Notes under the pieces: model-generated | What the model was told of the DNA's origin: nothing | The model's input: only the letters and a program-made list of their open reading frames with translations | Databases searched by the model: none | In this document: positions 1 through 64,000 of the stretch, piece by piece | How positions within the stretch are numbered: the stretch's first letter is position 1 | Layout of the letters: every line of letters begins with the position of its first letter | Assembly (NCBI GenBank): GCA_964627825.1 | Contig: CAZVLJ010000002.1 | Location: 26,381-90,380, forward strand | Length of the DNA: 64,000 nucleotides | Source of the DNA: an uncultured Rikenella sp. | GTDB lineage: Bacteria > Bacteroidota > Bacteroidia > Bacteroidales > VadinHA17 | Direction of reading: 5' to 3' | Program-made: the position numbers and the translations under genes

Positions 1-56
1 AACTCTTCAACTTTTTTAGTTAACATATTCTTGGTTTTAAATGGTTCTTTTTTCAT
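1..56 (-). CDS. 5' fragment of an unidentified CDS running off the window
   Basis: ATG at 56..54 on the minus strand, then an open frame to position 1 (MKKEPFKTKNMLTKKVEE..). It lies 24 nt downstream of the response-regulator stop on the same strand. Too short to name. Confidence 0.3.
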   Translation of the reverse strand, partial: MKKEPFKTKNMLTKKVEE

Positions 57-80
57 GTAACAAGTCAATGGCGGGAATGT

Positions 81-446
81 TTATCCGATCATCACCTTCA
101 CTTTTTTCACCAGTTCAGAGGGAAGGAAAGGTTTGGAGATCACATGGTCAGCTCCCAGCTTGCTGGCCATGAGGAGGTAGCTTCCCGGGCCTGCCTTGCC
201 TCCACCGCTGATGGCTATAAACCGTATTGAGGGTTTTATCTCCCTGATCTTCATTATTACCATCAGCCCGTCCTCTTCCGGCATCAGCAGGTCAGTGATG
301 ACGAGGTCTACCACCGAGGGTCGGAATTTGAGGAGAGCCTCTCTACCATTGGCTGCTGTTATGACGGTGTAATTTCTTCTCTCAAGGGACTCCCTGAGCA
401 GCTCCAGCAGTGTGGCATCATCTTCAACTATCATTACTCCTGCCAT
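81..446 (-). CDS. Single-domain response regulator (CheY-like receiver)
   Basis: 121 aa. Acidic pocket MIVEDD, phospho-acceptor Asp in DLVITDLLMPEEDG, conserved Ser (IAISGG) and Lys (ISKPF). No output domain. Confidence 0.88.
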   Translation of the reverse strand: MAGVMIVEDDATLLELLRESLERRNYTVITAANGREALLKFRPSVVDLVITDLLMPEEDGLMVIMKIREIKPSIRFIAISGGGKAGPGSYLLMASKLGADHVISKPFLPSELVKKVKVMIG

Positions 447-479
447 CTGAACGTCAGTTATTTCTTTGGGTGACCGAAA

Positions 480-1268
480 TTAATTCTTTTCATTGACAGA
501 GCCAAAAGTGGCATCAGGGAAAAGCATTTCGACTATTGTTCCCTGGCTTTTTGCTGATCTGACACTGATTGTGCCGCCTATCTCACTCAGGGCATCGCTG
601 ACCACGGTCAGTCCCAGGCCTGTTCCCTTGGCCCTCTCTTTTGTATAATAGGGCTCAAACATTTTTTCAATTGTAGTGCTGTCCATCCCTTTGCCGGTGT
701 CTCTGATTCTGATAAGGAGGCAAGAATCATTCTCATCCGGTCTGTTTCCCTTGTTGTTCAACGGACCATCAAGTGTTATTTCTATTGTCCCCTCCTTCTC
801 TTCAATAGCCTGGACGGCGTTCATGATCAGGTTGAGGAAGATTCTGAAGAGCTGTACCGGAACCGCATCAATTGTTGCTTCGGTTACATTGATCTTTCTA
901 ACAATCTTAATCCCGTTCGGCACTGAAGGTTTGATAAACTCAATTGTATCAGAGAGGATATCGGTCACCCTTACCGGTACCTTCTCGTCGGCAGCGCGCC
1001 GGCTTAATGATAGTAGTCTTGCCGTGAGCATCTTTGCTCTGTCGGCAGCAGAGATAATTCGTCTTACGGAGGTGGCTGTCTCGCTATCATCTCCTGCACT
1101 CTCCAGGGCCTGTTCGCTGAAGCCGTAGATAGTGGTTATCACAGTATTAAGATCATGAGCTATCCCTCCTGCTATTTTAGCAAGCTGAGCTGATGCCCGT
1201 GTGCCCACTTCATGGACATGGCCGTCTGCGGAAGCGGTATTCCTTTCCTGTTTACCTTTCACCGGCAT
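480..1268 (-). CDS. Sensor-less histidine kinase (HisKA + HATPase_c only)
   Basis: 262 aa. H-box GGIAHDLNTVIT, N-box FLNLIMNAVQA, G1 IRDTGKGM, G2 GTGLGL. Only about 35 aa precede the H-box, with no TM, PAS or GAF segment. Confidence 0.88.
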   Translation of the reverse strand: MPVKGKQERNTASADGHVHEVGTRASAQLAKIAGGIAHDLNTVITTIYGFSEQALESAGDDSETATSVRRIISAADRAKMLTARLLSLSRRAADEKVPVRVTDILSDTIEFIKPSVPNGIKIVRKINVTEATIDAVPVQLFRIFLNLIMNAVQAIEEKEGTIEITLDGPLNNKGNRPDENDSCLLIRIRDTGKGMDSTTIEKMFEPYYTKERAKGTGLGLTVVSDALSEIGGTISVRSAKSQGTIVEMLFPDATFGSVNEKN

Positions 1269-1278
1269 CTGTTTTTGT

Positions 1279-3012
1279 TTACTCGAAATCCAGGTTAAAG
1301 GTCTTCTTCAGATCTTTAAGCGCGGGATTCCCTGCTGCCAGGTGGTTAAACTTCTGCTCGGGTGAATAGAGTATCTCCCCCCTTTCTGTTGCCTCAACAA
1401 TTGTCTGAAGACTAATCTGGCTGTTTTGCAGTGTGCGGCGGAGATGGCCTTCCATCCTGGGCTTGAAATTATGATCGAACGCCTCTTTCAGGGCTGAATT
1501 GTCGAGCCGGAGTACAACTGTCCTGTCAGGGAGCAGTTCGGGTGACACTGATGACAGGGTGACGGCAATCCTCGGGCTTTCCTCTTGTACTTCAGTGGCG
1601 AATGAGACCCATGCTTTCAGCAGATCATCGCCGGTAAAATCAATATCTTCCCCCTGTGCAGATAACTCACCGGCAGGCTCATTCAAAGTGTCTCCGGCAG
1701 CTTTTGAGCCTGCCATGATCTCTCTGATTGATACTTTTCGTGTTTCCTCCCGTGAGGGTATGGTTTTATGAGGGGCAGCGGCAGTGGACTGCTGGTCAGC
1801 CACTGGTGTTGATTGCTTCGTGGCAGCGGGAGAGCGGGCCGGTGGTGCAACAGTGAACTCCTGCTCATCATCCTGAGGTGCAGGTTCAGCTTTTTTTTTT
1901 GACTCCTCCGGGCGCCTTTCTTCAGAAAGGTTGCACATGCGCAGCAGTGCCAGCTCAACATGCAATCGTTGATTTTTGCTGCTGCGGAAGTTGAGCATGC
2001 ACTGTGATCCTATGTCCAGTGCCTCATATATGAAGGTCAGCCGTGCCTTTATGGCCTGCTCGCGGTAGCGTAGCCTGATAGACGGAGATGTCTCCAGCAG
2101 TTTAACCGTGGATTCATCGCGACTAACAAGCAGGTCACGCAGGTGATTGTTCAGGCCTGCCATGAAGTTGTAGCCATCAAATCCTTTGTTTAGTATCTCG
2201 TTGAAGGTAAGCAGTGCCGAGGCTACATCCCCTTCTATGGCTGCCGATGTAATACGGAAGTAGTACTCATAGTCAAGTACATTAAGATTGGCAATGACAT
2301 CAGCATAGGCAATATTTTTACCGCTGAAGCTCACTATCTGATCAAAGATGGAGAGTGCGTCGCGCATTGCTCCGTCAGCCTTGGTAGCGATCACGTGCAA
2401 TGCCTCATGTTCTGCATTCACGCCCTCATTGCCGGCAACAAACGTGAGTCGCTGAACTATATCATCAACATTGATCCGGTTGAAGTCAAATATCTGACAC
2501 CGTGAAAGGATAGTGGGGATGATCTTGTGCTTTTCGGTTGTTGCCAGTATGAAGATAGCGTGTGCAGGGGGTTCTTCCAGTGTCTTCAGGAAGGCGTTGA
2601 AAGCCTGCGTAGAGAGCATATGTACCTCATCAATGATATAGACGCTGAATTTTCCGACCTGTGGAGGTATCCTTACCTGGTCAGTCAGGTTACGTATGTC
2701 GTCAACACTGTTGTTTGAGGCTGCGTCAAGCTCATGGATATTGAATGATGCCTGGGAGTTGAATGACCTGCATGACTCGCATTTGTCACATGCTTCACCG
2801 TCAGGGCCCGGTTCGGAGCAGTTGATTGTTTTGGCAAAGATCCTGGCACAGGTGGTTTTGCCAACTCCTCTCGGACCGCAGAAGAGGTAGGCCTGTGCCA
2901 GAAGGTTGTTCCTGATGGCATTTTTCAGTGTAGTGGTTATGGTATCCTGCCCCACGACCATGTCAAAAGTGGCAGGTCTGTATTTGCGTGCAGAAACAAT
3001 AAAGTTATCCAT
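1279..3012 (-). CDS. dnaX: DNA polymerase III subunit tau (gamma/tau)
   Basis: 577 aa. Walker A GPRGVGKTT, Cys-rich Zn module (CSEPGPDGEACDKCESC), Walker B YIIDEVHML, SRC motif LSRCQ, Pro/Ala/Gln-rich linker, then a tau-type C-terminus. Confidence 0.96.
   Translation of the reverse strand: MDNFIVSARKYRPATFDMVVGQDTITTTLKNAIRNNLLAQAYLFCGPRGVGKTTCARIFAKTINCSEPGPDGEACDKCESCRSFNSQASFNIHELDAASNNSVDDIRNLTDQVRIPPQVGKFSVYIIDEVHMLSTQAFNAFLKTLEEPPAHAIFILATTEKHKIIPTILSRCQIFDFNRINVDDIVQRLTFVAGNEGVNAEHEALHVIATKADGAMRDALSIFDQIVSFSGKNIAYADVIANLNVLDYEYYFRITSAAIEGDVASALLTFNEILNKGFDGYNFMAGLNNHLRDLLVSRDESTVKLLETSPSIRLRYREQAIKARLTFIYEALDIGSQCMLNFRSSKNQRLHVELALLRMCNLSEERRPEESKKKAEPAPQDDEQEFTVAPPARSPAATKQSTPVADQQSTAAAPHKTIPSREETRKVSIREIMAGSKAAGDTLNEPAGELSAQGEDIDFTGDDLLKAWVSFATEVQEESPRIAVTLSSVSPELLPDRTVVLRLDNSALKEAFDHNFKPRMEGHLRRTLQNSQISLQTIVEATERGEILYSPEQKFNHLAAGNPALKDLKKTFNLDFE
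1886..1910 (-). promoter_or_regulatory. Candidate -1 frameshift / transcriptional slippage site in dnaX (A10 run, upstream GGAGG, -1-frame UGA)
   Basis: The coding strand reads CGGAGGAG UCA AAA AAA AAA GCU GAA (T10 on the plus strand at 1891..1900). The -1 frame reads AAA AAA AAA AGC UGA, with the stop at 1888..1886. Confidence 0.5.
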
Positions 3013-3097
3013 TGATGGTTTTTACAGTGTATTTAGATATCAATCACAAATATAGTCAAATAGTTTTCGGAATATTTTTTTTTAATATTAAATGTCT

Positions 3098-3105
3098 TAC
3101 TTTTG
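3098..3105 (+). promoter_or_regulatory. Bacteroidota-type -7 promoter box (TACTTTTG) for rpsF-rpsR-rplI
   Basis: Exact match to TAnnTTTG, 41 nt upstream of the rpsF ATG. Confidence 0.5.
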
Positions 3106-3145
3106 CATCCCAATTTATTAACACTAAATAAAAAGCAATTAAGAG

Positions 3146-3499
3146 ATGTTGAATCAGTACGAAACCGTTTTCATTGCAACTCCCGTTTTGTCTGAGAATC
3201 AGATGAAGGAAGCGGTTCAGAAGTTCAAGAAGATCATCACTGACAACGAAGGTGAGATCATTCATGAAGAGAACTGGGGTCTGAAGAAACTCGCTTATCC
3301 GATCCAGAAGAAGTCGACAGGCTTTTATTACCTGGTTGAATTCAAGGGTCCGGGCGAGATGGTAGATAAGCTGGAAGTACAGTTCAGGAGGGATGAGAGG
3401 ATCATCCGATTCCTTACCTTCCGTATGGACAAGTATGCTGTAGAGTATGCTGAGAAAAAGAGAAAGATGAAGGAAACTGAAAAAGTCGGGGAGGAATAA
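3146..3499 (+). CDS. rpsF: 30S ribosomal protein S6
   Basis: 117 aa, [13 protein letters not shown].. S6 family. It is followed directly by S18 and L9, as in the conserved cluster. Confidence 0.95.
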
Positions 3500-3501
3500 T
3501 C

Positions 3502-3771
3502 ATGGCACAGAACAATTCAGAGATCAGGTACCTGACACCGCCTACAGTAGAGATCAAGAAGAAGAAATACTGCAGGTTCAGGAAGAACAAGATCAAGTAC
3601 ATTGACTACAAGGACCCCGAGTTCCTGAAGAAGTTTCTCAATGAGCAGGGTAAGATTCTGCCCCGCCGTATCACCGGCACCTCGCTCAAATACCAGAGAA
3701 GGGTAGCAAAGGCAATAAAGCGTGCCCGTCACCTTGCCATGCTTCCGTATGTAGCTGACCTGTTAAAGTAA
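3502..3771 (+). CDS. rpsR: 30S ribosomal protein S18
   Basis: 89 aa; ..[45 protein letters not shown]. Confidence 0.95.
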
Positions 3772-3784
3772 AGGAGGAATAGAG

Positions 3785-4231
3785 ATGAAGATAATACTGA
3801 AACAGGATTTAGATAAGTTAGGTCAGAAGAATGACATTGTCACCGTCAAGACCGGTTACGCCAGGAATTTTCTCATTCCGAAGGGATTTGCCATACAGGC
3901 GACCGATTCTGCAATCAAGATCCATAATGAGAACCTGAAGCAGAGGGCTCACAAGGAGGAACAGATCAGGAAAGAGGCTGAGAAACTGGCCGAGAAGCTT
4001 GCCGGAGTGAAGCTGGTGATAGGCGCCAAGGTAAGTTCAGCAGGCAAGATATTCGGATCAGTCAACACTATCCAGATTGCTGAAGCCCTTAATGAGAAGG
4101 GTTTTGAGATTGAGCGCAAGAATATCCTCCTCGGTGAGGATGCCATCAAGGAGGCAGGAAGCTACAAGGCGGCAGTCAGGCTGCACCGCGATGTAAAGGT
4201 GGAGATAGATTTCGAGGTTGTGGCCGAATAA
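3785..4231 (+). CDS. rplI: 50S ribosomal protein L9
   Basis: 148 aa; MKIILKQDLDKLGQKNDIVTVKTGYARNFLIPKG; AAGGAGG 8 nt upstream. Confidence 0.95.
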   Translation: MKIILKQDLDKLGQKNDIVTVKTGYARNFLIPKGFAIQATDSAIKIHNENLKQRAHKEEQIRKEAEKLAEKLAGVKLVIGAKVSSAGKIFGSVNTIQIAEALNEKGFEIERKNILLGEDAIKEAGSYKAAVRLHRDVKVEIDFEVVAE

Positions 4232-4256
4232 TTCCACAAACCATATTGATATGCAG

Positions 4257-4285
4257 GTAACGGGGGGTCTGAGACCCCCCGTTAC
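4257..4285. repeat. Palindromic G6/C6 hairpin repeat, copy 1 (GTAACGGGGGGTC-tga-GACCCCCCGTTAC)
   Basis: Perfect 13-bp arms with a 3-nt loop, in the rplI/ridA convergent spacer. Confidence 0.85.
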
Positions 4286-4320
4286 TGTATACAGATGCGA
4301 ATCTGTCTGGTATGCGGGAT

Positions 4321-4347
4321 GCAACGGGTCTGAGACCCCCCCGTTAC
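4321..4347. repeat. Palindromic hairpin repeat, copy 2, with unequal homopolymers (G3 versus C7)
   Basis: GCAACGGGTC-tga-GACCCCCCCGTTAC. Same core as copy 1, but the left arm has 3 G and the right arm 7 C. Confidence 0.8.
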
Positions 4348-4351
4348 CATA

Positions 4352-4729
4352 TCATTTGACCGCCACGGTCTCTATCTCAATGAGGGCACCCAGCGGCAGT
4401 CCCTTAACGGCGAAGGCAGCCCTGGCAGGCTGATCAGCAGTATAGAACTGTGCATAGACCTCATTCATAGCCTTGAAGTCTGCCATTTCAGAGAGCAGGC
4501 AGGTTGATTTGACCACGTCATTCATAGTGTATCCTGCAGCGATGAGTATTGCCCTGATGTTTTTCAGTACCTGTGTGGTCTGTTCAGTTATGCCTCCCTC
4601 AACCATCTTTCCTGTTGCAGGGTCCACCGGCACCTGTCCTGATATGTAAAGCGTTCCGTCGGCCTCCACGGCCTGGCTATAGGGGCCGATGGCTCCCGGG
4701 GCAGCTGTTGTGCTGATGATTTTTTTCAT
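4352..4729 (-). CDS. ridA: RidA/YjgF family reactive-intermediate deaminase
   Basis: MKKIISTTAAPGAIGPYSQA.. ..PARAAFAVKGLPLGALIEIE. Start set at ATG 4729; the longest ORF reaches 4783 and would overlap the upstream gene. Confidence 0.9.
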   Translation of the reverse strand: MKKIISTTAAPGAIGPYSQAVEADGTLYISGQVPVDPATGKMVEGGITEQTTQVLKNIRAILIAAGYTMNDVVKSTCLLSEMADFKAMNEVYAQFYTADQPARAAFAVKGLPLGALIEIETVAVK

Positions 4730-4748
4730 GCCTGATCTTGTTATCTCG

Positions 4749-7511
4749 TTAGTAGTTATCATGGTAATCCTTTCTGCGTTCATACTTGAGGTCCTGCAGC
4801 ATGCTTGCCTTAGCCCTGATGGTAAAGTTCCAGCTCTTCATGTATCCTACGGGGATCCATGAGAAGCTCATCTCCCAGCAATGGAGATCACGACTGATAC
4901 CCACGCGGGTCATAGTGATCTCATTCTGTTTGAAATCGAAACCTGTATTGTAATTGATTGCCATCTTTGGAGTGAGCTTCACGTTCCCTGACATTGTCAT
5001 TGTCTGGTTTATGTTGGTTCTCAGTCCCGACTTACTATAATTGAAGTTGTATGCCATTCTGAGTGACCAGGGGACATCAAACCTGGCATATCCGTACTCG
5101 TCCAGGTCTTTGTTGGCCAGGGGCAGATTGCCTGATGCGGCCCCTCCCAAAGCGCCGGGCTCACCCATCTCCCGTCCGGGTGTTCCCTGAGATGTCTGTC
5201 CGGATGACTGCTGCTGGCTGCCGCGGTCCTTCCCTCCCAGCAACTGTCCAAGGTCAAGATCGAAGCTCATATTGAAGCTGGTCATCCTGGCAAGCCCCAG
5301 ACCCTGACTTATGGCCAGCTGGTTCACCGTTCCGCCATTGGCATTCATTCCGTAGAGGGTAAAGCTGCTTCCGGCCTGAACGTTGATATTCTGTGCGAGG
5401 GTTGTCCGGAAAGACATACTGATGGGCGACCAGTTAAGTGAATCGGCAAACAGGTTATAAGAAGTATTAAGTGACAGACTCTCAATAAGCTTAACCTTTT
5501 TCGGCTTTCCGGTTGTATCATTTTTGGCGTACATCTTTGCCTCCACGAGATTGGTAAGGCTGAATGAGACCGATCCCGATCGTCTTCCGCTGGACGGTGT
5601 TCCGTAGATACTTCCGTCATAGTAAGAATACAGCCGTTTCCTGCCCGAATCATCATACTGGACGCTGTCATGCATTCTGGAAGTCAGCCAGTCGGCTTCG
5701 GGAGAGTAGGAGAAGCCCACTGATGGTTTCATTACATGTCTTATAGATTCAATCCTGGAGCCCTTTTTCGTAAATGAAAATGTTCCATACAGTGAGGGAT
5801 TAAATGAGGCGCCAAGTGTGGGCACCAGGGCCTGGCCGTAGGTTAATCCTCGAATTGTATCATTGACCACTGACGGGACCACCGTGTTCCTGGTTTCGTC
5901 ATAATAATCCGGATCCCATCTCTTGTGAATCTGCTGTGTATAAAGCACCCCGGTATAGCGGAGTGAGGGTGAGATTGAAAAATTGTTGAAAGGTCTTATC
6001 TGAAGGCTCAGAGGTACTTCATGCTTGAACCCGGTCTGCATGCTCTTCCAGACGGCGCTGGTAAAGAGGAGGCTGTCATAGGTGTTGATCTTGTTCTCAA
6101 AGGAGGCTGTATACTGGGTGGTGATGTCATGGTACCACCTGCTTGTGCCAACCAGCTTCTTTGGCTTGAAGGGATAGATTCTGGATACGGTGAGGGAGCC
6201 CCTGGGCAGGCTCAGGTTCATTGTTTTCCTGCGTGTATCCTGGTTCAGGTTCAGGCTTGAGGAAAAACTAATGGGGGTGCCTGCCCATGATTTTGAGTAG
6301 TTTATGTTAGATTGCCTTGAGGTAGTAACATGATCAGTCACATCGTAACTGTTCTCCTTGTCATAACCGCTTGATTTCATGTTTACGCTGGCTGAGAATC
6401 TGGAACCGGGATTAGCCTTGGCGTCTTGAGAGTGGCTCCAGCTGATGCCATAGTTGACGTTCTGGCCATAGTCAGGCATACCCTTGTAGCTGGTAACGTT
6501 GTTTGCATAGCTGAAAGCAAAGGAGCCCGAGAAACGGTATCGCAGCCGGTATGAGGTAGCCGCATCGGCAAGCCAGGTGCCGTTGGTATAGATTGTACCG
6601 GTCAGCTTGAGATCAAAATAATCACTCAGGGCAAAATAGTAACCTCCGTTTGAAAGGTAATAACCCCGTCGCGTCTCCTGTCCGTACCTGGGCATGACTA
6701 TTCCTGAGGCTCTCTTCTGCTGTACGGGGAAGAAGCCGAAGGGCAGTATCAGGGGCAATGGTATATCTGCAACAACCATATAGGCTGGTCCGGAGACAAT
6801 CTTTTCCCCCGGGTATACCTTGGCTTTGGGTAAAGCCAGATAAAAATGCGGTTCCTCGGCCTCACAGGTAGTAAATTTACTGCGGTTGACATGGAGGGTC
6901 CCATCCTCATGTCTCTTGGTTGTCAGGCTCTGCAGGTAGCCTCCCTCCTGCTCTGTGGTAACATTGCGGATAACTCCCTTTTTTGATTTGAAATTATAGG
7001 TCAGTTCCTTCGATTCAAACTCCTCCGAGCCATCCTTGTAGACAGGCAATCCGATCATCTTCCCTGTTGAATCAATCCTGCCCGTAGCGTACACCGAGCC
7101 GGTCTCCATGTCAAGTACTATGGAATCAGCTGTCAGTTCAGTTGTTCCATAGGTGACCTTTGCGCTCTGTACAAGGCTCACCTTGCGGGTTCGCAGGTCC
7201 GTTTTCATATACCCTTCGGCGTTGTATATGATTGGTTCATCAACGGCATCGGGAGAGATTCCCAGTGGTGGTTTTACACCTGCAGTGTCCTGCTGATCAT
7301 TCTGGATTGGGTCAATGATACGCGGGGTTTCCGGGAGATCCTGTCCGGCCACAGTCAGCGTATCGGGCAGCGTTCTCCTCAAAGAGTCGGGACTTTCAGG
7401 CTCCTGAGCAGACAATGCCGTTGTGAAGAGAATCGGCATGAAAATTGTCACAATCAATCTTTGTGCGACAAAATGCAAGTTAAATGCTATTTTTGCGTAG
7501 TTGTTGTGCAT
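4749..7511 (-). CDS. LptD/OstA-like outer-membrane LPS-assembly protein (putative)
   Basis: Long beta-rich secreted protein with FTTCE..PHFY..KAKVYP and DIPLPLILPFGFFP motifs typical of LptD. Start set at ATG 7511, supported by the minus-strand TAGTTTTG box at 7536..7529. The longest ORF reaches 7574. Confidence 0.7.
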   Translation of the reverse strand: MHNNYAKIAFNLHFVAQRLIVTIFMPILFTTALSAQEPESPDSLRRTLPDTLTVAGQDLPETPRIIDPIQNDQQDTAGVKPPLGISPDAVDEPIIYNAEGYMKTDLRTRKVSLVQSAKVTYGTTELTADSIVLDMETGSVYATGRIDSTGKMIGLPVYKDGSEEFESKELTYNFKSKKGVIRNVTTEQEGGYLQSLTTKRHEDGTLHVNRSKFTTCEAEEPHFYLALPKAKVYPGEKIVSGPAYMVVADIPLPLILPFGFFPVQQKRASGIVMPRYGQETRRGYYLSNGGYYFALSDYFDLKLTGTIYTNGTWLADAATSYRLRYRFSGSFAFSYANNVTSYKGMPDYGQNVNYGISWSHSQDAKANPGSRFSASVNMKSSGYDKENSYDVTDHVTTSRQSNINYSKSWAGTPISFSSSLNLNQDTRRKTMNLSLPRGSLTVSRIYPFKPKKLVGTSRWYHDITTQYTASFENKINTYDSLLFTSAVWKSMQTGFKHEVPLSLQIRPFNNFSISPSLRYTGVLYTQQIHKRWDPDYYDETRNTVVPSVVNDTIRGLTYGQALVPTLGASFNPSLYGTFSFTKKGSRIESIRHVMKPSVGFSYSPEADWLTSRMHDSVQYDDSGRKRLYSYYDGSIYGTPSSGRRSGSVSFSLTNLVEAKMYAKNDTTGKPKKVKLIESLSLNTSYNLFADSLNWSPISMSFRTTLAQNINVQAGSSFTLYGMNANGGTVNQLAISQGLGLARMTSFNMSFDLDLGQLLGGKDRGSQQQSSGQTSQGTPGREMGEPGALGGAASGNLPLANKDLDEYGYARFDVPWSLRMAYNFNYSKSGLRTNINQTMTMSGNVKLTPKMAINYNTGFDFKQNEITMTRVGISRDLHCWEMSFSWIPVGYMKSWNFTIRAKASMLQDLKYERRKDYHDNY
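7488..7495 (+). promoter_or_regulatory. -7 promoter box TATTTTTG for the amidase gene
   Basis: Exact TAnnTTTG, 24 nt upstream of ATG 7519. It overlaps the 5' end of the divergent LptD-like gene. Confidence 0.45.
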
Positions 7512-7518
7512 CTCTGAC

Positions 7519-8889
7519 ATGCCAGCGACAAAACTAATTAAAATTCGCATAGCAGTAATGCGGCAAAGTACCAAAATAAGAGGCTTAAAAGATATTCTGG
7601 CAGGTGCCTTCCTGCTGGCAGCAATTTCTGTGCCAGCAGGACTCTTTGCACAACCCTTGCCGGCAGTAGATGAATGGGTTGTGGTTATTGATGCAGGTCA
7701 TGGAGGAAGGGATCCCGGCGCTGTCGGCTCCCGCTCCAGGGAAAAGAATATCAACCTGTCTGTTGCACTTAAGACAGGTAATTATATCAACAAGCATCTG
7801 CAGGATGTCAAGGTTGTATACACCAGGGATGATGATACTTTCATCGGTCTGGCGGAGAGAGCTGAGATAGCCAACAGGCACAAGGCTGACCTCTTCATAT
7901 CTATTCATTCCAATGCAATGACTGACAAGCGTTTTACAGGTGCTGAGACATATGTACTGGGGCAGACCATGGATGAGGCCAACCTGCAGGTGGCTATGAA
8001 GGAAAACTCTGTTATTACTTTTGAAAAGGATTACGAGACTAAATATGAAGGATTTGATCCCAATTCGGTTGAGTCATATATAATCTTCTCATTGATGCAG
8101 AACACCTATCTCAAGCAGAGCACTGAGTTCGCCACCCTGATACAGGACCAGTTCCGTGACAGGGTCGGGAGGAGAGACAGAGGTGTCAGGCAGGCAGGAT
8201 TCCAGGTTCTCTGGAGGACAACCATGCCCTCGGTGCTTGTGGAGCTGGGTTTTGTCACCAATCCAGATGAGGAAAAGTTCCTCTTGTCAGAGCTGGGTCA
8301 GGATTATCTTGCGTCTGCCATCTTCAGGGCTTTCAGGGACTACAAGCAGATCATTGACAACCGTTCAGGGTTGAATAACGGAGGTATCAGGGCTGAGGCA
8401 ACAGACAGGGCTGCTGGTACGGCAGAAAGCTCTGCAGACCAAACCACTGAGGTGGCCACGGGCGGAAGCAACACCACCTCAGTCAATCCCCAACCCGTGA
8501 CAGCATCAGCACCATCCGGCGCAGTAGCTACGGCACCGGCAACGGCGGGGGCAGCCACGTCAGTAAGTGATACCGGTGGCATGCCGGCTTCAACAGGTAC
8601 TGCCAGACCTTCCGGCGAGGATGATGAGATAGTATTCATGGTACAGATAGCAGCTATGCCCAGGGGCAGAACACTGAATCAGAGTCAGTTGAAGGGAGCA
8701 GATCAGATCAGCACCATAGAAGATGGCGAACGTACTAAATATGTGTCCGGAAAATTCGTTGTATATGATGATGCTCTGAAGCACAGGCGAACACTCACGG
8801 GCAGATTTCCCGATGCCTTCGTCATAGCTGTAAGGAATGGAAAGATAATGCCTCTGAGAGAGGCTATTGAAGCAAAGAAAAGAAAATAA
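7519..8889 (+). CDS. N-acetylmuramoyl-L-alanine amidase (Amidase_3) with C-terminal SPOR domain
   Basis: VVIDAGHGGRDPGA, ADLFISIHSNA, GFQVLWRTTMPSVLVELGFVTNPDEE. An Ala/Thr/Ser/Gly-rich linker is followed by a SPOR-like end (IVFMVQIAAM..KYVSGKFVVYDDALKHR). ATG 7558 is an alternative start. Confidence 0.9.
   Translation: MPATKLIKIRIAVMRQSTKIRGLKDILAGAFLLAAISVPAGLFAQPLPAVDEWVVVIDAGHGGRDPGAVGSRSREKNINLSVALKTGNYINKHLQDVKVVYTRDDDTFIGLAERAEIANRHKADLFISIHSNAMTDKRFTGAETYVLGQTMDEANLQVAMKENSVITFEKDYETKYEGFDPNSVESYIIFSLMQNTYLKQSTEFATLIQDQFRDRVGRRDRGVRQAGFQVLWRTTMPSVLVELGFVTNPDEEKFLLSELGQDYLASAIFRAFRDYKQIIDNRSGLNNGGIRAEATDRAAGTAESSADQTTEVATGGSNTTSVNPQPVTASAPSGAVATAPATAGAATSVSDTGGMPASTGTARPSGEDDEIVFMVQIAAMPRGRTLNQSQLKGADQISTIEDGERTKYVSGKFVVYDDALKHRRTLTGRFPDAFVIAVRNGKIMPLREAIEAKKRK
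7529..7536 (-). promoter_or_regulatory. -7 promoter box TAGTTTTG for the LptD-like gene
   Basis: Reverse complement of CAAAACTA; 18 nt upstream of ATG 7511 on the minus strand. Confidence 0.45.
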
Positions 8890-8896
8890 CAGACCT

Positions 8897-9838
8897 ATGA
8901 AGATATCCCATGAGGTAAAGGTCGGAGCCGTTGCACTGATCACCATCATTGCATTTATACTCATGTTTGAGTTTCTCAAGGGCACTGCACTCTTTACCAG
9001 CACTGACACGTATCATATTGTTTATGACAACATTGCCGGGCTGACAGAGTCGAACCCTGTTGAGATCAACGGATACCAGGCAGGCGTTGTCCAGGATGTG
9101 AAGCTGATAAATGACGGCTCAGGACGTATCCTGGTGTCACTGTCAGTTGACAAACATTTCAATATTCCAAAAGACACGAAGGCGGAGATAACAACAGCAA
9201 CCCTGATAGCAGGGATGAAGATCATTCTCCGAATGGGCGGGAGCACTGAGATGTGCCATGACCATGACACCATCTCAGGTTACGTGGCAACCTCTATTCT
9301 TGACAGGTTAAGTTCAACTGTCGCACCGCTTGAGGATAATATTACAAATATAATTCTCAAGCTTGATTCAGTGATTTCGGCACTGAATGATATATTCACT
9401 CCCGGCATGACGGCTGAAATCAGGTCAACCATGGCCAACGTCAACTCTGTCACAGCAAGCCTTAAAGAAGTATCAACCAACAGCAAGGATGAGCTGATTT
9501 CATCCATTGAGGACCTGCAGTCTTTCACTGCCATGCTTTCTGCCAACAGCGAAACGCTTGATTCCACCCTTCAGAACATAAGCAGCATCTCAGATGCAAT
9601 AGCTGCTGCTGACCTGGGAACAACCCTCGGCTCTCTCAGGTCCTCTCTGACCAACCTTGACGATATAGTCAAAGGCATCAGCCAGGGGGAAGGAACGGCC
9701 GGAAAGTTTATCGCCAACGACAGTCTCTACACAAATCTCAGCAATACCCTCTTTAATCTGGACATGTTACTTCGAGACATGAAGGAAAATCCGAAGAAAT
9801 ATGTCCATTTCTCACTTTTCGGCAAAAAGCAGGAATGA
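8897..9838 (+). CDS. MlaD/MCE family protein
   Basis: MKISHEVKVGAVALITIIAFILMF TM anchor, then an MCE domain (YHIVYDNIAGLTESNPVEINGYQAGVVQDV), then a helical C-terminus. Confidence 0.8.
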   Translation: MKISHEVKVGAVALITIIAFILMFEFLKGTALFTSTDTYHIVYDNIAGLTESNPVEINGYQAGVVQDVKLINDGSGRILVSLSVDKHFNIPKDTKAEITTATLIAGMKIILRMGGSTEMCHDHDTISGYVATSILDRLSSTVAPLEDNITNIILKLDSVISALNDIFTPGMTAEIRSTMANVNSVTASLKEVSTNSKDELISSIEDLQSFTAMLSANSETLDSTLQNISSISDAIAAADLGTTLGSLRSSLTNLDDIVKGISQGEGTAGKFIANDSLYTNLSNTLFNLDMLLRDMKENPKKYVHFSLFGKKQE

Positions 9839-10161
9839 TTTGCTTCAATAATACAAAACCTCTATGCTTCAGTGCATTAACTGTTGTTTTTAGCTTCCGG
9901 GAGGTATAAGGAATATCCGGACCATCATATCCTCATCTTCATAACTTTCTGTAACACATTGCTTTTTTTGTATAGTACTGATTATTTGTTAGTTATAAAT
10001 TTTGATGAATGTTCCCTGTTTTAAGGACCTGATGGTCATAACAGTAAAGAATAAATGTAAAAGTCAATAGAAAAAAATTTTTTTTTTTACCTTTTTTTTT
10101 ACAAATATTGTCCCGGGTTTCAGCACCAGATAAAATAAGCGAGTTTTTAATTTTAATCTGA

Positions 10162-11592
10162 ATGAACAAGTCACACGATGAGGTTTGGAATAACTGTCTG
10201 GAAATAATTCGTGACATTATTCCTTCGGCCAGCTTTAAAACCTGGTTTGAGCCTATTGTTCCTCTCAGGCTCGACAAGAACATTCTTACAATACAGGTGC
10301 CCAGCCCTTTCTTTTACGAATATCTTGAAGAGCAGTACATAGATATCCTGCGCAAGACGCTGAGGCGGGAGATTGGCAATGATGCCAAGCTTGAGTACAA
10401 CATCATAATGGAGAACTCGGGCTACACCAATGGCAAACCGTATACTGTCCGTTATCCTTCGAGGAACAAGGCTGATCTGCAGAACAAGCCAATGCAGGTT
10501 CCCTTCGAGGTGACTCAGCCGGCCATCAGGAATCCTTTCATTATTCCGGGTATAAAGAAGCTTCATTTTGATCCGAGGCTTAATCCTGATTATTCATTTA
10601 ACAATTTTGTTGAGGGTGAATGCAATCGTCTTGCCCGTTCTGCAGGTATTGCGGTAGGGAGCAATCCTGGCGGCACAGCCTTCAATCCCCTGATGATCTA
10701 TGGTGATTCAGGTCTCGGCAAGACTCATCTGGTTCAGGCCATTGGTATCCTTGTCAAGGAGAAGTTTCCTGACAAGACTGTTCTTTATGTCAATGCCAAC
10801 AAGTTCCAGACACAGTTTGTTGAATCTATCCGCAATAACAACAAGAATGATTTTCTCCATTTTTATCAGATGATTGATGTTCTGATCATTGATGACGTAC
10901 ATGAGTTTGCCGGGAAGGAGAAGACACAGGACACTTTCTTTCACATTTTCAACCATCTCCATCAGTCGGGCAAACAGCTCATCCTGACCTGTGACAAGCC
11001 GCCGGTAGAGTTGCAGGGTATGGAGCAGCGGCTTCTGTCTCGTTTCAAGTGGGGTCTGCTGGCAGACCTTCAGAAGCCCGATTATGAGACCAGGCTTGCC
11101 ATTCTCAGGAAGAAGGCCTACAATGACGGCATTGAGTTGCCCGATGAGATCTTCGAATTTCTTGCAGAGAATATATCCTCGAATATAAGGGAGCTTGAAT
11201 CTGGGCTTATCTCCCTGTATGCCCAGAGCACCCTTAACCGTAAGGAGGTGACCCTTGAGCTGGCACGCCAGATGGTAGACAGGCTGGTGAACACTCAGCG
11301 CAGGGAGATAACTATTGATTATATACAGAAGGTGGTCTGTGAATACTACAAGATCCCCGTGGAGCAGATGCAGGGCAAGACCCGCAAGAGAGAGATAGTT
11401 CAGGCAAGGCAGGTTTCCATGTATTTCTCAAAGAACCTTACAAAGGCATCACTGGCCAGCATCGGATCCATGATCGGGGGCAAGGACCACGCCACCGTGC
11501 TCCATGCCTGCAAGACCGTGAACAACCTCATTGACACTGACAGGCATTTCAGGAGCCAGATACTGGAGATAGAAAAGAAACTCAAGGTATGA
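10162..11592 (+). CDS. dnaA: Chromosomal replication initiator DnaA
   Basis: 476 aa. Walker A GDSGLGKTHL, Walker B VLIIDDVHE, C-terminal DNA-binding domain (REIVQARQVSMYFSKNLT..GGKDHATVLHACKTV). Confidence 0.97.
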   Translation: MNKSHDEVWNNCLEIIRDIIPSASFKTWFEPIVPLRLDKNILTIQVPSPFFYEYLEEQYIDILRKTLRREIGNDAKLEYNIIMENSGYTNGKPYTVRYPSRNKADLQNKPMQVPFEVTQPAIRNPFIIPGIKKLHFDPRLNPDYSFNNFVEGECNRLARSAGIAVGSNPGGTAFNPLMIYGDSGLGKTHLVQAIGILVKEKFPDKTVLYVNANKFQTQFVESIRNNNKNDFLHFYQMIDVLIIDDVHEFAGKEKTQDTFFHIFNHLHQSGKQLILTCDKPPVELQGMEQRLLSRFKWGLLADLQKPDYETRLAILRKKAYNDGIELPDEIFEFLAENISSNIRELESGLISLYAQSTLNRKEVTLELARQMVDRLVNTQRREITIDYIQKVVCEYYKIPVEQMQGKTRKREIVQARQVSMYFSKNLTKASLASIGSMIGGKDHATVLHACKTVNNLIDTDRHFRSQILEIEKKLKV

Positions 11593-12755
11593 AAGCTGAC
11601 GTAAATTATCTGAAAGAAGAGTTTTTCAGATTATACGGGGACAGGGAGAGAGAGCCTGTCCTTTTTTATTCTCCCGGAAGGGTGAACCTCATAGGTGAGC
11701 ACACTGACTACAACGGGGGATATGTTTTTCCCTGTGCCCTCGATTTCGGGACCACCCTGCTGGTCCGAAAGACCGACGAAGCGGAACTAAGACTGAACAG
11801 CATCAATTTCCCGGGTGATGTAAGAGTCCCTGTAGCTCTCAATTATATTCCTGTACCGAAGAGCTGGACCAACTATCCGGTAGGAGTGATTAATGAATTT
11901 GCCCGCAATGGCATCAGGGCTTGTGGCATGGAGATGCTTTTCATGGGTGACATTCCGAACGGCGCCGGTCTCTCTTCATCAGCATCAATTGAGATGGTCA
12001 CGGCTGTAGCTATGAATGAGCTTACCGGAGCAGGACTGGAGATGATGGAGATGGTAAGGATGAGTCAGAAGGCTGAGAACGGCTTTGTAGGGATGAACTG
12101 CGGCATAATGGACCAGTTTGCCGTGGGTTTCGGCAGGAAAGGTCATGCCATCAACCTCAACTGCGATACCCTTGAATACAGGTATGCTCCGCTGAACCTG
12201 GGAGACAGGAGGCTGGTAATCACTAACACCAATAAACGCCGGGGTCTGACTGACTCGAAGTATAACGAACGGCGCTCAGAGTGCGACAGAGCGGTGGAAC
12301 TGATCTCTGTCCACAGGCCCATACGTCACCTCAGTGAACTGACTGTTGCTGACCTCTGGATGCTTGACAGCTACATTGATGATCCCGTGGTCAGGAAGAG
12401 AGCCAGGCATGTCATTACCGAGAACGGCAGGACCCTCGATGCCATCATGGCATTGGAAAGCAATGACATAGCTCTATTCGGTAAACTGATGAACGAGTCG
12501 CATGACTCACTCTGCAATGACTATGAAGTTACAGGCATGGAGCTGGATACCCTTGTCTATGAGGGCAGGAAGCTGCCCTGGGTTATCGGTACAAGGATGA
12601 CCGGCGCCGGCTTCGGGGGATGCACTGTCTCAATTGTTGAGAATCGGCATGTGGACGAATTCATTGAGAAACTTGGTGAGATCTACGCCCGGAAGAGCGG
12701 ACTGACTGCAGACTTCTACCTTCCTGGCATCGGTGACGGAGCCCGCATTATGTAG
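11589..12755 (+). CDS. galK: Galactokinase
   Basis: GRVNLIGEHTDYNGG signature and GHMP motif PNGAGLSSSAS. The start overlaps the dnaA stop (ATGA). Confidence 0.95.
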   Translation: MKADVNYLKEEFFRLYGDREREPVLFYSPGRVNLIGEHTDYNGGYVFPCALDFGTTLLVRKTDEAELRLNSINFPGDVRVPVALNYIPVPKSWTNYPVGVINEFARNGIRACGMEMLFMGDIPNGAGLSSSASIEMVTAVAMNELTGAGLEMMEMVRMSQKAENGFVGMNCGIMDQFAVGFGRKGHAINLNCDTLEYRYAPLNLGDRRLVITNTNKRRGLTDSKYNERRSECDRAVELISVHRPIRHLSELTVADLWMLDSYIDDPVVRKRARHVITENGRTLDAIMALESNDIALFGKLMNESHDSLCNDYEVTGMELDTLVYEGRKLPWVIGTRMTGAGFGGCTVSIVENRHVDEFIEKLGEIYARKSGLTADFYLPGIGDGARIM

Positions 12756-12851
12756 GCAGTAGGCGGTAGGCAGTAGTGAAATTACTGCTAATTATGCAGT
12801 TACAGTTTATATTGTCAACACTCTTGTCTCTTGCCTCTTGCCTGCTGCCTG
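12753..12851 (+). repeat. Heptamer-armed hairpin element, family 1 (TAGGCAG-type / CTTGCCT-type arms)
   Basis: Left arm TAGGCAG TAGGCGG TAGGCAG TAGTGAA, right arm CTTGTCT CTTGCCT CTTGCCT GCTGCCT. 12754..12776 pairs with 12828..12850 (17 WC, 4 G.U, 2 mismatches). It fills the whole gap between two convergent stop codons. Confidence 0.85.
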
Positions 12852-12852
12852 A

Positions 12853-15627
12853 TCAAAGATCACGAACGCATCTGAATCCGACGGTGGCGCTGCGGTCATA
12901 GCCGGGTGAGACCAGGAGCTGCATCTGGGTCATAGAGAGCGGTTGGGGACCACCGCGCACATACCACCAGCTTGATTCCGGCCTGTACCAGCTTCCCCCC
13001 CTTATTATATTGAAGTAATAGGCTCCGTTACTGTACACATCGCCTGTCATCTGCCAGACATTCCCAACCAGATCAGCCACACCGTACGGGCTCTCTCCTT
13101 TGGGAAAGGCATCCACGGGAGTGGGTCTGCCGAACCCGTTATTGCACTTGGTTGCGTGGAACTCGTCACCCCATGGCCATTCCCTCCCATCGGTGCCCTG
13201 TGCTGCCAGCTGCCACTCCACCTCTGTGGGGAGACGCTTGCCAGCCCAGCTGGCATAGGCCCTGGCATCCTCCAGGCTGATCCAGACAACAGGGTAGCGC
13301 TCCTGCCCGGCAACAGGCAATCCCATCTCCCAGTGTCTCAGATAGTTTGATGTATCCGCCGGTATATACCTGGCAGCCATGATAAACCGAAGATATTCTT
13401 CGTTTGTCACGGGGTACCTGTCAATCAGAAAGCTGTCAGGTGTGGCAGTGATCATCATGCCGGCTGCCGGGTAAGGGACAAACTCATCGGCAGCAGAAAG
13501 GGTGTACGTAAGTGTTGCCGATGGTATGAGTACCATTCCTTCAGATATTTCTGAAGCTGATGCTGTCTTCACCGTTTCCGATACCAGCCATGGGCGTTTG
13601 CGTTCGGGAGCAACAACTCTCTCATCAAGAAGAACTCCGTCAGTGTCAACCAGTTCAATCACAATCTTTTCTCCGGCAATTCCAAATAAAGCGTCACTGT
13701 TCAGGAGGGTGTCCGCCGGAGCATTTATGCTCATTGAGATGTTGTCATAACCGGGTTTCCCTCTGTATATCAGCAGGGTTCCTTCTACAGGTGAGGAGAT
13801 GTGGATCCGGCTGCCGTGGAATTCTGCGGTTATTATTTTTGGCAGCAGGGCAATGCAGTCTATTGAGCTCTCACGCCTGGTGCCGTTAAAAGCCTGGCTC
13901 CATCCTGGTGTCTCAACCGGTGCCATCAGAGTGTTGTTAATTACAGAAGGATTGATTTCCTCATGTCTGAAGAGGGAGACAAGGTGTTTACCTGCGGTGT
14001 CTCCCGGGTTGAATAGCGGGCCGCTGTAACCCCGGTGATCCATATTGAGTACTGTAAAGATCTTCTTCTCACCAGCGTTCCAGCTATTGACATATAGTCT
14101 GTCTGCTTCGCTGCTGATCAGTGGAGTCCAGCTGCCCCCGGAGAAGGCATCGCTGTTCCTTCGTAGGATATATGTTGTTTCTGACAGGTATTCGAGGTCT
14201 TTGCGGAGCTCCTCTCCTCTTCCGCCGGGTCTGAACATATTCAGTTCAGTGCCGTATCCGTTGAAGAATGCCACGGAGATCTCACGGCGGAGCACATCCT
14301 CTCCCGCGTCAGCCACCCTGAAGATGGCAAAGTCAGGCCTGATGAGCTTATTCAGGTTCAGTTCCGGGCTGAGGAACAGGGCGTTATGTACCCTTGCGGC
14401 CACAATCCCGGGCATATCTTTAACTACCGGCATCCCCTCCGAGTACATCACCACCCCTGTGCGGACGGTATCAGCAGCCTGCTGCAGCTCTGCCGATGAC
14501 CTGCCCTCAGTATCGAGTACCACTCCGTCAGCTTCGGTCTCGGCAATTATCTGTGCCATCCCGTGCAGGTGATCTTCTTCACGTGTGCTTTTGTCCCACG
14601 GGTTATAGGCAATGAAGAAACGGCAGCCGTCTGAGCGAGCCGCTCTGCTCAGTCGCCTGAGGGCGGCAGTTCCTCCGGGCAGGTCGCGATAGAGATCCCA
14701 CTGGTTCCTGTCATCCAGGCCCAGTCGGGGCCATGTGGGCCATATCCCGTATACATCCACATGCCCAAAGAGCCTGTTGTACTCTGCAAGGTAGCTTTCG
14801 AACCCTTCCGTGCCGGTGAAGCGGTCATGGAATTCCCTGTCCCAGGCCATCTGAAGGATCATGAGATAACTTGTGCGTATCCATTTCAGGTCGTCCCGCT
14901 GATAGAGAGTCTCGTCAAATCTTTCAAGGTCATACAGCCATCGCTCTGCAAACATCAGCTTCAGTCCCTCCTGCCATTCTCCCCTGAAGAGATCAACCCA
15001 AATGTGGTAGGTAACAGAGGTTCCCGGAGGCAGTATTGTTTCATATCTGCGCATGGTTCCGTTGTCAGTGCCTGTTCGCCGGGCTAATGCCGCAACAGAG
15101 AGGTCACCGGTGGCACGGAAGGTACTGAAACCCGTCTCCCAGGCATTATCAGGGAGAATAACACGCACGGGGCTCCTGCCAGGCAGATGAAGAAAAGCTC
15201 TTGCCAGTGCAGGTGGTCCTCCGCCGGTGATAAAGGCATCATTGTTCTTTTCCCCAAAGGGAACAACATCACTGACAGTAATGGTATCATTCCAGTTATT
15301 GCGCAGCACAAGTTCTGCCAGAAAGCCCGGGTGTGATCCGCCGCGAGGGGTGTACGCAGCTTCAGCTCCTCCGGGGTAGACCATAAGGAAGCGGCTGCCT
15401 GCCAGTCCTGCAGGCACGTCATCAGACTCAAAGCTGACGCCATCAAGCCGGAAGCTGAAAAGGGGCCTTGGTGCATCCAGGTTGACGGCCGTACTGTCAT
15501 CAATGATCAGTGAGACTGCACTGGCGCCATTATCCCTGACAATACCCAGATTATGAAGCGACTGCCCTGACACTGCAAGACAGAACATGAAAAAAAAGAG
15601 GGAAAACCGAAACCTAAAGCTGCACAT
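12853..15627 (-). CDS. Secreted multidomain protein: about 690-aa N-terminal region of unknown function plus a C-terminal FGE-sulfatase (SUMF1-like) fold domain lacking the catalytic Cys pair
   Basis: Signal-like N-terminus MCSFRFRFSLFFFMFCLAVSGQ. The C-terminal part has YPVTNEEYLRFI, RLPTEVEWQLAA, GNVWQMT, RGGSWY and VGFRCV. Confidence 0.7.
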   Translation of the reverse strand: MCSFRFRFSLFFFMFCLAVSGQSLHNLGIVRDNGASAVSLIIDDSTAVNLDAPRPLFSFRLDGVSFESDDVPAGLAGSRFLMVYPGGAEAAYTPRGGSHPGFLAELVLRNNWNDTITVSDVVPFGEKNNDAFITGGGPPALARAFLHLPGRSPVRVILPDNAWETGFSTFRATGDLSVAALARRTGTDNGTMRRYETILPPGTSVTYHIWVDLFRGEWQEGLKLMFAERWLYDLERFDETLYQRDDLKWIRTSYLMILQMAWDREFHDRFTGTEGFESYLAEYNRLFGHVDVYGIWPTWPRLGLDDRNQWDLYRDLPGGTAALRRLSRAARSDGCRFFIAYNPWDKSTREEDHLHGMAQIIAETEADGVVLDTEGRSSAELQQAADTVRTGVVMYSEGMPVVKDMPGIVAARVHNALFLSPELNLNKLIRPDFAIFRVADAGEDVLRREISVAFFNGYGTELNMFRPGGRGEELRKDLEYLSETTYILRRNSDAFSGGSWTPLISSEADRLYVNSWNAGEKKIFTVLNMDHRGYSGPLFNPGDTAGKHLVSLFRHEEINPSVINNTLMAPVETPGWSQAFNGTRRESSIDCIALLPKIITAEFHGSRIHISSPVEGTLLIYRGKPGYDNISMSINAPADTLLNSDALFGIAGEKIVIELVDTDGVLLDERVVAPERKRPWLVSETVKTASASEISEGMVLIPSATLTYTLSAADEFVPYPAAGMMITATPDSFLIDRYPVTNEEYLRFIMAARYIPADTSNYLRHWEMGLPVAGQERYPVVWISLEDARAYASWAGKRLPTEVEWQLAAQGTDGREWPWGDEFHATKCNNGFGRPTPVDAFPKGESPYGVADLVGNVWQMTGDVYSNGAYYFNIIRGGSWYRPESSWWYVRGGPQPLSMTQMQLLVSPGYDRSATVGFRCVRDL

Positions 15628-15801
15628 CGGAGTTTAAACTGATATAAATAGCTTCCCAACAATACGGGAGTGCAATTTATGATATTGTCTCTGAAAATAA
15701 AAGCAAGGATAGTGAGAATGAGTGTTTTTAGAGATATTGTTTATTTATATTGAAATGTCAAGGATTTATTTCTACATTTAGGAATTAGTCAGCAAAAACT
15801 A

Positions 15802-16008
15802 ATGAAAAAGGTTAACTTCAAGGGCGTCACACTGATAATACTGATTCTCACAGCTATAATGTTGCTGCCGGCGTGTGCGCCTTCGAAGAAGAGAGCTTAT
15901 AAATCAGCCCGGAAGAACTCATATATTGACACCTCCCAGCTGGGGCGCAACAAGTATTTCTTCTCCAAAAAATACCAGAAGAAGCTTTACAGATATAAAA
16001 AGAGGTAG
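15802..16008 (+). CDS. Small basic lipoprotein (hypothetical)
   Basis: 68 aa. Signal peptide with lipobox LLPAC. The mature part is Lys/Arg/Tyr-rich. A near-consensus TACATTTA box lies about 25 nt upstream. Confidence 0.5.
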   Translation: MKKVNFKGVTLIILILTAIMLLPACAPSKKRAYKSARKNSYIDTSQLGRNKYFFSKKYQKKLYRYKKR

Positions 16009-16040
16009 ATATCTCGCGGATAAGCAGCCTTTAATGTTCT

Positions 16041-16062
16041 GAACCCTTTACAAGAAGGGTTC
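16041..16062. terminator. Hairpin between convergent genes (GAACCCTT-6 nt-AAGGGTTC)
   Basis: Perfect 8-bp stem between the small lipoprotein stop and the MBL hydrolase stop. Confidence 0.5.
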
Positions 16063-16064
16063 CC

Positions 16065-16853
16065 CTACTCCTCACAGGTAACCTCCAGTCCGTCCCATGC
16101 CAGGGTCACGTTGACCGGCAGTTCACTGTTCACTTCGGCATGTTTGCCCATCTGATGGCCGATATGGGTGATATAAGCCTTGCGGGGAGATATCTCACGT
16201 ATGAGGTCAAGAGCCTCACCGAGGCTGAAGTGAGATATATGCTTCTCTTTCCTGAGTGCATTGACTACCAAATGCTTGACACCGAATAATTTCTCTTTTG
16301 TCTCCTCGGAGATGTAGTTTGCATCAGTGATATATGCCATATCACCTATCCTGAATCCGAATATTGGCAGTCTGTAGTGGAATACCCGCAGAGGGATGAT
16401 AGTGTCTCCTTTTATGCTAAAGTTGTAGTTGTCTATTGTATGCAGTTCCATTTTCGGGACGCCGGGGTACTGGTATTCCGAGAATACATATGCATATTCC
16501 TTTCTTACGGCTGCCTGTACTCTCTCCTCGGCATAGATATCAATGGCTGACCGGGATTTGTAGTTGAAAGCCCTCAGATCATCCATTCCTGCTATATGAT
16601 CCTTGTGTTCATGAGTCAGGAGTATGGCATCAAGCTTTTTCACCTTCGCATTGAGCATCTGCTGTCTGAAGTCAGGACCGGCATCAATGACAATTGTATT
16701 CAGGGCTGTCTCAACCAGCAGGGAGGTCCTGAGCCTTTTGTCTCTTTCATCTGTTGAAGTACAAACTGCACATTCGCATGCTATTACAGGCACTCCCTGA
16801 GATGTTCCGGTACCGAGGAAGGTAAATTTCACCATTGTTTCTTTACACTGCAA
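16065..16853 (-). CDS. MBL-fold metallo-hydrolase
   Basis: HxHxDH motif LLTHEHKDHIAG; FLGTGTSQGVP N-terminus. A start at ATG 16835 (MVKFTFLG) is equally possible. Confidence 0.85.
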   Translation of the reverse strand: MQCKETMVKFTFLGTGTSQGVPVIACECAVCTSTDERDKRLRTSLLVETALNTIVIDAGPDFRQQMLNAKVKKLDAILLTHEHKDHIAGMDDLRAFNYKSRSAIDIYAEERVQAAVRKEYAYVFSEYQYPGVPKMELHTIDNYNFSIKGDTIIPLRVFHYRLPIFGFRIGDMAYITDANYISEETKEKLFGVKHLVVNALRKEKHISHFSLGEALDLIREISPRKAYITHIGHQMGKHAEVNSELPVNVTLAWDGLEVTCEE

Positions 16854-16947
16854 ACATAACCCGAAAATGAGAGACGAACAATATCAATGATCACTTTGGC
16901 ATCCATGAGGCTAAATGGGTATCTTTACGATTCAGATTATTAAGCAT

Positions 16948-17649
16948 ATGAGTGGAACGGTATACATGATCCCGGTTGCGCTGGGTGATTCCGACCCCGA
17001 ATTGACGATACCGCGGGGCACCAGGGAAATAACCCTCTCACTGAGGCTTTTCGCAGTTGAAGATATCAGGTCTGCCCGTCGCTGGCTGAGGAGTCTTGAC
17101 AGGTTTTTTCCTATTGACAGTACCCTCTTTTTCCCGATAGGAAAGCATGCTGATCCGTCAAATCCATTTGAGATCCTTGACAGGGTATCGCAGGGGGTTG
17201 ATGCCGGTGTAATGAGCGAGGCCGGCATGCCGGGCCTGGCTGATCCCGGAAGTCTCATTGCTGCCGAGGCTCACCGCCGGGGTATCAGGGTCATCCCCCT
17301 CACCGGCCCCTCTTCAGTGATGCTGGCCATGGTGGCCTCCGGGCTAAACGGTCAGTCATTTGCGTTCCACGGGTATCTGCCCGTTGATACCGCGGGCAGG
17401 AAGAAAGCCATAAGGGACCTCGAGAGATACTCTTCAGGCGGACAGACACAGATATTCATGGAGACACCCTTCCGAAACACAAAAATGGTTGAAGAGATAC
17501 TCACCGTCTGCATGCCCTCCACAAGGCTTTGCATTGCAGCCGACATCACCCTTGCCGGCGAGGAGATACGGACCATGAGTGTGGCTGAGTGGCGTAAACA
17601 GGTTCCCGTACTGGACAAGAGGCCTGCAGTGTTCCTGATTTTGGCATAA
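16948..17649 (+). CDS. SAM-dependent methyltransferase, tetrapyrrole-methylase fold (RsmI-like)
   Basis: GTVYMIPVALGD.., DAGVMSEAGMPGLADPGS, IPLTGPSSVMLAMVASGL. The longest ORF starts at 16915. Confidence 0.8.
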   Translation: MSGTVYMIPVALGDSDPELTIPRGTREITLSLRLFAVEDIRSARRWLRSLDRFFPIDSTLFFPIGKHADPSNPFEILDRVSQGVDAGVMSEAGMPGLADPGSLIAAEAHRRGIRVIPLTGPSSVMLAMVASGLNGQSFAFHGYLPVDTAGRKKAIRDLERYSSGGQTQIFMETPFRNTKMVEEILTVCMPSTRLCIAADITLAGEEIRTMSVAEWRKQVPVLDKRPAVFLILA

Positions 17650-17862
17650 TCAGGCAGCAGATGACCGAACGTAAAGAATTGATCCGACAGGTCAGGGTAT
17701 GACGAAGAAGGTCTGCGGGGAAAGACATCAGCGGAGTTGGTAACATCAGACTGCCGGCATTTCACCACCACAGCATTGTGTCATTTCTGACTGCATAACA
17801 CATTTCTGAGGTCAGCAGTGATTGATTTAAATGGCTAAATTGTATCCATAAAAGATACAGTG

Positions 17863-20800
17863 ATGACAATAAGATCCTTCCTTACCGTTTTTGCGATCAT
17901 GATCCCGGCCCTGCTTGCAGGTCAGAAAACTGATATGTCGCTTTTCAAGGGCATCAGGCCCAGGAATATCGGCCCCGGCGGCATGAGCGGAAGGGTCACG
18001 GCATTTGCCGTTGATCCGAGAAATGAGAATGTCTTCTATGTCGGCTCTGCCTCCGGTGGTTTATGGAAGACGGTAAATGCAGGCACCACCTTCTCCCCTC
18101 TCTTTGATGATCAGCCCGTTGCTTCAATAGGAGCGCTTGCCATTGACCCGCAGAGACCTGACATTATATGGGCCGGCACCGGTGAAGGCAATCCCCGCAA
18201 CAGTGTCACGGGAGGGTATGGCATCTACAAAAGCGCTGACGGTGGCCGTACATGGAAATGCATGGGCCTGGAGCTGACAAGGTACATCCACCGCATCATA
18301 GTTGATCCGGTCAATCCTGATGTCATTTATGCCGGCGCCATAGGCAATCCGTGGGCACCCCATACAGAGAGGGGTCTGTATCGGTCTTCTGATGGTGGCC
18401 GCTCATGGAGCAGGCTGCTATTTACCAATGAGACATCCGGAGTGGCTGACATGGTCATGGACCCGACCAACCCGGGCAAGATCTTTGTTGCCATGTGGGA
18501 TCACCACCGCTGGCCATGGTTTTTCACCTCCTCAGCTGCCGGCTCAGGTCTGTGGATCACACATGACGGTGGTGACACCTTTAAAAAAGTTGGCGGAGGA
18601 TTACCTGAAGAGGTGGGACGAATAGGGCTGGCCATTGCACGGTCAGATCCTGATTATGTTTATGCGTATGTCGAGTCAAAGTCTTCAGCCATCTATCGTT
18701 CCACCGATGGCGGCGTGACATGGGAGAAAAGGGGTGACAGGAATATTGGCAACAGGCCTTTTTACTATGCAGAGATTTATGTTGATCCTCAGAATGAAAA
18801 CCGCGTTTATACACTCTTTTCAGGTGTCAACGTGAGTGATGATGGGGCGCTCACCTTTGACAGGCGCACCGCCGAGTCGGTTCACCTTGATCATCATGCC
18901 TGGTATATTGATCCGGTCAACCCTGACCGCATGCTTGACGGCAACGATGGCGGGATGGGGATCACCTATGACAGGGGCAACACATGGCGCCATATTGAGA
19001 ACCTGCCCCTGGGGCAGTTCTATCACATAAATGTGGACAATGAGCTGCCTTACAATATCTACGGGGGTTTGCAGGATAACGGCTCATGGCGCGGGCCGGC
19101 CTACTCATGGCATAGCGGACCCCTTATTAATGAGATGTATGACTTCCTCATGGGTGGAGACGGTTTTGATGCCATGCCTGTACAGGGTGACAACCGATAT
19201 TGCTATGCGCAGTCGCAGGGTGGGTCACTACGCAGGTTTGATCTGCATACCGGCTGGAACAAGAGCATCAGACCTGCTGCTGAAGAGAGAGAAAGGCTCC
19301 GCTTCAACTGGAACGCGGCACTGGCCCAGGATCCTTTTGACAATAACGCAATCTATTTCGGAAGTCAGTTTGTACACATGAGCACCGACAGGGGTGACAC
19401 ATGGACCAGGATATCGCCTGATCTTACTACCAACGACCCGGAGAAGCAGAAACAGGATCAGAGCGGAGGTATAACCAGGGATGTCACCGGTGCCGAGATC
19501 CACTGCACGGTGATCACTATCGCGCCCAGTCCTGTCAGAAGAGGACTCATATGGGCAGGAACTGATGACGGGATGATCCAGATCACTGAAGACGGAGGAA
19601 AAAACTGGAAAAACACCTCCGGTAACATCAAGGGCATGCCACGAAACGGGTGGGTGCCACAGATCACTGCTTCAGCACATGATCCCGCTGAAGCCTTTGC
19701 CGTGGTCAATGACTACAGGCAGGGTGACAATGCCGCATACCTGTTCCGGACCAGGGATTACGGCCGCAGCTGGCAGCGCATCATTGATGATACTGATGTA
19801 TGGGGTTATGTGTTATGTTTTGTGCAGGACCCGGAAGAACCGAAGCTCATGTTTGCCGGGACTGAGTTTGGTCTCTACGTATCATTTGATGAGGGTGACA
19901 CGTGGAACAGGTGGAAGAGCGGATACCCGACTGTATCAACCTATGACATGGTTATCCATCCACGTGAACATGACCTGGTGATTGGCACCTTTGGGCGGGC
20001 TGTATGGATACTCGATGACATCAGGCCGCTGAGGTCACTGGCATCGTCCGGCAGGAGTCTGCTGAAGAGTGAACTGACATCATTTGAGGTGCCGGAGGCA
20101 TACCTCGTTTCAAGAAAAAACCTTCCGGGCTACTACTTCTACGGTGATGCGATGTACCGTGGTCAGAACAGGGAACAAGGCGCCATGATCACATTCTGCA
20201 CAGCTGCAGATTCCGGAAAGGTGTCAGTTGAGATATCTGACCAGAACGGGAATGTGGTTAAGACAATGGAAACAAATGTTACAAAAGGGTTCAACCGCTT
20301 CACCTGGTACCTTGACCGTAATCCTCTTCCGCAGGTCACCTATCCCTTTGACCGGGACCAGCAGCAGGATTCCCGGGCGAGGTACTTCAGGGGATTCAGG
20401 GGGATGGTTTCTCCCGGAACCTATACTGTTAAGCTAAACATGGGCAGTGCGAATTCATCCGCCATCGTCAGGGTTAATCCTGACCCCAGAATGCCCACTC
20501 TGGATACCGATGCCATAAAAGGCAATCATGAAAGGGCAATTGTCTTTGGATCGCGGATTGATTCTCTCAATGAAAAACTGAAAGCCCTCACTACTGTGCG
20601 GGAGGCTATTGCGAATAGTGAGAAGCTGTTTTCACGAAACCCGGACTTCGCAGCATCCGTCCTGGAAGTGCATAAGGCAGTCACAGAGGAGCTTGCAAGG
20701 ATGGATGAAGCCTTCCGGAGTCGACAGGAAGGACTCTCCTCAAGGATCGGCAGTTACAGGGTATTGATTACCGCTTCAGGCCCTCTGACGGAACAGGAAG

Positions 20801-20940
20801 AAGCGGCTGTGGAGGATGCAGGGGATGCCCTGGATGAGGCACAGAGACTAATAGATACTTTGACTGAAGGCAGCTGGGCACGATACGTGGCAAAGCTTAA
20901 GGAAGTGACCCTTACCGGTGATGCAGTGGTACTAAAATGA
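17863..20940 (+). CDS. Secreted Asp-box (BNR) / sortilin-VPS10-like beta-propeller protein
   Basis: Signal peptide, then about ten SxDxGxTW-type boxes (SADGGRTW, SSDGGRSW, THDGGDTF, STDGGVTW, STDRGDTW, TEDGGKNW, TRDYGRSW ..). Confidence 0.85.
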   Translation: MTIRSFLTVFAIMIPALLAGQKTDMSLFKGIRPRNIGPGGMSGRVTAFAVDPRNENVFYVGSASGGLWKTVNAGTTFSPLFDDQPVASIGALAIDPQRPDIIWAGTGEGNPRNSVTGGYGIYKSADGGRTWKCMGLELTRYIHRIIVDPVNPDVIYAGAIGNPWAPHTERGLYRSSDGGRSWSRLLFTNETSGVADMVMDPTNPGKIFVAMWDHHRWPWFFTSSAAGSGLWITHDGGDTFKKVGGGLPEEVGRIGLAIARSDPDYVYAYVESKSSAIYRSTDGGVTWEKRGDRNIGNRPFYYAEIYVDPQNENRVYTLFSGVNVSDDGALTFDRRTAESVHLDHHAWYIDPVNPDRMLDGNDGGMGITYDRGNTWRHIENLPLGQFYHINVDNELPYNIYGGLQDNGSWRGPAYSWHSGPLINEMYDFLMGGDGFDAMPVQGDNRYCYAQSQGGSLRRFDLHTGWNKSIRPAAEERERLRFNWNAALAQDPFDNNAIYFGSQFVHMSTDRGDTWTRISPDLTTNDPEKQKQDQSGGITRDVTGAEIHCTVITIAPSPVRRGLIWAGTDDGMIQITEDGGKNWKNTSGNIKGMPRNGWVPQITASAHDPAEAFAVVNDYRQGDNAAYLFRTRDYGRSWQRIIDDTDVWGYVLCFVQDPEEPKLMFAGTEFGLYVSFDEGDTWNRWKSGYPTVSTYDMVIHPREHDLVIGTFGRAVWILDDIRPLRSLASSGRSLLKSELTSFEVPEAYLVSRKNLPGYYFYGDAMYRGQNREQGAMITFCTAADSGKVSVEISDQNGNVVKTMETNVTKGFNRFTWYLDRNPLPQVTYPFDRDQQQDSRARYFRGFRGMVSPGTYTVKLNMGSANSSAIVRVNPDPRMPTLDTDAIKGNHERAIVFGSRIDSLNEKLKALTTVREAIANSEKLFSRNPDFAASVLEVHKAVTEELARMDEAFRSRQEGLSSRIGSYRVLITASGPLTEQEEAAVEDAGDALDEAQRLIDTLTEGSWARYVAKLKEVTLTGDAVVLK

Positions 20941-20943
20941 AAG

Positions 20944-20964
20944 ATGCGCCGGGTGACGGCGCAT
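20944..20964. terminator. Hairpin between convergent genes (ATGCGCCG-ggtga-CGGCGCAT)
   Basis: Perfect 8-bp GC-rich stem, 3 nt after the BNR gene stop and 5 nt before the FKBP gene stop. Confidence 0.55.
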
Positions 20965-20969
20965 TTCCA

Positions 20970-21482
20970 TTATTTCTTTGCTTTCCTTGTCATTTCCTCA
21001 ACCTCCATCTCAAAGAGCAGCGGAGTGTAGCCCGGTATTACTGTGTAGTAGTACCCGTAGATATCATATGTCCCGAAGCCCATGGAGCCGTATGCGACCT
21101 TTGATGGCAGCAATACTTTAGCCTTGGTTCCCAGTTTCATTTTAACAAGTGCCAGTGACCACCCCTCAATGAGGTCCGGTGTGCCCACCCTGAACCTGTA
21201 GGGTGTTGGTGCATCGAGGTTGTCATTAAAGGCCTTCCCGCTGAGGAAAGAGCCTGAGTACCTCACCCCTACCGAGTCTCCCACCTGTATCAACTCTCCG
21301 GTACCGGGGTACTCTTCAATATAATAGATGCCGTTAGCATCGGGTGCCACTGCTATATTGTTCTGTGCAACATAGTCTTCGATCAGGCTTTTTTCCTCCT
21401 CCTCATACTTCTTGGCCGGATTGCAGGCAACTATCACAACAGCCAACAGTGCCGTCAGGGCAACGCTGAATCTCTTTCTCAT
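20970..21482 (-). CDS. FKBP-type peptidyl-prolyl cis-trans isomerase (lipoprotein)
   Basis: Lipobox VIVAC. FKBP core: VGVRYSGSFLSGKAFD..FRVGTPDLIEGW..LPSKVAYG. Start set at ATG 21482. Confidence 0.85.
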   Translation of the reverse strand: MRKRFSVALTALLAVVIVACNPAKKYEEEEKSLIEDYVAQNNIAVAPDANGIYYIEEYPGTGELIQVGDSVGVRYSGSFLSGKAFNDNLDAPTPYRFRVGTPDLIEGWSLALVKMKLGTKAKVLLPSKVAYGSMGFGTYDIYGYYYTVIPGYTPLLFEMEVEEMTRKAKK

Positions 21483-21525
21483 GGTTCTAAATGTTTCCCC
21501 CATTTCCCTCAAATATCGTTCCAAT

Positions 21526-22026
21526 TTATATTATATCCCTTATTCTTATCCTGTAGATCAATATGGCTCTTCCAGGTATCTTAGCGCCGTCACCTGTCAG
21601 GCCGTAGGCCAGGTAAGGAGGCACAATGAACAGATAATCACTGCCTTGCTGCATGAGCTGAAGGCCTTCAGTGACACCGCTGCCGGTATCGGCATAACCT
21701 ACCCTGATTGTTTGTGTGCCGCTGTAACAGGGATCTCCGTTAAGGAGCGTGCATTCATAGTCGAAGCTTACATTATCCCCGGTCTTGACTGCAGGTCCTG
21801 TTCCGTCAGTCAGCACACTGTACCACAGTCCTGTCTCTGTTTCGGTGAACTGGCGGTCTGTTTTGCTTAAATAGCTGGTTATCTGTTCGCGGTCCTGGGT
21901 GAGCATCGAGCGGTTTATCTCTATGAGTTCCGCCTCGGTGCGGGGGGTTATCTTGCTTCTGCTATCAGGTTTATTCTGGCAGCCGGCAGCAAGGATAACG
22001 AGTGCTATCATCAATGCTATTCTCAT
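21526..22026 (-). CDS. FKBP-type peptidyl-prolyl cis-trans isomerase (lipoprotein)
   Basis: Lipobox LAAGC. VSFDYECTLLNG.., GVTEGLQLM, VPPYLAYG. Confidence 0.85.
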   Translation of the reverse strand: MRIALMIALVILAAGCQNKPDSRSKITPRTEAELIEINRSMLTQDREQITSYLSKTDRQFTETETGLWYSVLTDGTGPAVKTGDNVSFDYECTLLNGDPCYSGTQTIRVGYADTGSGVTEGLQLMQQGSDYLFIVPPYLAYGLTGDGAKIPGRAILIYRIRIRDII

Positions 22027-23063
22027 CTCATCATCTCTTTTGCAGCCTCCTCCAGTTCTCTGCGGAATGAAGGCAGAGTATTCTCAAAGTGGTTCACAAC
22101 CTCGTGAATGGTGCCTTTCATCTCTCCCCCTGCAGCATTGCGGTGTCCACCACCGTTGAAGCACTTACGTGAGAGTTCGTTGGCATTAAAGCTTCCCTTT
22201 GAGCGGAGTGACATCTTTACAAATCCGGTGCGCTCCACAAAGAGAACCGATAGTACTATTCCCTCCATGGTGAGAAGAACGTTGGCGAATCCTTCCGTAT
22301 CGCCCTTCACGTGGCGAAATCTTTCAAGATCTTCCTTCGTCAGCCAGATATAGGCAGTATGGAGCTCAGGATAAACAACCATCCTGCTGTGCAGCGCAAA
22401 GCCCTTAAGCCTTATCCTGTCAGAGGAGAAGTTGCTGAAGATATGATCATGTATTCTTTCCTTGTCAACGCCCAAGTCAAGAAGGTGGCCAACAGTCCGC
22501 ATTGTATCACCGGTATAGTAACCGTGCTCAAAATTACCCGTATCAGTGATGATGCCCACATAGACAGCAGTGATGAAGTCGCTGTCACTGAATTCCGTCC
22601 CCTCCATCCCATTCACCAGGAAATAGACCAGTTCGGAGGTCGAACTACGGCTGACGTCTGAGATTACCAGGTCTGCAAAATTACCCGGATCCGGGTGATG
22701 ATCAATCATCACCTTCCTGGCACCTGAGCTGATAACCAGTTGCTCTGCCTTACCCATCCTGGAGGTGGTATTGAAATCAACCATAATAATGAGGTCGGCT
22801 TCGTTTATCAGCCTTGCACCCTCTGCCATATTATGATGGAAATCAAGTACCTTATCCACATCCTTCATCCATAGGAGGAATTTCTGCAGTGCATTTGGAG
22901 ATATCATTCTGGCATCCTTGCCCTGTGACATGATCCACTTTCTCATTGCCAGCATGGCACCAATGGCATCACCGTCAGGGTTTATGTGACAGATAAGCAG
23001 AATGTGTTCTGCCTCACTGATCAGCTTCTTTAATTCTTTTGTATATTTACCGAATTCTGGCAC
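22023..23063 (-). CDS. DHH/DHHA1 phosphoesterase (NrnA-like oligoribonuclease/pAp phosphatase)
   Basis: DGDAIGA, MIDHHPDPG (DHH) and GGGHRNAAG (DHHA1). 4-nt overlap with the downstream FKBP gene. Confidence 0.85.
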   Translation of the reverse strand: MPEFGKYTKELKKLISEAEHILLICHINPDGDAIGAMLAMRKWIMSQGKDARMISPNALQKFLLWMKDVDKVLDFHHNMAEGARLINEADLIIMVDFNTTSRMGKAEQLVISSGARKVMIDHHPDPGNFADLVISDVSRSSTSELVYFLVNGMEGTEFSDSDFITAVYVGIITDTGNFEHGYYTGDTMRTVGHLLDLGVDKERIHDHIFSNFSSDRIRLKGFALHSRMVVYPELHTAYIWLTKEDLERFRHVKGDTEGFANVLLTMEGIVLSVLFVERTGFVKMSLRSKGSFNANELSRKCFNGGGHRNAAGGEMKGTIHEVVNHFENTLPSFRRELEEAAKEMMR

Positions 23064-23145
23064 TTTTTTAGCCTTTTAAGGCGACAAAGATAAGAAAATA
23101 ATAAAGTTTAGAAAAAGAGTTAAATTAACCCATTCTCAAACCATT

Positions 23146-23565
23146 ATGAGTGATGATATTACTTTCTCGATCATCAAGCCCGATGCTCTTGCCAGGGGTG
23201 ATGCTGCGAGGATTCTCTGCAGGATAGCTGAAGCCGGTTTCACCATTGCGGCCCTGAAAATGATTCATATGACCACGGCACAAGCCGAAGGTTTCTACGC
23301 CGTACACCGGGAAAGGCCATTCTTTAAGGGACTGGTGGAGTTCATGTCAACCGGGCCCGTGATGGTGATGGTGTTGAGGCATCCGGATGCCGTTGAGAAG
23401 TTCCGGAGCCTCATAGGCAGCACTGACCCTGCAAAGGCCATACCGGGAACCATCAGGGCCGAATACGGTACCACAGTGCAGAAAAATGCGGTTCATGGAT
23501 CGGACTCCCAGGAGAACGCCCTCAAAGAGGCCTCCTACTTCTTTTCTGCCATCGAAATATTCTGA
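23146..23565 (+). CDS. ndk: Nucleoside diphosphate kinase
   Basis: 139 aa; TFSIIKPDA.., FYAVHRERPFF, NAVHGSDS active-site His. Confidence 0.97.
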   Translation: MSDDITFSIIKPDALARGDAARILCRIAEAGFTIAALKMIHMTTAQAEGFYAVHRERPFFKGLVEFMSTGPVMVMVLRHPDAVEKFRSLIGSTDPAKAIPGTIRAEYGTTVQKNAVHGSDSQENALKEASYFFSAIEIF

Positions 23566-23609
23566 GAAAAACAAATTGCTTGAATTTCTTGTTCTGGTAA
23601 AAAACTAAA

Positions 23610-25358
23610 ATGACTAAAACCTTTTCACCTGACTTTTCGGATAAGAAAACACTCGAAAAGTACTCGTCTGCCTATACCCTCTCCGATATGGAGATCTTTA
23701 TCTTTCCCGACCTTTTTTACCCGCTGGTACTCTCCAACATCATGTCTCCGCTCATCTGGCGTTGGCGTGACGATCCATGGTTCAGGGACATGCAACGAAA
23801 GAACTTCATAAGCAGGGCCAACAGAATCAAACAATACATCATTGACAACTATATCTTCAACCTTGATCTTGAGACGTGGGGATTAACGGAGAAGGAGAAG
23901 GAAACTGCCCGTTTCAGTGACTTCTTTGATACTGAACTGCTGAAACAGTCCAATGCCCTTTTTGGATACGAGGGCGACAGGTATTATTTCAGCATTGATA
24001 TCCGCCGCCATTTCGGGCTTGACAAATATAATTCCTCTGTCATCCCTTACTGGAAGACAGAAACGGTGGAGGCAATGGACGCCTTCAGGCACAGGGAACA
24101 CTACACTACCGGTGCCGGTGAGTGTGTGAGTCTTGCTGCACTCTACGCTGCTGCCATGTTCATAGTGGGTGAGATATCACTTGAAAAGATCTTCATGATG
24201 GCCACTCCTCTCCATTCCCAGAACTACATAGACATGAAAGAGGGGCTTATGACCAACAACCGCAGGATCATGACAAAGAACATGTGGTTCAACGGTACGG
24301 CCCTCTCAGGCAAAGCACGCAGAGCACTTGAGAATGAGAAGGTAACGATTGTTTCACACATCACGGGGCACATACATACTGTGTACGAGGAAGCTACAAT
24401 TGACAGGGATGCCTATATCTCTTTTACTGATAAACTGAGAGGCTTTGTCAGAACACAGCTTTCACCGGTGGTCTTTGTCAACTTCCTGAGGTTTAAACCG
24501 GAATACAAGTGTCTCTTCCAGTACCATCACCTGCGGACCGGATCAAACCATTATATACCGCTTGAGAAGCTCTTTGAATATGAGCACTCATCCAGGGCCA
24601 GCATGAATGAAGAGACGCGAAGCAAGCTGCTTGCCGAGGTTGACCCTGAGGAGTTCCATTGTGAACCCATTCCCGGTAAGATCATACTGAATGATGTGGA
24701 AGAGTTTCTTAAAAACCATCTCAACAGTGACCTGAAGGTAATTGAAGAGACTTTTACCAGGGAATTCCAGACTGAACACACTGATTGTGTGAAGCGGATG
24801 TTCAGTGATATTGGCAGTTTCATTCTAACCGAACCCAGGCTGCCATCCGTGGAAAGAAAGTTCAGGAAGGTAACCCATCCTCAGATCTCCGTTACTGACA
24901 GCCGCAAAGAGATCATCGGTAAGATCACAGATCTCTCCAACGAATCAGAGATGGCGCTGCTGGCGCTGTATGCATTCCGTGATATGGAACGGACTGACTG
25001 GAGACCGTTTATCAAGGCAGCCATTGAAAGGAATCCCGTGAGCCATGATACCCTTGCCGGCAGGAGTGCGGATGAGATATATAATATTATCAATGAGCTG
25101 AAAAACAAATCTATCTATGACTCAGGGCGGATGGCCCAGCCTGATGAGGTATGGAACTTCAGGCGGGGCGACGGGGCCGAAAAGGCTTTTCTCATGGCCA
25201 ATGTGCTGCTCTTCAATGACCCTGCTGCCAGGGTAGAGATATCACTGCATGATGATCATGCTATGCTTGAGTATTCAGGACAGCATTTCAGTTTTGTCAC
25301 AGCCAAGGGTCACAACAAAAAGATACTGATCGGAAAAGGCTCTTTCATCGCAGAGTGA
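23610..25358 (+). CDS. Hypothetical protein (582 aa) with a possible transglutaminase/papain-like Cys-His core
   Basis: Long uninterrupted ORF with no TM or signal. GAGECVSLAALYAAAMF is followed 34 aa later by TPLHSQNYID. No family recognised by eye. Confidence 0.6.
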   Translation: MTKTFSPDFSDKKTLEKYSSAYTLSDMEIFIFPDLFYPLVLSNIMSPLIWRWRDDPWFRDMQRKNFISRANRIKQYIIDNYIFNLDLETWGLTEKEKETARFSDFFDTELLKQSNALFGYEGDRYYFSIDIRRHFGLDKYNSSVIPYWKTETVEAMDAFRHREHYTTGAGECVSLAALYAAAMFIVGEISLEKIFMMATPLHSQNYIDMKEGLMTNNRRIMTKNMWFNGTALSGKARRALENEKVTIVSHITGHIHTVYEEATIDRDAYISFTDKLRGFVRTQLSPVVFVNFLRFKPEYKCLFQYHHLRTGSNHYIPLEKLFEYEHSSRASMNEETRSKLLAEVDPEEFHCEPIPGKIILNDVEEFLKNHLNSDLKVIEETFTREFQTEHTDCVKRMFSDIGSFILTEPRLPSVERKFRKVTHPQISVTDSRKEIIGKITDLSNESEMALLALYAFRDMERTDWRPFIKAAIERNPVSHDTLAGRSADEIYNIINELKNKSIYDSGRMAQPDEVWNFRRGDGAEKAFLMANVLLFNDPAARVEISLHDDHAMLEYSGQHFSFVTAKGHNKKILIGKGSFIAE

Positions 25359-25649
25359 TCAGTGCAACGCTATCTCCCTGACAACCTCTTCTCCTGCCCT
25401 GCTGTTGATCTGAGTCTTCAGGGCATCACGAAGCATCATCAGTTCATTCCTTACAACCGATGAGGTAAGGCTGATATGAAGCACACCATCCTTCAGGTAC
25501 ACTCTTTTTGTCCGTACGGTGATAACCTTGCCGGCTATGCTCTCCCATATATTGATCACGCCTGCTTCCTTCAGCCCTGCACCCAGCCGGTATTCTTTTA
25601 CAAGTTCCTCCAGTGCCTCTCCCAGGGTCATGGTTTTATTCCTTCGCAT
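25359..25649 (-). CDS. DUF721 (DciA-like) protein
   Basis: 96 aa, immediately downstream of recF. WESIAGKVITVRTKRVYLKDGVLHISLTSSVVRNELMM pattern typical of DUF721. Confidence 0.8.
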   Translation of the reverse strand: MRRNKTMTLGEALEELVKEYRLGAGLKEAGVINIWESIAGKVITVRTKRVYLKDGVLHISLTSSVVRNELMMLRDALKTQINSRAGEEVVREIALH

Positions 25650-25652
25650 AAT

Positions 25653-26771
25653 TCACTTCACTCCGTTGGTGATCTCCTCTTCGATAACTCCTTTCCTGCC
25701 GATGCGGTAGAGCCTGAAATCAACCCCGGTATTATCGAGGATACGGTGGATGCGCTCCTGCTGGGTGTCAGTTATTAAGACCTGGCCAAACTCCCCCGAG
25801 CCCACCAGACGAATGATCTCTTCCACCCTGTTCTGGTCAAACTTGTCAAAGATATCGTCCAGCAGCAGTGCGGGAGCGAATCCGTTCATCCTGCTGATCA
25901 GTCCGAACTTGGCAAGCTTCAGTGCCACAATGAATGACTTCTGCTGTCCCTGGCTGGCAGTGGTTCTTGCTGAGTGTCCTTCTATCTCGAAGGCCAGGTC
26001 ATCACGGTGTATGCCAGTAGTTGTATACTGCAAAGCATAATCCCGCTCCCTGGAGGCAGCCAGCTGCTGAAGGTAATCGCCCCCACCCAGGTGTGACCGG
26101 TAGCGTATGGATACCTTTTCGGCTCCGCCGGTTATCTTCTCATAGTAGGAACGGAACAGTGGCAGCATATTTTCAGTCAGTTTCCGTCTCGACTGGTATA
26201 TGAGCTCCGCCTCCTGTGCCATCTGTTCATCATAAATCTCAAGCAGACCTGCAGCATCATAACCTCTCTCCCTGAGTATTCTGTTTCGCTGCATCAGCGC
26301 CTTGTTGTAGCGTACGTGGGCCTCCAGGTAGAGGGGATCATACTGGCTGATGATCATATTCAGGAAGCGGCGGCGCTCCTCGCTGCTGCCGGTAATGAGT
26401 GTACTGTCAGCCGGGGAGAGCATGACCACGGGAAATTTTCCCACATGGTCTGACATACGCTGATATTCCTTCCCGTTGAGTCTGAAGACCTTCTGCTTCT
26501 GCTTCTGGAAAGCACAGTGGAGTTCATCGCTATTGTCATCAGTGACAAACGTTCCCCTGATCATGAAATAATCCTCACCATGCCTGATACTCAACGTGTC
26601 TGAGCTGTTGAAAAAACTCTTGGTCATTGACAGGTAGTGTACTGCATCAAGGATATTGGTCTTACCCACTCCATTGTTACCCACAAAGCAATTGAATCCC
26701 GGAGAAAAGCCGAGTGCAACCTCCTCATAGTTCTTGAAATTTGTCAGTTCCAGCCTTGCCAGGTGCATCAT
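25653..26771 (-). CDS. recF: DNA replication/repair protein RecF
   Basis: Walker A GNNGVGKTNILDA, signature SQGQQKS, Walker B LLLDDIFDKFD. Confidence 0.95.
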   Translation of the reverse strand: MMHLARLELTNFKNYEEVALGFSPGFNCFVGNNGVGKTNILDAVHYLSMTKSFFNSSDTLSIRHGEDYFMIRGTFVTDDNSDELHCAFQKQKQKVFRLNGKEYQRMSDHVGKFPVVMLSPADSTLITGSSEERRRFLNMIISQYDPLYLEAHVRYNKALMQRNRILRERGYDAAGLLEIYDEQMAQEAELIYQSRRKLTENMLPLFRSYYEKITGGAEKVSIRYRSHLGGGDYLQQLAASRERDYALQYTTTGIHRDDLAFEIEGHSARTTASQGQQKSFIVALKLAKFGLISRMNGFAPALLLDDIFDKFDQNRVEEIIRLVGSGEFGQVLITDTQQERIHRILDNTGVDFRLYRIGRKGVIEEEITNGVK

Positions 26772-26879
26772 CTCAGTCAGCGCTTGTCAGTGCGGCAAAG
26801 TTACGAAAAGAAACGGCAGCGTCAAGCAAGCTTGAAGCACTGCCGGCACGCTGAATTGAACAGTTCATTTTTTTAACCT

Positions 26880-26914
26880 TTTGTTTTTTAATAATGTCAG
26901 AAATACTACTTTTG
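26880..26914 (+). promoter_or_regulatory. Bacteroidota-type promoter (-33 TTTG at 26880..26883, -7 TACTTTTG at 26907..26914)
   Basis: Both boxes are present with 23-nt spacing, 38 nt upstream of ATG 26952. Confidence 0.5.
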
Positions 26915-26951
26915 CGGAGTTATTTTTTGACCTGTAACAGAGAAGATTGAT

Positions 26952-27632
26952 ATGAGCAAGAAAAAGGAGACCGCAAAAGGGATCGAGAATGTTGAACAGA
27001 CACTGACCAAAACCGAACAGTTCCTGGAACAGAATTATAAGCCTCTCTTATATGTACTTGTAGTGGCCGTGGTGCTGGTGGGGATAATATGGCTTCTGAG
27101 AATGTATACCCACAAACAGAATGAGGAGGCTCTCAGCCAGATGTTTATGGCCGAGCAGTATTTCGGTGAGGACTCGCTCAGACTTGCCCTTTACGGTGAC
27201 GGCAACAACCTTGGCTTCATAGATATAGCACAGGAATACAAAAGAACAAAGTCAGGCAGACTGGCCAATTTCTATGCAGGTGCCTGTCTCATACATCTCG
27301 GTCAGTATGAGGAGGCAGTAAGCTACCTGAATAAATATAATCTGGATGACGAGGTTCTGGCTCCGCAAGCCAAAGGCCTGATTGGAGATGCGAGGGTTGA
27401 GCTGGGCGACTATAGTGCCGGTATAAAAAACTACCTTGAGGCAGCCGGGATGGCTGAAAACTCATTCCATAGTCCCATTTACCTGATGAAGGCGGGCATG
27501 CTCTACGAGGGTGATGGCAATTATACAGAGGCACTCAGTCTCTATGAACAAATTAAGCAGAAGTATCCCGAGAGCAATGAGGGCAGAAGCATAGATAAAT
27601 ACATTGCCAGGGTCAAAATGCATATCGACTGA
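26952..27632 (+). CDS. Membrane-anchored tetratricopeptide-repeat protein
   Basis: N-terminal TM (LLYVLVVAVVLVGIIWLL), then TPR-like helices (YAGACLIHLGQYEEAVSYL, AGMLYEGDGNYTEALSLYEQI). Confidence 0.75.
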   Translation: MSKKKETAKGIENVEQTLTKTEQFLEQNYKPLLYVLVVAVVLVGIIWLLRMYTHKQNEEALSQMFMAEQYFGEDSLRLALYGDGNNLGFIDIAQEYKRTKSGRLANFYAGACLIHLGQYEEAVSYLNKYNLDDEVLAPQAKGLIGDARVELGDYSAGIKNYLEAAGMAENSFHSPIYLMKAGMLYEGDGNYTEALSLYEQIKQKYPESNEGRSIDKYIARVKMHID

Positions 27633-27635
27633 CAG

Positions 27636-28124
27636 GTGGCAACACGTGATCTTTCTGACTATGATCCTTCACGTGTCCCCGATGCCTCGGGGATGAGGTT
27701 CGGCATAGTGGTAGCCGACTGGAACAGTGAGGTGACCCATGCCCTGATGATCGGTGCAGAAAAAACCCTGATGCGTCACGGCGTTACCGATAATGATATC
27801 ATTGTCAGGCATGTACCCGGAACCTTTGAGCTTACTCTTGGTGCGCAGTGGATGGCCGAATACGAAGATCTTGACGGGGTGATATGCCTCGGATGCGTGA
27901 TTCAGGGTGAGACACCTCATTTTACTTATATCTGCGAGGGAGTGACACAGGGAATCACCCAGCTCAACCTCGATTATAACATTCCATTCATTTTTGGCGT
28001 GCTTACCACTCTTAGCCATCAACAGGCTATTGACAGGGCTGGCGGCAGGCATGGTAACAAGGGTGATGAGGCGGCAGTGACAGCCATCAGGATGGCAGCA
28101 CTGCAACGACTTATGGAGAAATAA
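27636..28124 (+). CDS. ribH: 6,7-dimethyl-8-ribityllumazine synthase
   Basis: RFGIVVADWNSEVT.., VPGTFELT, LGCVIQGETPHFTYI, FGVLTT. GTG start 3 nt after the upstream stop. Confidence 0.95.
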   Translation: MATRDLSDYDPSRVPDASGMRFGIVVADWNSEVTHALMIGAEKTLMRHGVTDNDIIVRHVPGTFELTLGAQWMAEYEDLDGVICLGCVIQGETPHFTYICEGVTQGITQLNLDYNIPFIFGVLTTLSHQQAIDRAGGRHGNKGDEAAVTAIRMAALQRLMEK

Positions 28125-28193
28125 TCTGCCTTTTCGTTTATACTGAGAACTGATGGCATGTCTGTCCTGGCCGGTGGACTATGTCATGTTTTC

Positions 28194-31064
28194 CTATCTC
28201 CTGCAGAGGGTTCTGTAGGGGCAGTAGGCACATCTTCGCCTGAATGAGGTCATCGTAAAATCTTCATTATCAGCAAATATTTTATTCAGGGTCAGCTCCA
28301 GCTGTCGCTGAAAATCTGCCATGAAAGTGTTCCACTCTTCTTGGAGGGCATCAGGACCCTCCAATCCGGGAGCGCGGGTGTAAGGAGTAAAGTCAGCAGA
28401 TGACAATTGCTGGATCCAGTATATGGTTGGCAGCACAAGCCTGCCGGGGTGACTCTGCCTGATAAGCGTACAGTAAAAGAGTGCCTGCATGACGGCATCA
28501 TTGCGTTTGTCCTTTTCTTCATCAAACAGTCCCTCTACGGTGATGGTATCCCTTTTTGGGGCACCTGTCTTGTAATCAACAACTCTCACCGCCCCGCCGG
28601 TCATATCAATCCTGTCAGCCCTTCCTCCCACCTTCACCTCCACCCTGCCGTCAGCGGAGGCCACCGTGAAGGCGCCGGTAAAGTCTTCTTCCAGATGTAG
28701 CAGTCTGAGATCGCTGTGCCTGCCGTCATAGAGCAGCAGCTCCCTGGCATACCTCTCCAGTACATCAATGATTATCACTCCCTTACCTGAGAGGAGCGTA
28801 GGCCTGTCCCAATGCATCTCATCCATCGCAGTGGCGATGATCGTCTCCCGGATATGTTCCCTCTCCCCTGCCATCTTCGCAACGGCTCTTGCATTATCAG
28901 GTGACTCTTTCGCAGTAAGGTACAATCTTCTGAGAGCTTCATGCATGATATTACCGAACCTGCTCTGGTCAATCTCCTTTTCAAGCATCTCTTCCTCAGG
29001 CATTCCGCATACATATTTGTAATAGAAGCGCATGCGGCAGTTCAGCCATGTATTTACCGCGCTGGGTGAGAGGAATTTATCACTCTCACTTCCGTTTCCA
29101 TAAAGGCTGAAGAGGATCCTGTTGTGTTCCTGTTCCCTGGGAAGCGATTCTGCCAGCAGCCGGCTACGTCCGACGTTTACGTGCACTGTCCTGTGTCTGG
29201 GAGCAAATAGAGGGCTATAGCTCATACGCACCAGGTATCTGCTCATCTCTCCGGTGTTCAGACCACTTGTAGTGGAGTTGTACATGAACCAGCCCCTGGC
29301 CGGTTTGCGCAGCAACCTGAAGAAATAATATGAATAGATTGACTCATGCTCGTTTACCGTGGGCAGCCCGAATGCTCTTCGTATGTTATAGGGAATGTAG
29401 GTATTGTCATATGACATTCCCGGGAAGATACCCTCATTAAGGGAAAGGAATACTATGTTCCTGAATTCAAGTGACCTGGTTTCAAGGACGCCCATAACCT
29501 GTATACCACGCAGTGGTTCACCGGAGAAGGGAACAATCATCTTCCTGAAGACCCTGTCAAGCAGCCTGAGGCATGTATCAGGTTTGAGATCAAGGTTATA
29601 GCTCCTGATCAGGTTGGCCAACCTTACCGTGCTGTTCATGGCCATCCTCAGGTATTCACGGTCAACGCTCAGTGACGGACCATCCTTTTCGGCAGTGAAG
29701 GTAGCCTCCTCAAGGTTCTCCATAACCGCAGCCAGGTGTTCAGGTATCTCCGGTCCTCCAGCCGGGACGGAGAAGAGTTCTTTAAGGCCGAAACGCTCAC
29801 CCAGCAGTGAGGCGTTCACCCTGATCATATTGCCCTTGATGATCTCACGCACCACGGTATCGCCATCAGCTCGGGCAAGCAGCCTGAAATACTGGTGTCG
29901 CAGCAGTGAGAGAACATCATCGCTACGGAAGGTGATGTCACCGTCACTGTTTCTTGCAGAGCGGATGAGTGTCATCAACTGCTTCAGAAATGAGTAGAGG
30001 GAAGTAAGCCTGAAAGGGTGGCCCATGGTGACGTTCACATCTTCCACCGATGCTGGCAGTGATCCCAGCACCGGCATCAGCAGTTTCTCGTCAGCAAGGA
30101 TAACCGCTGTGGATGTAAGGTCATTTTCTCCGGTTATCTGCTCATCTTCAAGCAACTTTGCCACCATCCGCGCCTGGGCGGTATCTGTGGGGGCATCAAT
30201 TATCTGCCACAGGCCGCGGGGAGGTTCATGAATGCTATTGTCCGATTTCCCGACGGCATTGCCGAAGATGCGGCTGTTCTCCCTGATAAACAGGGAAGCC
30301 TTGTGCTCCGGGTCATCCATGAAAAAGTGATCGTCATCCCAATAGAATTCAGCCACGCCCAGTTGCTTCAGGTACCTGAAAAGTGTTTTCTCACAGTTGT
30401 TCAGGGCATTCAGTCCCACTATATGCCACCTTATTCCTTCAGGCACCTGCAGTATGCCCGAGAGTGCTTTCTCTGCCACCTCGCGGCACAGCATACCGTC
30501 GCCGGCCATACCCCTTGCCTTCATCGATTCATTGAAAGCGAAGTAAAGCGGGGCCATCTTCTGCCAGACAGACCGGAACCGGGAGCGTGCTTCACTGGTT
30601 GATGCCGAGGGATTGAATGATTTCCAGAACCCGCGTATTATTTCTATCTGTTCATCAGTGAGACCCCCGAAGGCAGCATCTATCTCCTTCAGGTCGGAGA
30701 TATTGCTGTAGAGTTTGCCGGCATCAGCCATGTAGAGGTCAATATCATTGAAGTCATTGATTATCACTTCACCCCATGGCCAGAAGTCATCAAAGCTCAT
30801 CTCCTCACCGAACAGTCTGCGGAAGACCTTATAGAGCTCAAATATCCGGGTATCTGAATCTGCAGGTGTCAGGCCGGTGAATGTCCGGAAGAGTTCACTG
30901 ACGGTAAGTAACGAGGGGGACCATAGAGGTTTGTCGCCCATTCCGGCCAGTGATCGGGTAAGCCACAACCCTGCCCTCCGGCTTGGCAGAACCACTGTCT
31001 GCTTCTCCATTTCATCTCCGTAGCGTTCATGGAGCCTGTATGCTACCCTGTCAAGGAAATCCAT
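28194..31064 (-). CDS. AddB-like PD-(D/E)XK nuclease subunit with Fe-S staple cysteines
   Basis: Nuclease motif RADRID..VRVVDYKTG. Four Cys arranged as C..(distal)..CAYCPYRTLC (CxxCx5C) as in AddB. Start set at ATG 31064; the longest ORF reaches 31100. Confidence 0.8.
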   Translation of the reverse strand: MDFLDRVAYRLHERYGDEMEKQTVVLPSRRAGLWLTRSLAGMGDKPLWSPSLLTVSELFRTFTGLTPADSDTRIFELYKVFRRLFGEEMSFDDFWPWGEVIINDFNDIDLYMADAGKLYSNISDLKEIDAAFGGLTDEQIEIIRGFWKSFNPSASTSEARSRFRSVWQKMAPLYFAFNESMKARGMAGDGMLCREVAEKALSGILQVPEGIRWHIVGLNALNNCEKTLFRYLKQLGVAEFYWDDDHFFMDDPEHKASLFIRENSRIFGNAVGKSDNSIHEPPRGLWQIIDAPTDTAQARMVAKLLEDEQITGENDLTSTAVILADEKLLMPVLGSLPASVEDVNVTMGHPFRLTSLYSFLKQLMTLIRSARNSDGDITFRSDDVLSLLRHQYFRLLARADGDTVVREIIKGNMIRVNASLLGERFGLKELFSVPAGGPEIPEHLAAVMENLEEATFTAEKDGPSLSVDREYLRMAMNSTVRLANLIRSYNLDLKPDTCLRLLDRVFRKMIVPFSGEPLRGIQVMGVLETRSLEFRNIVFLSLNEGIFPGMSYDNTYIPYNIRRAFGLPTVNEHESIYSYYFFRLLRKPARGWFMYNSTTSGLNTGEMSRYLVRMSYSPLFAPRHRTVHVNVGRSRLLAESLPREQEHNRILFSLYGNGSESDKFLSPSAVNTWLNCRMRFYYKYVCGMPEEEMLEKEIDQSRFGNIMHEALRRLYLTAKESPDNARAVAKMAGEREHIRETIIATAMDEMHWDRPTLLSGKGVIIIDVLERYARELLLYDGRHSDLRLLHLEEDFTGAFTVASADGRVEVKVGGRADRIDMTGGAVRVVDYKTGAPKRDTITVEGLFDEEKDKRNDAVMQALFYCTLIRQSHPGRLVLPTIYWIQQLSSADFTPYTRAPGLEGPDALQEEWNTFMADFQRQLELTLNKIFADNEDFTMTSFRRRCAYCPYRTLCRR

Positions 31065-31069
31065 TTTTT

Positions 31070-32029
31070 TCAATCCTTTTTGTACAAACGTCCCTGCCAT
31101 GTCTCACGCTCTTCCAGTCTCTGTTCGAAGAGCCTGAAGATTTCATTGCTGCGCATGTGCCATTTGCGCGGGTCATCAAGCAGATGCCTAGGGGCCTCTC
31201 CGCTGATACGGTCAATCATGATACCGGGTGACAGTCTTTCAGTAAAAGTGATCACCAGGTCAAGATAATCATCAAGGGAATAGAGATCGAATGCTGAGGG
31301 ATCTCTCCTGTATTCCTCCGCCATCACAGTCCCCTTAATCAACTGTAGCTGTCTTATCTTTAGTGACTTCAATGGCAATGTTGATATTATGTCAGCACTT
31401 TCAACCAATTGGGTCCGACTCTCGTCGGGGAGACCGAAGATCAGATGTGCTCCGGCATTCAGGCCCCGGTCAGCCGTCTCGCTGAGTGCCTTTGCTGAAG
31501 CAGCAAAATCATGACCCCTGTTAATCCTTTTCAGGGTATCATCGTTGACAGATTCTATCCCGTATTCAATGAAAATGAAATAGTCTCTTGCCATCACCGC
31601 AAGCCTGTCAAGCAGTTCAGCACTCACACAGTCAGGGCGGGTACCAATAACTATTCCGGTAACAGCAGGGTGGTTCAGTGCCTCATCATATAGTCCGATG
31701 AGTCTGTCGATGTCCGAATATGTATTTGTATATGCCTGGAAATATGCTATATATCTGTCAGCACGACGATACCTGCGGCGGTGGAATTCAATTCCCTGTT
31801 CTATCTGTGACGTAATGCTTTTATCGGGAGTGCAGTAGCCCGGGATGAATGCCTCGTTATTGCAATAGGTGCATCCTCCGTACCCCAGGGTTCCGTCACG
31901 GTTAGGGCAGGTGAAGCCGGCGTTAACGCTCACCTTCTGCACTCTCCTGCCAAAGAAAGAGGTGAACCAGTCGGCATAGGAGTTATACCTTCTCACACTA
32001 CCCCAATCGTATATCCTCTTCCCGTTCAT
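31070..32029 (-). CDS. Radical SAM protein, TIGR01212 (YhcC-like) family
   Basis: GFTCPNRDGTLGYGGCTYCN cluster motif characteristic of this family; 319 aa. Confidence 0.85.
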   Translation of the reverse strand: MNGKRIYDWGSVRRYNSYADWFTSFFGRRVQKVSVNAGFTCPNRDGTLGYGGCTYCNNEAFIPGYCTPDKSITSQIEQGIEFHRRRYRRADRYIAYFQAYTNTYSDIDRLIGLYDEALNHPAVTGIVIGTRPDCVSAELLDRLAVMARDYFIFIEYGIESVNDDTLKRINRGHDFAASAKALSETADRGLNAGAHLIFGLPDESRTQLVESADIISTLPLKSLKIRQLQLIKGTVMAEEYRRDPSAFDLYSLDDYLDLVITFTERLSPGIMIDRISGEAPRHLLDDPRKWHMRSNEIFRLFEQRLEERETWQGRLYKKD

Positions 32030-35000
32030 GCTTCTTCAATGATCTCTTTCATTACATACCACAGGTATGATCTTACATTTGCATAGCCCATTCGCGTCAG
32101 CAGATCACGGTATGTTGCTGCCTGTTGCCTGTGGCGGGATGACTGCTCCCCGAATTTATAATCCACCACTGTGACCTCATCCTCTCCTATCATTATCCTG
32201 TCAGGGCGTCGGGCGGCGCCCGTGGGAAGAATGATGGATGCTTCGGTCATCACTGTGAGTGAGCCGTTGAACCAGCTACGTACCTTTTCTGATGAGAGTA
32301 TACGGTGCAGGCGGCTGGTTATCTCATGACGCCTGGTCAGCGGGAGCATGCCGGTGGCGCAGGCATGGTCAACGGCCTCTTCAATATCTTCAGTGGTGGT
32401 TATGCGGCTGAGCAATTCATGCATCATGATACCGTACACTCTTCCGCCCGTTTCCTCCAGCTTCAGGTCATCCTGCGGGAGGGCGCCGCCCGTTCTCAGC
32501 CTGAGTGAGCCTCGGGGTTCGCTGACAGTGTACTGATCCATCTCTATCGGCTGCTCACGCTGCCCCCTGACCACCGCAGGCAGCTCACCGAACTTAATGA
32601 TCTTAAGTGGCTCCTCTTCCCTGAGTATGAATGTGTCAGGCAATGCTGCCAGGGCCTCATTGAGCAGGCTGCCGGAGTTACCGCTACCACCTGACGTGCC
32701 GGCAAACTCAGGGGCCATAACATAGAGTGCGTCCACTGCCCTCGTGAAGGCTACATAGAGCAGGTTGATCCCGTCAAGCCAGTCGGATGCCTTTTCCATG
32801 CGGGCCTCGGCGGCGAAGAGTGATTCCTCAAGGCTCTTGCTCATTTCGGGCAGCACCACCGGCATGGGCCCGAACGGAGGCGGCACATCAGTGACCCAGA
32901 GAAGAGACCTGTTGAACCCTCCCTTTGAGAAATCCCACGAGGCAAAGGGGATGATCACAACCCTGCTCTGCAGACCCTTGGCCTTATGTATTGTCATCAC
33001 GCGCATGGCTTCCTGCATGTCTGACTGGCTCAGTGTGGTCTTGCAACCTTCATCGTCCCACCATCTCACGAACCCGGAGATATCCGAGCTGTGCCTGCCG
33101 GACCATTCCAGGACGGCATCCTGGAATGAGCTGACATAGGCTATATTATCTTTGTTCTCCCCCAGCCGGAAGAAACGGATCATGTTCTCCGTAGCACTGA
33201 AGAGGGAACTGTTGCGAAAGGAGTTGAGCATCTCCTCCCATCCCTCAGGCAGAGCTGCCGAAGTCATTTCAGTTGCATCCCCGCTGTATAACTGCCGTTC
33301 ATCGCCTCCTGTTGCCAGGATATACGAACGTACCATCTGGCTGCGGTTGATGCGGCTGGAGGGATCAGTCAGGTGTCTCAGGCAAGCTATTATAAGGGTT
33401 ACAGCAGGATTACGTTCAAGCAGCAACGACTCACCCGAAGTGATCTCATAATTGTATTTCCGGTGCTGCTCCGGCGTGCATGTGGAGCTATGTTCAAGGA
33501 TGCGGCTGATGATTTGTTTTCCCTCATCGTTCGTCCGGCAGAGGAACAGTATCTCATCAGCATTGTAACCGTGATCCTGTATCTTCTCAATCAATGAAGG
33601 CAGATCACGGAGCACCTTCTCCTTCCATCCCTCCTCATCGTTCTTCGGATACAGGGTTACCTGCACGAAGCCTCCTTTCATCCCTTCAGTTCCTTCCTGA
33701 CGGGAGTCAGCATAGACCTCACTCAGCTTCAGTCCTTCGAATGCCAGCTTGTCATCACAGAGTGCCGGAACAGAATCTGGACTGAAGATACTGTTGTTAA
33801 AGGTGATAATATTTTCCCTGCTGCGGAAGTTGGTGTTCAGCGGGATGTTCCTGACAACTTCATCACCAAAAGAACGGGCCGCCTCACTGTGTATTATGCG
33901 CCAGTCGCTGTTACGCCAGCGGTATATTGACTGTTTGACATCACCCACCACCAGGTTATCCCTGCCGCGTGAAAGAGTCTCGGCAATCAGTGGCCGGAAG
34001 TTGTTCCACTGGATGCGTGAGGTATCCTGGAACTCATCTATGATATAATGATCATATACTGTGCCTATTTTTTCATAGATAAAGGGAGTATCGTCATCGG
34101 CTATCAGTCTGCTGATCAGCTCCCCGGAGTCAGACAGGAGGAAGAGATTCTGGTCGTGTGCCTGTTCGCGCACTTTCTCGCTGATAGCTCCCAGGATTCC
34201 TATCACGTGTATTGTTCTCACCTGTGCAAGGGCTGCTACATATAGAGGATACTCCTTCTCAAACCATCCGGATATGGCTGTTACCACGTCACCGAGCCCC
34301 ATTGTAATGGCTTTGCCAAAAGCCTGAACCAGCTCCGGTCCGGCGGTCTTGGCATGGTACTTTCCTTCTTCCGTTGCCTTTTTCCAGGCAGACCCGGGTT
34401 TGCGTGTATCACCTTCAGCATATTTTCTGAGGCCATCGCCCACCCCTCCCCTGCTTTTTGAGAGAAAATCGTCAGCAGTGATACCGCAATCGGTGAATAT
34501 CCTTACTCCCTCAGCAGCAAGTCTTTTAAGTTCAGCTTCAAACCTTTTCTTAATGGCATAGACTCCTGAAGCATACTTTGCCATCACTCCGTAATCACTG
34601 ATCTTCTTTCTGTCTTCAGCGCTCAGCTGCCTGAAATTCTCACGGAAGATCTGGTCTGCCACACCCAGGATCTCATGTCTTATGTCCCATCCCTTGCTGT
34701 CATCAAGGCGGGAGGCTACATACGAAGAGATCCAGTCAAGCAACTTTCTGTCACCTGCTACCCCGGCGAGCAGGCTGTCAACCGCATCAGAGAGCAGTGC
34801 CCGGTGTTCCAGTTCAATCTCATATCCGGCGGGTATATCCATCTCACGGGCAAATGCCCTTATGACTCTCTGGAAGAATGAGTCAATGGTGCCCACTGTA
34901 AAGCGGGAGTAATCCTGAAGAATATTTCCCAGTGCCACCGGCGCATTCCTTCTCACCGTTACCAGTGCAGAACCGCTGTCAGGCCACAGATCAGGAAAAA

Positions 35001-35253
35001 ATCTGCACAGGTATTCCGTAAATTCGATCCTCTCCTTTTCGCCTCTTTCGTTTTCCAGGCCCAGAAGGTGCAGTCTCTTCAGAATCCTGCGCTTCATCTC
35101 GGCAGCAGCAGCGTTTGTAAAGGTAACAGCGAGGATGCGCCGGTAAGCCCCCGGATCATGCAACACCCTGGACAGGTAGAAAGCAGTCAGGGCATGGGTC
35201 TTGCCTGACCCTGCCGATGCACTGTATTTCAATAACTTGCCTGGCGAGTTCAT
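32026..35253 (-). CDS. AddA-like UvrD-family helicase with C-terminal PD-(D/E)XK nuclease
   Basis: Walker A ASAGSGKTHALT, DEFQDTS, VGDVKQSIYRWRN, TIHKAKGL, C-terminal RPDRIM..VTVVDYKFG. Confidence 0.85.
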   Translation of the reverse strand: MNSPGKLLKYSASAGSGKTHALTAFYLSRVLHDPGAYRRILAVTFTNAAAAEMKRRILKRLHLLGLENERGEKERIEFTEYLCRFFPDLWPDSGSALVTVRRNAPVALGNILQDYSRFTVGTIDSFFQRVIRAFAREMDIPAGYEIELEHRALLSDAVDSLLAGVAGDRKLLDWISSYVASRLDDSKGWDIRHEILGVADQIFRENFRQLSAEDRKKISDYGVMAKYASGVYAIKKRFEAELKRLAAEGVRIFTDCGITADDFLSKSRGGVGDGLRKYAEGDTRKPGSAWKKATEEGKYHAKTAGPELVQAFGKAITMGLGDVVTAISGWFEKEYPLYVAALAQVRTIHVIGILGAISEKVREQAHDQNLFLLSDSGELISRLIADDDTPFIYEKIGTVYDHYIIDEFQDTSRIQWNNFRPLIAETLSRGRDNLVVGDVKQSIYRWRNSDWRIIHSEAARSFGDEVVRNIPLNTNFRSRENIITFNNSIFSPDSVPALCDDKLAFEGLKLSEVYADSRQEGTEGMKGGFVQVTLYPKNDEEGWKEKVLRDLPSLIEKIQDHGYNADEILFLCRTNDEGKQIISRILEHSSTCTPEQHRKYNYEITSGESLLLERNPAVTLIIACLRHLTDPSSRINRSQMVRSYILATGGDERQLYSGDATEMTSAALPEGWEEMLNSFRNSSLFSATENMIRFFRLGENKDNIAYVSSFQDAVLEWSGRHSSDISGFVRWWDDEGCKTTLSQSDMQEAMRVMTIHKAKGLQSRVVIIPFASWDFSKGGFNRSLLWVTDVPPPFGPMPVVLPEMSKSLEESLFAAEARMEKASDWLDGINLLYVAFTRAVDALYVMAPEFAGTSGGSGNSGSLLNEALAALPDTFILREEEPLKIIKFGELPAVVRGQREQPIEMDQYTVSEPRGSLRLRTGGALPQDDLKLEETGGRVYGIMMHELLSRITTTEDIEEAVDHACATGMLPLTRRHEITSRLHRILSSEKVRSWFNGSLTVMTEASIILPTGAARRPDRIMIGEDEVTVVDYKFGEQSSRHRQQAATYRDLLTRMGYANVRSYLWYVMKEIIEEA

Positions 35254-35330
35254 TTTTTGAAAAGTAGTAAAAAAAGAGCCATGAACCAGTGCTGAATAAA
35301 AGTAGTTTTCAACATATTGAGGTAAAGCAC

Positions 35331-35338
35331 TACCTTTG
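35331..35338 (+). promoter_or_regulatory. -7 promoter box TACCTTTG immediately upstream of mnmA
   Basis: Exact TAnnTTTG ending 4 nt before GTG 35343. Confidence 0.4.
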
Positions 35339-35342
35339 CCCC

Positions 35343-36542
35343 GTGAAAAAGAAGGTCATAGTCGGGTTGTCAGGAGGAGTCGACTCCAGTGTTGCAGCAT
35401 GGATCCTGAAGGAAGGGGGTTATGAGGTGGAGGGGCTTTTTATGATCAACTGGCATGACAGCCGCGGTCTGCTCAAGGGTGATTGTCCGTATGATGAGGA
35501 CATCACCTTTGCCGAGATGGTTGCCAGGAAGCTGGGCATCAGGCTTCGCACTGTGGATCTGAGCGGGGAGTACCGCACCAGGGTTGTGGACTACATGTTC
35601 AGCGAGTATGCCGCCGGTCGCACTCCCAACCCTGATGTGCTCTGCAACCGTGAGATCAAGTTTGACTCGTTTGTGCGTGAGGCACTCAAGCATGGAGCAG
35701 ATTATGTTGCCACCGGGCATTACTGCAGGAATGAGCAGACTGAGACAGGTGGCGGAAGGATTAATCGGCTCCTTGCGGGGGTTGACCGCAACAAGGACCA
35801 GAGCTATTTTCTCTGCCAGGTAAGCCAGAGGCAGCTTGACAATGTGCTGTTCCCGTTAGGCACACTTGCCAAACCGGAGGTGCGTAAGATTGCATCCGAT
35901 CTGGGGCTTGCCACTGCCGTCAGAAAAGATTCCCAGGGCATATGTTTTGTTGGAAAGGTAGATCTGCCGGCCTTCCTGCAGCAACAGCTTGAGGCAAGAA
36001 AGGGAAGGGTCATATATGTACCTGACGGCGAAGTATTCACGGGCTGGCCTGACGGACTGCCCGGTGAAGGCATCTCCGACGGTGATCTGGCCATGATGGT
36101 TCGTCCGCACGCTAAGGATCCCGGTGCCGGGGTGACCGCTGGAGTGCATAACGGAGCCCATTTCTTCACCGTGGGGCAAAGGAAGGGACTCAATCTGGGG
36201 GGCTACAGGGAGCCTCTTTTTGTCATAGGCACAGATACGGTCAACAACATCGTGTATGTTGGTGAGGGACAGATGCACCGGGGACTGTACCGCAAGGGTC
36301 TCTTCATAAAAGCCGGCCAGGTACACTGGATAAGGGAAGATCTGGCCATGATGCCTGGCGAGAGCCGTGATTACCAGGTACGTATCCGCTATCGCCAGCC
36401 CCTGCAGCATGCCCGTATATTTACGCATGATGAGGGTTATTACGTGATCTTTGAAAAGGCTCAACGCGGCATCACACCCGGACAGTTTGCTGCATGGTAT
36501 GACGGTGAAGAGCTGCTGGGTTCAGGGCCCATAGATGAATAA
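35343..36542 (+). CDS. mnmA: tRNA 2-thiouridine(34) synthase MnmA
   Basis: PP-loop VIVGLSGGVDSSVAA, NPDVLCNREIKF, DQSYFL, FFTVGQRKGL. Start set at GTG 35343. The longest ORF (GTG 35289) adds 18 residues that do not look like MnmA. Confidence 0.93.
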   Translation: MKKKVIVGLSGGVDSSVAAWILKEGGYEVEGLFMINWHDSRGLLKGDCPYDEDITFAEMVARKLGIRLRTVDLSGEYRTRVVDYMFSEYAAGRTPNPDVLCNREIKFDSFVREALKHGADYVATGHYCRNEQTETGGGRINRLLAGVDRNKDQSYFLCQVSQRQLDNVLFPLGTLAKPEVRKIASDLGLATAVRKDSQGICFVGKVDLPAFLQQQLEARKGRVIYVPDGEVFTGWPDGLPGEGISDGDLAMMVRPHAKDPGAGVTAGVHNGAHFFTVGQRKGLNLGGYREPLFVIGTDTVNNIVYVGEGQMHRGLYRKGLFIKAGQVHWIREDLAMMPGESRDYQVRIRYRQPLQHARIFTHDEGYYVIFEKAQRGITPGQFAAWYDGEELLGSGPIDE

Positions 36543-36625
36543 GAGCAACAGACAGAGAACTTACTTAAACAATAATTGTTAATTACAGAAGTTATTATTA
36601 ATTGTCATTATTAAAAAAAAGTACC

Positions 36626-37132
36626 ATGAAAAAACTGATCCTTTCCTTAGTCTTTGTTGCTTTCGCGTTTACAATGAACGCACAGAGCAATGTAATCAAA
36701 ACCAATCCTTTAGGCCTGGCCTTCGGAAGCTTCAATGCCACCTACGAGAGAGTATTTGGCACATCCTCCTCGCTACTGGTCAGAGGACAGTACATGTATA
36801 AGCTGCTTGGAGTAGATGTCAGCCTTACCGGTGCAGGACTGGGCTACAGGTACTACTTTACACATACAAAGAAACCTGTTCCCGGCGGTTTTTACATTAA
36901 TCCGCAGGCAGCGTTTTCATTTGGAAAAGTAAACGATGACACGGAAGGCAACTATACCGCAAGCACAATAGGTTTCGGTGCCGAGCTGGGTTATCAGTGG
37001 GTCTGGGATAGCGGTTTTGTCCTTGACCTGGGTATAGGGCCAATGTACACTATTGCCAAAGGAGGGGACAGTGAAAACAGTCTTGATGGCATAGTACCCA
37101 GCGCCACTCTGGCCATAGGGTATGCATTCTGA
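36626..37132 (+). CDS. DUF3575-type small outer-membrane beta-barrel protein
   Basis: Signal MKKLILSLVFVAFAFTMNAQ, alternating aromatic/Gly strands, C-terminal ..LAIGYAF. Confidence 0.7.
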   Translation: MKKLILSLVFVAFAFTMNAQSNVIKTNPLGLAFGSFNATYERVFGTSSSLLVRGQYMYKLLGVDVSLTGAGLGYRYYFTHTKKPVPGGFYINPQAAFSFGKVNDDTEGNYTASTIGFGAELGYQWVWDSGFVLDLGIGPMYTIAKGGDSENSLDGIVPSATLAIGYAF

Positions 37133-37158
37133 CAATTGAAAACACTATTGTTTAAGGA

Positions 37159-37187
37159 ACAGGCGGAGAGATCCGCCTGTTTTTTTT
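37159..37187 (+). terminator. Rho-independent terminator (ACAGGCGG-agagat-CCGCCTGT + T8)
   Basis: Perfect 8-bp GC-rich stem followed by TTTTTTTT. Confidence 0.8.
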
Positions 37188-37191
37188 GGAT

Positions 37192-37299
37192 TAGGCAGTA
37201 GGCAGTTGGCATTAGGCAATAGTGTAACAATGATAAGGTTATTATCAAACTACCCGGCAAAAACTTCACAACTGCCTCTTGCCTATTGCCTCTTGCCTG
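37192..37299 (+). repeat. Heptamer-armed hairpin element, family 1, second copy
   Basis: Left arm TAGGCAG TAGGCAG TTGGCAT TAGGCAA TAGTGTA, right arm ACTGCCT CTTGCCT ATTGCCT CTTGCCT. 37192..37220 pairs with 37271..37299 (21 WC, 3 G.U, 5 mismatches), with a 50-nt loop. Confidence 0.85.
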
Positions 37300-37300
37300 C

Positions 37301-38437
37301 CTATGAGAGTCTGTTGCGATAATCAGTGTACCCGAACTCCCTGACCAGCCTGAATTTCTGATCAGCAGTCCAGATGCCGATATGAGGATGGGGCACACCG
37401 TTGAAGGTGGTGGTCTTGACCATTGTATAATGTATCATGTCCCAGAAGATAATCCTGTCACCGGGATTCAGTTCACGATGGAACGACCAGTCTCCCATGA
37501 AGTCACCTGAGAGGCATGAGTTCCCTCCCATGCGGTAGGTGGGTTTTCCCGGTACCGGGTCAAAGGCTCCCATGATTACAGGTTTGTATGGCATCTCGAG
37601 GCAGTCAGGCATGTGTGCTGTGAATGAAACATCAAGCATGGCGGTCTGTATTCCATCACGTACAATTATATCCTCCACAGTAGCCACCAGTTCACCTGTT
37701 TCCCATGCAAAGGCGCTTCCCGGTTCAAGGATGATATGGATGTCATACTTCTCCCTGAATGTTTTCAGCAGGCCTATGAGATGGTCAGTGTCATAATCTT
37801 TCCGTGTCATCAGATGACCACCACCCATATTGAGCCATTTCAGTTTCGGCAGGAGGTGCCCGAATCTCTTCTCAACCACCTGCAGTACCTTTTCAAGTGT
37901 ATAGGAATCAGACTCGAACAATACATGGAAGTGCAATCCTTCAACTCCTTCCGGCAGTCCGTCAGACAGTTCGTCTGCGGTAACCCCGAGCCGTGACCCG
38001 GGAGAGCACGGGTTATAGATACCTTGGGCAATCTCAGAATACTCAGGATTGATCCGCAGGCCGGGTGAGATATGTTTTCCTTCGCGCTGCAGTACCGGTG
38101 CATATTTCCTGTATTGCGCCAGGGAGTTAAAGGTGATATGCGAGCTGTAGCGAAGAATGGTTCCGAACTCTTCACGGCGGAAGGCGGGGGCATAGGTATG
38201 TGCCGGCACGCCCATCTCCTCATAGCAGAGCCTGGCTTCATGGATGGAGCTGGCTGCCGCGCCGGAGACAAATTCGCGCACTACCGGAAAGACTGACCAC
38301 ATGGCGAAGCCTTTGAATGCCAGTATGATCTCCGTGTCTGAGGTCTGTGCCACATTTTTAATGAGGAGGAGATTCCGCCTCAGCCTCTCCTCGTCAATGA
38401 CATAGCACGGAGAGGGAACCTTGGTGTAGTCAATCAT
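37301..38437 (-). CDS. nspC: Carboxynorspermidine decarboxylase
   Basis: 378 aa, PLP fold-III decarboxylase-like (PCYVIDEERLRRNL.., ILAFKGF, LNMGGG). Immediately downstream of the carboxynorspermidine dehydrogenase gene. Confidence 0.9.
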   Translation of the reverse strand: MIDYTKVPSPCYVIDEERLRRNLLLIKNVAQTSDTEIILAFKGFAMWSVFPVVREFVSGAAASSIHEARLCYEEMGVPAHTYAPAFRREEFGTILRYSSHITFNSLAQYRKYAPVLQREGKHISPGLRINPEYSEIAQGIYNPCSPGSRLGVTADELSDGLPEGVEGLHFHVLFESDSYTLEKVLQVVEKRFGHLLPKLKWLNMGGGHLMTRKDYDTDHLIGLLKTFREKYDIHIILEPGSAFAWETGELVATVEDIIVRDGIQTAMLDVSFTAHMPDCLEMPYKPVIMGAFDPVPGKPTYRMGGNSCLSGDFMGDWSFHRELNPGDRIIFWDMIHYTMVKTTTFNGVPHPHIGIWTADQKFRLVREFGYTDYRNRLS

Positions 38438-38438
38438 A

Positions 38439-39635
38439 TCAGAGTTCGAGGTCTATATCAAACTTTTCATGCCATGGCAGGCCTAGGAAGGCCAGTTTTT
38501 CAAGGAAGGGATCAGGGTTAAACTGTTCAACATTCCATACACCGGGTTTCTTCCAGAGTTCTTTCATATACATCATGGCTCCCGTCGCAGCCGGAACGCC
38601 TGTTGTATAGCTCACGGCCTGTGTTCCTGTCGCACGGTAAGCCTCCTCATGGCTGCAGTTGTTCCATATATAGTAAGTCTTCTCCTTCCCCTGTTTGTCG
38701 AGGCCCCTGATGCGGCATCCGATTGATGTCCATCCCTTGTAGTTCTCACCAAGGTCACCCGGGTTGGGAAGAACGGCTTTCAGAAACTGAATGGGAACTA
38801 TCTCCATGCCATTATAGATAACCGGGTCAATACGTGCCATGCCAATGTTCTGAATTACGCGAAGGTGTGTCAGGTATTCCTGCCCGAATGTCATCCAGAA
38901 GCGGGCACGGCGTATGGTGGGAAAGTTTTTTACAAGTGACTCCAGCTCTTCATGGTAGATAAGATATGACTCCCTGGGTCCTATTCCAGGGTAAGTCAGA
39001 GGCTTGTGAATCTCATGAGGCTCTGTATGGACCCACTGACCATTCTCCCAGTATTTACCCTTCTGGGTCACCTCACGTATATTTATCTCGGGATTGAAGT
39101 TTGTTGCAAAGGGTTTGCCATGGTCGCCTGCGTTGCAGTCAACTATATCAAGATAGTGTATTTCACTGAAATGGTGTTTTGCGGCATGGGCGGTGAAGAC
39201 ACCTGTGACCCCGGGGTCAAATCCGCAGCCAAGTATTGCTGTCAGTCCTGCTTCACGGAAGCGTTCATGATAGGCCCACTGCCATGAATACTCATACCTG
39301 GCTTCTTCCGGCGGTTCATAGTTGGCTGTGTCAAGGTAAGCCACGCCGGTCTTGAGGCAGGCTTCCATAATATGCAGATCCTGGTAAGGAAGGGCAAGAT
39401 TGACAACAAGGTCAGGTTTGAAGGCGCTGATGAGCGATATCGTCTCATTGACATTATCTGCATCAACCTGTGCGGTCTTTATGCGGTTTCCTCCTATGCG
39501 TTCAGCAATGGCATCACATTTTGATTTAGTGCGGCTGGCAACCATTATCTCAGTGAAGATCTCCGGCATGGCCGCCATTTTGACCACCGCCACCGTAGCG
39601 ACACCACCGGCGCCAATAACTAACACTTTTCCCAT
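38439..39635 (-). CDS. Carboxynorspermidine synthase/dehydrogenase (saccharopine dehydrogenase family)
   Basis: Rossmann motif VLVIGAGGVATV, 398 aa, paired with nspC across a 1-nt gap. Confidence 0.9.
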   Translation of the reverse strand: MGKVLVIGAGGVATVAVVKMAAMPEIFTEIMVASRTKSKCDAIAERIGGNRIKTAQVDADNVNETISLISAFKPDLVVNLALPYQDLHIMEACLKTGVAYLDTANYEPPEEARYEYSWQWAYHERFREAGLTAILGCGFDPGVTGVFTAHAAKHHFSEIHYLDIVDCNAGDHGKPFATNFNPEINIREVTQKGKYWENGQWVHTEPHEIHKPLTYPGIGPRESYLIYHEELESLVKNFPTIRRARFWMTFGQEYLTHLRVIQNIGMARIDPVIYNGMEIVPIQFLKAVLPNPGDLGENYKGWTSIGCRIRGLDKQGKEKTYYIWNNCSHEEAYRATGTQAVSYTTGVPAATGAMMYMKELWKKPGVWNVEQFNPDPFLEKLAFLGLPWHEKFDIDLEL

Positions 39636-39717
39636 CAGCTTTATTTTAGGTTATTTGCAAAGGTAATTTTTTCGGACATTTTTTTAAGCCCCCGGATAGC
39701 TGTTTAAGTAAAAGTTA

Positions 39718-39725
39718 TATTTTTG
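39718..39725 (+). promoter_or_regulatory. -7 promoter box TATTTTTG for corA
   Basis: Exact TAnnTTTG, about 120 nt upstream of ATG 39847. Confidence 0.45.
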
Positions 39726-39810
39726 CACTCGTATCAATACAGTTGTCTTTTATGGACGATTATCACGCGAGCCGATTATTAATTTCGTTCTGCTGAGGAA
39801 AGCCTGAACC

Positions 39811-39843
39811 GGTACCTCCGTGGAACACAAAAGAGGAGGTACT
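39811..39843 (+). promoter_or_regulatory. Shine-Dalgarno-sequestering hairpin in the corA leader
   Basis: GTACCTCC (39812..39819) pairs perfectly with GGAGGTAC (39835..39842), with a 15-nt loop. GGAGG lies 7 nt upstream of ATG 39847. Confidence 0.55.
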
Positions 39844-39846
39844 AGA

Positions 39847-40776
39847 ATGATTACTTACTGGCAGATGATCCCAAACGGTCTCCTTCCGTTAAACTCATTT
39901 GAAAAAGGTTGCATTGTAAACGTCACGGACCCTACTCCTGCAGAGTTGGGTATTCTGAAAACCACCCTGAAGGTTCCTGAGGACTTTCTTGCTGATATAC
40001 TTGATGTTGACGAGCGATCTCGCATGGAGGTAGAGGATGACACGCTGCTGATGATCTATCGTATCCCCTATCAGAACCAGGCGAATGGCATACCTTTTAC
40101 AACTATTCCCCTTGGGCTTGTGCTTGACAAGAACAGCCTGGTGATCATCTGTCAAAGAAACAATGAAGTACTTGAAGATTTTTTCAGCCGCAGCGGTAAG
40201 GGAATAACCATTGAGACGAAGATTGACCTTATACTCCACCTCTTCCTGAGGACAACCATGTTTTACCACCGTTACCTGAAGCAGATAAACAACCAGACGG
40301 CCATGATTGAGCAGGATCTGGAAAAATCTACCCGTAACCAGGAGCTGCACAGGCTGCTGAAGATGGAGAAGTGCCTGGTATACTTTACCACGTCACTGAG
40401 GTCAAATGAAATGATGATGCTCAAGCTCAAAAACTCCAAATGGATACGTGATTACGAATTCTCATCTGACCTGCTTGAAGAAGCCACCATAGAGAACAGG
40501 CAGGCGATTGAGATGGCGAAGATATACAGTGACATCCAGAGCGGGATGATGGATGCCTTTGCCTCTGTGATATCAAACAACCTGAGCATAGTAATGAAGT
40601 CCCTGACCATTGTTACAATCATACTTATGGTGCCTACACTGGTTGCCAGTTTCTATGGTATGAATGTCCCAAACATGCTTGAAAACAACATGATGGCATT
40701 CTGGCTTATTCTCGGGGGTTCACTGATTCTGTCATTCCTCGGAGTGCTTCTGCTCAGAAGGATGAAATGGATGTAG
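39847..40776 (+). CDS. corA: CorA-family magnesium/cobalt transporter
   Basis: C-terminal two TM helices with FYGMNVP (GMN motif). Start set at ATG 39847, which has a strong SD. The longest ORF uses GTG 39820. Confidence 0.88.
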   Translation: MITYWQMIPNGLLPLNSFEKGCIVNVTDPTPAELGILKTTLKVPEDFLADILDVDERSRMEVEDDTLLMIYRIPYQNQANGIPFTTIPLGLVLDKNSLVIICQRNNEVLEDFFSRSGKGITIETKIDLILHLFLRTTMFYHRYLKQINNQTAMIEQDLEKSTRNQELHRLLKMEKCLVYFTTSLRSNEMMMLKLKNSKWIRDYEFSSDLLEEATIENRQAIEMAKIYSDIQSGMMDAFASVISNNLSIVMKSLTIVTIILMVPTLVASFYGMNVPNMLENNMMAFWLILGGSLILSFLGVLLLRRMKWM

Positions 40777-40804
40777 CAGGCAATACCGGATCTCCATCAC
40801 CGAG

Positions 40805-42250
40805 ATGACAAGAATAAACCTGAATGCAATAATAAAGCTGGCAGGGCTGATTATGATCATAATCGGCTGTTCCTTCCTGTTATGCATTCCCGTTGCACTT
40901 CTATACTCGGAGAGCATCAGACCCTTTGTTTTCTCAGCGCTGGCAGCCTGCCTGCCGGGCCTGCTCTTCTTTAAGCTTACTCCCGGGTCAGTCAGGGACA
41001 AGATAAGCGCTAAAGAGGGCTATCTTAATGTGGCAATCTCATGGATCATGCTGGCACTCCTTGGTACACTCCCCTATCTCTTCAGCGAATCGGTGTCAGG
41101 ATTTATCAATGCATTCTTTGAATCAATGTCAGGATTCACCACTACCGGGGCTACAGTTATTGGCAACGTTGAGATGTTGCCAAGGTCAATACTCTTCTGG
41201 CGCAGCCTGACCCACTGGATAGGCGGCGTAGGTGTTATCCTGCTCGTGATTGTGATATTGCCAAACATGAAAGCAGGCGGATACCACCTCTTTACCCTGG
41301 AGTCATCAATGAAACAGAAGATACTTCCGAAGACAAGATCAATAGCATCAACAATCCTGATCATCTATCTGGCTATGACCATTCTTGAGGTGGTACTGCT
41401 GCGGCTGGGAGATATGAACCTGTTTGACAGCATATGCCACACTTTTGCCACCGTAGCCACTGCCGGCTTCTCAACCAGGAATACAAGTATCTCTGAGTAT
41501 TCTCCATATATTCAGTATGTTATAGCCATATTTATGTTTCTGGGAGGGATCAGCTATATTGTATATTACCTCCTGGTTAAACGGGAGTTCAGAAAGATTG
41601 CATCATTTGAAGAGGTCTGGTTCTACTTATTCTTTGTTACCACTGCTGTGGCAATAGTGACCCTGATTCTTTATACGGGAACAGAACGTAATCTTGCCCT
41701 GTCGTTCAGGCACAGCTTCTTCCAGGTGATCTCCCAGATAACGGGAACCGGTTTTGCCACAACGGACTATATGCTATGGCCCCAGGCAGGCTGGTTCCTG
41801 ATGATTCTTCTCATGCCCGCCGGCGGATGCACCGGTTCAACCACGGGAGGCATGAAGATGGCGAGGCACCTGATAGCCCTGCGCAATCTGAAGGTAGTCT
41901 TCAGAAGATTCCAGCATCACCATGCTGTTATACCGATCAAACTGAATGACAGGATTATCCCTGACAATCTGAATATTACAATTCTCTCATTCATTCTTCT
42001 TTACCTGGCTCTTGCCTTTATCGGCATGCTTGCAATTCACTTCACCGGTGTTCCTCTCATCGAGGCTGTGGGAGCCAGTGTCAGCGCCATAAGCAATGTA
42101 GGGCCGGGATTGGGAGCATCAGGCAACTTTGGTCATTACAACGCATTCACGGGTGGTGCAAAAATGATTATGGCGGCACTGATGGTTACGGGCCGCCTTG
42201 AGATCTTTACTATCCTGGCTCTCTTCACAAGGTCATTCTGGAAGAACTGA
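40805..42250 (+). CDS. trkH: TrkH-family potassium uptake protein
   Basis: 481 aa polytopic protein with repeated selectivity-filter-like motifs (SGFTTTGATV, ATAGFSTRN, TGTGFATTD, ISNVGPGLG). Confidence 0.9.
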   Translation: MTRINLNAIIKLAGLIMIIIGCSFLLCIPVALLYSESIRPFVFSALAACLPGLLFFKLTPGSVRDKISAKEGYLNVAISWIMLALLGTLPYLFSESVSGFINAFFESMSGFTTTGATVIGNVEMLPRSILFWRSLTHWIGGVGVILLVIVILPNMKAGGYHLFTLESSMKQKILPKTRSIASTILIIYLAMTILEVVLLRLGDMNLFDSICHTFATVATAGFSTRNTSISEYSPYIQYVIAIFMFLGGISYIVYYLLVKREFRKIASFEEVWFYLFFVTTAVAIVTLILYTGTERNLALSFRHSFFQVISQITGTGFATTDYMLWPQAGWFLMILLMPAGGCTGSTTGGMKMARHLIALRNLKVVFRRFQHHHAVIPIKLNDRIIPDNLNITILSFILLYLALAFIGMLAIHFTGVPLIEAVGASVSAISNVGPGLGASGNFGHYNAFTGGAKMIMAALMVTGRLEIFTILALFTRSFWKN

Positions 42251-42289
42251 CCCGGGTTTCTGCCATAATCTGCGTCTGTATCCGCCTTT

Positions 42290-43027
42290 TCAATCTGCTG
42301 AGCCACGGTCAGCGCCGGCCAGGTGGATCCTGATCTTTTCAAGATTCCGGGGAGTGCCGCAATCAAACCAGTAACCATAGTCATGCAGGAAGGTCATTAT
42401 CAGGTTCTCCTTTGCCAGCATGAGATAAAGCGAGGTCAATGAATAGATGCCCTCCTGCATGAGTTTGAAGATTGAGGGCGAGAGTACCTGGATGCCTGAG
42501 AAACCAACCTCTTCGAGCTTCCTGCTGTTCTCAACGGTGATTATCTCCTCTCTGGTGGCATTGTTACGCCATCCGCGCAGTCGGCCTGAGGGATCAGCCA
42601 GGAGCATCCTGTTCCCGGGTCTGTGCCTGACGGCCAGTGTGGCCAGTGCTCCCGTTTCAAGATGCTGGCGGTACAAACCTTCAAGATCAAGATCGGTAAA
42701 TTCATCCACGTTATGTGCAAGGAAAGGCCTGTCATCAAAGAAGTCACGGGCTTTATAGAGTCCGCCTGCCGTGTCAAGCAGTTCATCGCGTTCATCCGAA
42801 ACAGTGATCCGATATCCTCCGGCTCGCAGTCTTTCTGTCTCACCAAGCATCTGGTCAGGGTGGTGATGGATATTGACCAGCAGGTCGTCAAAGCCTGCCC
42901 TGACAAGCTTTTCTGCTGTCAGTTCAAGCATGGTCCTGCCGTTGATGTCAGCAAGCGCCTTGGGAATTGTCTGTGTAAGCTCGCCCAGCCTTGTACCCAG
43001 GCCGGCAGCAAAGATTATGGCTTTCAT
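42290..43027 (-). CDS. Sugar-1-phosphate nucleotidyltransferase, MurU-like (MurNAc-1-P uridylyltransferase candidate)
   Basis: MKAIIFAAGLGTRLGELTQTIPKAL NTP-transferase motif; 245 aa. Directly downstream of the AmgK-like kinase, as in the amgK-murU pair. Confidence 0.75.
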   Translation of the reverse strand: MKAIIFAAGLGTRLGELTQTIPKALADINGRTMLELTAEKLVRAGFDDLLVNIHHHPDQMLGETERLRAGGYRITVSDERDELLDTAGGLYKARDFFDDRPFLAHNVDEFTDLDLEGLYRQHLETGALATLAVRHRPGNRMLLADPSGRLRGWRNNATREEIITVENSRKLEEVGFSGIQVLSPSIFKLMQEGIYSLTSLYLMLAKENLIMTFLHDYGYWFDCGTPRNLEKIRIHLAGADRGSAD

Positions 43028-43029
43028 TG

Positions 43030-44442
43030 TCAGAATGCAGAGTGTTTAACGGTCACCTGAACACCCGGCATGGAGCAGAGCATTGATGCCACCCTTTCTG
43101 CACACCATACCGAGCGGTGCTGACCACCCACGCAACCAAAGGCAGCATGAATGTCGAGTATTCCTTTTCTTCTCATCATAGGAAGAGAATTCCTTATGAT
43201 ATTGGTACAATCGCCTGCAAATGCTACTGCTTCATCATCATTATTAAAGAACTCTATCACTTCAGGATCAAGCCCTGTCAGCTCACTCAGTTCAGCTACC
43301 GTAACAGGATTTCTCAGTCCGCGACAGTCGAAGACAAATCCACTGCCACTGTCATAGCTCACTGATTTTCCCTTGACATATGAGAAGCTTTCAAGGTTTA
43401 TTCTTACCAGGTCCTGGTAGTGTTCCAGAATACGATACTTGCGCTGCAGCGGCACAGCCAGGGAGGCTTTCCTGAGTTCAGGCAGGTCAGTCTGCACTGC
43501 ACCGCTCTCCAGCAGTTCGTTCATCAGTTCCACCGCCGGCACGATGCTCTCATTGAAGGTGGGTTTGTTTTCATGCAATCCCCTGAAGCCGAACGCTCCC
43601 AGAGCCTGCATCAGCCTGATTAGTGTGAAGGCACCCTGGTACATCTCAATTGACTCCCTGGGCTTGCCTGTTGCAGTCGCAAAGAGATCAAGATGGCGGT
43701 CAATTGTAATCTTCCTGATCTTTTCAGGTATAAAGGCCTTGGCGTCATAGACAAGGGAGGCAATATCATACTGCGGTGCTCCCAGCCTGCCTCCCTGGTA
43801 ATCAATATACCACGGCTTCCCGTTGTGGAGCATTATGTTGGCCGTCTGGAAGTCGCGGAAGAGAAAGTACTCCTGGCCCGCATCCAGAAGAAAGCGGGTG
43901 AGTATCTCAAAATCACGCTCCAGCCTCGTCTCATTGAATGGCGCACCTATTAGTTTGAGGAACATGTACTTATAATAGTTCATATCCCACACTATGCTCT
44001 GTCGGTCAAAGCTCCGGTGAGGATAGCATAGCGAGAGATCCAATCCTTTTATACCCTCGGTCTGTATCCTGACAAGGTCAGCAGCAATGGTCAGGAAGAG
44101 ATTTTCCGTCTCCTCATTGAACCGTTCCTCATCAGAGCGACGCGCGAGCCAGGTAAAGAGGTTCGTATCGCCAAGATCCTCAATAAAATATATCTTTTCT
44201 TCCGGATAATAGACATACACCTCAGGTACCGGCAGGCCCTTTGACCTGAAGTGGTTGGAAAATCCCACGAAGGCTTCATTCTCCTCCCTGCTGGGATTCC
44301 ACGCGCCAATGACCTGGTCCTCACGGCAGATAAGCCTGAAATATATCCTGTCAGAACCTGACTGGGGCAGGCGTGTAATAATCTCGGGAGGTGAGCCCTT
44401 CCAGTGCCCGAACGCCTTTTCTATCTGTGTTCGTATATCCAT
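43030..44442 (-). CDS. Fusion protein: APH/choline-kinase-fold amino-sugar kinase (AmgK-like) + RapZ C-terminal domain
   Basis: N-terminal about 335 aa carries a phosphotransferase fold (FRDFQTANIML, WYIDYQGG, QYDIASLVYD). The C-terminal about 127 aa matches RapZ-C block by block (LESFSYVKG, FVFDCRGLRNP, LTGLD..V..F, FGCVGGQHRSVWCAERVA). Confidence 0.75.
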   Translation of the reverse strand: MDIRTQIEKAFGHWKGSPPEIITRLPQSGSDRIYFRLICREDQVIGAWNPSREENEAFVGFSNHFRSKGLPVPEVYVYYPEEKIYFIEDLGDTNLFTWLARRSDEERFNEETENLFLTIAADLVRIQTEGIKGLDLSLCYPHRSFDRQSIVWDMNYYKYMFLKLIGAPFNETRLERDFEILTRFLLDAGQEYFLFRDFQTANIMLHNGKPWYIDYQGGRLGAPQYDIASLVYDAKAFIPEKIRKITIDRHLDLFATATGKPRESIEMYQGAFTLIRLMQALGAFGFRGLHENKPTFNESIVPAVELMNELLESGAVQTDLPELRKASLAVPLQRKYRILEHYQDLVRINLESFSYVKGKSVSYDSGSGFVFDCRGLRNPVTVAELSELTGLDPEVIEFFNNDDEAVAFAGDCTNIIRNSLPMMRRKGILDIHAAFGCVGGQHRSVWCAERVASMLCSMPGVQVTVKHSAF

Positions 44443-44443
44443 T

Positions 44444-45571
44444 TCAGAATTTGATGATTATCTTTTTCCTGTAGAGAATGTAGCCGAATGCCCATACAAT
44501 TAAAACCTGGATTATTGCAAAAAGAAGGCTGGCCAGCTTCTGCTCCTCAAACAGCGGGCTGCATATGTTGTTGAAGATCCATTTATACAGTGACGAATCG
44601 CCAATCTTGATATTCAGCATAGTCTTAGTCCATATTCCTGCAAGTAGATAGGTAAAGAGGGCATTGGTTCCGAATGTATTGAAGAAACCTGTCCATCCTT
44701 TCAGGTTCCACATATCAATGATAATGAACAGGAGCGCCAGGATAACCATCCCGATACCACCTGCATAAAGCACGTATGAGCTGGTCCACAGCGGCTTGTT
44801 GATGGGGAAGTATTGTCCCCAAAGGAGTCCCGCCCCTATCAGCAGGATCCCGGTAAAGGTGAGCCAGCCCGGGGTCTTCCATGACTTGCCGCTGCTGCCT
44901 ATGAGCCCTCCGGCCATAAACCCAAGAAGCACCGTGGCAGTGGCAGGCAGTGTGCTGAGCAGTCCTTCCGGGTCAAATGGCATGCCGAAGCCTTTATAAA
45001 GATGCTTTTCTCCAAGGAGGGCGATGTCTACCGAGCGTGCGTAGTTACCCTCGAGTGAGTAGGGATCCGCTCCTCCCATGAAGTACATCAATGCCCAGTA
45101 CCCGAACAGGATGACTGATGCAGCTATCCAGATATAGTTTCGCCTTACAAGCAAAACTATCACTGCGCCCAGTCCCCATGCCAGGGCAATCCGTTGCAGA
45201 ACGCCCATAATCCTCAGGGTGCTGTAATCACGGGCAAAGAGGGGAAAAATGTTCAGGAACAGTCCTGCCGCAAAGATGAGCAGTACCCTTCTTATAATCC
45301 TTACGAACGAAGGGCCTGAGAAGGCGAAGTTATATTTGCGAAGCGAATAGAACATCGCAACCCCTGAGATGAACAGGAATGAGGGGAAGACGAGGTCGGT
45401 GGGCGTACATCCATGCCACGAGGCATGCCTCAGGGGAGCGTAGACATGACTCCATGTGCCGGGAGTGTTTACTATTATCATGAATGCCACCGTCATACCC
45501 CTGAATACGTCGAGAGACATCAGACGTGCCGACTTGCCGGCACTCTTTCCGGAACTCTTTGATGTTGCCAT
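44444..45571 (-). CDS. HGSNAT/DUF5009-like polytopic membrane acyltransferase
   Basis: RLMSLDVFRGMTVAFMIIVN N-terminal motif and about 10 TM helices. Start set at ATG 45571; the longest ORF uses TTG 45616. Confidence 0.75.
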   Translation of the reverse strand: MATSKSSGKSAGKSARLMSLDVFRGMTVAFMIIVNTPGTWSHVYAPLRHASWHGCTPTDLVFPSFLFISGVAMFYSLRKYNFAFSGPSFVRIIRRVLLIFAAGLFLNIFPLFARDYSTLRIMGVLQRIALAWGLGAVIVLLVRRNYIWIAASVILFGYWALMYFMGGADPYSLEGNYARSVDIALLGEKHLYKGFGMPFDPEGLLSTLPATATVLLGFMAGGLIGSSGKSWKTPGWLTFTGILLIGAGLLWGQYFPINKPLWTSSYVLYAGGIGMVILALLFIIIDMWNLKGWTGFFNTFGTNALFTYLLAGIWTKTMLNIKIGDSSLYKWIFNNICSPLFEEQKLASLLFAIIQVLIVWAFGYILYRKKIIIKF

Positions 45572-45677
45572 TTTTGTGTATTGATCCGGTAAAAATAACA
45601 AATTGAAGCCAATCAACCGGGAAAAGAATCACAAAGAAAATTGCTATTTTTGATTCCGTTTCAAATCATTCCATCCA

Positions 45678-48629
45678 ATGAAAAACTCACTTCTGATCTC
45701 ATTTGCCGCTGTTGTGCTCTTATTGCTGACTGTATCCGGATCACGACCTGCCGAAAACAATGTCCCATGGAAGAAATATGCCGGTGACAGTAGAGTTGAC
45801 AGTATCCTTAACACGATGACAGTCAGAGAGATGATTGCACAGCTGATCTGGGTGCCGGCATGGGCTGACGAGCGGGGAGGGAACTACAGGCAGGTTGAAG
45901 AGCTTGTCACCAGGTACGGGGTGGGCGGAGTGATTTTCTTTGAAGGCTCGCGTGACTTGCAGGTTGATTACACGAGGCGCATCAGCGAGGTATCCGTGCT
46001 TCCGCTTATCATTGCCCAGGATGCCGAATGGGGCACAGGGATGAGACTGAGGGAGGTTGAAGACTTCCCATACCAGATAACACTAGGAGCAGTGCAGGAT
46101 GACTCACTCATATACAAAATGGGAGCCGCTGTTGCGTGGCAATGCCGTGATATAGGCGTCAACCTTAACCTTGCACCTGTGGCCGATGTGAACAACAATC
46201 CGCTCAACCCGGTCATCAACCACCGTTCATTCGGAGAGGATCCCGGAAGGGTGGCAGAAAAAGCCGTTATGTACATGAAGGGCATGCAGGATAACGGCAT
46301 TCTTGCCTGTGCGAAACATTTCCCGGGCCATGGCGACACCAACGTTGATTCGCACACAGGGATACCTGTTATCAGGGGTGACCGTACCCGCTTTGACAGG
46401 GTGGAGTTTGTACCATTCAGGAGGCTGGTGGATGAGGGTATCGGTGCAGTTATGACAGCTCATATCAGCGTGCCGGACCTTGATGAATCAGGTCTGCCTG
46501 CCACCTTCTCACGAAAGATTGTTACAGGCTTCCTCAGGGAGGAATCGCGCTTCAGAGGACTGATCCTCACCGATGCAATGAATATGGCCGGAGCCACAAT
46601 GACCTATCCCTCGGGGATAGCTGATGCTGAGGCGTTCAGGGCAGGCAATGACATCATTGAGTATTCAACTGACCCTGTTCGTGCCATTGATGAGATTGCC
46701 ACCAGGGTTGAGAAGGGTGAGATAGCCGTCAGCGAGGTCACTGACAGATGCAGGCGATTGCTGGAAGCGAAGCTGTGGCTTGAGAGCCTGAAAAAAAGTA
46801 AATGTGACGCGGACAGATCCGGCACGGGTATCCCTGCAGAGGAACACCCGGCGCTGAAACATGATCTCTATGCCGGCGCCATGACCCTGATAGAGAACAA
46901 TGACAACCTGGTGCCGCTGGGAAGGCTTGACCGGATGAGGATAGCCACAGTAGCTGTCAACAGGCTGGCAATGACTGAATTCCAGGGGATGACAGAGAGA
47001 TATACCAATGCTGACCACTATTATATTGATCCCTCCAATGAGCAGGGAGCCCGATATATCCTCTCCAAGCTGAAAGGTTACGACCTGGTGATTGCCGGTT
47101 TCTGCAATATGGATCAGAGGCCTACAGGGCAGTATGGTGTCACTCCGGAGCTGAACAACATCTTCAGTCAGATTGCCGCCCTTGACAGATCAGCCGTTAT
47201 ATGGTTCGGCAACCCTTATGGTATAGACAGGCTGGATATTACAAGTAAACCAACGGCCATGCTGGTGGCCTATCAGGACAACAGTTACACGCAGCAGGTG
47301 GCTGTACAGGTTCTCTTCGGTGCAATACCCGCCTCCGGGAAGCTTCCTGTCACAATCAATGAGACCTACCCGGCAGGTACAGGCATAAAGACCGCCGGAA
47401 ATCTAAGGCTGCAGTTCGGCTATCCTGAGAACGCGGGGCTCTCATCAGTAAGACTCATCAGTAAGGTAGACTCCATAGTTAACGAAGGGCTTGACACCCT
47501 CGCCTACCCCGGATGCCATGTGCTTATAGCCCGCAGGGGAGTGGTGGTACTGAACAAGTGTTACGGTTTTCATCTCTATGACAGTACCGAAGCTGTCAGT
47601 GAGCATGATCTGTGGGATCTTGCATCGGTGACAAAGGTATCTGCTGCCACGCCCTCACTGATGTTGCTGAATGACCGGGGAATCTTTGATCCGGACAGGA
47701 CACTGGGTTATTACCTGCCATGGTACCGTCTCTCGGACAAGGGCAACATGCTGCTCAGGGAGATGCTTGCCCACCAGGCCGGACTGCGGTCATGGATCCC
47801 CTTCTGGAGAAACACCCTGGAGAATGACTCCACCTTCAGGAAAGGCATCTTCAGTGACTATACCAACAAGAAGTTTGCTCTCGCGGTAACCGATTCAATG
47901 TACATGAGCAGGCGTCATCTCAAGGAGATGTTCAGGGAAATACGTGACAGTCCCACCGGGGAGAAGAAATATGTATACTCAGATCTCACCTTCATCCTTG
48001 CCGCAGAGATAATTGAGACTCTGACGGACAGTACCATTGACAAATTTGCCCCGGCAAACATCTACCGACCCATCGGGGCATTCAACATAACCTACAATCC
48101 ACTCGGGAAATATCCGCGTGATCGAATAGTGCCCACTGAATTTGACTCCCTGTTCAGGCATCAGCTTCTGCGGGGCACTGTGCACGATGAAGGGACGGCC
48201 ATGCTGGGGGGAGTCTCCGGTCATGCCGGTCTCTTTTCCACTGGCATTGATCTGCTCAAGCTGGTTGAGATGTACCGCAGGGGTGGTGAATACGGTGGAG
48301 TGCGGGTACTGAGCAGTGATGTCCTTAAGGAATATACGCGGGTACAGTATCCTGAAAATGACAACCGCAGGGCGATGGGGTTTGACAAGCCCCTGCTGGG
48401 AAATGATACAATACCGCCGGAAGAGGCTTATCCGTGTCCGTCAGCATCTCCGTCAAGCTTCGGGCATTCAGGGTTCACAGGCACTTTCATCTGGGTTGAC
48501 CCCGATGAGGAGATATCATATGTGTTCCTGAGCAACAGGGTCTACCCTACTCGGAACAACAGCAGGCTGTCAGACCTCTCCATCAGGGGCAGGATACTGC
48601 AGGCGGTGTATGATTCCAGGATTGATTGA
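45678..48629 (+). CDS. Fusion protein: GH3 beta-N-acetylhexosaminidase (NagZ-like) + class-C-type serine hydrolase (beta-lactamase family)
   Basis: GH3 part: KHFPGHGDTNVDSH and GLILTDAMNM. C-terminal half: SxxK (ASVTK), YSD, HSGFTG. Signal peptide at the N-terminus. Confidence 0.85.
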   Translation: MKNSLLISFAAVVLLLLTVSGSRPAENNVPWKKYAGDSRVDSILNTMTVREMIAQLIWVPAWADERGGNYRQVEELVTRYGVGGVIFFEGSRDLQVDYTRRISEVSVLPLIIAQDAEWGTGMRLREVEDFPYQITLGAVQDDSLIYKMGAAVAWQCRDIGVNLNLAPVADVNNNPLNPVINHRSFGEDPGRVAEKAVMYMKGMQDNGILACAKHFPGHGDTNVDSHTGIPVIRGDRTRFDRVEFVPFRRLVDEGIGAVMTAHISVPDLDESGLPATFSRKIVTGFLREESRFRGLILTDAMNMAGATMTYPSGIADAEAFRAGNDIIEYSTDPVRAIDEIATRVEKGEIAVSEVTDRCRRLLEAKLWLESLKKSKCDADRSGTGIPAEEHPALKHDLYAGAMTLIENNDNLVPLGRLDRMRIATVAVNRLAMTEFQGMTERYTNADHYYIDPSNEQGARYILSKLKGYDLVIAGFCNMDQRPTGQYGVTPELNNIFSQIAALDRSAVIWFGNPYGIDRLDITSKPTAMLVAYQDNSYTQQVAVQVLFGAIPASGKLPVTINETYPAGTGIKTAGNLRLQFGYPENAGLSSVRLISKVDSIVNEGLDTLAYPGCHVLIARRGVVVLNKCYGFHLYDSTEAVSEHDLWDLASVTKVSAATPSLMLLNDRGIFDPDRTLGYYLPWYRLSDKGNMLLREMLAHQAGLRSWIPFWRNTLENDSTFRKGIFSDYTNKKFALAVTDSMYMSRRHLKEMFREIRDSPTGEKKYVYSDLTFILAAEIIETLTDSTIDKFAPANIYRPIGAFNITYNPLGKYPRDRIVPTEFDSLFRHQLLRGTVHDEGTAMLGGVSGHAGLFSTGIDLLKLVEMYRRGGEYGGVRVLSSDVLKEYTRVQYPENDNRRAMGFDKPLLGNDTIPPEEAYPCPSASPSSFGHSGFTGTFIWVDPDEEISYVFLSNRVYPTRNNSRLSDLSIRGRILQAVYDSRID

Positions 48630-48703
48630 TTTTCGATTTGCGATGTTCGATGTTCGATTTGTGATGGGCAATTGTCAATTAATTCGCAGATCGTAGATTG
48701 TAA
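48627..48703 (+). repeat. Heptamer-armed hairpin element, family 2 (CGATTTG-type)
   Basis: TGATTTT CGATTTG CGATGTT CGATGTT CGATTTG TGATGGG ..14 nt.. TTCGCAG ATCGTAG ATTGTAA. 48627..48643 pairs with 48684..48700 (12 WC, 4 G.U, 1 mismatch). The first TGA is the stop codon of the GH3 fusion gene. Confidence 0.8.
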
Positions 48704-48707
48704 ACCG

Positions 48708-48745
48708 CACAGAAAGGAAGCTGCTTTCGCAGCTTCCTTTCTGTG
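48708..48745. terminator. Perfect 17-bp hairpin (CACAGAAAGGAAGCTGC-tttc-GCAGCTTCCTTTCTGTG) abutting the 3' end of tRNA-Leu
   Basis: Perfect inverted repeat with a 4-nt loop, starting 1 nt after the tRNA discriminator base on the minus strand. Likely a bidirectional terminator. Confidence 0.7.
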
Positions 48746-48829
48746 TGCCCAGGACAAGACTCGAACTTGCACACCGTAACCGGCACCAGCCCCTCAAGCT
48801 GGCGTGTCTACCAATTTCACCATCTGGGC
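48746..48829 (-). tRNA. tRNA-Leu (anticodon GAG)
   Basis: 84 nt, class II. GCCCAGA acceptor, D-arm GTG-AAATTGGTAGA-CAC, anticodon stem-loop CCAGC-TTGAGGG-GCTGG, long variable arm, GTTCGAGTC T-loop. One A7.C66 mismatch. No encoded CCA. Confidence 0.9.
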
Positions 48830-48838
48830 GTCTTCTCT

Positions 48839-48907
48839 GCTCAGGGCAGAGGGCTCAGGGCTCAGAGTTTTCCTGCCCTGTGCCCTGCGCTCTTTGCTCT
48901 TCGCTTC
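48839..48907 (-). repeat. Heptamer-periodic imperfect hairpin filling the tRNA-tRNA spacer
   Basis: CTCAGGG CAGAGGG CTCAGGG CTCAGAG - ttttc - CTGCCCT GTGCCCT GCGCTCT TTGCTCT TCGCTTC. In-register pairing runs from 48839..48861 with 48875..48897. Confidence 0.7.
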
Positions 48908-48913
48908 TTCCTG

Positions 48914-48997
48914 TGCCCAGAACAGGACTCGAACCTGCACATCATTGCTGACACTAGTCCCTGAAACTAGCGCGTCTACCAATTTCGCCATCTGGGC
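48914..48997 (-). tRNA. tRNA-Leu (anticodon CAG)
   Basis: 84 nt, class II. Perfect 7-bp acceptor stem GCCCAGA/TCTGGGC, anticodon stem-loop CTAGT-TTCAGGG-ACTAG, GTTCGAGTC T-loop. No encoded CCA. Confidence 0.93.
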
Positions 48998-49065
48998 CGC
49001 TTACAGGATAGAGCAGGATATTCATCCGTATGACGCCTGCCTGCTTTGATCCCTCAACGCGGGTG

Positions 49066-49073
49066 CAAAAATA
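49066..49073 (-). promoter_or_regulatory. -7 promoter box TATTTTTG for the tRNA-Leu pair
   Basis: Plus strand CAAAAATA. It lies about 69 nt upstream of the tRNA 5' end. A TTTG (plus CAAA 49090..49093) lies 16 nt further upstream. Confidence 0.45.
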
Positions 49074-49131
49074 AAGAATTTTTCTTAATCAAATATCCCT
49101 GATACTAAAATGACGAAAAATATTTGTGCTC

Positions 49132-49530
49132 TCAGAAGCCCGGATCAAGTCTAACTCCATTTACTGTCTCGAAGTACCTGAAATAGTAGTAGAGCTTGCG
49201 TTCAAACTCCAGGCCGTAGTCCTTGTAAGAATCATAGTCGATATAGCTCGAGTAGAGGTCTCCATATCTTCTCGGATGAGCATACCGGTAGTTCCATTCT
49301 CTTACGTGGATGGCATTCTTGTTTTTGTAGTATTCAAGCGAATGCTGATGAGTCGGTTGCATCAGGAACCATGAATCAAATCCCTGATCCATTACCACAA
49401 GGTCATATTCAGTGCTGTCAGACTCGTGCTGTATCATAAGGTCCTGGTCATCACCGCCCTGACGGGGCGAGAAGAGAGCACATGACGGCAGGATCAGTGA
49501 CAATAAGGTAAAGTACATTAGTTTCTTCAT
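49132..49530 (-). CDS. Hypothetical lipoprotein
   Basis: MKKLMYFTLLSLILPSC lipobox. The mature part is Tyr/Asp-rich. No family recognised with confidence. The longest ORF reaches 49581. Confidence 0.6.
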   Translation of the reverse strand: MKKLMYFTLLSLILPSCALFSPRQGGDDQDLMIQHESDSTEYDLVVMDQGFDSWFLMQPTHQHSLEYYKNKNAIHVREWNYRYAHPRRYGDLYSSYIDYDSYKDYGLEFERKLYYYFRYFETVNGVRLDPGF

Positions 49531-49758
49531 TTCTTTTCTTTTAAGCTTCAGTGTTATTACCTGAAAAAAACAGTTGTTCAATTATCTTCAGTTGCAGTTT
49601 TATCTATATTTGACAGCTTAAAAATAGCAAATAGTCTGCCATTAGCATGAAATCTTGCAAAAACCACACGGAAGCTATGTCAATGTTTTCAGGTTCAGCA
49701 TTATTCATGCAGGCTATTGATAAGACTGTATTGAGCACAAGTATTATTTTCCGTAACG

Positions 49759-51072
49759 ATGAAAGTATATAAATTCGGTGGTACCTCAGTTGGCAGTGCT
49801 GAACGTCTCAGGGCGCTGATCCCTGTCATCAATGACGGTGAGTTCAAGATAGTTGTGCTTTCCGCCATGGCAGGTACGACCAATGAGCTGGCAGAGATAT
49901 CCGGTCTCTTTTCTTCCGGAGACAGTGAGAGAGCTGCCGGCAGGGCCGAACAATTGCGTATGAGCTATCACACTGTTGCAGACGAACTCTACTCCTCCTC
50001 CACCTGGGGAGAAAAAGCCCATGATCTGATTGATGAGCATTTCAATTACATCATTGCTCTTTTTTCGAGGGAATTCAGCCGGCACAATGAGAAAAGGATT
50101 CTTGCGCGCGGAGAGCTTCTGTCAACGGCTATGTTCCACTTCCTGCTGTCAGAATGCGGCATCCCCTCACTGCTTGTCCCCGCCCTTAATTTCATGAGGA
50201 TAGATAAGGACAGCGAGCCTGATTATTTCTATATCAGGGAAAACCTAAGGCGTGAACTTGGTGCGGTGAAGGATGAGAAACTGATCATTACCCAGGGTTT
50301 CATCTGCCGCAATGTCTTCGGTGAGACAGACAACCTGCGCAGGGGCGGCAGCGACTACAGTGCAACGATCATCGGAGCGGCGCTGTCAGCAGAGGAGGTA
50401 CAGATATGGACAGATATAAGCGGGATGCACAACAATGATCCGAGGTATGTTAAGAACACTAAGGTCATCAGGAACCTCTCCTTCGGTGAGGCAGCCGAAC
50501 TGGCCTTCTTCGGGGCAAAGATTCTGCATCCGTCAAGCATCAATCCGGCCAGGATGAAGAACATCCCGGTACGGCTTAAGAATACCATGGAACCTGAAGA
50601 CGAAGGTACGCTGATAACCTCTGACTCTTCCCTTCAGGATTATACTGCCGTGGCTGCCAAGGATGGTATCACGGCCATCAGGATACGTTCAGACAGAATG
50701 CTTATAGCCTATGGATTCATGAGAAGAATATTCGAGGCATTTGAAGCATACAAGACCCCAATAGATATGATCACTACCTCTGAGGTATCTGTTTCACTGA
50801 CTATTGAAGATCCGACAAATCTTGAAGATATTGTAAAGATGCTGAGCTCAATAGGAATGGTTGAGGTTGAATATGACCAGACTATAATCTGCGTGGTGGG
50901 CGACTTCCGTCCGGACAGGGTCGGGTCAGCTCCCGAGATCTTTGAAGCGCTCAATGATATCCCGGTCAAGATGATATCATACGGCGGCAGTGAAAACAGC
51001 GTTTCCATACTCATAAACACAAGTGATAAGATAACAGCGCTGAAATCGCTGGGGGAAAAGTTATTTGATTAG
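49759..51072 (+). CDS. lysC: Aspartate kinase
   Basis: MKVYKFGGTSVG.., GGSDYSAT, AKILHPSS, C-terminal ACT-type repeats; 437 aa. Confidence 0.93.
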   Translation: MKVYKFGGTSVGSAERLRALIPVINDGEFKIVVLSAMAGTTNELAEISGLFSSGDSERAAGRAEQLRMSYHTVADELYSSSTWGEKAHDLIDEHFNYIIALFSREFSRHNEKRILARGELLSTAMFHFLLSECGIPSLLVPALNFMRIDKDSEPDYFYIRENLRRELGAVKDEKLIITQGFICRNVFGETDNLRRGGSDYSATIIGAALSAEEVQIWTDISGMHNNDPRYVKNTKVIRNLSFGEAAELAFFGAKILHPSSINPARMKNIPVRLKNTMEPEDEGTLITSDSSLQDYTAVAAKDGITAIRIRSDRMLIAYGFMRRIFEAFEAYKTPIDMITTSEVSVSLTIEDPTNLEDIVKMLSSIGMVEVEYDQTIICVVGDFRPDRVGSAPEIFEALNDIPVKMISYGGSENSVSILINTSDKITALKSLGEKLFD

Positions 51073-51077
51073 TGAAG

Positions 51078-52223
51078 ATGTTTACACGAGAGACTAAAGA
51101 GAAGCTTGGGAGTCGGGAGACCCCCTTCTATTATTATGATCTGGAGATGCTTAAAGAGACGCTTTCAGTGGCGTCAGCTGAGGCAGCCAACAGGGGTTAT
51201 CATGTTCATTATGCCGTGAAGGCCAACTTCAATCCGGTGATAATGAAAATCATTGCCGGTTACGGACTGGGAGCCGACTGTGTGAGTTGCAATGAGGTTG
51301 AGCATGCAATTGCCTGTGGTTTTCCGGCACATGAAACGGTTTTTGCCGGCGTGGGCAAAAGTGACAAGGAGATTGAGACAGCGCTGAAGATCGGGATCAA
51401 GTGTTTTAATGTTGAATCTGCTGCCGAGCTTGAGGTCATTGACAGCATAGCCGGCCGCACGGGCACGAAAGCCTCAGTGGCCATCCGCATCAATCCTAAC
51501 GTGGAAGCACATACAATCAGGCATATAACCACCGGCACTGATGAAAACAAGTTCGGGATCAGGATCACCGAGCTTGACACTGTCCTGGAGCTGATGAAGC
51601 TGATGGAGAATATTCATTACCGGGGCATTCATTTTCACATCGGGTCACAAATCACTGACCTTCATGTCTACCGTAATCTCTGTACACGGATCAATGAATT
51701 ATGGCAGTGGCTTACAGACAGGGGTTTTGAGCCTGAGGATATAAATGTTGGCGGAGGCCTTGGAGTAAACTATGATGATCCGGACCAGTTCCCTCCTTTT
51801 GCTGATTACTTTGATGTCTTTAAAAATCATCTCGACAGCCATATAAGGAGCACCATATCCTTCGAACTGGGCAGATCGCTTACAGCCAACTGCGGATCAT
51901 TGATAACCAGGGTTTTATATGTCAAGCCAGGGGCTGCGGAGACATTCGTGATCCTTGACGCCGGTATGACCGAGCTGATGAGACCGGCTCTCTACCATGC
52001 CTATCACCGTATTGAGAATCTCACCTCAGAAGGACCTGAGAAGAAGTACACGGTAGTAGGTCCCATCTGTGAGACCACTGACACTTTCGGCAAATTCATG
52101 CCGTTGCCGGAGACGCACCGCGGTGACCTGATTGCTATACGTTCCGCCGGGGCATACGGTGAGGTAATGGCCTCCAGGTATAATATGCGTTCACTCCCGG
52201 AATCGCTCTTCTCTGAAGAGTAA
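51078..52223 (+). CDS. lysA: Diaminopimelate decarboxylase
   Basis: PLP-Lys motif HYAVKAN, GGGLGV, ELGRSL, CETTD. ATG 51078; GTG 51072, which overlaps the lysC stop, is an alternative start. Confidence 0.93.
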   Translation: MFTRETKEKLGSRETPFYYYDLEMLKETLSVASAEAANRGYHVHYAVKANFNPVIMKIIAGYGLGADCVSCNEVEHAIACGFPAHETVFAGVGKSDKEIETALKIGIKCFNVESAAELEVIDSIAGRTGTKASVAIRINPNVEAHTIRHITTGTDENKFGIRITELDTVLELMKLMENIHYRGIHFHIGSQITDLHVYRNLCTRINELWQWLTDRGFEPEDINVGGGLGVNYDDPDQFPPFADYFDVFKNHLDSHIRSTISFELGRSLTANCGSLITRVLYVKPGAAETFVILDAGMTELMRPALYHAYHRIENLTSEGPEKKYTVVGPICETTDTFGKFMPLPETHRGDLIAIRSAGAYGEVMASRYNMRSLPESLFSEE

Positions 52224-52247
52224 TTCCAGACCTTCAGACCCTCAGAC
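52224..52247 (+). repeat. Three tandem 8-nt units (TTCCAGAC CTTCAGAC CCTCAGAC) right after the lysA stop
   Basis: Read directly; starts 1 nt after TAA 52221..52223. Confidence 0.7.
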
Positions 52248-52248
52248 T

Positions 52249-52281
52249 AAAAAAAAAGCTGCATACCTGCAGCTTCTTTTT
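52249..52281. terminator. Bidirectional rho-independent terminator (A9-AAGCTGCA-tacc-TGCAGCTT-CTTTTT)
   Basis: 8-bp stem flanked by an A-run and a T-run, between convergent lysA and the small membrane protein gene. Confidence 0.8.
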
Positions 52282-52287
52282 CACTTG

Positions 52288-52500
52288 TTATGGTTTTTTC
52301 CTGCGTTTTCTGACCGGATCAGAGAAGAGCAGCATCAACAGGCCGAAGGCGAGAGTGCCAATTCCCGAGATCAGGTTAATATTCACATTGAGTGACCTGG
52401 CGTACATGGGGTCATGCCCCATGGTGGCCAGCCCGTAGATCAGTATTATGAGTCCCACTATTGAGAACATCAGGCCTATTGGAAATCTTATATCCAGCAT
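52288..52500 (-). CDS. Small two-TM membrane protein downstream of the SSS transporter
   Basis: 70 aa with two hydrophobic helices and a basic tail RKRRKKP, 18 nt downstream of the transporter gene. Confidence 0.55.
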   Translation of the reverse strand: MLDIRFPIGLMFSIVGLIILIYGLATMGHDPMYARSLNVNINLISGIGTLAFGLLMLLFSDPVRKRRKKP

Positions 52501-52518
52501 TGTATTTAGTTTTTTTGA

Positions 52519-54249
52519 TTACCAGAACAAAATTGAGAGCACAATCATTATGACACCCACAATGGCAGCCAGGAACCAGGGTCTCTGATACCATTTTACG
52601 TCGCTGTCGTCAAGCTTTGGTGTCATTGAGTATACCAGTCCGTTAAGCTCCTCATCGCTCTTCTCACGTTTTGACAGCAGGGAGATAACAACGGTGAGTA
52701 TTGCTGCAGCAGAGAATGCGAAGATAGCTGTCCAGAAGTTCTGTGCCATCTCTACCGGGTAAGTATGAACCACTCCCAGCCAGCCGCCTTTGACCAGTGT
52801 ATCTGCGCCGGCCGGCATGGTAAGTCCATGATGCAGCAGTGCAATGAGAAATCCCATGAGCAGGCCGATGAAAGCCGCATTTCCGGTTGATCGTTTCCAG
52901 AACATACCCAGGAAGATTACCGCAAAGAGAGGTGCGTTGATCATTGAGAAGACCGTTTGCAGGAAGTCCATTATATTACCGAACTTACTGGCTATGTATG
53001 CTGCTGCAATACTCACCAGCACTCCCACAATAGTAGTGAGCCTTCCCACTTTCAGATAATGCTTTTCGTCTGCCTCCTTATCACCTGTTGCCGGCCGGAG
53101 GTAACTCTGGTATATGTCATAGGTCCAGACAGTGTTGAATGCCGATACGTTGCCTGCCATGCCTGACATGAAAGAGGCGAGCAGGGCAGTGATGCCGAGG
53201 CCGAGTACCCCTGCGGGGAGGTACTGTTTAAGCAGCATAATGATAGTATAGTCATAGATTGGCTGCCCGGCATCGTTAACCGGCAATGCAAATCCTTTCA
53301 GCGGGTCATTGAGAAGTACCAGGGCGGCTATACCAGGAATGATAATCAGGAAAGGGATGAACATCTTGGGGATAGCGCCGATGAGAGGCACCTTTCGTGC
53401 GGCTGTCATTGATTCGGCAGCCATTGCTCTCTGCACGATGAGGAAGTTGGTGCACCAGTAACCGAATGAGAGCACAAATCCCAGGCCTGCCAGTATACCG
53501 TACCACTCCACGCCCATCGGGTTACCGCCTGCGGTAGCAGTATATTTCCAGGTAGTTGTCCAGGCATCGGGGGCAAAACCCTTCCCTTCTACTATGGGAC
53601 CCAGGCTGGCCTGCATGCCACCCCATCCGCCAACATCAACCATCACCAGGATAGCCATTGGCAGGAGGCCAATGATTATTATGAAAAACTGGAGGACTTC
53701 ATTGTAGATTGCTGAAGAGAGCCCGCCAAGGTATGTATAGGCCAGCACAATGGCTGCCGAAGCAAGCAGTGAGACGTTGAAGTTCCATCCGAGGACGTTC
53801 TCAAGCAGGATAGCAAGCGCATACATGGAGATACCTGATGCCAGCACTGTCATCAGTGCAAACAGGAAGGCATTCAGTGCCCGTGTTTTTTCATTGAATC
53901 TGAGTTTCAGGTACTCAGGTACCGAGCGCGCTTTGGAGCCATAATAGAACCGCATCATGAAGAGAGCCAGGAAGACCATCGCCGGAATGGCTCCTATCCA
54001 GTAAAAATGCGTGGTGAGCATGCCGTACTTCAATCCTGAGCCTGTCATACCCATCACCTCGAGAGCACCAAGGTTGGTGGAGATAAAGGCAAGCCCTGCC
54101 ACCCAGGCCGGGATGGACCTCCCCGCCTCAAGAAAAGCCGAGGCGTTCTTCATATATTTCCTGAGGGCCCAACCTATACCCAGCACAAAAACGAAATAGA
54201 CCGCCATGATCAGGTAATCTATTCCCTGAAGCGCGAATTGTGTATCCAT
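52519..54249 (-). CDS. Sodium:solute symporter (SSS) family transporter
   Basis: 576 aa with about 14 TM helices. FLEAGRSIPAWVAGLAFISTNLGA and GLSSAIYNEVLQ are typical of the SSF. Confidence 0.9.
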   Translation of the reverse strand: MDTQFALQGIDYLIMAVYFVFVLGIGWALRKYMKNASAFLEAGRSIPAWVAGLAFISTNLGALEVMGMTGSGLKYGMLTTHFYWIGAIPAMVFLALFMMRFYYGSKARSVPEYLKLRFNEKTRALNAFLFALMTVLASGISMYALAILLENVLGWNFNVSLLASAAIVLAYTYLGGLSSAIYNEVLQFFIIIIGLLPMAILVMVDVGGWGGMQASLGPIVEGKGFAPDAWTTTWKYTATAGGNPMGVEWYGILAGLGFVLSFGYWCTNFLIVQRAMAAESMTAARKVPLIGAIPKMFIPFLIIIPGIAALVLLNDPLKGFALPVNDAGQPIYDYTIIMLLKQYLPAGVLGLGITALLASFMSGMAGNVSAFNTVWTYDIYQSYLRPATGDKEADEKHYLKVGRLTTIVGVLVSIAAAYIASKFGNIMDFLQTVFSMINAPLFAVIFLGMFWKRSTGNAAFIGLLMGFLIALLHHGLTMPAGADTLVKGGWLGVVHTYPVEMAQNFWTAIFAFSAAAILTVVISLLSKREKSDEELNGLVYSMTPKLDDSDVKWYQRPWFLAAIVGVIMIVLSILFW

Positions 54250-54266
54250 GAGTTTCTTTCGATTAG

Positions 54267-54287
54267 GTTTGTGAACTCACAAACTTA
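54267..54287 (-). promoter_or_regulatory. 8-bp inverted repeat (GTTTGTGA-ac-TCACAAAC) overlapping a TAAGTTTG -7 box upstream of the SSS transporter
   Basis: Inverted repeat at 54267..54284. The minus-strand TAnnTTTG match is 54287..54280. The start codon is at 54249. Confidence 0.4.
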
Positions 54288-54342
54288 AAGAAATTTATCA
54301 AATGGACTCCTTCGCGCCAGCTTTATTTTGTAACCTGATTGT

Positions 54343-55032
54343 CTACTTTTTTAAAGTGGCTTCTGCCGTTCTGCTCTTGAGCGGGAGAAGCTGTTTCCGG
54401 TCGCGTGTTGCTATCCCCTTGGCGCCAGTATAATCAACCCATGCAATGAACTGGTTCAGCTCATTGCTGTATAACTGATCGGTTCGGATAAATCCCACAT
54501 CCTCATTTCTGAGAGTGTAGTTATTATGGGTCTCATGCCATACATCAACATAATAGACACGGGCCTGCAGGTTTGTAAAGATCACCTTGCCAGAGGCGTT
54601 TGTAAATCCTTCCACTATGGCGTTGGTTTCATTGTCCCAGTCACTCTCCGTAGGATACAGTATTACGCTGGCACCTTCCACCGGGTACTGGTCATAATAC
54701 TCAAGTACCTCAACCTCAAGCATTGTCTTCGAGACCACTTCGATGTCAAGATATGACCTGTCAACATTCCCGTTCCTGGTGTAGGCACTGAGGACCACTG
54801 TGAAGATCCCTGAACCGTTGTAAGAGTGAACGGGCTCGTATGCATCGGACCATGTACCGTCGCCAAAGTCCCATTCATAATCAATTGCATTGTTTGAGCC
54901 GTTGTAGAAGAAAACATCTTCGCCTACCTCAGCCTTGATCTTGTCTGAGAAAAAGTATGATTCGGGCTGGACTTCACAAGAGCTTAGCATTATCACTGCC
55001 GCTGCTGCCGTTGAGATTAATATTCTTTTCAT
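54343..55032 (-). CDS. PKD-domain lipoprotein with carboxypeptidase-regulatory-like C-terminal domain
   Basis: Lipobox MLSSC. PKD motif YEWDFGDGT..HSY. Start set at ATG 55032; the longest ORF reaches 55101. Confidence 0.7.
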   Translation of the reverse strand: MKRILISTAAAAVIMLSSCEVQPESYFFSDKIKAEVGEDVFFYNGSNNAIDYEWDFGDGTWSDAYEPVHSYNGSGIFTVVLSAYTRNGNVDRSYLDIEVVSKTMLEVEVLEYYDQYPVEGASVILYPTESDWDNETNAIVEGFTNASGKVIFTNLQARVYYVDVWHETHNNYTLRNEDVGFIRTDQLYSNELNQFIAWVDYTGAKGIATRDRKQLLPLKSRTAEATLKK

Positions 55033-55147
55033 GATTCCCGTTTTTAGTTCTGTTTTATTAAATTCAAAATCTGTGCCAATTGATATTTTCAAATTTTCCA
55101 TTCTCAGGGAGCGTTATGCTGCAGTCATTCCGTACATTAAAAAATAT

Positions 55148-55155
55148 TATCTTTG
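55148..55155 (+). promoter_or_regulatory. -7 promoter box TATCTTTG for thrS
   Basis: Exact TAnnTTTG, 24 nt upstream of ATG 55179. Confidence 0.45.
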
Positions 55156-55178
55156 CAGACTATAAAAATGAAGATTCT

Positions 55179-57119
55179 ATGATTAATATAACGTTTCCTG
55201 ACGGGTCTGTCAGGGAGTACAATAAGGGGATTACCAGCCATGAGATAGCGCGGTCAATCAGCCCAGGGCTGGCTGCAGATATCTACGCGGCTACTGTCAA
55301 CGGAGAGCTCCGGGATCTGTCGAGGCCCGTCAATGCAGATTCAACCCTAAGGTTCCACAAGTGGGATGACGCAGAGGCGAAGCATGCCTTCTGGCATTCG
55401 TCGGCGCATCTGATGGCCGAGGCGCTGGAAGCACTGTGGCCGGGAACGAAATTCGGTATCGGGCCTGCCATTGAAAACGGCTTTTACTATGATGTTGATC
55501 CGGGTGAAGGCAAGGTCATCACTGATGCTGATCTTCCCCTGATAGAGGACAAGATGAAGGAACTGGCAGCAAAGAACAGTCCTATCATCCGCACCGAGGT
55601 GACAAAACAGGAAGCAATGGATCTCTTCACCGCCAAAGGTGATGAATATAAGACGGAGCTCATCTCCGAGCTTGAAGACGGCACTATTACCATCTACCGT
55701 CAGGGCAACTTCACTGATCTCTGTCGTGGCCCTCATCTGCCTGACACCTCATCCATAAAGGCCATCAAGGTGCTCAGTCTTGCAGGCGCCTACTGGCGGG
55801 GGGATGAGAAGAGGAAAATGATGACGCGTATTTACGGCATCACTTTCCCGAAGCAGAAGATGCTGGATGAGTACATGGTTATGCTCGAGGAGGCGCGCAA
55901 GCGTGATCACCGCCGTATAGGCAGGGAGCTGGAGCTCTTTGCCTTCTCGCCGCGAGTGGGTATGGGATTGCCGCTGTGGCTTCCCCGCGGAGCGGATATG
56001 AAGCAGAGGCTGATTGACTTCATGACCAGGGTGCTGAAGGAAAGAGGTTATACAATGGTCTCCACACCTCACATTGGCAATGTGGATCTATACAAGACCT
56101 CGGGGCATTTTGAGAAATACGGGGCAGACTCATTCAGGCCCATTACCACACCGCAGGAGGGCGAAGTATTCATGCTCAAGCCCATGAACTGCCCGCATCA
56201 CTGTGAGATCTTCAATGCCACTCCTCACTCCTACCGTGAGCTGCCTGTGAGAATGGCCGAGTTTGGTACCGTCTACCGCTATGAGCAGAGCGGTGAGCTG
56301 CACGGACTGACACGCGTGCGCAGTTTCACACAGGATGATGCACATCACTTCTGCCGTCCGGACCAGCTGAAAGAGGAGTTCAAGAGTATTATTGACCTGG
56401 TGCAGTATATCTTTAGAATAGCCGGCTTCAATGAATTTACGGCCCAGATATCTCTCAGGGACCCGGAGAACAGGGAAAAGTATATAGGGTCAGATGAGAA
56501 CTGGGAGAAGGCTGAGCAAGCCATCATAGAGGCTGCCGGAGAAAAGAACCTGGTGACAACCATTGCCGTGGGCGAAGCCGCTTTCTACGGCCCCAAGCTC
56601 GACTTCATGGTCAGGGATGCCATCGGCCGTAAGTGGCAGCTGGGAACTATACAGGTAGACTACAACCTGCCTGAGCGTTTTAGGCTGGAATACACCGGCA
56701 GTGATAACCAGAAACATCAGCCGGTTATGATCCACAGGGCCATCTTCGGATCAATGGAACGTTTCGTGGCCGTACTCATTGAAAATACTGCAGGACGTTT
56801 CCCCCTCTGGATCACTCCTGATCAGGCCGTAATACTGCCAATCAGCGAAAAATTTAATGATTATGCAAAAACTGTTTCAAATCTCCTTAATAATTCCGAT
56901 ATTTGCACCCTGATTGACGACAGGAACGAGAAGATAGGTAAAAAGATAAGGGATAACGAGTTAAAGAGGATTCCCTACCTTCTTGTCATAGGCGAAAAAG
57001 AGGTTACATCGGGAACTGTCTCCGTCAGGAAGCAGGGCGAAGGTGACAGGGGAGTCATGAAACCCGAAGAATTCATCGGCCTTGTGAAGAAGGAGATAGA
57101 AGAAGAAATTGGCAATTAA
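55179..57119 (+). CDS. thrS: Threonine--tRNA ligase
   Basis: TGS start [14 protein letters not shown], editing-domain HSSAHLMA, class II motifs ([51 protein letters not shown]), C-terminal anticodon-binding domain. Confidence 0.96.
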
Positions 57120-57165
57120 TGAATTAATTTACAAGATATTATTAACTTAACTGGAGGACAAGACA

Positions 57166-57720
57166 ATAGCAGGACCGACTTATTACAGGCCCAGACCGGG
57201 AAGAAGACCCGAACCGGAACACCGGATAAACAACCGGATCACAGCAAGGACCGTAAGGGTCGTAGGTGATAATTTAGAAGCAAAGATAATGAGCATAGGT
57301 GATGCTCTGCGGCTAGCTGACGAGATGGAACTTGATCTTGTTGAGATCTCACCCAACGCTGACCCGCCAGTCTGCAAAATTGTTGATTATCAGAAGTTTC
57401 TGTATCACCAGAAAAAGAAACAGAAAGAGATCAAAGCCAATGCGGCCAAGATTGTAGTGAAAGAGATACGTTTCGGTCCGAACACCGATGATCATGACTA
57501 CAACTTCAAGCTTAAGCATGCGATCAACTTCCTGGAAGAAGGAGCCAAGGTAAGGGCGTACGTCTTTTTCAAGGGAAGGTCAATTCTCTTCAAGGAACAG
57601 GGAGAGAAGCTGCTGGCAAGGTTTGTCAGTGATCTCGAGGAGTATGGAAAGGTAGACCAGACACCAAGGCTGGAAGGAAAGAGGATGATAATCATCCTTT
57701 CGCCGAAGAAGAAGAAATAG
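57166..57720 (+). CDS. infC: Translation initiation factor IF-3 with a predicted non-AUG (AUA) start
   Basis: The IF-3 match ([21 protein letters not shown]) extends upstream of the first ATG (57289). The frame is closed by TAA 57148..57150, with no in-frame ATG, GTG or TTG in between. ATA 57166 lies 8 nt after GGAGG 57153..57157. Confidence 0.8.
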
Positions 57721-57743
57721 TTTTTTATACATATATATACAAG

Positions 57744-57941
57744 ATGCCAAAAGTGAAAACAAATCCGGGTGCAAAGAAGAGATTTTCTTTGACCGGTACA
57801 GGTAAGATCAAGCGTAAGCATGCTTACAAGAGCCATATCCTTACCAAGAAGTCAACCAAGCGCAAGAGAAATCTTACGTATGACGGACTGGTGAGTAAGG
57901 CTGACGAAAAGAACGTAAAGCTTCTGCTCGGACTGAAGTAG
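57744..57941 (+). CDS. rpmI: 50S ribosomal protein L35
   Basis: 65 aa; [36 protein letters not shown]. Confidence 0.95.
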
Positions 57942-58042
57942 TGTTTACCGCCTGTCAGGGAGTTAATCAACAGAATTATTAACCGGGGTGTGAAGCATAA
58001 AAGACCTGCAGAGGCGCTTACATCCGAAAAAGAGAAAACAAA

Positions 58043-58390
58043 ATGCCAAGAGCAACAAACGCACCAGCATCGAAGGCAAGAAGGAAGAAGATCTTAAAAC
58101 AGACAAAGGGGTATTTTGGCAACAATGCTAACGTCTATACCGTTGCCAAGAACGTACTTGAAAAAGGTCTTGCCTATTCTTACCGTGACCGTAAAGACAA
58201 GAAAGGCCAGTTCCGCGCACTGTGGATCCAGAGGATCAACGCCGGGGCTCGTCTTCACGGAATGAGTTACTCACAGTTTATCGGCGGGCTTGAGAAGAAG
58301 GGTATCTCCCTTAACCGCAAGACCCTGGCCGATCTGGCAATGAATCACCCGGAAGCCTTCAAGGCAATCGTGGATAAAGTCAAGGAGTAA
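58043..58390 (+). CDS. rplT: 50S ribosomal protein L20
   Basis: 115 aa; [47 protein letters not shown]. Confidence 0.96.
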
Positions 58391-58391
58391 G

Positions 58392-58419
58392 AAAAAGCGG
58401 GCTGCGGCCCGCTTTTTTT
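58392..58419. terminator. Bidirectional rho-independent terminator (A5-GCGGGC-tgcg-GCCCGC-T7)
   Basis: GC stem flanked by A5 and T7, immediately after the rplT stop. Confidence 0.85.
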
Positions 58420-58420
58420 A

Positions 58421-58478
58421 TTGTCTATTGCCAATCTGCGATTGTCGGATCAAATCGTAAATCGTAAATCGCAAATCA
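58421..58478 (-). repeat. Heptamer-armed hairpin element, family 2, in lepB-sense orientation
   Basis: The minus strand reads TGATTTG CGATTTA CGATTTA CGATTTG ATCCGAC AATCGCA GATTGGC AATAGAC. 58467..58478 pairs with 58432..58443 (9 WC, 3 G.U). The first TGA is the lepB stop codon. Confidence 0.8.
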
Positions 58479-59876
58479 TCTCTTGGCTCCCTTGAAGAAT
58501 CTTTTAAATCTTATCTTTTTGAAGCCCTGTGCCTCTTTGTCAACAGAGAGCCAGACCAGCACCGGGCGGCCCACTATGTGATCTTCAGGCACAAAGCCCC
58601 AGAAGCGTGAGTCAGCTGAATCATGCCGGTTATCGCCCATCATCCAGTAGTAATCCATCTTGAATGTGTAACTGTCGGCCGGTACCCCGTTGATATAAAT
58701 CACCGTGTCACGTATCTCAAGGTCATTCTCCTCGTAGATATCTATTACAGAGGTATAGAAGCTGATGTTGGTCATATCAAGTTTCACCGTGGTTCCCCTT
58801 TTCGGAATCCAGAGAGGCCCGAAGTGGTCCTCATTCCACTTGTACTGAGGATCATGCGGAAAAACCGACGGGGAATATTCACCCGGCCTTCGATAGTCAG
58901 CCTCAATACCTGTCACATTGGCAAAGCCTGAAATAAGTTCGGCATTCTTCAGGGTCATCGGGAGCCTGTAAACAGTTCCTGATAGCATCAGCGACTGGTC
59001 AGACTTTGATATCCCCATTCTTTCAAAGGCTTTCGGGTTGATGCGGGTACCATTGGTGCGGACATAGTAGGATGTCTGTTGCGAATCATGCACCGGAGCT
59101 TCTGTACCGTTGACATACAGTGTTCCTCCGATGATCCTGACTGTGTCTCCGGGAATACCAACACATCTCTTTACGTAGTTATCACGTCTGTCAACAGGTC
59201 TGTTGATAACTGTATACTCATTCCATATCATCTGCCGGGCCCGGCTGTAATATTCTTCCTTGCTCTTCAACGGCCTCCCCGCCCTGATGTCTTCCTTGGT
59301 AAGCACTTCAATGCGGTCACGAAGAATTTCGTAATAGCTTATTGCCTGCTGTTCAAGACAAACAGTATCTCCCGCGGGAAAGTTGAAGACAACTATATCA
59401 TCATTCTTCACATGCCCGAATCCCTTGAGTCTCTTGTATTTCCAGTGAACAAGATCAGACCATGATTTGCCTTTGCCCCCGGTAAGCGGCAAAGTATGTG
59501 AGGTGAATGGGAAGGCAATTGGGGTATTGGGCATTCTGGGTCCGTATGCCACCTTGCTTACAGCAAGATGATCACCCACCAGCAGGGTCTTTTCCATTGA
59601 GGGGGTGGGAATGCGGTAATTCTGGAACAGGAAGATATTTATAAGTGTCACGGCAATCACGGCAAAAATCAATGCATCAAGCCATTCTATAAGTGTGCTG
59701 TTCTTGCCGTTCCGTTTTTTCCAGAACGCCCAGTTAACCTTTTTGCTGACGTAGATGTCAAACACTATCGGGAGACCGAGCAGAAGCCAGTAGTTGCCCA
59801 CCCAGATGACCCACAGCAGGTACAGTACGCCTGCCACGCCAAACTTGAAGTATTTGTTCCGCAGAAGTTCTTTCAT
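58476..59876 (-). CDS. lepB: Signal peptidase I (S26 family)
   Basis: Catalytic Ser box IPTPSMEKTLLVGD, Lys box YVKRCVGIPGD, GDNRHDSADSRFWGFVP; 466 aa with a large insertion domain. Confidence 0.9.
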   Translation of the reverse strand: MKELLRNKYFKFGVAGVLYLLWVIWVGNYWLLLGLPIVFDIYVSKKVNWAFWKKRNGKNSTLIEWLDALIFAVIAVTLINIFLFQNYRIPTPSMEKTLLVGDHLAVSKVAYGPRMPNTPIAFPFTSHTLPLTGGKGKSWSDLVHWKYKRLKGFGHVKNDDIVVFNFPAGDTVCLEQQAISYYEILRDRIEVLTKEDIRAGRPLKSKEEYYSRARQMIWNEYTVINRPVDRRDNYVKRCVGIPGDTVRIIGGTLYVNGTEAPVHDSQQTSYYVRTNGTRINPKAFERMGISKSDQSLMLSGTVYRLPMTLKNAELISGFANVTGIEADYRRPGEYSPSVFPHDPQYKWNEDHFGPLWIPKRGTTVKLDMTNISFYTSVIDIYEENDLEIRDTVIYINGVPADSYTFKMDYYWMMGDNRHDSADSRFWGFVPEDHIVGRPVLVWLSVDKEAQGFKKIRFKRFFKGAKR

Positions 59877-59896
59877 CTTTGATTCTTTTCGGTGTG

Positions 59897-59904
59897 CAAA
59901 TCTA
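59897..59904 (-). promoter_or_regulatory. -7 promoter box TAGATTTG for lepB
   Basis: Plus strand CAAATCTA; 21 nt upstream of ATG 59876 on the minus strand. Confidence 0.45.
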
Positions 59905-60032
59905 CTATAATAAATTTAAAATTGCTGCCGTCACCGGGCACCCTGTGCAATCAGATGATTTTTTCCGACATCTCCCGGCCGCATCCTTTGGTTACCGCCG
60001 GTCAGTCAGGAGATGTACGGCCGGGTATGGTA

Positions 60033-61325
60033 TCATTCCTCCTTTTCTGCCCGCAGCTTAATTTTTGCTGTCCTGTCAAGGTCCCTTGCGTAATAGCGTG
60101 AACCGGTATAGAACAGTATGGCTCCCAGCAGCAGCATGAATGGCAGGAGCGCCATGGCAGTCTTTATATCATAGAGATCATACAATCTGCCTATAACAAG
60201 GGGTGCTGTGGAAGCTCCAAGCAGGTTCTGCACCACTACTGCCACCGCGTAAGACATAGCCCTCATACCTGCGTGGATAACATCCTGGGTGACAGCGGCA
60301 GCTGCCGGGACAAAGGCCGTGACAGTGACCCCCATCAACAGGAAGAAGACATACTGTAGTGTACCCGTAGTCAGCCAGAGGGCTATCAGCAGAAATATGG
60401 CAGCGAGTACCGAGGTGATTGTAGGGAAGAGCAGGCGCGCATTGATATTTGACTTGCGCCACCTGTCCGTTATTATTCCTCCCACGGGTGCCCCCACTAT
60501 TGCCAGGACCATTACTGCGCTGGCCATTGTCCCTGCCTTCTCGGCCGGGATACCGCGGGTAACATGAAAGTAGGTTGAGAGCCACGTTATCAGTGAAGTG
60601 GTAACAAAAACCACTGCTGCAAAACCGAAATAGGTAAAGATCAGAGAAGGTCTTGAGATGAACTCCCTGAACATGTCCATCTTCTTCATCTTCACCTTCA
60701 TGTTGTTACTGTCCGTGAACGAGAGATCAACAGTTTTATAGTCTTTGACAAAGAAGAAGAGTATGGCCACTATCAAGCCCGGCAATGCCACTATCCCGAA
60801 GGCATGTTTCCATCCCAGCCTGGTGGCTATTATACCTCCTAACAGAACACCTATTGCTGTTCCAAGGGGTATTGATGCATTCCACAGGCCCATCATCTTT
60901 GACCTTTTGCCCTCGGGGTAGAGTCCTGAAATGACTGCACTTCCTCCCGGAGCATAACCGGCCTCCCCTATTCCTATCAGTGCCCTGGCCAGCACAAGTT
61001 GAACAAAGTTTCCTGTCAGTGCGCAAAGGGCTGTTGCAAGACTCCATAAGACAGCCATGATACCGATGGTCTTGGTGCGGTTCCAGCGGTCAACCAGAAT
61101 GGAAACGGGGAATGTGAGCAGCACTATGGCCCAGTAGACAGCCGAGACAAGCAATCCACTCTGTGTGTGAGTGATACCCAGGTCCTGCTCAATGTGCACG
61201 AACATTGAAGTGACAATCATCCTGTCTATGTAGTCAAACATATAGAGCAGGAAGAGAAGAATGAAAACGTAGTTGGTGTATCCCTTTGAATAGAGATACC
61301 CGGCGGGAATTACCTTATTTTTCAT
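60033..61325 (-). CDS. MFS transporter
   Basis: 430 aa with 12 predicted TM helices and a motif-A-like loop VDRWNRTKTIG. Confidence 0.85.
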   Translation of the reverse strand: MKNKVIPAGYLYSKGYTNYVFILLFLLYMFDYIDRMIVTSMFVHIEQDLGITHTQSGLLVSAVYWAIVLLTFPVSILVDRWNRTKTIGIMAVLWSLATALCALTGNFVQLVLARALIGIGEAGYAPGGSAVISGLYPEGKRSKMMGLWNASIPLGTAIGVLLGGIIATRLGWKHAFGIVALPGLIVAILFFFVKDYKTVDLSFTDSNNMKVKMKKMDMFREFISRPSLIFTYFGFAAVVFVTTSLITWLSTYFHVTRGIPAEKAGTMASAVMVLAIVGAPVGGIITDRWRKSNINARLLFPTITSVLAAIFLLIALWLTTGTLQYVFFLLMGVTVTAFVPAAAAVTQDVIHAGMRAMSYAVAVVVQNLLGASTAPLVIGRLYDLYDIKTAMALLPFMLLLGAILFYTGSRYYARDLDRTAKIKLRAEKEE

Positions 61326-61420
61326 GGGTGTACCTATTGGAGTTTCTGTTCACAGGTTAATGAGCATCTAAAGTAATGTCTATTTTTTTATCTTTCGCCT
61401 GTTTTATGAAAATCGTTGTA

Positions 61421-63106
61421 ATGAAAAATACAATAGTAATGTTTTTTGCGCTCGTGACAGTGTGTGCTTCCGGGTGCAGGCAGTCAGAAAAGGCTGATCT
61501 TGTCATCTCCGGCGGAAAGGTCTTCACTGTGGATGAGTCGGAACCTGAGGCTGCCGCGGTAGCAATAAAGGGCAACAGGATCATAGCTGTTGGCACTGAT
61601 AAAGAGATCAGCAGGTATATTGACCCGGCCACAACAAAGGTCATTGATGCAGCCGGGAGAACTGTTCTTCCGGGATTCAATGATGCCCACGCTCATTTCG
61701 GGCCTGTTGATCCCGACTATATTGAATTAAGGTATGTCACTGATCCGGCAGTAATCACTCACAGGGTGAAGGAGCAGGTGTCACGGTCGCAAAAGGGTCA
61801 GCTGATCTATGGCGGTCACTGGGAGCATGAGATGTTCACCACGCGTGAATGGCCGACGAAGGCGCTCATTGACGGCGTTTCCCCTGATAATCCAGTGGTG
61901 TTGCGCCGCACAGACGGCCACAGTGCCCTGGTGAACAGTTATGTGCTCAGGAGATCAGGGATAACCAGGGGAACTCCAGATCCGTTTGGGGGTGAGATCA
62001 TGCGTGACCCCGTGACTGGTGAGCCCACCGGCATACTTAAGGAGAGCGCCATGGCACTTATCAGGACCGGAGCAGTGCAGGCAGACAGGAGTGCAGATGA
62101 GGAGAGAGAGAGGGAGTGGCGCGGTTACCTGCTGGCACTGGACCAGGCGGTATCATATGGCATTACAAGTATACAGATACCAGGCAGCGCTGATTTTGCA
62201 ATGTATGACTCCATCATGGCCCTCGGGAAGCTGACCTGCCGCATTGATATAGGAGGTGAGCTGACAGCTGATCCGGACCGCCTTAACATGTACGAGGAGC
62301 TGAGGCAGAAGTACCCTTCGTCAGGTGACTGGATCAGGTTCGGTTTCCTTAAGGACTTCATGGATGGGACACTGGGTTCCGCCACGGCAATGATGTTTGA
62401 ACCTTTTAATGACGAACCGGACAAAAGCGGCCTTCCCCAGATGAGCTACGAGGAGCTGGAGGCCAGGGTACTGGAGGCTGACAGAAGAGGTTTCCAGATC
62501 GGCATCCATGCCATTGGTCCCATGGCCAACAACTGGATACTGAATGCCTACGGGAAAGCCCGTGAGGTAAACGGTGTCCGCGACAGTCGCCACAGGTCTG
62601 AGCATGCGCAGATACTTATTGAGGAGGATATTCCCCGCTTTGGTGCGCTGGGCGTTATTGCCTCTATGCAGCCGACTCACTGCATCACTGACAAACGGTT
62701 TGCCGAGAAGCGTATAGGCACAGAACGAAGCCGTTGGGCGTATGCATGGAAGAGTCTGGCTGACAACGGTGCGCAGCTGGCGTTTGGAACAGATTACTCG
62801 GTGGAGCCCCTGAATCCTATGGAAGGCTTATATGCATCGGTAACCCGCAAGGACCGTGGAGGGGAAGAGGGTGATGGCTGGTTTCCCATGGAGAAGATCA
62901 CGATGGGAAAGGCAATAGAATACTATACCCTCGGCTCTGCCTTTGCACAGTTCATGGAAGACAGGAAAGGGATGATCAGGAAGGGCTATTTAGCAGACAT
63001 AACCATCCTCTCAGAAAATATCTTCAATACCCCTGAGGAGATGATTATGTCAGTAAGAGCAGATTATACTATCGTTGACGGAAAGATCGTCTACGAGAGG
63101 AAATAG
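61421..63106 (+). CDS. Amidohydrolase-3 family metal-dependent hydrolase (YtcJ-like), lipoprotein
   Basis: Lipobox VCASGC; PGFNDAHAHF metal-binding HxH; ..GIHAIG.., FGTDYSVEP. The longest ORF starts at 61376. Confidence 0.85.
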   Translation: MKNTIVMFFALVTVCASGCRQSEKADLVISGGKVFTVDESEPEAAAVAIKGNRIIAVGTDKEISRYIDPATTKVIDAAGRTVLPGFNDAHAHFGPVDPDYIELRYVTDPAVITHRVKEQVSRSQKGQLIYGGHWEHEMFTTREWPTKALIDGVSPDNPVVLRRTDGHSALVNSYVLRRSGITRGTPDPFGGEIMRDPVTGEPTGILKESAMALIRTGAVQADRSADEEREREWRGYLLALDQAVSYGITSIQIPGSADFAMYDSIMALGKLTCRIDIGGELTADPDRLNMYEELRQKYPSSGDWIRFGFLKDFMDGTLGSATAMMFEPFNDEPDKSGLPQMSYEELEARVLEADRRGFQIGIHAIGPMANNWILNAYGKAREVNGVRDSRHRSEHAQILIEEDIPRFGALGVIASMQPTHCITDKRFAEKRIGTERSRWAYAWKSLADNGAQLAFGTDYSVEPLNPMEGLYASVTRKDRGGEEGDGWFPMEKITMGKAIEYYTLGSAFAQFMEDRKGMIRKGYLADITILSENIFNTPEEMIMSVRADYTIVDGKIVYERK

Positions 63107-63109
63107 TTT

Positions 63110-63445
63110 TCAGGCTTTCGTCTGGTCGTCCACCGTTGCACCGGGAGCGTTCTTTTTTACAGAAGCAATGCCGTTGTCACAGCTGGCTTGTGATTCGTAC
63201 ATCTCGCTCTTGCCTATCACCTGGCCATTGCCAGCCTTAAGGGTGAAATATACTTTGCCGTTCTTGGCCACCTTTGGATCAAACCTCTTGACATCAGCAG
63301 CATTCTTCATCACGGATTTGACACCATTCATGCATGAAGGCTTTGATGAATAGCCCTCGCTGGTAAGTATAACCTGGCCATTGCCGGCAAGCAGATTAAA
63401 CTGGAACTCACCGTTTTTCCTTTTTGAGATAACAAATTTTCCCAT
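63110..63445 (-). CDS. YegP/DUF1508 family protein (two tandem repeats)
   Basis: [34 protein letters not shown] and [34 protein letters not shown]. Confidence 0.85.
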
Positions 63446-63532
63446 GTTCTAAATTTTTGTTGTTGGTTAATTTCGACTTGTCGTTTCCAAATATACAAAA
63501 AAACTATATTAGATTTACCAAACGCGAATTTT

Positions 63533-64000
63533 ATGAGAATTGACATAATAACAGCACTTCCCGGGCTTCTGCGCAGTCCGTTTGATGATTCAATCATCAG
63601 GCGGGCCCGTGAGAAGGGCATTGCTGAGATAAACCTCATCAACCTGCGTGATTATGCAACTGACAGGCACAGGAGTATTGATGATTATCCTTTTGGCGGC
63701 GGCGCCGGGATGGTGATGATGATAGAGCCGGTATATAACTGCATCACCCATCTCACCTCACAGAGAACATATGATGAGATCATCTACACCTCGCCTGACG
63801 GGCAGCGCTTTAACCAGTCATTGGCAAATGAACTCTCAATGAAGGAGAACATCATAATCCTTGCCGGTCACTACAAGGGCATAGACCAGCGCATCAGGGA
63901 TCATCTTGTCACCCGTGAGATTTCTGTCGGCGATTATGTACTTACCGGCGGTGAACTGCCTGCTGCCATCATCACAGATGCCGTTGTGAGGCTGCTGCCC
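63533..64000 (+). CDS. trmD: tRNA (guanine37-N1)-methyltransferase TrmD, 5' part (runs off the window)
   Basis: My own translation from ATG 63533: [83 protein letters not shown]. Open to the window end. Absent from the ORF track because no stop codon is reached. Confidence 0.93.

Follow-up and report, generated by a model that had tools for sequence, protein, structure and literature searches.

The dnaX gene of the window, by which we mean the whole 64,000-nucleotide stretch of Bacteroidales DNA that was analysed, contains a run of ten A's directly after the region encoding the clamp-loader core. We propose, with a probability of roughly 0.6, that this run has been selected as a tau/gamma recoding site, which would act mainly via programmed transcriptional slippage of the Thermus type. 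In this model, RNA polymerase would realign the rA:dT hybrid on the T10 template, giving rise to a mixed mRNA population. The A10 mRNAs would encode full-length tau (577 aa), and so would the A13 mRNAs, with one Lys added. In A11 mRNAs the UGA at 1888..1886 would come in frame one codon past the run, and the product would be a 375-aa gamma-like subunit made of the AAA+ domains I–III, without the linker and the C-terminal tau domain. The A9 and A12 mRNAs would enter the other frame, where stops lie within a few codons in most relatives and 68 residues on in the present species. From this layout we infer that the polymerase would slip here and that gamma would accumulate, in some ratio to tau. 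The features of the region are collected in Table 1.

Table 1. Features of the dnaX gene and of the proposed recoding site (coordinates are those of the window).
Feature	Position	Strand	Remarks
dnaX ORF	1279..3012	minus	577 aa, 64.2 kDa; zero-frame product is full-length tau
A10 homopolymer (template T10)	1900..1891	minus	last base of codon 371 and codons 372–374 (S-K-K-K); proposed slippage site
-1-frame AGC UGA (in frame on A11 mRNA)	1886..1891	minus	terminator of the predicted 375-aa, 42.0 kDa gamma-like product ..EESKKKS
+1-frame tail	1683..1890	minus	68 residues after KKK, up to TGA 1685..1683
Tau-only part	1279..1890	minus	variable Pro/Ala/Gln-rich linker and conserved C-terminal domain; missing from the truncated product
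GGAGG	1905..1909	minus	within Pro-Glu-Glu codons; SD-like, not a conserved element
Weak hairpin GAA CCUGC ... GCAGG AG UUC	1855..1887	minus	predicted; neither significant nor conserved

The gene was identified as dnaX by its match to NCBIfam NF011531 (803.7 bits for a cut-off of 685), and residues 4–360 of the protein aligned with residues 3–357 of E. coli gamma. The match to DnaX domain III (Pfam PF12169) ended at amino acid 373; the E. coli gamma that was crystallised is a chain of 373 residues (1JR3). Tau was encoded by one uninterrupted ORF, and no split existed at the DNA level in the window. In alignments of the homologs the linker of the tau-only part was variable, and invariant columns were numerous at amino acids 428–577.

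On the coding strand the region of the run read UCA AAA AAA AAA GCU GAA, codon 371 being TCA (1902..1900), codons 372–374 AAA, codon 375 GCT and codon 376 GAA. The segment CGGAGGAGTC (1910..1901) directly preceded the run and GCTGAA followed it, the 30-mer context of the run being GGAGGAGTC-A(n)-GCTGAACCTGC. In the -1 frame the reading became AAA AAA AAA AGC TGA. The first-pass annotation had described an A10 run in dnaX with an immediate -1 stop, which was confirmed by direct reading of 1900..1891 and of the UGA, and a product of about 375 aa ending after the clamp-loader core. The latter also held, as the simulated A11 mRNA gave a 375-aa product ending in ..EESKKKS, with a predicted truncation point just beyond domain III, after some 65% of the gene.

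The +1 frame was open for 69 codons in this species, slightly fewer than the "more than 70" given earlier, compared with a median of 5 codons before a stop in the relatives. The A9 or A12 mRNAs would here give a 442/443-aa product of about 50 kDa carrying the +1-frame tail. The claim that a quick stop is specific to the -1 frame was true of this species and its nearest relatives, but not of most relatives, in which a +1 stop was found within 2–12 codons. Taken by itself, a +1 stop lying 69 codons off is a point against slippage, as it would fit a -1-frame-only event or the insertion of one A better than a broad heterogeneity of length.

The dnaX run was the sole T10 of the window, and no other homopolymer of 9 nt or longer fell within a long ORF: those at 3075–3083, 10078–10088, 10092–10100 and 52249–52257 were all located outside the ORFs listed around them. 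In many bacteria coding A/T runs are selected against from about 9 nt, for which slippage has been held responsible (PMC1088944).

The deciding evidence that the run is beyond chance is its nucleotide-level conservation among the relatives. The comparison set consisted of 80 Bacteroidota dnaX loci with 50–91% identity, whose labels included Bacteroidales, Pedobacter, Parapedobacter and Chitinophaga. A run of nine to fourteen A's was present at the same place in 68 intact genes (A10 in 60, A11 in four, A9 in three and A14 in one), and all three codon phases carried it (35, 30 and 3 loci). In the cultured Parapedobacter luteus DSM 22899 (L073), for instance, dnaX was a single ORF with an A10, followed by a -1 stop after 2 codons and a +1 stop after 5. 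About 9–12 of the 80 loci were devoid of any run, so that gamma made via the run would be dispensable in some lineages. Tau was the zero-frame product at 66 of the 68 run-bearing loci. Only L027 and L064 were split, with an A9 and a broken frame. These two loci presumably come from a project with long-read (Nanopore) MAG assemblies, in which homopolymer errors are expected, and the splits may be assembly errors.

The three Lys residues encoded by the run were invariant in 120 of 120 homologs at 71% identity or more, amid an otherwise variable linker. This would be expected if there were no programmed recoding and the run were kept for a Lys-Lys-Lys patch or for some other reason, any truncated products being noise and gamma, if it exists, being made otherwise, for example by proteolysis. 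Some Bacteroidota do without the run, and gamma formation by proteolysis is known in Caulobacter, both of which agree with such a reading. It leaves several properties of the site unexplained, however. The Lys codons of the run are exclusively AAA, which makes up 41% of the Lys codons in the long ORFs of the window and 41–59% elsewhere. The codon before the run was TCA, GCA, ATA, CTA, TTA, GTA, CCA or ACA; it thus specified seven amino acids and always had the form NNA, a form taken by 6% of the Leu codons and 11% of the Pro codons in the window. After the run Ala was always encoded by GCT (19% of the Ala codons in the window), and of the 66 distinct phase-2 contexts 56 had NNT GAN, which creates the UGA, directly after the run. 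Stops were enriched in both alternative frames: a -1 stop was found within one codon at 74% of the loci (16% under the null) and within five codons at 97% (null 41%), and a +1 stop within 12 codons at 91% (null 51%). Long coding A-runs are, moreover, otherwise avoided in the window. We therefore consider it quite improbable that the site has no recoding function; the constraint acts on the nucleotides and not on the amino acids. The first-pass annotation had called for an alignment of Bacteroidota dnaX orthologs. In the alignment obtained, synonymous positions across the phylum preserve the A's and their number as well as the out-of-frame stop, and this argues strongly for the idea of that annotation, a tau/gamma recoding site where the clamp-loader core ends, working through either a -1 ribosomal shift or an additional A in the transcript.

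The length of the run was stable in DNA. Among metagenomic dnaX hits, 42 of 43 had an A10, the lone A9 being at a contig end, and the identical, intact DnaX protein was present on 10 contigs; heterogeneity must consequently arise after replication. An exact look-up in a collection of about 15 billion proteins retrieved the A10 protein of this species and none of the products of A9, A11, A12 or A13 versions, a collection which is made of assemblies, not reads, and is uninformative about RNA. These observations bear on a DNA-level contingency locus, in which replication slippage would switch between A10 (tau ORF intact) and A9 or A11 (gamma-only ORF). Such a switch would be in line with the A9 and broken frame of L027 and L064 and with the two-ORF dnaX genes of other classes. 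Tau is nevertheless described as essential, and the two split loci are of the kind in which homopolymer errors would be expected. Since the run length is stable, phase variation at the DNA level was rejected, and we regard it as highly improbable.

Heterogeneity of the mRNA by slippage of the polymerase, the reading that we prefer, has to be weighed against a shift by the ribosome at the same recoding site. By tandem -1 slippage of tRNA-Lys on A_AAA_AAA or A_AAA_AAG, or by sliding on poly(A), without dedicated stimulators, the ribosome would give the same ..KKKS product. Any A10 run holds an in-phase A_AAA_AAN heptamer, whatever its phase, so that the same protein would result from either route and the two are inseparable by sequence alone. 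The lineages with the run in phase 1 read A_AAA_AAG, one codon, UGA, which is the E. coli layout, and in the window the only nearby stop is in the -1 frame. The bare E. coli dnaX heptamer gives about 14–16% frameshifting in vitro (10.1101/2025.10.02.679949). The in-phase heptamer of the window, however, is A_AAA_AAA, which in E. coli is much less shift-prone than A_AAA_AAG (PMC5009743). No tRNA-Lys by which the shiftiness of AAG might be judged was found by the tRNA scan of the window. The conserved number of A's is exactly ten, one of them being a wobble A for which a heptamer over codons 372–374 has no need, and most relatives also keep a +1 stop, needless for a pure -1 shift.

A stimulator, on which such a shift might have relied, was not conserved on either side of the run. 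The GGAGG that the first-pass annotation had proposed as an upstream stimulator is present in the window (1909..1905), but is not conserved, an SD 4-mer core being found at 43% of the loci (as against 14%) and a 5-mer at 19%. The enrichment of the core is probably explained by conserved Glu-Glu codons (GAG GAR), half of the synonymous GAR-GAR combinations containing such a core by our own count. The enrichment was accordingly rejected as the mark of a real stimulator, being most likely a by-product of these codons. Bacteroidia ribosomes are reported to be SD-blind, with a sequestered anti-SD (PMC7797042, PMC9976891, PMC13000453), and would leave such pairing unused. The downstream hairpin, also proposed previously, did not hold either: the single-sequence fold had a z-score of +1.22, RNAalifold on 21 relatives returned 0 consensus pairs, and the minimum free energy downstream of the run was -7.5 kcal/mol, compared with -7.7 kcal/mol for gene-internal controls. 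An upstream hairpin, CCUUUC-UGAA-GAAAGG (1930..1915), was examined by the same means (single-sequence fold and RNAalifold on 21 relatives) and discarded as not conserved. The Rfam scan of 1600..2200 at E <= 10 gave chance-level matches only, and the DnaX frameshift element was not found among them. A scan for terminators and promoters at T10 found nothing on either strand, and the reading of the T-run as an antisense terminator was rejected on this basis.

We consider it unlikely that the ribosome is the main agent of the shift. Transcriptional slippage appears to be favoured by the ten A's kept where seven suffice for a ribosomal heptamer, by the unconserved stimulators in a class with SD-blind ribosomes, and by the stops in both alternative frames of the relatives, which correspond to the Thermus layout (PMC1088944, PMC5009743).

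Most likely, the run is a real recoding site but an unsurprising one, of a type already described in Thermus and predicted for related phyla. If it works, the dnaX gene of very many Bacteroidota, including abundant Bacteroidales of gut, digesters and sediments, would encode two clamp-loader subunits where the annotation shows one, and a large, well-sampled clade would join the few cases in which the production of tau and gamma is understood. This would also support a selection for both forms, the means of making them having been repeatedly preserved or re-invented. A wider reading, which we put forward tentatively as possible, is that the Bacteroidota, whose ribosomes are unable to use SD-type stimulators, rely throughout the phylum on an ancient A10 transcriptional-slippage site for a minimal gamma of domains I–III. 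The lineages would then differ only in the templated product, tau in Bacteroidia and Sphingobacteriia or gamma in the published Flavobacteriia, Cytophagia and Chlorobi, and the loss of the +1 stop in the present species would add a third form of DnaX, of 50 kDa, that ends in 68 out-of-frame residues. If this were true, the phylum would offer a series of natural swaps in role at a single homologous site. The A10 run would provide a comparative system for weighing slippage against frameshifting in a phylum whose ribosomes are SD-blind, and also for the way in which a change of one nucleotide swaps the "standard" product. In practice, this essential gene will be broken or cut short at the A10 run by long-read assemblies and by gene callers.

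The site resembles that of E. coli in the gene concerned, in the pair formed by tau and a truncated gamma (predicted here), in the A-rich shift site made of Lys codons and in the -1 UGA one codon after it. The E. coli-like layout proposed in the first-pass annotation stands in this last respect, but not for the SD-like element or the hairpin; A_AAA_AAG is the in-phase heptamer of the phase-1 relatives, not of the window. Whereas E. coli dnaX combines A_AAA_AAG with an upstream SD and a downstream stem-loop, the heptamer here is A_AAA_AAA, neither an SD-like element nor a stem-loop is conserved, Rfam gives no match, and the ribosomes of the host ignore SD sequences. By alignment, the run falls at about residue 370 of the E. 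coli protein. We take the E. coli shift site to be near residue 430; the gamma proposed here would accordingly lack the residues that E. coli gamma keeps past domain III.

In Thermus thermophilus, the dnaX gene is subject to transcriptional slippage (Larsen et al. 2000, as reported in PMC1088944 and PMC5009743). As far as these two reports describe it, the likeness is close: a single tau ORF with an A run within its coding sequence, transcripts carrying non-templated A's that would meet a near out-of-frame stop and yield gamma without any need of stimulators, and, in most Bacteroidota relatives, stops close by in both alternative frames. As an A/T tract of 9 nt or more, the run lies past the clamp-loader core but still within the coding part of the gene, and orthologs keep it, and its length, beyond the need of the protein. 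By the same reports, the present site differs in having an A10 instead of an A9, in lying directly after domain III, at about 65% of the gene, and in the near +1 stop that is missing from this species (69 codons away).

Also among the closest published systems are the two-ORF poly-A dnaX genes of Chlorobi, Flavobacterium, Cytophaga, Capnocytophaga and Coraliomargarita listed by Antonov et al. 2013 (PMC3711429, Suppl. Fig. S3), the only study found in the literature on dnaX with Bacteroidetes, Bacteroides or Flavobacterium. The poly-A site of those genes was assigned, as a prediction, to transcriptional realignment (PMC3711429). GeneTack could detect the split form only, and the single-ORF form was thus left unreported in that work. 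The phylum-level group is the same as here, and so is the arrangement at the gamma/tau junction, with a poly-A of about 10 followed by a sequence of the G(C/T)T..TGA type; the published Flavobacterium johnsoniae context, an A-run followed by GTTGAGCA, matches two loci of our set (L010 and L019). The roles of the two products are, however, reversed: in the split genes the zero frame gives gamma, and recoding is needed for tau, whereas here tau is in the zero frame and gamma would need the event.

The dnaX gene was identified by its match to the NCBIfam equivalog NF011531 (803.7 bits, compared to a cut-off of 685). In its product, Pfam recognized the AAA+ module, the lid and domain III, with the end of domain III at residue 373. 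The minus strand around the site reads ...CGGAGGAGTC AAAAAAAAAA GCTGAACCTG..., and codons 371–376 are TCA AAA AAA AAA GCT GAA. The coordinates proposed in the first-pass annotation were all correct when checked against the minus-strand sequence and the dnaX ORF. Among simulated mRNAs, the A11 form encoded 375 aa (42.0 kDa) with the C-terminus ..EESKKKS, the A9 or A12 forms encoded 442/443 aa with a 68-residue out-of-frame tail, and the A13 form encoded tau, the full-length DnaX, with one extra Lys. Residues 4–360 of DnaX aligned to residues 3–357 of E. coli gamma, the shortened form, which was crystallised as a 373-residue chain (1JR3), so that the predicted A11 product would be essentially domains I–III, i.e., the clamp-loader core.

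Table. Positions in the window of dnaX, its poly-A site and the adjacent genes.
Feature	Position	Strand	Remark
dnaX ORF	1279..3012	minus	577 aa; start at 3012
A10 run	1900..1891	minus	direct sequence reading
-1-frame stop	1888..1886	minus	frame reads AAA AAA AAA AGC TGA
+1-frame open tail	1683-1890	minus	68 residues
Histidine kinase and response regulator	81-1268	minus	kinase short, soluble

The G+C content of the window is 49%, and AAA represents 41% of the Lys codons in its long ORFs. Homopolymers of at least nine nucleotides comprised a single T10 (the dnaX site), a single T11 and three 9-nt runs. The other long runs were all outside the ORFs listed nearby: upstream of dnaX, at 10078–10100 and at 52249–52257. 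Taken alone, the rarity of long runs in the ORFs of the window is suggestive, and it is the relatives that decide the matter. The segment 10078–10100 (plus strand; T11, ACC, T9), located between an ORF end at 9838 and an ORF start at 10162, holds some of the longest homopolymers of the window and could act as a promoter or UTR element or, alternatively, as a leader prone to slippage.

The K-K-K motif was kept in 120/120 best database homologs (71–100% identity), with variable flanking residues on both sides. The first-pass annotation had raised the question of whether the run and its close -1-frame stop were conserved among Bacteroidota. They were in most of 80 dnaX loci taken from species-representative genomes (50–91% identity; labels including Bacteroidales, Paludibacter, Marinifilum, Pedobacter, Parapedobacter luteus DSM 22899 and Chitinophaga). 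A run of A9–A14 occupied the same position in 68 intact genes (A10 in 60, A11 in four, A9 in three and A14 in one). Of these runs, 35 were in codon phase 2, 30 in phase 1 and three in phase 0. The A14 run (locus L036, 2614–2627; T-K-K-K-K-K-S) is in frame with a -1 stop one codon later, and is unusually long for an essential gene. In phase-2 genes the codon giving the first A was TCA, GCA, ATA, CTA, TTA, GTA, CCA or ACA, corresponding to seven amino acids with a final A without exception; in the window, NNA codons are used for Leu in only 6% of cases, for Pro in 11% and for Val in 20%. Directly 3' of the run, NNT then GAN was present in 56 of the 66 distinct phase-2 contexts, and an Ala codon at this place was always GCT (19% of the window Ala codons). 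The T of this NNT/GCT codon creates the -1-frame UGA. In the 68 loci, a -1 stop followed within one codon in 74% and within five codons in 97%, compared to 16% and 41%, respectively, when every other position of these genes was taken as background. The +1 stop lay within 12 codons in 91% versus 51%, at a median distance of 5 codons compared to a background of 12. The sequences providing the -1 stop differ by lineage (GCTGA, GCCTGA, TGACATAAG, CTTAA, GCCCTGA), which favours a preserved function over common ancestry as the sole explanation. In the linker of 21 relatives, A10 followed by G(C/T)TGA was the one invariant block. Judged from these alignments, the constraint is on nucleotides and not on the protein, because of the fixed wobble A, the fixed NNT/GCT and the enrichment of stops in both other frames.

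The best reading of the site, with a probability of roughly 0.6, is tau/gamma recoding by transcriptional slippage of the Thermus type: RNA polymerase would slip on A10, producing mRNAs with a variable number of A, and gamma would come from the out-of-frame lengths. The polymerase is favoured over the ribosome because exactly A10 is kept where seven would be enough for the ribosome, because any codon phase is used and because, in most relatives, nearby stops are kept in both other frames. In many bacteria, counter-selection against coding A/T runs begins at ~9 nt (PMC1088944). A mainly ribosomal slippage on the same run seems unlikely. Phase-1 lineages do read A_AAA_AAG, one codon, UGA, and the E. 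coli heptamer alone gives about 14–16% frameshifting in vitro (10.1101/2025.10.02.679949), but the in-phase heptamer of the window, A_AAA_AAA, is reported as far less shift-prone in E. coli (PMC5009743), and folding, RNAalifold, Rfam and SD counts detected no E. coli-type stimulators at the site. The protein made by ribosomal slippage on A10 would be identical, and this route may contribute; sequence alone cannot tell the two routes apart.

The recoding interpretation of the first-pass annotation is supported in its core by the conserved run and stops, whereas its E. coli-like details, an SD-like stimulator and a downstream hairpin, are not. The 161-nt region around the site was not more stably folded than its shuffled versions (z = +1.22), RNAalifold predicted zero pairs in 21 relatives, the downstream 50-mers reached -7.5 kcal/mol versus -7.7 for gene-internal controls, and an Rfam search at the site gave no match. 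An SD 4-mer core was present 2–18 nt upstream of the run in 43% of loci versus 14% in the background, and SD 5-mers in 19% versus 2.5% elsewhere. The residues encoded there are a conserved Glu followed by Glu or Asp, and GAGG or AGGA occurs in half of the synonymous GAR-GAR combinations counted, so we read this enrichment as a probable coding by-product. Ribosomes of the class Bacteroidia are reported to keep the anti-SD sequestered and to be unresponsive to SD sequences (PMC7797042, PMC9976891, PMC13000453), which also speaks against the ribosomal route, although the cores may have a role in a ribosome subpopulation without bS21. A perfect 6 bp hairpin, CCUUUC-UGAA-GAAAGG (1915–1930, minus strand; codons N-L-S-E-E-R), lies 14 nt 5' of the run; it was not kept among the 21 relatives in RNAalifold and is probably incidental.

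In DNA the run length was stable. Using a metagenome scan pattern accepting any run of at least 9 A, 42 of 43 dnaX hits had A10, and the single A9 was 19 nt from a contig end. The exact DnaX protein of the window was found on 10 contigs, and an exact-sequence look-up in ~15 billion proteins returned none from length variants of this gene. In two species-representative MAGs (L027 and L064, both at 2613–2621), the run is A9 and dnaX is split into two ORFs: the zero frame ends after 11 and 91 codons, respectively, and the tau C-terminus goes on in the -1 frame. The MAGs of their source project are presumably Nanopore assemblies, and for this reason the A9 runs are probably homopolymer errors, the alternative being a genuine "reversed" two-ORF dnaX within Bacteroidales.

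The +1 frame, for which the first-pass annotation gave more than 70 open codons, is slightly shorter than that, with a stop at 69 codons. Among the closest relatives this distance is 44 codons in L001 and 69 in L112 and L114, and it is 2–12 codons in nearly all other lineages. By this comparison of sequences, the window species is slightly atypical by loss of the near +1 stop. If A9 or A12 transcripts were made, a DnaX of about 50 kDa with a nonsense tail would result; either such transcripts are rare, +1A insertion being dominant, or the product is tolerated.

Any run was absent in about 9–12 of the 80 loci; some lineages have therefore lost the site or never had it. Just after domain III, loci L048, L052, L055, L056, L057, L067, L069 and L080 lack both an A-run and a classical heptamer. 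These eight loci include an apparent related group sharing an LLQLCALSGG motif, and one is labelled Lentimicrobiaceae. Such lineages would have either tau only or gamma by another route.

Located 10 nt 3' of dnaX are a 262-aa HisKA/HATPase histidine kinase and then a 121-aa receiver-only response regulator, apparently co-transcribed with it. Divergent upstream are rpsF-rpsR-rplI, a RidA-family gene and an LptD_2 protein. These neighbours have no bearing on the A10 site.

Gamma is known to be made in three ways: by ribosomal frameshifting in E. coli, by transcriptional slippage in Thermus and by proteolysis in Caulobacter. The A9 run of Thermus thermophilus dnaX yields mRNAs of variable length, and gamma is made from all lengths except 9+3n (PMC1088944; PMC5009743). 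Most of the relatives studied here resemble it in having an A-run with stops close by in both other frames, and differ by A10 instead of A9. Antonov et al. 2013 (PMC3711429), with a method detecting frame-broken genes only, described a dnaX cluster of 17 genes each split into two ORFs, with ten A's in nine (Chlorobium, Pelodictyon, Prosthecochloris, Flavobacterium johnsoniae, F. psychrophilum, Cytophaga hutchinsonii, Capnocytophaga, Coraliomargarita). The authors explained these poly-A genes by transcriptional realignment, the zero frame yielding gamma. For F. johnsoniae, the published context (A-run and GTTGAGCA) is the same as in loci L010 and L019. Truncation-type cases were explicitly left out by Baranov et al. 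2005, and no description of the single-ORF form, the majority in the 80-locus sample, was found in the literature searched. Atkins et al. 2016 had already remarked that a one-nucleotide change can switch which dnaX product requires recoding. The site is real, probably functional and of a kind that specialists would expect. The zero frame leads to gamma in the two-ORF genes of Antonov et al., whereas here the single ORF encodes tau.

Follow-up and report, generated by a model that had tools for sequence, protein, structure and literature searches.

The STRR repeats of cyanobacteria are built from the heptanucleotide units CCCCAGT, TTGGTCA and CAACAGT. Their original description is cited in PMC4284476 and in PMC2670836; the latter presents them as 7-bp tandem repeats that form hairpins between genes and mentions transcript stability or termination as proposed functions. 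In Xanthomonas, heptamer arrays of GGGAATC are frequently arranged in inverted pairs, and their length differs among relatives (PMC4692102). The most abundant class of long simple-sequence repeats (SSRs) is that of heptamers, with polymerase slippage as the proposed cause (Mrazek 2007, as summarized in PMC4679880). In many bacteria, no long simple repeats are more over-represented than heptanucleotide ones, and the literature describes them as lacking a detailed study and as being of unknown function (PMC4692102, PMC2670836). Among repeats of another type, REPs located at most 15 nt from a stop codon stall ribosomes (Liang 2015, as cited in PMC12306157), and GTAG-type REPs also donate TAG stops (PMC3733652).

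We analyzed a 64-kb stretch of DNA (the window) in which the spacer between two convergent genes, galK and an FGE gene, is filled by heptamers. The original prediction did not recognize this architecture as that of a described repeat family. It is of a described kind: both the cyanobacterial STRRs, as summarized in PMC2670836, and the inverted arrays of Xanthomonas (PMC4692102) share it.

The paired arrays of the galK/FGE spacer

Pfam identified the flanking genes as encoding a galactokinase and an FGE-sulfatase-domain protein. Direct reading of the sequence revealed that their convergent spacer (12753-12852) is filled by two opposed arrays of TAGGCAG-type 7-base units, and Tandem Repeats Finder (TRF) called both arms as period-7 arrays. 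The left arm (12753..12776, + strand), defined by its sequence, its TRF period of 7 and the pair count, reads TAGGCAG TAGGCGG TAGGCAG TAG. It is followed by a 51-nt loop (12777..12827, no strand), recognized as the orthologous central spacer by alignment with the related locus L129 and by spacer comparison. The right arm (12828..12852, - strand; sequence and TRF) reads (TGA)TCAGGCAG CAGGCAA GAGGCAA GAG..., and its period-7 array as called by TRF begins at 12821. This arm had been presented as a separate unit, but its - strand sequence, CAGGCAG CAGGCAA GAGGCAA GAGACAA, shows the KAGGCAR unit of the left arm in inverted orientation.

The pairing proposed in the original prediction was reproduced to the base: 12754..12776 pairs with 12850..12828 through 17 Watson-Crick pairs, 4 G.U pairs and 2 mismatches around the 51-nt loop, with T12753.G12851 as an additional wobble below this stem. 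The predicted RNA fold uses the same register. The view that the spacer is one structured tandem-heptamer element is supported. Rfam searches at gathering score returned only two tRNAs across the whole window, and a search of 12650-12950 with E values up to 10 yielded nothing but a spurious plant miRNA model (E = 5).

The galK stop (TAG, 12753-12755) is the first TAG of the left arm, and the stop of the convergent FGE gene (TCA at 12853-12855, the reverse complement of TGA) lies 1-2 nt away from the end of the right arm. TAG recurs at 12753, 12760, 12767 and 12774, confirming that all three frames are closed. The hairpin had also been described as anchored in stop codons. The arrays do sit at stops, but this is not a special design: they take up the entire spacer, and TAG is part of the unit.

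The two strands differ in predicted stability, as had been anticipated. The + strand RNA, which is the galK sense, folds at -40.1 kcal/mol (z -3.0; 1 of 200 shuffles was equally stable) versus -30.9 kcal/mol for the - strand (z -2.25). Folds computed with DNA parameters are weak and near symmetric (-17.6 vs -15.7). Nearly all non-Watson-Crick positions at this locus are G.U in the galK-sense RNA, and the four wobbles become mismatches on the opposite strand (17 Watson-Crick pairs and 6 mismatches). The G.U excess could partly stem from strand-biased C-to-T mutation pressure; in the GC-skew profile of the window, neither a clear switch near dnaA nor a clear replichore signal was seen.

Heptamer arrays elsewhere in the window, in relatives and in other phyla

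Further copies, expected under the original prediction, were found in the window. Allowing at most 2 mismatches, TAGGCRGTAGGCRG matched 6 times versus 0.77 expected, and none of 100 shuffles reached 6. Six period-7 arrays were detected at four loci, all intergenic, while the other periods from 4 to 12 together yielded two arrays. All six period-7 arrays lie in convergent spacers (4-5 of the 11 such spacers) and none in divergent or co-directional ones. Besides the galK/FGE element, the window contains one TAGGCAG copy and three heptamer hairpins of other units, and all of them are located at gene 3' ends.

The second TAGGCAG-type copy (37192..37303, + strand) was identified by a unit-pattern scan, folding, pair counting and the identity of the genes. 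Its left arm (37192-37222) and right arm (37273-37303) are separated by a loop of about 50 nt that is unrelated to the galK/FGE loop; on the - strand, the right arm opens with the TAG stop (37301-37303) of a carboxynorspermidine decarboxylase gene. In the best register, the arms form 21 Watson-Crick pairs, 3 G.U pairs and 6 mismatches. The predicted G.U asymmetry, clear at galK/FGE, is weak in this copy (3 G.U on the + strand vs 1 on the - strand), and the two folds are nearly equal (-40.2 vs -41.4 kcal/mol). The copy is adjoined by the intrinsic terminator of a DUF3575 gene (37160..37190, + strand), a hairpin followed by a T8 tract that was recognized from the sequence and from relatives and is kept in relatives lacking the arrays. 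Thus, the organism possesses canonical terminators.

A hairpin at 48627..48700 (+ strand; TRF, fold and orthologues in L210 and L213), made of five GATTTKC units, a loop and TCGCAGATCGTAGATTG, begins within the TGA stop of a GH3/beta-lactamase gene and folds at -20.0 in the gene sense versus -9.1 in the antisense. Such one-sided elements 3' of the GH3 gene are more stable in the gene sense in the window, in L210 and in L213. A hairpin of GCTCAGG / CTGCCCT-type units lies between two tRNA-Leu genes (48839..48910, no strand; TRF and fold); it is stabler on the strand opposite to the tRNAs (-40.9 on the + strand, -32.3 on the - strand). GATTTRC-type arrays (58420..58478, - strand; TRF, fold and Pfam for the neighbour) stand immediately 3' of a signal peptidase stop on the - strand, are followed by a bidirectional terminator (58385-58408) and are likewise more stable in the gene sense. 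A period-8 CAGACCYT array (52227..52247, + strand; TRF and Pfam for the neighbour) has no inverted partner; it stands immediately 3' of a diaminopimelate-decarboxylase-like stop, with an A9-hairpin-T5 terminator next to it. The presence of hairpin and U-tract terminators beside some copies shows that the heptamer hairpin is a separate feature. Divergent and operonic spacers of this genome are short or promoter-bearing.

The closest galK and nspC homologues are found in Bacteroidales metagenome-assembled genomes. The related genomes occur in samples from anaerobic digesters, sludge or sediment. Among relatives with a galK protein at least 75% identical, period-7 or period-8 arrays make up about 24 of the 27 distinct galK/FGE spacers. 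On the contrary, they are found in none of the eight relatives with a galK protein at most 66% identical; in distant relatives, the spacer is 9-11 nt long or ordinary and devoid of arrays. Period-7 arrays also appear denser in clade loci than in distant loci (13.9 vs 1.8 per 100 kb), but these rates are confounded because clade loci were picked for the galK spacer, where nearly all arrays sit, and only the per-spacer comparison was used. The orthologous spacers are built from unrelated unit families: TAGGCAG, CAGTCGG, GAKTTGC (GATTTGC), GGTCTGA, GGGTTGA, CAGTCTT and GGTACAA. In most of them, both arms are the same unit inverted, so a long imperfect stem is possible in either transcript.

Unit numbers differ even between near-identical relatives. 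L129 and L121 share 99.7% of their galK nucleotides; their arrays count 10.5 and 12.5 units, respectively. In L123 and L130 (99.8% identical), there are 6 and 5 units, and the spacers of L148 and L149 (97.6% identical) measure 134 and 97 nt. Aligned with L129 (galK protein 93% identical), the window shows a largely kept loop; its 3 left-arm and 4 right-arm units correspond to about 10 and 2 units in L129, respectively. The arrays are shown to expand, contract and be replaced fast, as replication slippage predicts. In some relatives, arrays were lost or arms are unequal with the flanking genes intact: arrays are absent in L133 (where the central spacer is still recognizable), L154 and L159, the arms of L129 are very unequal (about 10 vs 2 units), and L209 has a single arm. 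The hairpin is therefore dispensable or readily lost.

Arm complementarity usually survives the replacement of the unit. Pairing of left arms yields -0.749 kcal/mol per nt with the right arm of the same locus versus -0.465 with arms of other families, the own pair is better than all off-family pairs in 11 of 18 loci, and arm-specific unit variants retain a paired core of 5-6 nt. Of 18 orthologous spacers, 11 fold better in the galK sense by 5 kcal/mol or more and none shows the reverse, in a comparison whose loci are not phylogenetically independent. Complementarity is not obligatory, as L131, L136 and L212 show: arrays at the two spacer ends are non-complementary in L131, L136, L157, L160 and L212 (6126-6193). 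This suggests that arrays arise at either gene end on their own, whether or not a hairpin forms.

Array changes also reach the coding sequence. In L121 and L129, the first TAG is mutated and the ORF continues to the next in-frame TAG, and the GalK C-terminus is sometimes longer by 7 or 21 residues. Heptamer arrays mislead gene callers on stop codons and C-termini, and they are missed by terminator predictors.

A 21-mer scan of a genome collection found triple TAGGCRG units at more than 120 places in about a dozen phyla. About half of these loci have an inverted partner array and the rest are single. Acidobacteriota, Planctomycetota and Mesorhizobium are among the heptamer-rich groups. ORFs of at least 250 codons end at the array in 42 of 73 cases versus 0.36 in the control. 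The same test with ORFs of at least 80 codons (0.93 vs 0.85 in the transplant control) is uninformative because GC-rich genomes contain many spurious ORFs.

Origin and possible role of the arrays

We somewhat favor the view that the element consists of opposed KAGGCAR heptanucleotide SSR arrays of the STRR/Xanthomonas kind, made by slippage, with a role as an RNA hairpin in the 3'-UTR. The arrays would have grown from both ends of the convergent spacer. We infer the RNA role from the G.U asymmetry and from arm pairing that survives complete sequence turnover. The stem would serve both transcripts as a shared 3'-UTR hairpin, a barrier to 3'-to-5' exonucleases that would set and stabilize the mRNA 3' end; even though no U-tract is present, it could possibly also make RNA polymerase pause or stop. 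Since the stop codon is part of its base, the stem may hinder the terminating ribosome, by analogy with REPs at most 15 nt from a stop. Changes in unit number would then tune expression, and the three-frame stops would be a side effect of the TAG in each unit. Either selection on the stem or template switching from one arm to the other may maintain the complementarity of the arms.

The strongest competitor, which we consider clearly less probable, is that the arrays are a neutral by-product: slippage heptamers would persist only in unconstrained convergent spacers, inverted arms would come from template switching over the short spacer, and the hairpin would have no function. Hypervariability among near-identical strains, the loss of arrays or unequal arms beside intact flanking genes, and the spacers with non-complementary arms are all expected in this case. 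So are partnerless arrays, such as the one at 52227 and about half of the cross-phylum TAGGCRG arrays, and divergent and operonic spacers that are short or promoter-carrying. However, arm complementarity outlasts replacement by at least five unrelated units, arm-specific variants keep their paired 5-6 nt core, and G.U is the preferred mismatch on the gene-sense RNA. This last bias would not arise from template switching because template switching yields perfect complements.

A more speculative proposal, to which we give a small chance, treats the arrays as a sequence-flexible 3'-end signal, either written and maintained by a lineage-restricted factor or read by a protein with 7-nt periodicity. 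The candidate writer could be a polymerase property, a nuclease, a recombinase or an RNA-templated activity. If true, such a signal would explain the strict period of 7, the switch-on across a whole clade (arrays in relatives at or above 75% galK identity and none at or below 66%), and the recurrence of TAGGCAG with an inverted partner in about a dozen phyla.

It is unlikelier still that the arrays primarily bind a protein reading 7-nt periodic ssRNA or ssDNA (such as an OB-fold protein of the cold-shock or S1 type, or another factor), the hairpin being secondary. CspB binds heptamer repeats with one protein per heptamer, which was proposed for TAACTGA repeats (PMC4679880), and Nostoc heptamer repeats affect expression, with a partner protein proposed (bioRxiv 10.1101/2022.06.06.494920). 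The strict period of 7 among unrelated units and the recurrence of TAGGCAG in many phyla would suit such a protein. However, the unit is freely replaced at a single locus, which makes a poor fit to a sequence-specific binder; no candidate protein was identified, and the single strand would be masked once the arms pair.

We also hold it very unlikely that the element is a REP/BIME of the GTAG superfamily, a palindrome spread by a RAYT (TnpA-REP, Y1 transposase) whose GTAG end supplies the TAG stop. GTAG is indeed found in each TAGGCAG unit and at the outer end of the stem (12752-12755), two copies of the same unit lie within 64 kb, and the known properties of GTAG REPs fit (convergent or co-directional spacers, TAG stops from the termini, frequent G.T pairs; PMC3733652). 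Yet the Pfam scan of the 50 window ORFs returned only housekeeping genes, with Y1_Tnp or any other transposase domain in 0 of 50, and the GATTTKC and GCTCAGG hairpins of the same genome have neither a GTAG nor a CGTC tag. The arms are tandem repeats about 50 nt apart rather than a 20-40 bp palindrome, and the two TAGGCAG copies have unrelated loops. Moreover, the orthologous site keeps its loop while the arm unit number changes, which points to growth in place and not to insertion.

That galK and the FGE gene share a bidirectional intrinsic (Rho-independent) terminator is scarcely credible: a convergent spacer is expected to hold transcript 3' ends (PMC13613805), and this one has no other strong hairpin, but neither strand has a U-tract, as had been noted in judging it no textbook terminator, the loop is 51 nt instead of 3-8 nt, a consensus scan reports no terminator at galK/FGE, 3'-end stem-loops of Bacteroidota depart only slightly from typical intrinsic terminators (PMC13613805), and typical terminators adjoin other heptamer hairpins in this genome. 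We rejected a MITE because of the unrelated internal sequences of the two copies and of a loop that is conserved while the arms vary at the orthologous site.

Whether the opposed SSR arrays act as a 3'-UTR hairpin can be addressed at this locus. With dozens of related genomes, the galK/FGE spacer is an unusually clean natural experiment, in which one orthologous spacer was repeatedly rebuilt from unrelated 7-nt units and the RNA-favorable hairpin was usually kept. It makes testable selection for an RNA 3'-end structure, tuning of the contingency-locus type and what sets the 7-nt period.

Comparison with described repeat families

GTAG REPs and BIMEs (Di Nocera 2013, PMC3733652; PMC12306157) are, like the element, imperfect palindromes outside genes that separate convergent or co-directional neighbours; a GTAG end can supply a TAG stop, and G.T pairs point to a transcribed RNA element (PMC3733652). 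Their roles, stabilization of mRNA 3' ends and ribosome stalling at most 15 nt from the stop, provide the best functional analogy. Unlike the element, REPs are fixed palindromes of 20-40 bp with short loops, copies of one sequence and linked to RAYTs; here, the tandem arms vary in number (about 24 nt), the 51-nt loop is specific to the locus and sister elements lack the tag.

TAACTGA repeats of Beggiatoaceae, cyanobacteria and Bacteroidetes (MacGregor 2015, PMC4679880) are also tandem heptamers that give stops in three frames and occur sporadically in distant phyla, with some overlapping the upstream gene's stop codon (PMC4679880). However, they mostly lie just 5' of start codons, with a proposed role in translational initiation (PMC4679880), whereas the arrays described here lie at 3' ends. 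They comprise 1 indirect repeat versus 169 direct-repeat sets (PMC4679880), while inverted pairs are usual here.

The G-rich SSRs of Xanthomonas (GGGAATC) and Nostoc (GGGGAYT) are likewise heptamer arrays (Rehm et al. 2015, PMC4692102). They are mostly intergenic and near the end of a neighbouring ORF, many are paired in inverted orientation on the two strands and could form stem-loops or cruciforms, and their length and sequence at the same site differ widely among close relatives. Their units form G-quadruplexes and TAGGCAG does not; one unit was reported to dominate each of those genomes, whereas several unrelated units coexist and interchange here.

The element has head-to-tail 7-nt units, intergenic dispersal (judged within 64 kb of genome), variation in unit number and inverted, hairpin-capable arrays. 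Judged by its sequence, it is therefore a heptameric SSR of the STRR-like kind: like STRRs, it consists of tandem 7-bp intergenic units that are dispersed in many copies and can form hairpins. It falls outside the strict STRR definition (heterocystous/filamentous cyanobacteria, STRR units), its homologues being from Bacteroidales and its unit TAGGCAG. It also differs from STRRs in that its arrays are embedded in the stop codons of convergent genes and that the unit is swapped for unrelated ones at the orthologous site. The architecture itself is already described; only the TAGGCAG unit and its Bacteroidales setting have no counterpart in the literature searched, where no paper reports TAGGCAG repeats.

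Anatomy of the hairpin between galK and the FGE gene

The hairpin at 12753-12852 lies between the convergent genes for galactokinase and an FGE-sulfatase-domain protein (Pfam, which also identifies DnaA just upstream). Its sequence is exactly as originally predicted. The arms pair in the register 12754..12776 with 12850..12828, giving 17 Watson-Crick, 4 G.U and 2 mismatched pairs, with a further wobble at T12753.G12851 and a loop of 51 nt. The galK stop codon (TAG, 12753-12755) does form the stem base, and TAG does occur in all three frames (12753, 12760, 12767 and 12774); the stop codon of the convergent gene is 12853-12855. Tandem Repeats Finder gave a period of 7 for both arms, and the window has 6 matches to a double unit, allowing at most 2 mismatches, versus 0.77 expected. 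The right arm repeats the left-arm unit in inverted form, with the - strand sequence CAGGCAG CAGGCAA GAGGCAA GAGACAA beginning directly past the TGA of the FGE gene. Thus, KAGGCAR units trail each of the convergent genes in that gene's own sense.

RNA folding settled in the same register, with -40.1 kcal/mol (z = -3.0) on the + strand versus -30.9 kcal/mol (z = -2.25) on the - strand, where the 4 wobbles become mismatches, as had been proposed. DNA-parameter folds were nearly equal between strands (-17.6 versus -15.7). The loop also holds a sigma-70-like match on the - strand (12791-12818: TTGACA, 16 nt, CATAAT; 11/12 positions) directed into galK, antisense. Part of this match, TATTGTCAA, is kept in the related loci L129 and L133; its meaning is doubtful because the Bacteroidota promoter consensus differs.

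Heptamer arrays in the window and in other phyla

The element has company in the window. A second TAGGCAG-type copy occupies the convergent spacer at 37192-37303; the TAG that ends the carboxynorspermidine decarboxylase gene (nspC) opens its right arm as read on the - strand, and an ordinary hairpin plus T8 terminator adjoins it. Three hairpins are built from other heptamers: GATTTKC at 48627-48700, beginning within the TGA of the GH3/beta-lactamase gene; a GCTCAGG type at 48839-48910, between two tRNA-Leu genes; and GATTTRC at 58420-58478, directly past the signal peptidase gene stop on the - strand. A period-8 array without an inverted partner (CAGACCYT x2.6, 52227-52247) directly follows the stop (52223) of a diaminopimelate-decarboxylase-like gene. 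An A9-hairpin-T5 bidirectional terminator comes next, and the FGE-side arms in loci L131 and L136 are period-8 arrays of CTTTCAGA/CCCTCAGA, related to CAGACCYT.

All 6 period-7 arrays of the window fall within its intergenic 9%, and periods 4-6 and 8-12 together gave 2 arrays. Heptamer arrays were confined to convergent spacers (4-5 of the window's 11), and none was found in its divergent or co-directional spacers. No transposase was found among the 50 window ORFs, and Rfam had no match for the heptamer elements. Repeats of other types were also seen. In the rplI / RidA-family convergent spacer (4232-4351), a GC-rich hairpin, GTAACGGGGGGTCTGAGACCCCCCGTTAC, is present twice in direct orientation, with a fold of about -58 kcal/mol; it is REP-like and distinct from the heptamer arrays. 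Two copies of TTTTTTTTTACC (10080-10102) occur upstream of dnaA in an AT-rich spacer of 323 nt, possibly belonging to the replication origin. Arrays of period 12 are found again in related loci, with 18 in the clade set.

Taking one genome per species, TAGGCRG x3 occurs in at least 120 stretches versus about 2 chance matches expected. Among the matches listed, the first 80 records already cover Acidobacteriota, Bacteroidota, Planctomycetota, Alphaproteobacteria (several Mesorhizobium), Cyanobacteria, Chloroflexia, Verrucomicrobia, Gemmatimonadales and others. Of the listed arrays, 106 are clear of locus edges, and 54 of these have an inverted CTGCCTA-like array within 250 nt. The loci contain 265 arrays of period 7, representing 94 different units, versus at most 27 for any other period. 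An ORF of at least 250 codons terminates at the array start in 42/73 of these listed cases, against 36% when the array was transplanted to other positions.

Turnover and strand preference among relatives

The source organism is an uncultured member of the Bacteroidales, with a closest galK match 93% identical. We gathered galK loci by exact-protein look-ups and a metagenome scan. At GalK identity of 75% or more, relatives gave 27 distinct spacers of 46-246 nt, and about 24 of these are made of period-7, at times period-8, arrays. An inverted arm is usual, and the unit varies by relative: TAGGCAG (left) with CTTGCCT-like units (right), CAGTCGG with GACTGRA, GAKTTGC with AATCGCA, GGTCTGA with CTTYAGA, GGGTTGA with TTTCAAC, CAGTCTT with GACTGCC, and GGTACAA with a right arm that is not complementary. 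None of 8 relatives at 62-66% identity has arrays here: their two genes lie 9-11 nt apart or have 56-75 nt of ordinary DNA between them. Arrays were therefore added in one clade.

The central 48 nt of the galK/FGE spacer are kept between the window and L129, while the left arm lengthens from 3 units to about 10 and the right arm shortens from 4 to 2; L133 retains the central sequence without arrays. Unit number differs even between close relatives: 10.5 versus 12.5 units in L129 and L121 despite 99.7% nucleotide identity in galK, 6 versus 5 in L123 and L130 (99.8%), and spacers of 134 versus 97 nt in L148 and L149 (97.6%). In L121 (2681-2768) and L129 (6164-6237), CAG stands in place of the first TAG, and the galK ORF enters the array until an in-frame TAG, gaining a tail of QAAGSRQ (7 aa) or QAAGSRQQAVGSRQQAVGSRQ (21 aa). 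Given the near-identity of these two galK genes, the array alters the GalK C-terminus at the strain level.

Turnover is similar in the nspC/DUF3575 spacer, where arms come and go independently and the adjoining canonical terminator is conserved. The NTP-transferase/TrkH convergent spacer of L212 (6126-6193) holds TAGGCAG x5 then ACCCTCAG x3, mutually non-complementary and each with a stop codon in its own gene's sense; the window counterpart (42251-42289) is 39 nt without repeats. A ~75-nt hairpin-containing element, AGGGCCGAsCGTrAA..AAATGACCC-loop-GGGTCAtTT..GAGCC..TTGCAGGGA, is set within GGCAATAG-type heptamer arrays at two loci (galK and nspC spacers) in three related genomes (L136 1545-1620; L144 about 4420-4485, reverse strand; L212 11149-11225). 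The window lacks this element, which resembles a small mobile one landing in or moving with these arrays. In L211, a group II intron (11642-13060; RVT_1 plus GIIM ORF) sits in the spacer downstream of nspC, just past remnant GCAGGCA units, at the position occupied by the DUF3575 gene in the sister contig L210.

Across 18 orthologous spacers, pairing of a left arm with its own right arm averaged -0.749 kcal/mol per nt, versus -0.465 when the right arm came from another unit family, and the own pair was better than every off-family pair in 11 loci. Complementarity therefore outlives complete sequence replacement. It is not obligatory: the arrays at the two ends do not complement each other in L131, L136, L157, L160 and the L212 spacer. 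The galK-sense whole-spacer RNA fold was favoured by at least 5 kcal/mol in 11/18 loci and the reverse in none, counts that overstate independence because the loci are mutually related. The predicted sense-strand advantage held at 12753-12852; it was weak at the second TAGGCAG copy, which is nearly symmetric. Gene sense was also favoured by one-sided elements past the GH3 gene (window, L210 and L213) and the signal peptidase gene. The tRNA-spacer hairpin (48839-48910) is a second exception, being more stable on the strand opposite the tRNAs.

Possible role and relation to known repeats

The galK/FGE hairpin is a real element of a known, poorly understood kind, correctly observed: in both anatomy and behaviour it matches heptanucleotide simple-sequence repeats. 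Readings as REP/RAYT, MITE or intrinsic terminator were rejected, each lacking a defining feature.

Units are gained and lost in a slippage-type manner, arrays sit at gene 3' ends, arm pairing is often retained across turnover, and the G.U bias at the galK/FGE locus favours gene-sense RNA. Under the main rival, arrays would be neutral products of slippage that only convergent spacers tolerate, and template switching would make the inverted arm. This accounts for array losses, unequal arms and non-complementary arms, yet it leaves the wobble bias unexplained; strand-biased C-to-T pressure may be part of the cause of that bias. We favour a functional stem, which would be a shared 3'-UTR hairpin blocking 3' exonucleases and setting the mRNA end near the stop codon, a REP-like role. 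The stem may also impede polymerase, or the terminating ribosome, since the stop codon is part of its base; in E. coli, REPs hinder the terminating ribosome when they lie no more than 15 nt from a stop (PMC12306157). Altered unit number could then adjust expression. The TAGs in three frames may serve as back-up stops, probably as a side effect; L121 and L129 are examples. Most interesting to us are the rebuilding of one spacer from unrelated heptamers, together with its hypervariable unit number and the GalK C-terminal extensions, and the phylum-level breadth of TAGGCAG arrays.

No description of the TAGGCAG unit, or of hairpins of this kind in Bacteroidales, turned up in the literature searched. 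The original prediction that the heptamer-armed architecture is undescribed was nevertheless wrong for the kind, because STRR hairpins and Xanthomonas inverted arrays are already reported. As later papers relate, among long SSRs heptamers form the most abundant class in many genomes, with polymerase slippage the proposed cause (Mrazek 2007, via PMC4679880, PMC4692102). Cyanobacterial STRRs form hairpins from 7-bp tandem repeats, with a proposed role in transcript stability or termination (PMC2670836), and Xanthomonas heptamer arrays occur as inverted pairs whose length differs among relatives (PMC4692102). TAACTGA arrays of Beggiatoaceae, cyanobacteria and a few Bacteroidetes supply stops in all frames (PMC4679880), as do the TAGGCAG arrays.

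Follow-up and report, generated by a model that had tools for sequence, protein, structure and literature searches.

The open reading frame at positions 43030..44442 (reverse strand) of the 64-kb window, meaning the whole stretch of DNA analyzed, encodes an intact protein of 470 aa with an ATG start and no frameshift, a length (470-473 aa) common to about 65 homologues. Residues 1-335 (43438..44442, reverse strand) form a kinase of the APH/choline-kinase fold, as identified by Pfam APH, NCBIfam AmgK models and Foldseek. Residues 336-470 (43033..43437, reverse strand) comprise a linker and a RapZ C-terminal domain (RapZ-C), recognized by Pfam, an AlphaFold model and structure and profile matches; unfused kinase orthologues stop at the equivalent of residue ~335, where the kinase part ends. 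We refer to the kinase as K, to RapZ-C as R and to the neighboring nucleotidyltransferase as U, with a slash for a gene boundary. U, a MurU-like sugar-1-phosphate nucleotidyltransferase (42290..43027, reverse strand) assigned by NCBIfam MurU, Pfam NTP_transferase and an N-terminal GxGxRL motif, begins 2 nt past the K-R stop, and this adjacency is kept at all loci compared. On the other side, the gene for a NagX-like polytopic membrane protein (44444..45616, reverse strand) stops 1 nt before the K-R start. This protein matches NCBIfam NagX_SO_3504 with an E-value of 6e-49 (167 bits, under the cutoff of 480), returned no match in a Pfam search, and is syntenic across the Bacteroidales loci. Divergent from K-R lies a 983-aa protein (45678..48629, forward strand) that joins a GH3 (NagZ-like) N-domain to a beta-lactamase/PBP4B-like domain (Pfam GH3, E 4e-74; Pfam Beta-lactamase, E 2.5e-38; NCBIfam beta-N-acetylhexosaminidase and PBP4B). 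Its N-terminus is hydrophobic and, judged by eye, signal-peptide-like, and the gene is syntenic in both fused and unfused relatives. The NagZ-like/PBP-like and NagX-like neighbors provide supporting context for a salvage function of the locus. No canonical rapZ was found within the 64-kb window.

The K-R fusion recurs across about 70 protein clusters (46-91% identity) and 55 species-level genomes, in which the gene order GH3-bla / nagX-like - K-R - U is preserved. Because it recurs so widely, the fusion is attributable neither to chance nor to assembly, and the caveat of the preliminary description, that it might be an artefact not seen in related genomes, no longer applies. Both halves are under purifying selection: at unsaturated dS, the dN/dS ratios span 0.02-0.08 in K and 0.04-0.12 in R. 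We also considered that assembly, a frameshift or gene calling might have created the fusion, and the reading frame is indeed broken in a few long-read MAG loci (L045, L049, L052-L054), but the frame is intact in the window, independent projects have yielded the same protein of 470-473 aa in about 65 clusters and 55 genomes, and the C-domain has a dN/dS of about 0.05. Refuted by recurrence, synteny and selection, an artefact has a practically negligible probability.

The Pfam APH profile (PF01636) matches residues 31-233 of K-R at 36 bits against a cutoff of 23, and the best NCBIfam kinase matches of K are two AmgK models, NF045759 and NF045698 (E 1e-12 and 2e-9), as expected from the initial assignment of the first ~335 residues to an AmgK-like kinase. 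The best Foldseek match is 3csv (E 4e-12); LicA is also among the structural matches. The catalytic loop R196-D-F-Q-T-A-N202 (43837..43857, reverse strand) is of the Brenner type, xDxxxxN, and R196, D197, F198, Q199, A201 and N202 are invariant in an alignment of 62 homologues. The same alignment defines a metal-binding motif, I213-D-Y-Q-G-G-R219 (43786..43806, reverse strand), in which I213, D214, Q216, G217, G218 and R219 are invariant and which aligns with IDFQDA of 3csv. K has the APH/choline-kinase fold of AmgK-type enzymes, an intact Asp/Asn catalytic loop and the metal-binding Asp. The gene directly downstream had likewise been described as MurU-like, and the NCBIfam MurU model NF045761 is the best match of U, with 110 bits (under the cutoff of 250), a score twice that of the best family other than the two MurU models. 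K, too, scores far under its equivalog cutoffs (47.9 bits versus 550 and 37.3 versus 500). Since both scores are far under these cutoffs (48 versus 550; 110 versus 250), the names AmgK and MurU are family-level assignments drawn from context and do not imply orthology.

For the same reason, another sugar is possible as the substrate. K and U might not be MurNAc enzymes at all, and might activate a different hexosamine or sugar, or a choline-type alcohol in the manner of LicA/LicC, in which case the peptidoglycan context would be coincidental. Pairs of an APH kinase and an NTP_transferase serve several substrates, the LicA match is compatible with such a role, and in other lineages the module adjoins DUF554 or housekeeping genes, not peptidoglycan genes. 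However, no named families score higher against K and U than AmgK and MurU, and NagZ-like/PBP-like and NagX-like genes flank the module in the window and in all Bacteroidales relatives. JGI annotates one fused fragment as N-acetylmuramate 1-kinase, and reports place the AmgK-MurU route in Bacteroides and show it to work in Tannerella. We consider a different substrate improbable.

Pfam PF22740 (RapZ C-terminal domain) matches residues 347-468 (nt 43039..43404) over profile positions 2-118 of 121, at 91.2 bits against a cutoff of 27 (E 7e-26). The AlphaFold model of R alone has a pLDDT of 87 and superposes on E. coli RapZ with a TM-score of 0.84 and an rmsd of 2.2-2.7 A over ~130 columns (5o5o/8b0i), and with TM-scores of 0.76/0.83 on 5o5s. 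All 17 significant PDB structure matches of the model are RapZ, and a PDB profile search with R returned RapZ only (E 2.6e-22). A complete RapZ-C had been proposed from four short block alignments, each of which is reproduced on E. coli RapZ (ESFGFKHG, FDVRFLPNP, MTGLD and IGCTGGKHRSV); profile and structure searches alike place the C-terminal domain within the RapZ family. Pfam and Foldseek identify an APH fold at the N-terminus of K-R and no P-loop RapZ N-domain, which bears out the proposal that a different kinase fold has taken its place.

R has a nearly invariant putative phosphate pocket. Its loop, G436-C-V-G-G-Q-H-R-S444 (43111..43137, reverse strand), has the pattern C-x5-R-S and corresponds to G246-S254 of E. 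coli RapZ. Among 148 diverse representatives, the G, H, R and S are present in all and the C in 147. DSSP assignments on the model predict a strand at 430-437 and a helix at 443-456, with C437 at the strand end and R443 at the helix start. The motif D372-C373-R374 (43321..43329, reverse strand; E. coli D182-V183-R184) is conserved in 147, 146 and 148 of the 148 representatives, respectively, and C373 is a second near-invariant Cys of the R subfamily; the single canonical RapZ in the comparison has V here. His467 (43042..43044, reverse strand; E. coli H276), three residues before the end of K-R, is H in 147/148. Overall, D-C-R, N-P, G-x-D, G-C-T-G-G-x-H-R-S and the terminal H are each kept in at least 141/148. 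In E. coli, the pocket of the RapZ C-terminal domain (RapZ-CTD) binds sulfate or malonate, held in the loop via backbone amides and Arg, and is the proposed GlcN6P site; the isolated RapZ-CTD binds GlcN6P with a KD of 10 nM. The anion pocket of E. coli RapZ is lined by H190, T248, G249, H252 and R253, with C247 close by. Of the corresponding residues K-R retains C437, G439, H442 and R443, while T248, a backbone contact to the pocket anion, is replaced by V. The H190 position is also V in K-R and G in most of the R subfamily. Pocket-lining positions that are kept elsewhere in at least 114/148 representatives have changed in the clade of K-R (G to V380, R to T381, T to V438, K to V356), and because of these replacements the ligand of this clade may differ or bind more weakly.

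R of the K-R-U module is separate from canonical RapZ. Against the canonical RapZ/YvcJ family NF003828, K-R scores 94 bits, under the cutoff of 244, and matches profile positions 109-275 only. The K270 position is V in K-R, V/I/A in 68/68 close relatives and basic in 0/148 representatives, and the basic tail K281-R282-K283 is missing from K-R and its R subfamily. R184 alone is kept of 11 tabulated basic residues of E. coli RapZ, the other 10 being replaced, and the 190-197 loop that reads the RNA groove in E. coli is not conserved. The pI of the R domain is 6.5 versus 9.6-9.9 for canonical RapZ. R has lost the basic tail and most of the residues that contact RNA. These losses bear on the enterobacterial role, in which a kinase-tethered R would bind a regulatory RNA and pass it to a ribonuclease. 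The GlmZ-binding pocket residues R184, C247, G249 and R253 are conserved in R, but the quadruple determinant K270, K281, R282 and K283 is wholly missing, V/A/G replaces the H190 that E. coli RapZ requires, the groove-reading loop has diverged and the domain is near-neutral to acidic. The RNA-binding tail is likewise not conserved in Gram-positive YvcJ homologues. The GlmY/GlmZ-RNase E circuit of enterobacteria is not expected in Bacteroidota. An RNA-adaptor role is very improbable, and the database names given to R, “RNase adapter RapZ” or “RNase adaptor protein for sRNA GlmZ degradation”, are mislabels.

The K-R gene is one spelling of a conserved three-component module, K-R-U, and not a one-off domain swap. 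The module occurs in Bacteroidota and some other labelled lineages, and the order K-R-U is constant across four layouts: three overlapping genes, K-R/U (the arrangement in the window), K/R-U (as at L058) and a single K-R-U protein (as in the solitary gene at L059). Free-standing R genes of 138-140 aa overlap K upstream and U downstream, and one locus (L056) has the layout K/R. Among the 150 nearest 50%-identity representatives, 91 have a kinase-sized N-terminus followed by R, 6 are K-R-U and 3 are R-U; a P-loop RapZ N-domain or Walker A N-terminus was found in 0/150. In rare cases HEAT or ankyrin repeats carry R, which is also found apart from both K and U as a free-standing gene beside a type I restriction gene. 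R is optional as well, for a Bacteroidales clade of identical synteny has K and U and no R at that locus. The preliminary description had suggested that RapZ-C is a portable sugar-phosphate-binding or regulatory module in peptidoglycan recycling. Portability is strongly supported by the distribution of R as a free-standing gene, on K, on U, in the triple fusion and on HEAT/ankyrin repeats; the proposed function is a possible one. Our literature search found no paper describing the K-R-U architecture, though it is visible in databases, and the searchable AmgK-MurU literature makes no mention of a third component.

The invariable position of R between K and U, and its fusion to one or the other, might be expected of a purely structural dimerization or docking domain that joins the two enzymes, for example to channel MurNAc-1-P, with no ligand sensing. 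E. coli RapZ-CTD dimerizes on its own, D182A abolishes this self-interaction, and the equivalent D372 is present in 147/148 representatives. Docking nevertheless leaves the invariant pocket residues C437, H442, R443, S444, N378 and P379 unaccounted for, and does not fit the R domains without K or U. We assign such a role little probability. Since R sits between a kinase and the next pathway enzyme in many related bacteria, its constant place points to a metabolic rather than an RNA-related job.

We tentatively propose, as a reading that comes close to an even chance, that K-R supplies parts one and two of a three-part module for amino-sugar salvage in the cytoplasm. K would act as an anomeric sugar kinase of the AmgK type and U as a MurU-type sugar-1-phosphate uridylyltransferase, together turning recycled MurNAc, and possibly GlcNAc, into a UDP-sugar. 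R, a small domain, would be no RNA adaptor, and may instead use the Cys-x5-Arg-Ser loop of its phosphate pocket to bind a phosphorylated amino-sugar metabolite. As a sensor or regulatory subunit it could couple this metabolite signal to the kinase/uridylyltransferase pair and so fit salvage flux to the cellular amino-sugar-phosphate pool. R seems to be accessory to the two enzymes, which favors regulation: characterized AmgKs from Legionella and P. aeruginosa are 38-39 kDa, too small to hold R, and the Bacteroidales clade noted above has K and U without it. Sensing or regulation is the likeliest role of R, with catalysis of a Cys-phosphatase-like kind as a serious rival.

Under this rival, which we rate as rather unlikely, R would use its C-x5-R-S loop for Cys-dependent phosphate transfer or phosphate hydrolysis on an amino-sugar phosphate, and K-R-U would represent three fused pathway enzymes. 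R might dephosphorylate MurNAc-6-phosphate, as MupP does in Pseudomonas, and supply free MurNAc to K; alternatively, it might be a hydrolase that clears wrong sugar-1-phosphates or pyrophosphate. The placement of the C-x5-R-(S/T) spacing on a strand-loop-helix agrees with such chemistry, as do the presence of C437, H442, R443 and S444 in 147-148/148 representatives alongside the second invariant Cys (C373), D372, D392 and H467, the anion binding of the E. coli loop, and the affinity of RapZ-CTD for a 6-phospho amino sugar. In some loci, R also has a gene of its own, translationally coupled and placed between those for two enzymes. Against the regulatory reading, two Cys, two His, two Asp and two Arg are conserved almost without exception, a pattern seen more typically in catalytic sites than in allosteric pockets, and a unit found free-standing or on either neighbor is unusual for an intramolecular allosteric domain. 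Literature hints of RapZ-C chemistry detract from this reading further: E. coli RapZ C247S is inactive, GlcN6P seems “chemically transformed” in RapZ-CTD crystals, and phosphatase activity is reported for the homologues YvcJ and HpaP. A broader and slightly less probable proposal is that RapZ-C is at root an enzyme of Cys-x5-Arg phosphate transfer on amino-sugar phosphates and that, within K-R-U, it would provide the missing third step of anabolic recycling of cell-wall sugars in Bacteroidota and related lineages, such as MurNAc-6P dephosphorylation in the manner of MupP, with GlcN6P sensing and RNA-backbone binding by enterobacterial RapZ as later re-uses of the catalytic pocket. This would account for the essential C247 and for the transformed GlcN6P.

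These findings bear on the biochemical role of the RapZ C-terminal pocket, on its invariant and essential Cys, on the fate of GlcN6P and on the function of RapZ homologues outside enterobacteria. In K-R-U, RapZ-C comes stripped of RNA-binding features and is linked, through four gene layouts, to a pair of enzymes from one defined pathway, which makes its role amenable to study on a purified enzyme of two or three domains with known candidate ligands. The AmgK-MurU shortcut, which underlies fosfomycin tolerance, Tannerella MurNAc auxotrophy and NAM-probe labelling, has an unrecognized third component, R, in many members of the Bacteroidota and in some further labelled lineages.

Several known systems share elements with the module. 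Cys-phosphatases (PTP, LMW-PTP/ArsC) and PTS EIIB have a C-x5-R-(S/T) motif on a strand-loop-helix, with the anion cradled by backbone amides and Arg, and C437-VGGQH-R443-S444 of R conforms to this pattern. The extra conserved Cys of R recalls ArsC or redox-regulated PTPs. Structure and PDB profile searches detected no fold or sequence homology of R to PTP, LMW-PTP or rhodanese; the resemblance is a local motif only, and any catalysis is putative. The fructose-6-phosphate-binding subdomain of 6-phosphofructokinase also counts among the closest known systems. In Pseudomonas, the third known enzyme of anabolic recycling is MupP, a MurNAc-6P phosphatase of the HAD family; by analogy R could take this role, although the MupP fold is unrelated to that of R. 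YvcJ of B. subtilis and HpaP of Xanthomonas resemble R in having RapZ-C without the enterobacterial RNA-binding tail and are tied to UDP-GlcNAc and cell-envelope metabolism, but they keep the P-loop NTPase N-domain and are paired with GlmR/YvcK rather than with a sugar kinase and a uridylyltransferase. The CTD of E. coli RapZ (YhbJ; 5O5S, 5O5O, 8B0I) shares with R the Pfam domain, the fold, 31% identity, the pocket loop G-C-x-G-G-x-H-R-S and D182, R184, N188, P189, G200 and D202. It differs in that RapZ has its P-loop N-domain where K-R has a kinase, in that K270, R268, R266, R223, K251, R196 and H190 are all replaced in K-R, which also lacks the basic tail, and in that V183 is an invariant Cys in the R subfamily. 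Its partners are GlmY/GlmZ, RNase E and QseE/F, whereas those of R are a sugar kinase and a uridylyltransferase. The AmgK-MurU systems of Pseudomonas putida, Legionella and Tannerella forsythia likewise place an APH-fold anomeric kinase directly before an NTP_transferase-family uridylyltransferase in a peptidoglycan-recycling context; K and U score far under the corresponding equivalog cutoffs, and whereas characterized AmgKs have no extra domain, here RapZ-C stands between the kinase and the uridylyltransferase.

The open reading frame encoding the kinase–RapZ-C protein (43030..44442, minus strand) is intact and spans 470 codons from an ATG start. Residues 31-233 belong to the APH phosphotransferase family (36 bits against a Pfam cutoff of 23) and residues 347-468 to the RapZ C-terminal domain (PF22740; profile positions 2-118 of 121, 91 bits against a cutoff of 27, E 7e-26). 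Two AmgK models are the top kinase-type NCBIfam matches for the kinase, hereafter K (E 1e-12 and 2e-9), and the C-terminus, hereafter R, aligns to positions 109-275 of the RapZ model; the protein scores far under the equivalog cutoffs of all three models. Among PDB sequences, the kinase half matches the APH-fold protein 3csv (E 7e-12) and the C-terminal half E. coli RapZ (E 2e-11). The full-length AlphaFold model is confident (pLDDT 89.5, pTM 0.73), with APH-fold small-molecule kinases as its PDB matches. When residues 336-470 are modeled on their own (pLDDT 87, pTM 0.82), the result agrees with E. coli RapZ at a TM of 0.84 and 2.2-2.7 Å, and all 17 structure matches at E<1e-3 are RapZ entries. 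The catalytic loop (R196-D-F-Q-x-A-N202) and metal-binding motif (I213-D-x-Q-G-G-R219) of K are invariant in 62 aligned homologues. The preliminary description had proposed a fusion of an AmgK-like kinase to a complete RapZ C-terminal domain; the four alignment blocks it quoted are reproduced in an alignment to E. coli RapZ, both domains exceed their Pfam cutoffs and the C-domain model has the RapZ fold, so the fusion is confirmed at the levels of sequence, profile and fold.

Both Pfam domains are present in approximately 65 protein clusters of 470-473 aa, with 46-91% identity. With one genome scanned per species, the fusion was found at 55 loci, nearly all in MAGs of uncultured Bacteroidales (Rikenellaceae or Rikenella by label in some cases), the nearest being 96% identical; two copies of ~40% identity come from one Roseivirgaceae MAG and one unclassified Bacteroidota MAG. 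All Bacteroidales loci of sufficient length share one gene order, in which a GH3–beta-lactamase gene is followed by nagX-like, kinase–RapZ-C and murU-like genes. In comparisons with unsaturated synonymous sites, dN/dS is 0.02-0.08 in the kinase part and 0.04-0.12 in the RapZ-C part, and each is therefore under purifying selection. With recurrence in related genomes, conserved synteny and selection on both parts, an artefactual origin of the fusion is effectively excluded. At five loci from long-read MAG assemblies (L045, L049, L052, L053 and L054; ~8001-9413) the gene and its neighbors align only piecewise, with 1-3 extra bases in match length; these broken frames look like indel sequencing errors, not pseudogenes.

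The MurU-like nucleotidyltransferase gene (U; 42290..43027, minus strand) lies directly downstream of the fusion, as first described, starting 2 nt past its stop. A NagX-like polytopic membrane protein is encoded upstream (44444..45616, minus strand), with 1 nt between its stop and the fusion start. Divergent from these three genes is a 983-aa fusion of a GH3 NagZ-like domain to a beta-lactamase/PBP4B-like domain (45678..48629, plus strand), whose hydrophobic N-terminus resembles a signal peptide as judged by eye; a 985-aa version occupies the syntenic position in relatives with and without the fusion (L064-L066). A few kbp away are nspC, encoding carboxynorspermidine decarboxylase, and a carboxynorspermidine synthase-like gene (37301..39635, minus strand), the former above its equivalog cutoff and the latter at 390 bits, under a cutoff of 800. 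These norspermidine genes retain synteny with the module in all Bacteroidales relatives, fused or unfused. The rest of the window is ordinary chromosome, probably near the replication origin, since dnaA (10162..11592, plus strand) and dnaX (1279..3012, minus strand) are present; no sharp turn in cumulative GC skew was found in a 2-kb profile of the window. Its other genes include an AmiA-like amidase, galK, recF, addAB-like genes, mnmA, corA, trkH, lysC, lysA, thrS and lepB, together with two large ORFs without NCBIfam matches at the thresholds used, one of 941 aa (4749..7574, minus strand) and one of 582 aa (23610..25358, plus strand) that also lacks a Pfam match. No other RapZ-like sequence, either P-loop N-domain or second C-domain, occurs elsewhere in the 64 kb.

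A search of 1.84 billion representative proteins with the C-domain only returned 2464 matches at E≤1e-3 and 442 at E≤1e-10. The best 150 of the 2464, in clusters at 50% identity, comprise 91 in which a kinase-sized N-terminal region precedes RapZ-C, six triple fusions of APH, RapZ-C and NTP_transferase (712-816 aa), three RapZ-C–NTP_transferase proteins (about 381-387 aa) and a remainder of short proteins, fragments and rare combinations, for example with HEAT or ankyrin repeats; none of the 150 carries the canonical RapZ Walker-A N-domain. A profile of diverse C-domains matched at least 7958 proteins at E≤1e-10 among 8000 candidates scored. The best of these are free-standing proteins of ~138 aa from MAGs labelled Bacteroidales, Marinilabiliales, Bacteroidota and, once, Thiohalospira; partial kinase–RapZ-C fragments among the matches carry the labels Muribaculaceae and Marinimicrobia. 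The ~138-aa genes are flanked directly by an upstream APH kinase gene (345-364 aa) and a downstream NTP_transferase gene (240-266 aa), and stop and start codons overlap at both joins. K and R are separate adjacent genes at locus L056, one RapZ-C–NTP_transferase gene (P0187) has a separate APH kinase gene 4 nt upstream, and one triple fusion (P0152) is a solitary gene amid housekeeping genes. A single order, K then R then U, is spelled in four ways: three separate genes, K-R with separate U (this window), separate K with R-U, and K-R-U. These four layouts provide "Rosetta-stone" fusion evidence that R works with both enzymes, and the suggestion that RapZ-C is a portable module is borne out by its occurrence free-standing, on the kinase, on the nucleotidyltransferase and in the triple fusion. 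Where K, R and U form a three-gene operon, in Marinilabiliales-like genomes and others from Bacteroidota, a DUF554 membrane protein rather than a NagX-like one is encoded directly upstream (L067 2292-2969, L069 2239-2916, L070 2207-2995); this DUF554 protein may be a transporter for the module's substrate.

RapZ-C was also observed outside the module. Free-standing 133-aa proteins of a distinct type (P0128/P0294; L061 4193-4594, L062 4581-4982, L063 4215-4616, L057 1727-2128) retain FDCR and GCTGGQHRS, with NPYWDE as in canonical RapZ. Their genes come directly after a type I restriction HsdR gene, with DUF1653 and small unknown genes downstream, or follow a RhuM-like gene; no kinase or nucleotidyltransferase is a neighbor, which places RapZ-C in a setting unrelated to the module as well. 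Rare architectures join it to HEAT repeats (P0150, 570 aa) or ankyrin repeats (P0178, 285 aa), and truncated or chimeric gene calling may account for a GH92 fragment with RapZ-C from the representative search (P0149, 293 aa).

R is not always retained. Unfused close orthologues of ~345 aa, with 55-60% identity in the kinase, share the synteny of the fused loci, and their K-to-U gap of only 125-269 nt holds no RapZ-C remnant. In a neighbour-joining tree of kinase domains, indicative only as it has no support values, they form a single clade nested within fused and triple-fused lineages, for which the simplest reading would be an ancestral fusion from which R was lost once. Several residues in or near the pocket differ between the query clade and the consensus of the module's RapZ-C subfamily: the clade has V380 in place of G, T381 in place of R/K, V438 in place of T and V356 in place of K, at positions conserved in at least 114 of 148 diverse subfamily representatives, and S360, S362, S367, M423, K426 and I428 are further departures; altered or pocket-loop sites lie at 43306..43311 and 43111..43137. 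In two neighboring lineages the core motif is damaged, by C to S in P0072 (GSAIGQHRS) and by H to I in P0070 (GCSTGTIRS). These changes may indicate weakening constraint on R in the part of the Bacteroidales tree where it was lost outright.

The pocket of E. coli RapZ (H190, T248, G249, H252 and R253, with C247 beside) binds sulfate or malonate, contacts RNA backbone phosphates in the cryo-EM complex and has been proposed as the site for GlcN6P, which the isolated CTD binds with a KD of 10 nM. The 148 representatives keep R374 (E. coli R184), P379, G436, G440, H442, R443 and S444 without exception, and D372 (D182), C437 (C247) and H467 (H276) in 147, C373 (V183), N378 and G439 in 146, G390 in 145 and D392 in 141. 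H190, essential in E. coli, is replaced by G in most of the subfamily and by V in the query. The K270 position is V, I or A in 68 of 68 close relatives and basic in none of the 148, the K281-R282-K283 tail is missing, and in the query only R184 is retained among 11 tabulated basic RNA-contact or proposed RNA-binding residues. The query C-domain has a pI of 6.5 and net charge of -1, against 9.6-9.9 and +6 to +8 for the E. coli CTD; according to the literature, Gram-positive YvcJ homologues likewise lack the RNA-binding tail. R therefore retains a phosphate-binding core with no credible RNA-binding surface, and a role as RNA adaptor is effectively excluded.

The best reading of K and U is that they carry out the AmgK and MurU steps in anabolic amino-sugar recycling. 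AmgK and MurU are their top-scoring named families, NagZ-like, PBP-like and NagX-like genes are neighbors, and one kinase–RapZ-C fragment is named N-acetylmuramate 1-kinase by JGI; the AmgK-MurU route is reported in Bacteroides and functional in Tannerella. Since equivalog thresholds are not reached, we infer these roles from homology and context; that the enzymes act on another substrate, a question separate from the role of R, seems improbable. K would convert MurNAc, and possibly GlcNAc, to the alpha-1-phosphate, and U would convert MurNAc-alpha-1-P to UDP-MurNAc. R quite likely has a small-molecule, phosphate-pocket function coupled to both. We tentatively prefer a sensor or regulatory subunit, because the sole biochemically characterized relative senses an amino-sugar phosphate through RapZ-C and because R is dispensable for the core pathway. 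Such a sensor would respond to GlcN6P, MurNAc-6P or the UDP-sugar pool, gating salvage that circumvents GlmS and MurA/B. A catalytic R, the main rival, is less probable. The C437-x5-R443-S444 loop is spaced like the C-x5-R-(S/T) phosphate loop known from Cys-phosphatases, with Cys ending a beta-strand and Arg opening the next helix (DSSP on models), and two Cys, two His, two Asp and two Arg are unusually strictly conserved for mere binding. C247S inactivates RapZ, for which a "specialised catalytic function" was proposed (Islam et al.), and phosphatase activity is reported for YvcJ and HpaP; however, Foldseek and profile searches revealed no kinship to any phosphatase fold. A candidate reaction would be the conversion of MurNAc-6P to MurNAc, which MupP performs in the Pseudomonas pathway. 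A solely structural role in docking or dimerization, recalling dimerization of the E. coli CTD through D182, is unlikely, as it leaves the invariant pocket unexplained.

The fused architecture is visible in databases with precomputed Pfam domains, where members go by "RapZ C-terminal domain-containing protein", "RNase adapter RapZ" or "phosphotransferase" at NCBI and by "RNase adaptor protein for sRNA GlmZ degradation" at JGI. Membership of the canonical RapZ/YvcJ family was rejected, with the P-loop domain and RNA determinants missing and the score under cutoff. The protein belongs to the RapZ-C domain family on the strength of its profile match, fold and core motif, and it would work like AmgK, its place in the AmgK equivalog being putative. 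The characterized Legionella and P. aeruginosa AmgK enzymes, at 38-39 kDa, leave no room for R. No paper mentioning both AmgK and RapZ was found in the searchable literature, and the recycling literature examined describes no component beyond MupP, AmgK and MurU; R is therefore rated an unrecognized third component. The known recycling pathway thereby gains a widely conserved partner, and the known RapZ-C domain appears in a new, non-RNA setting.
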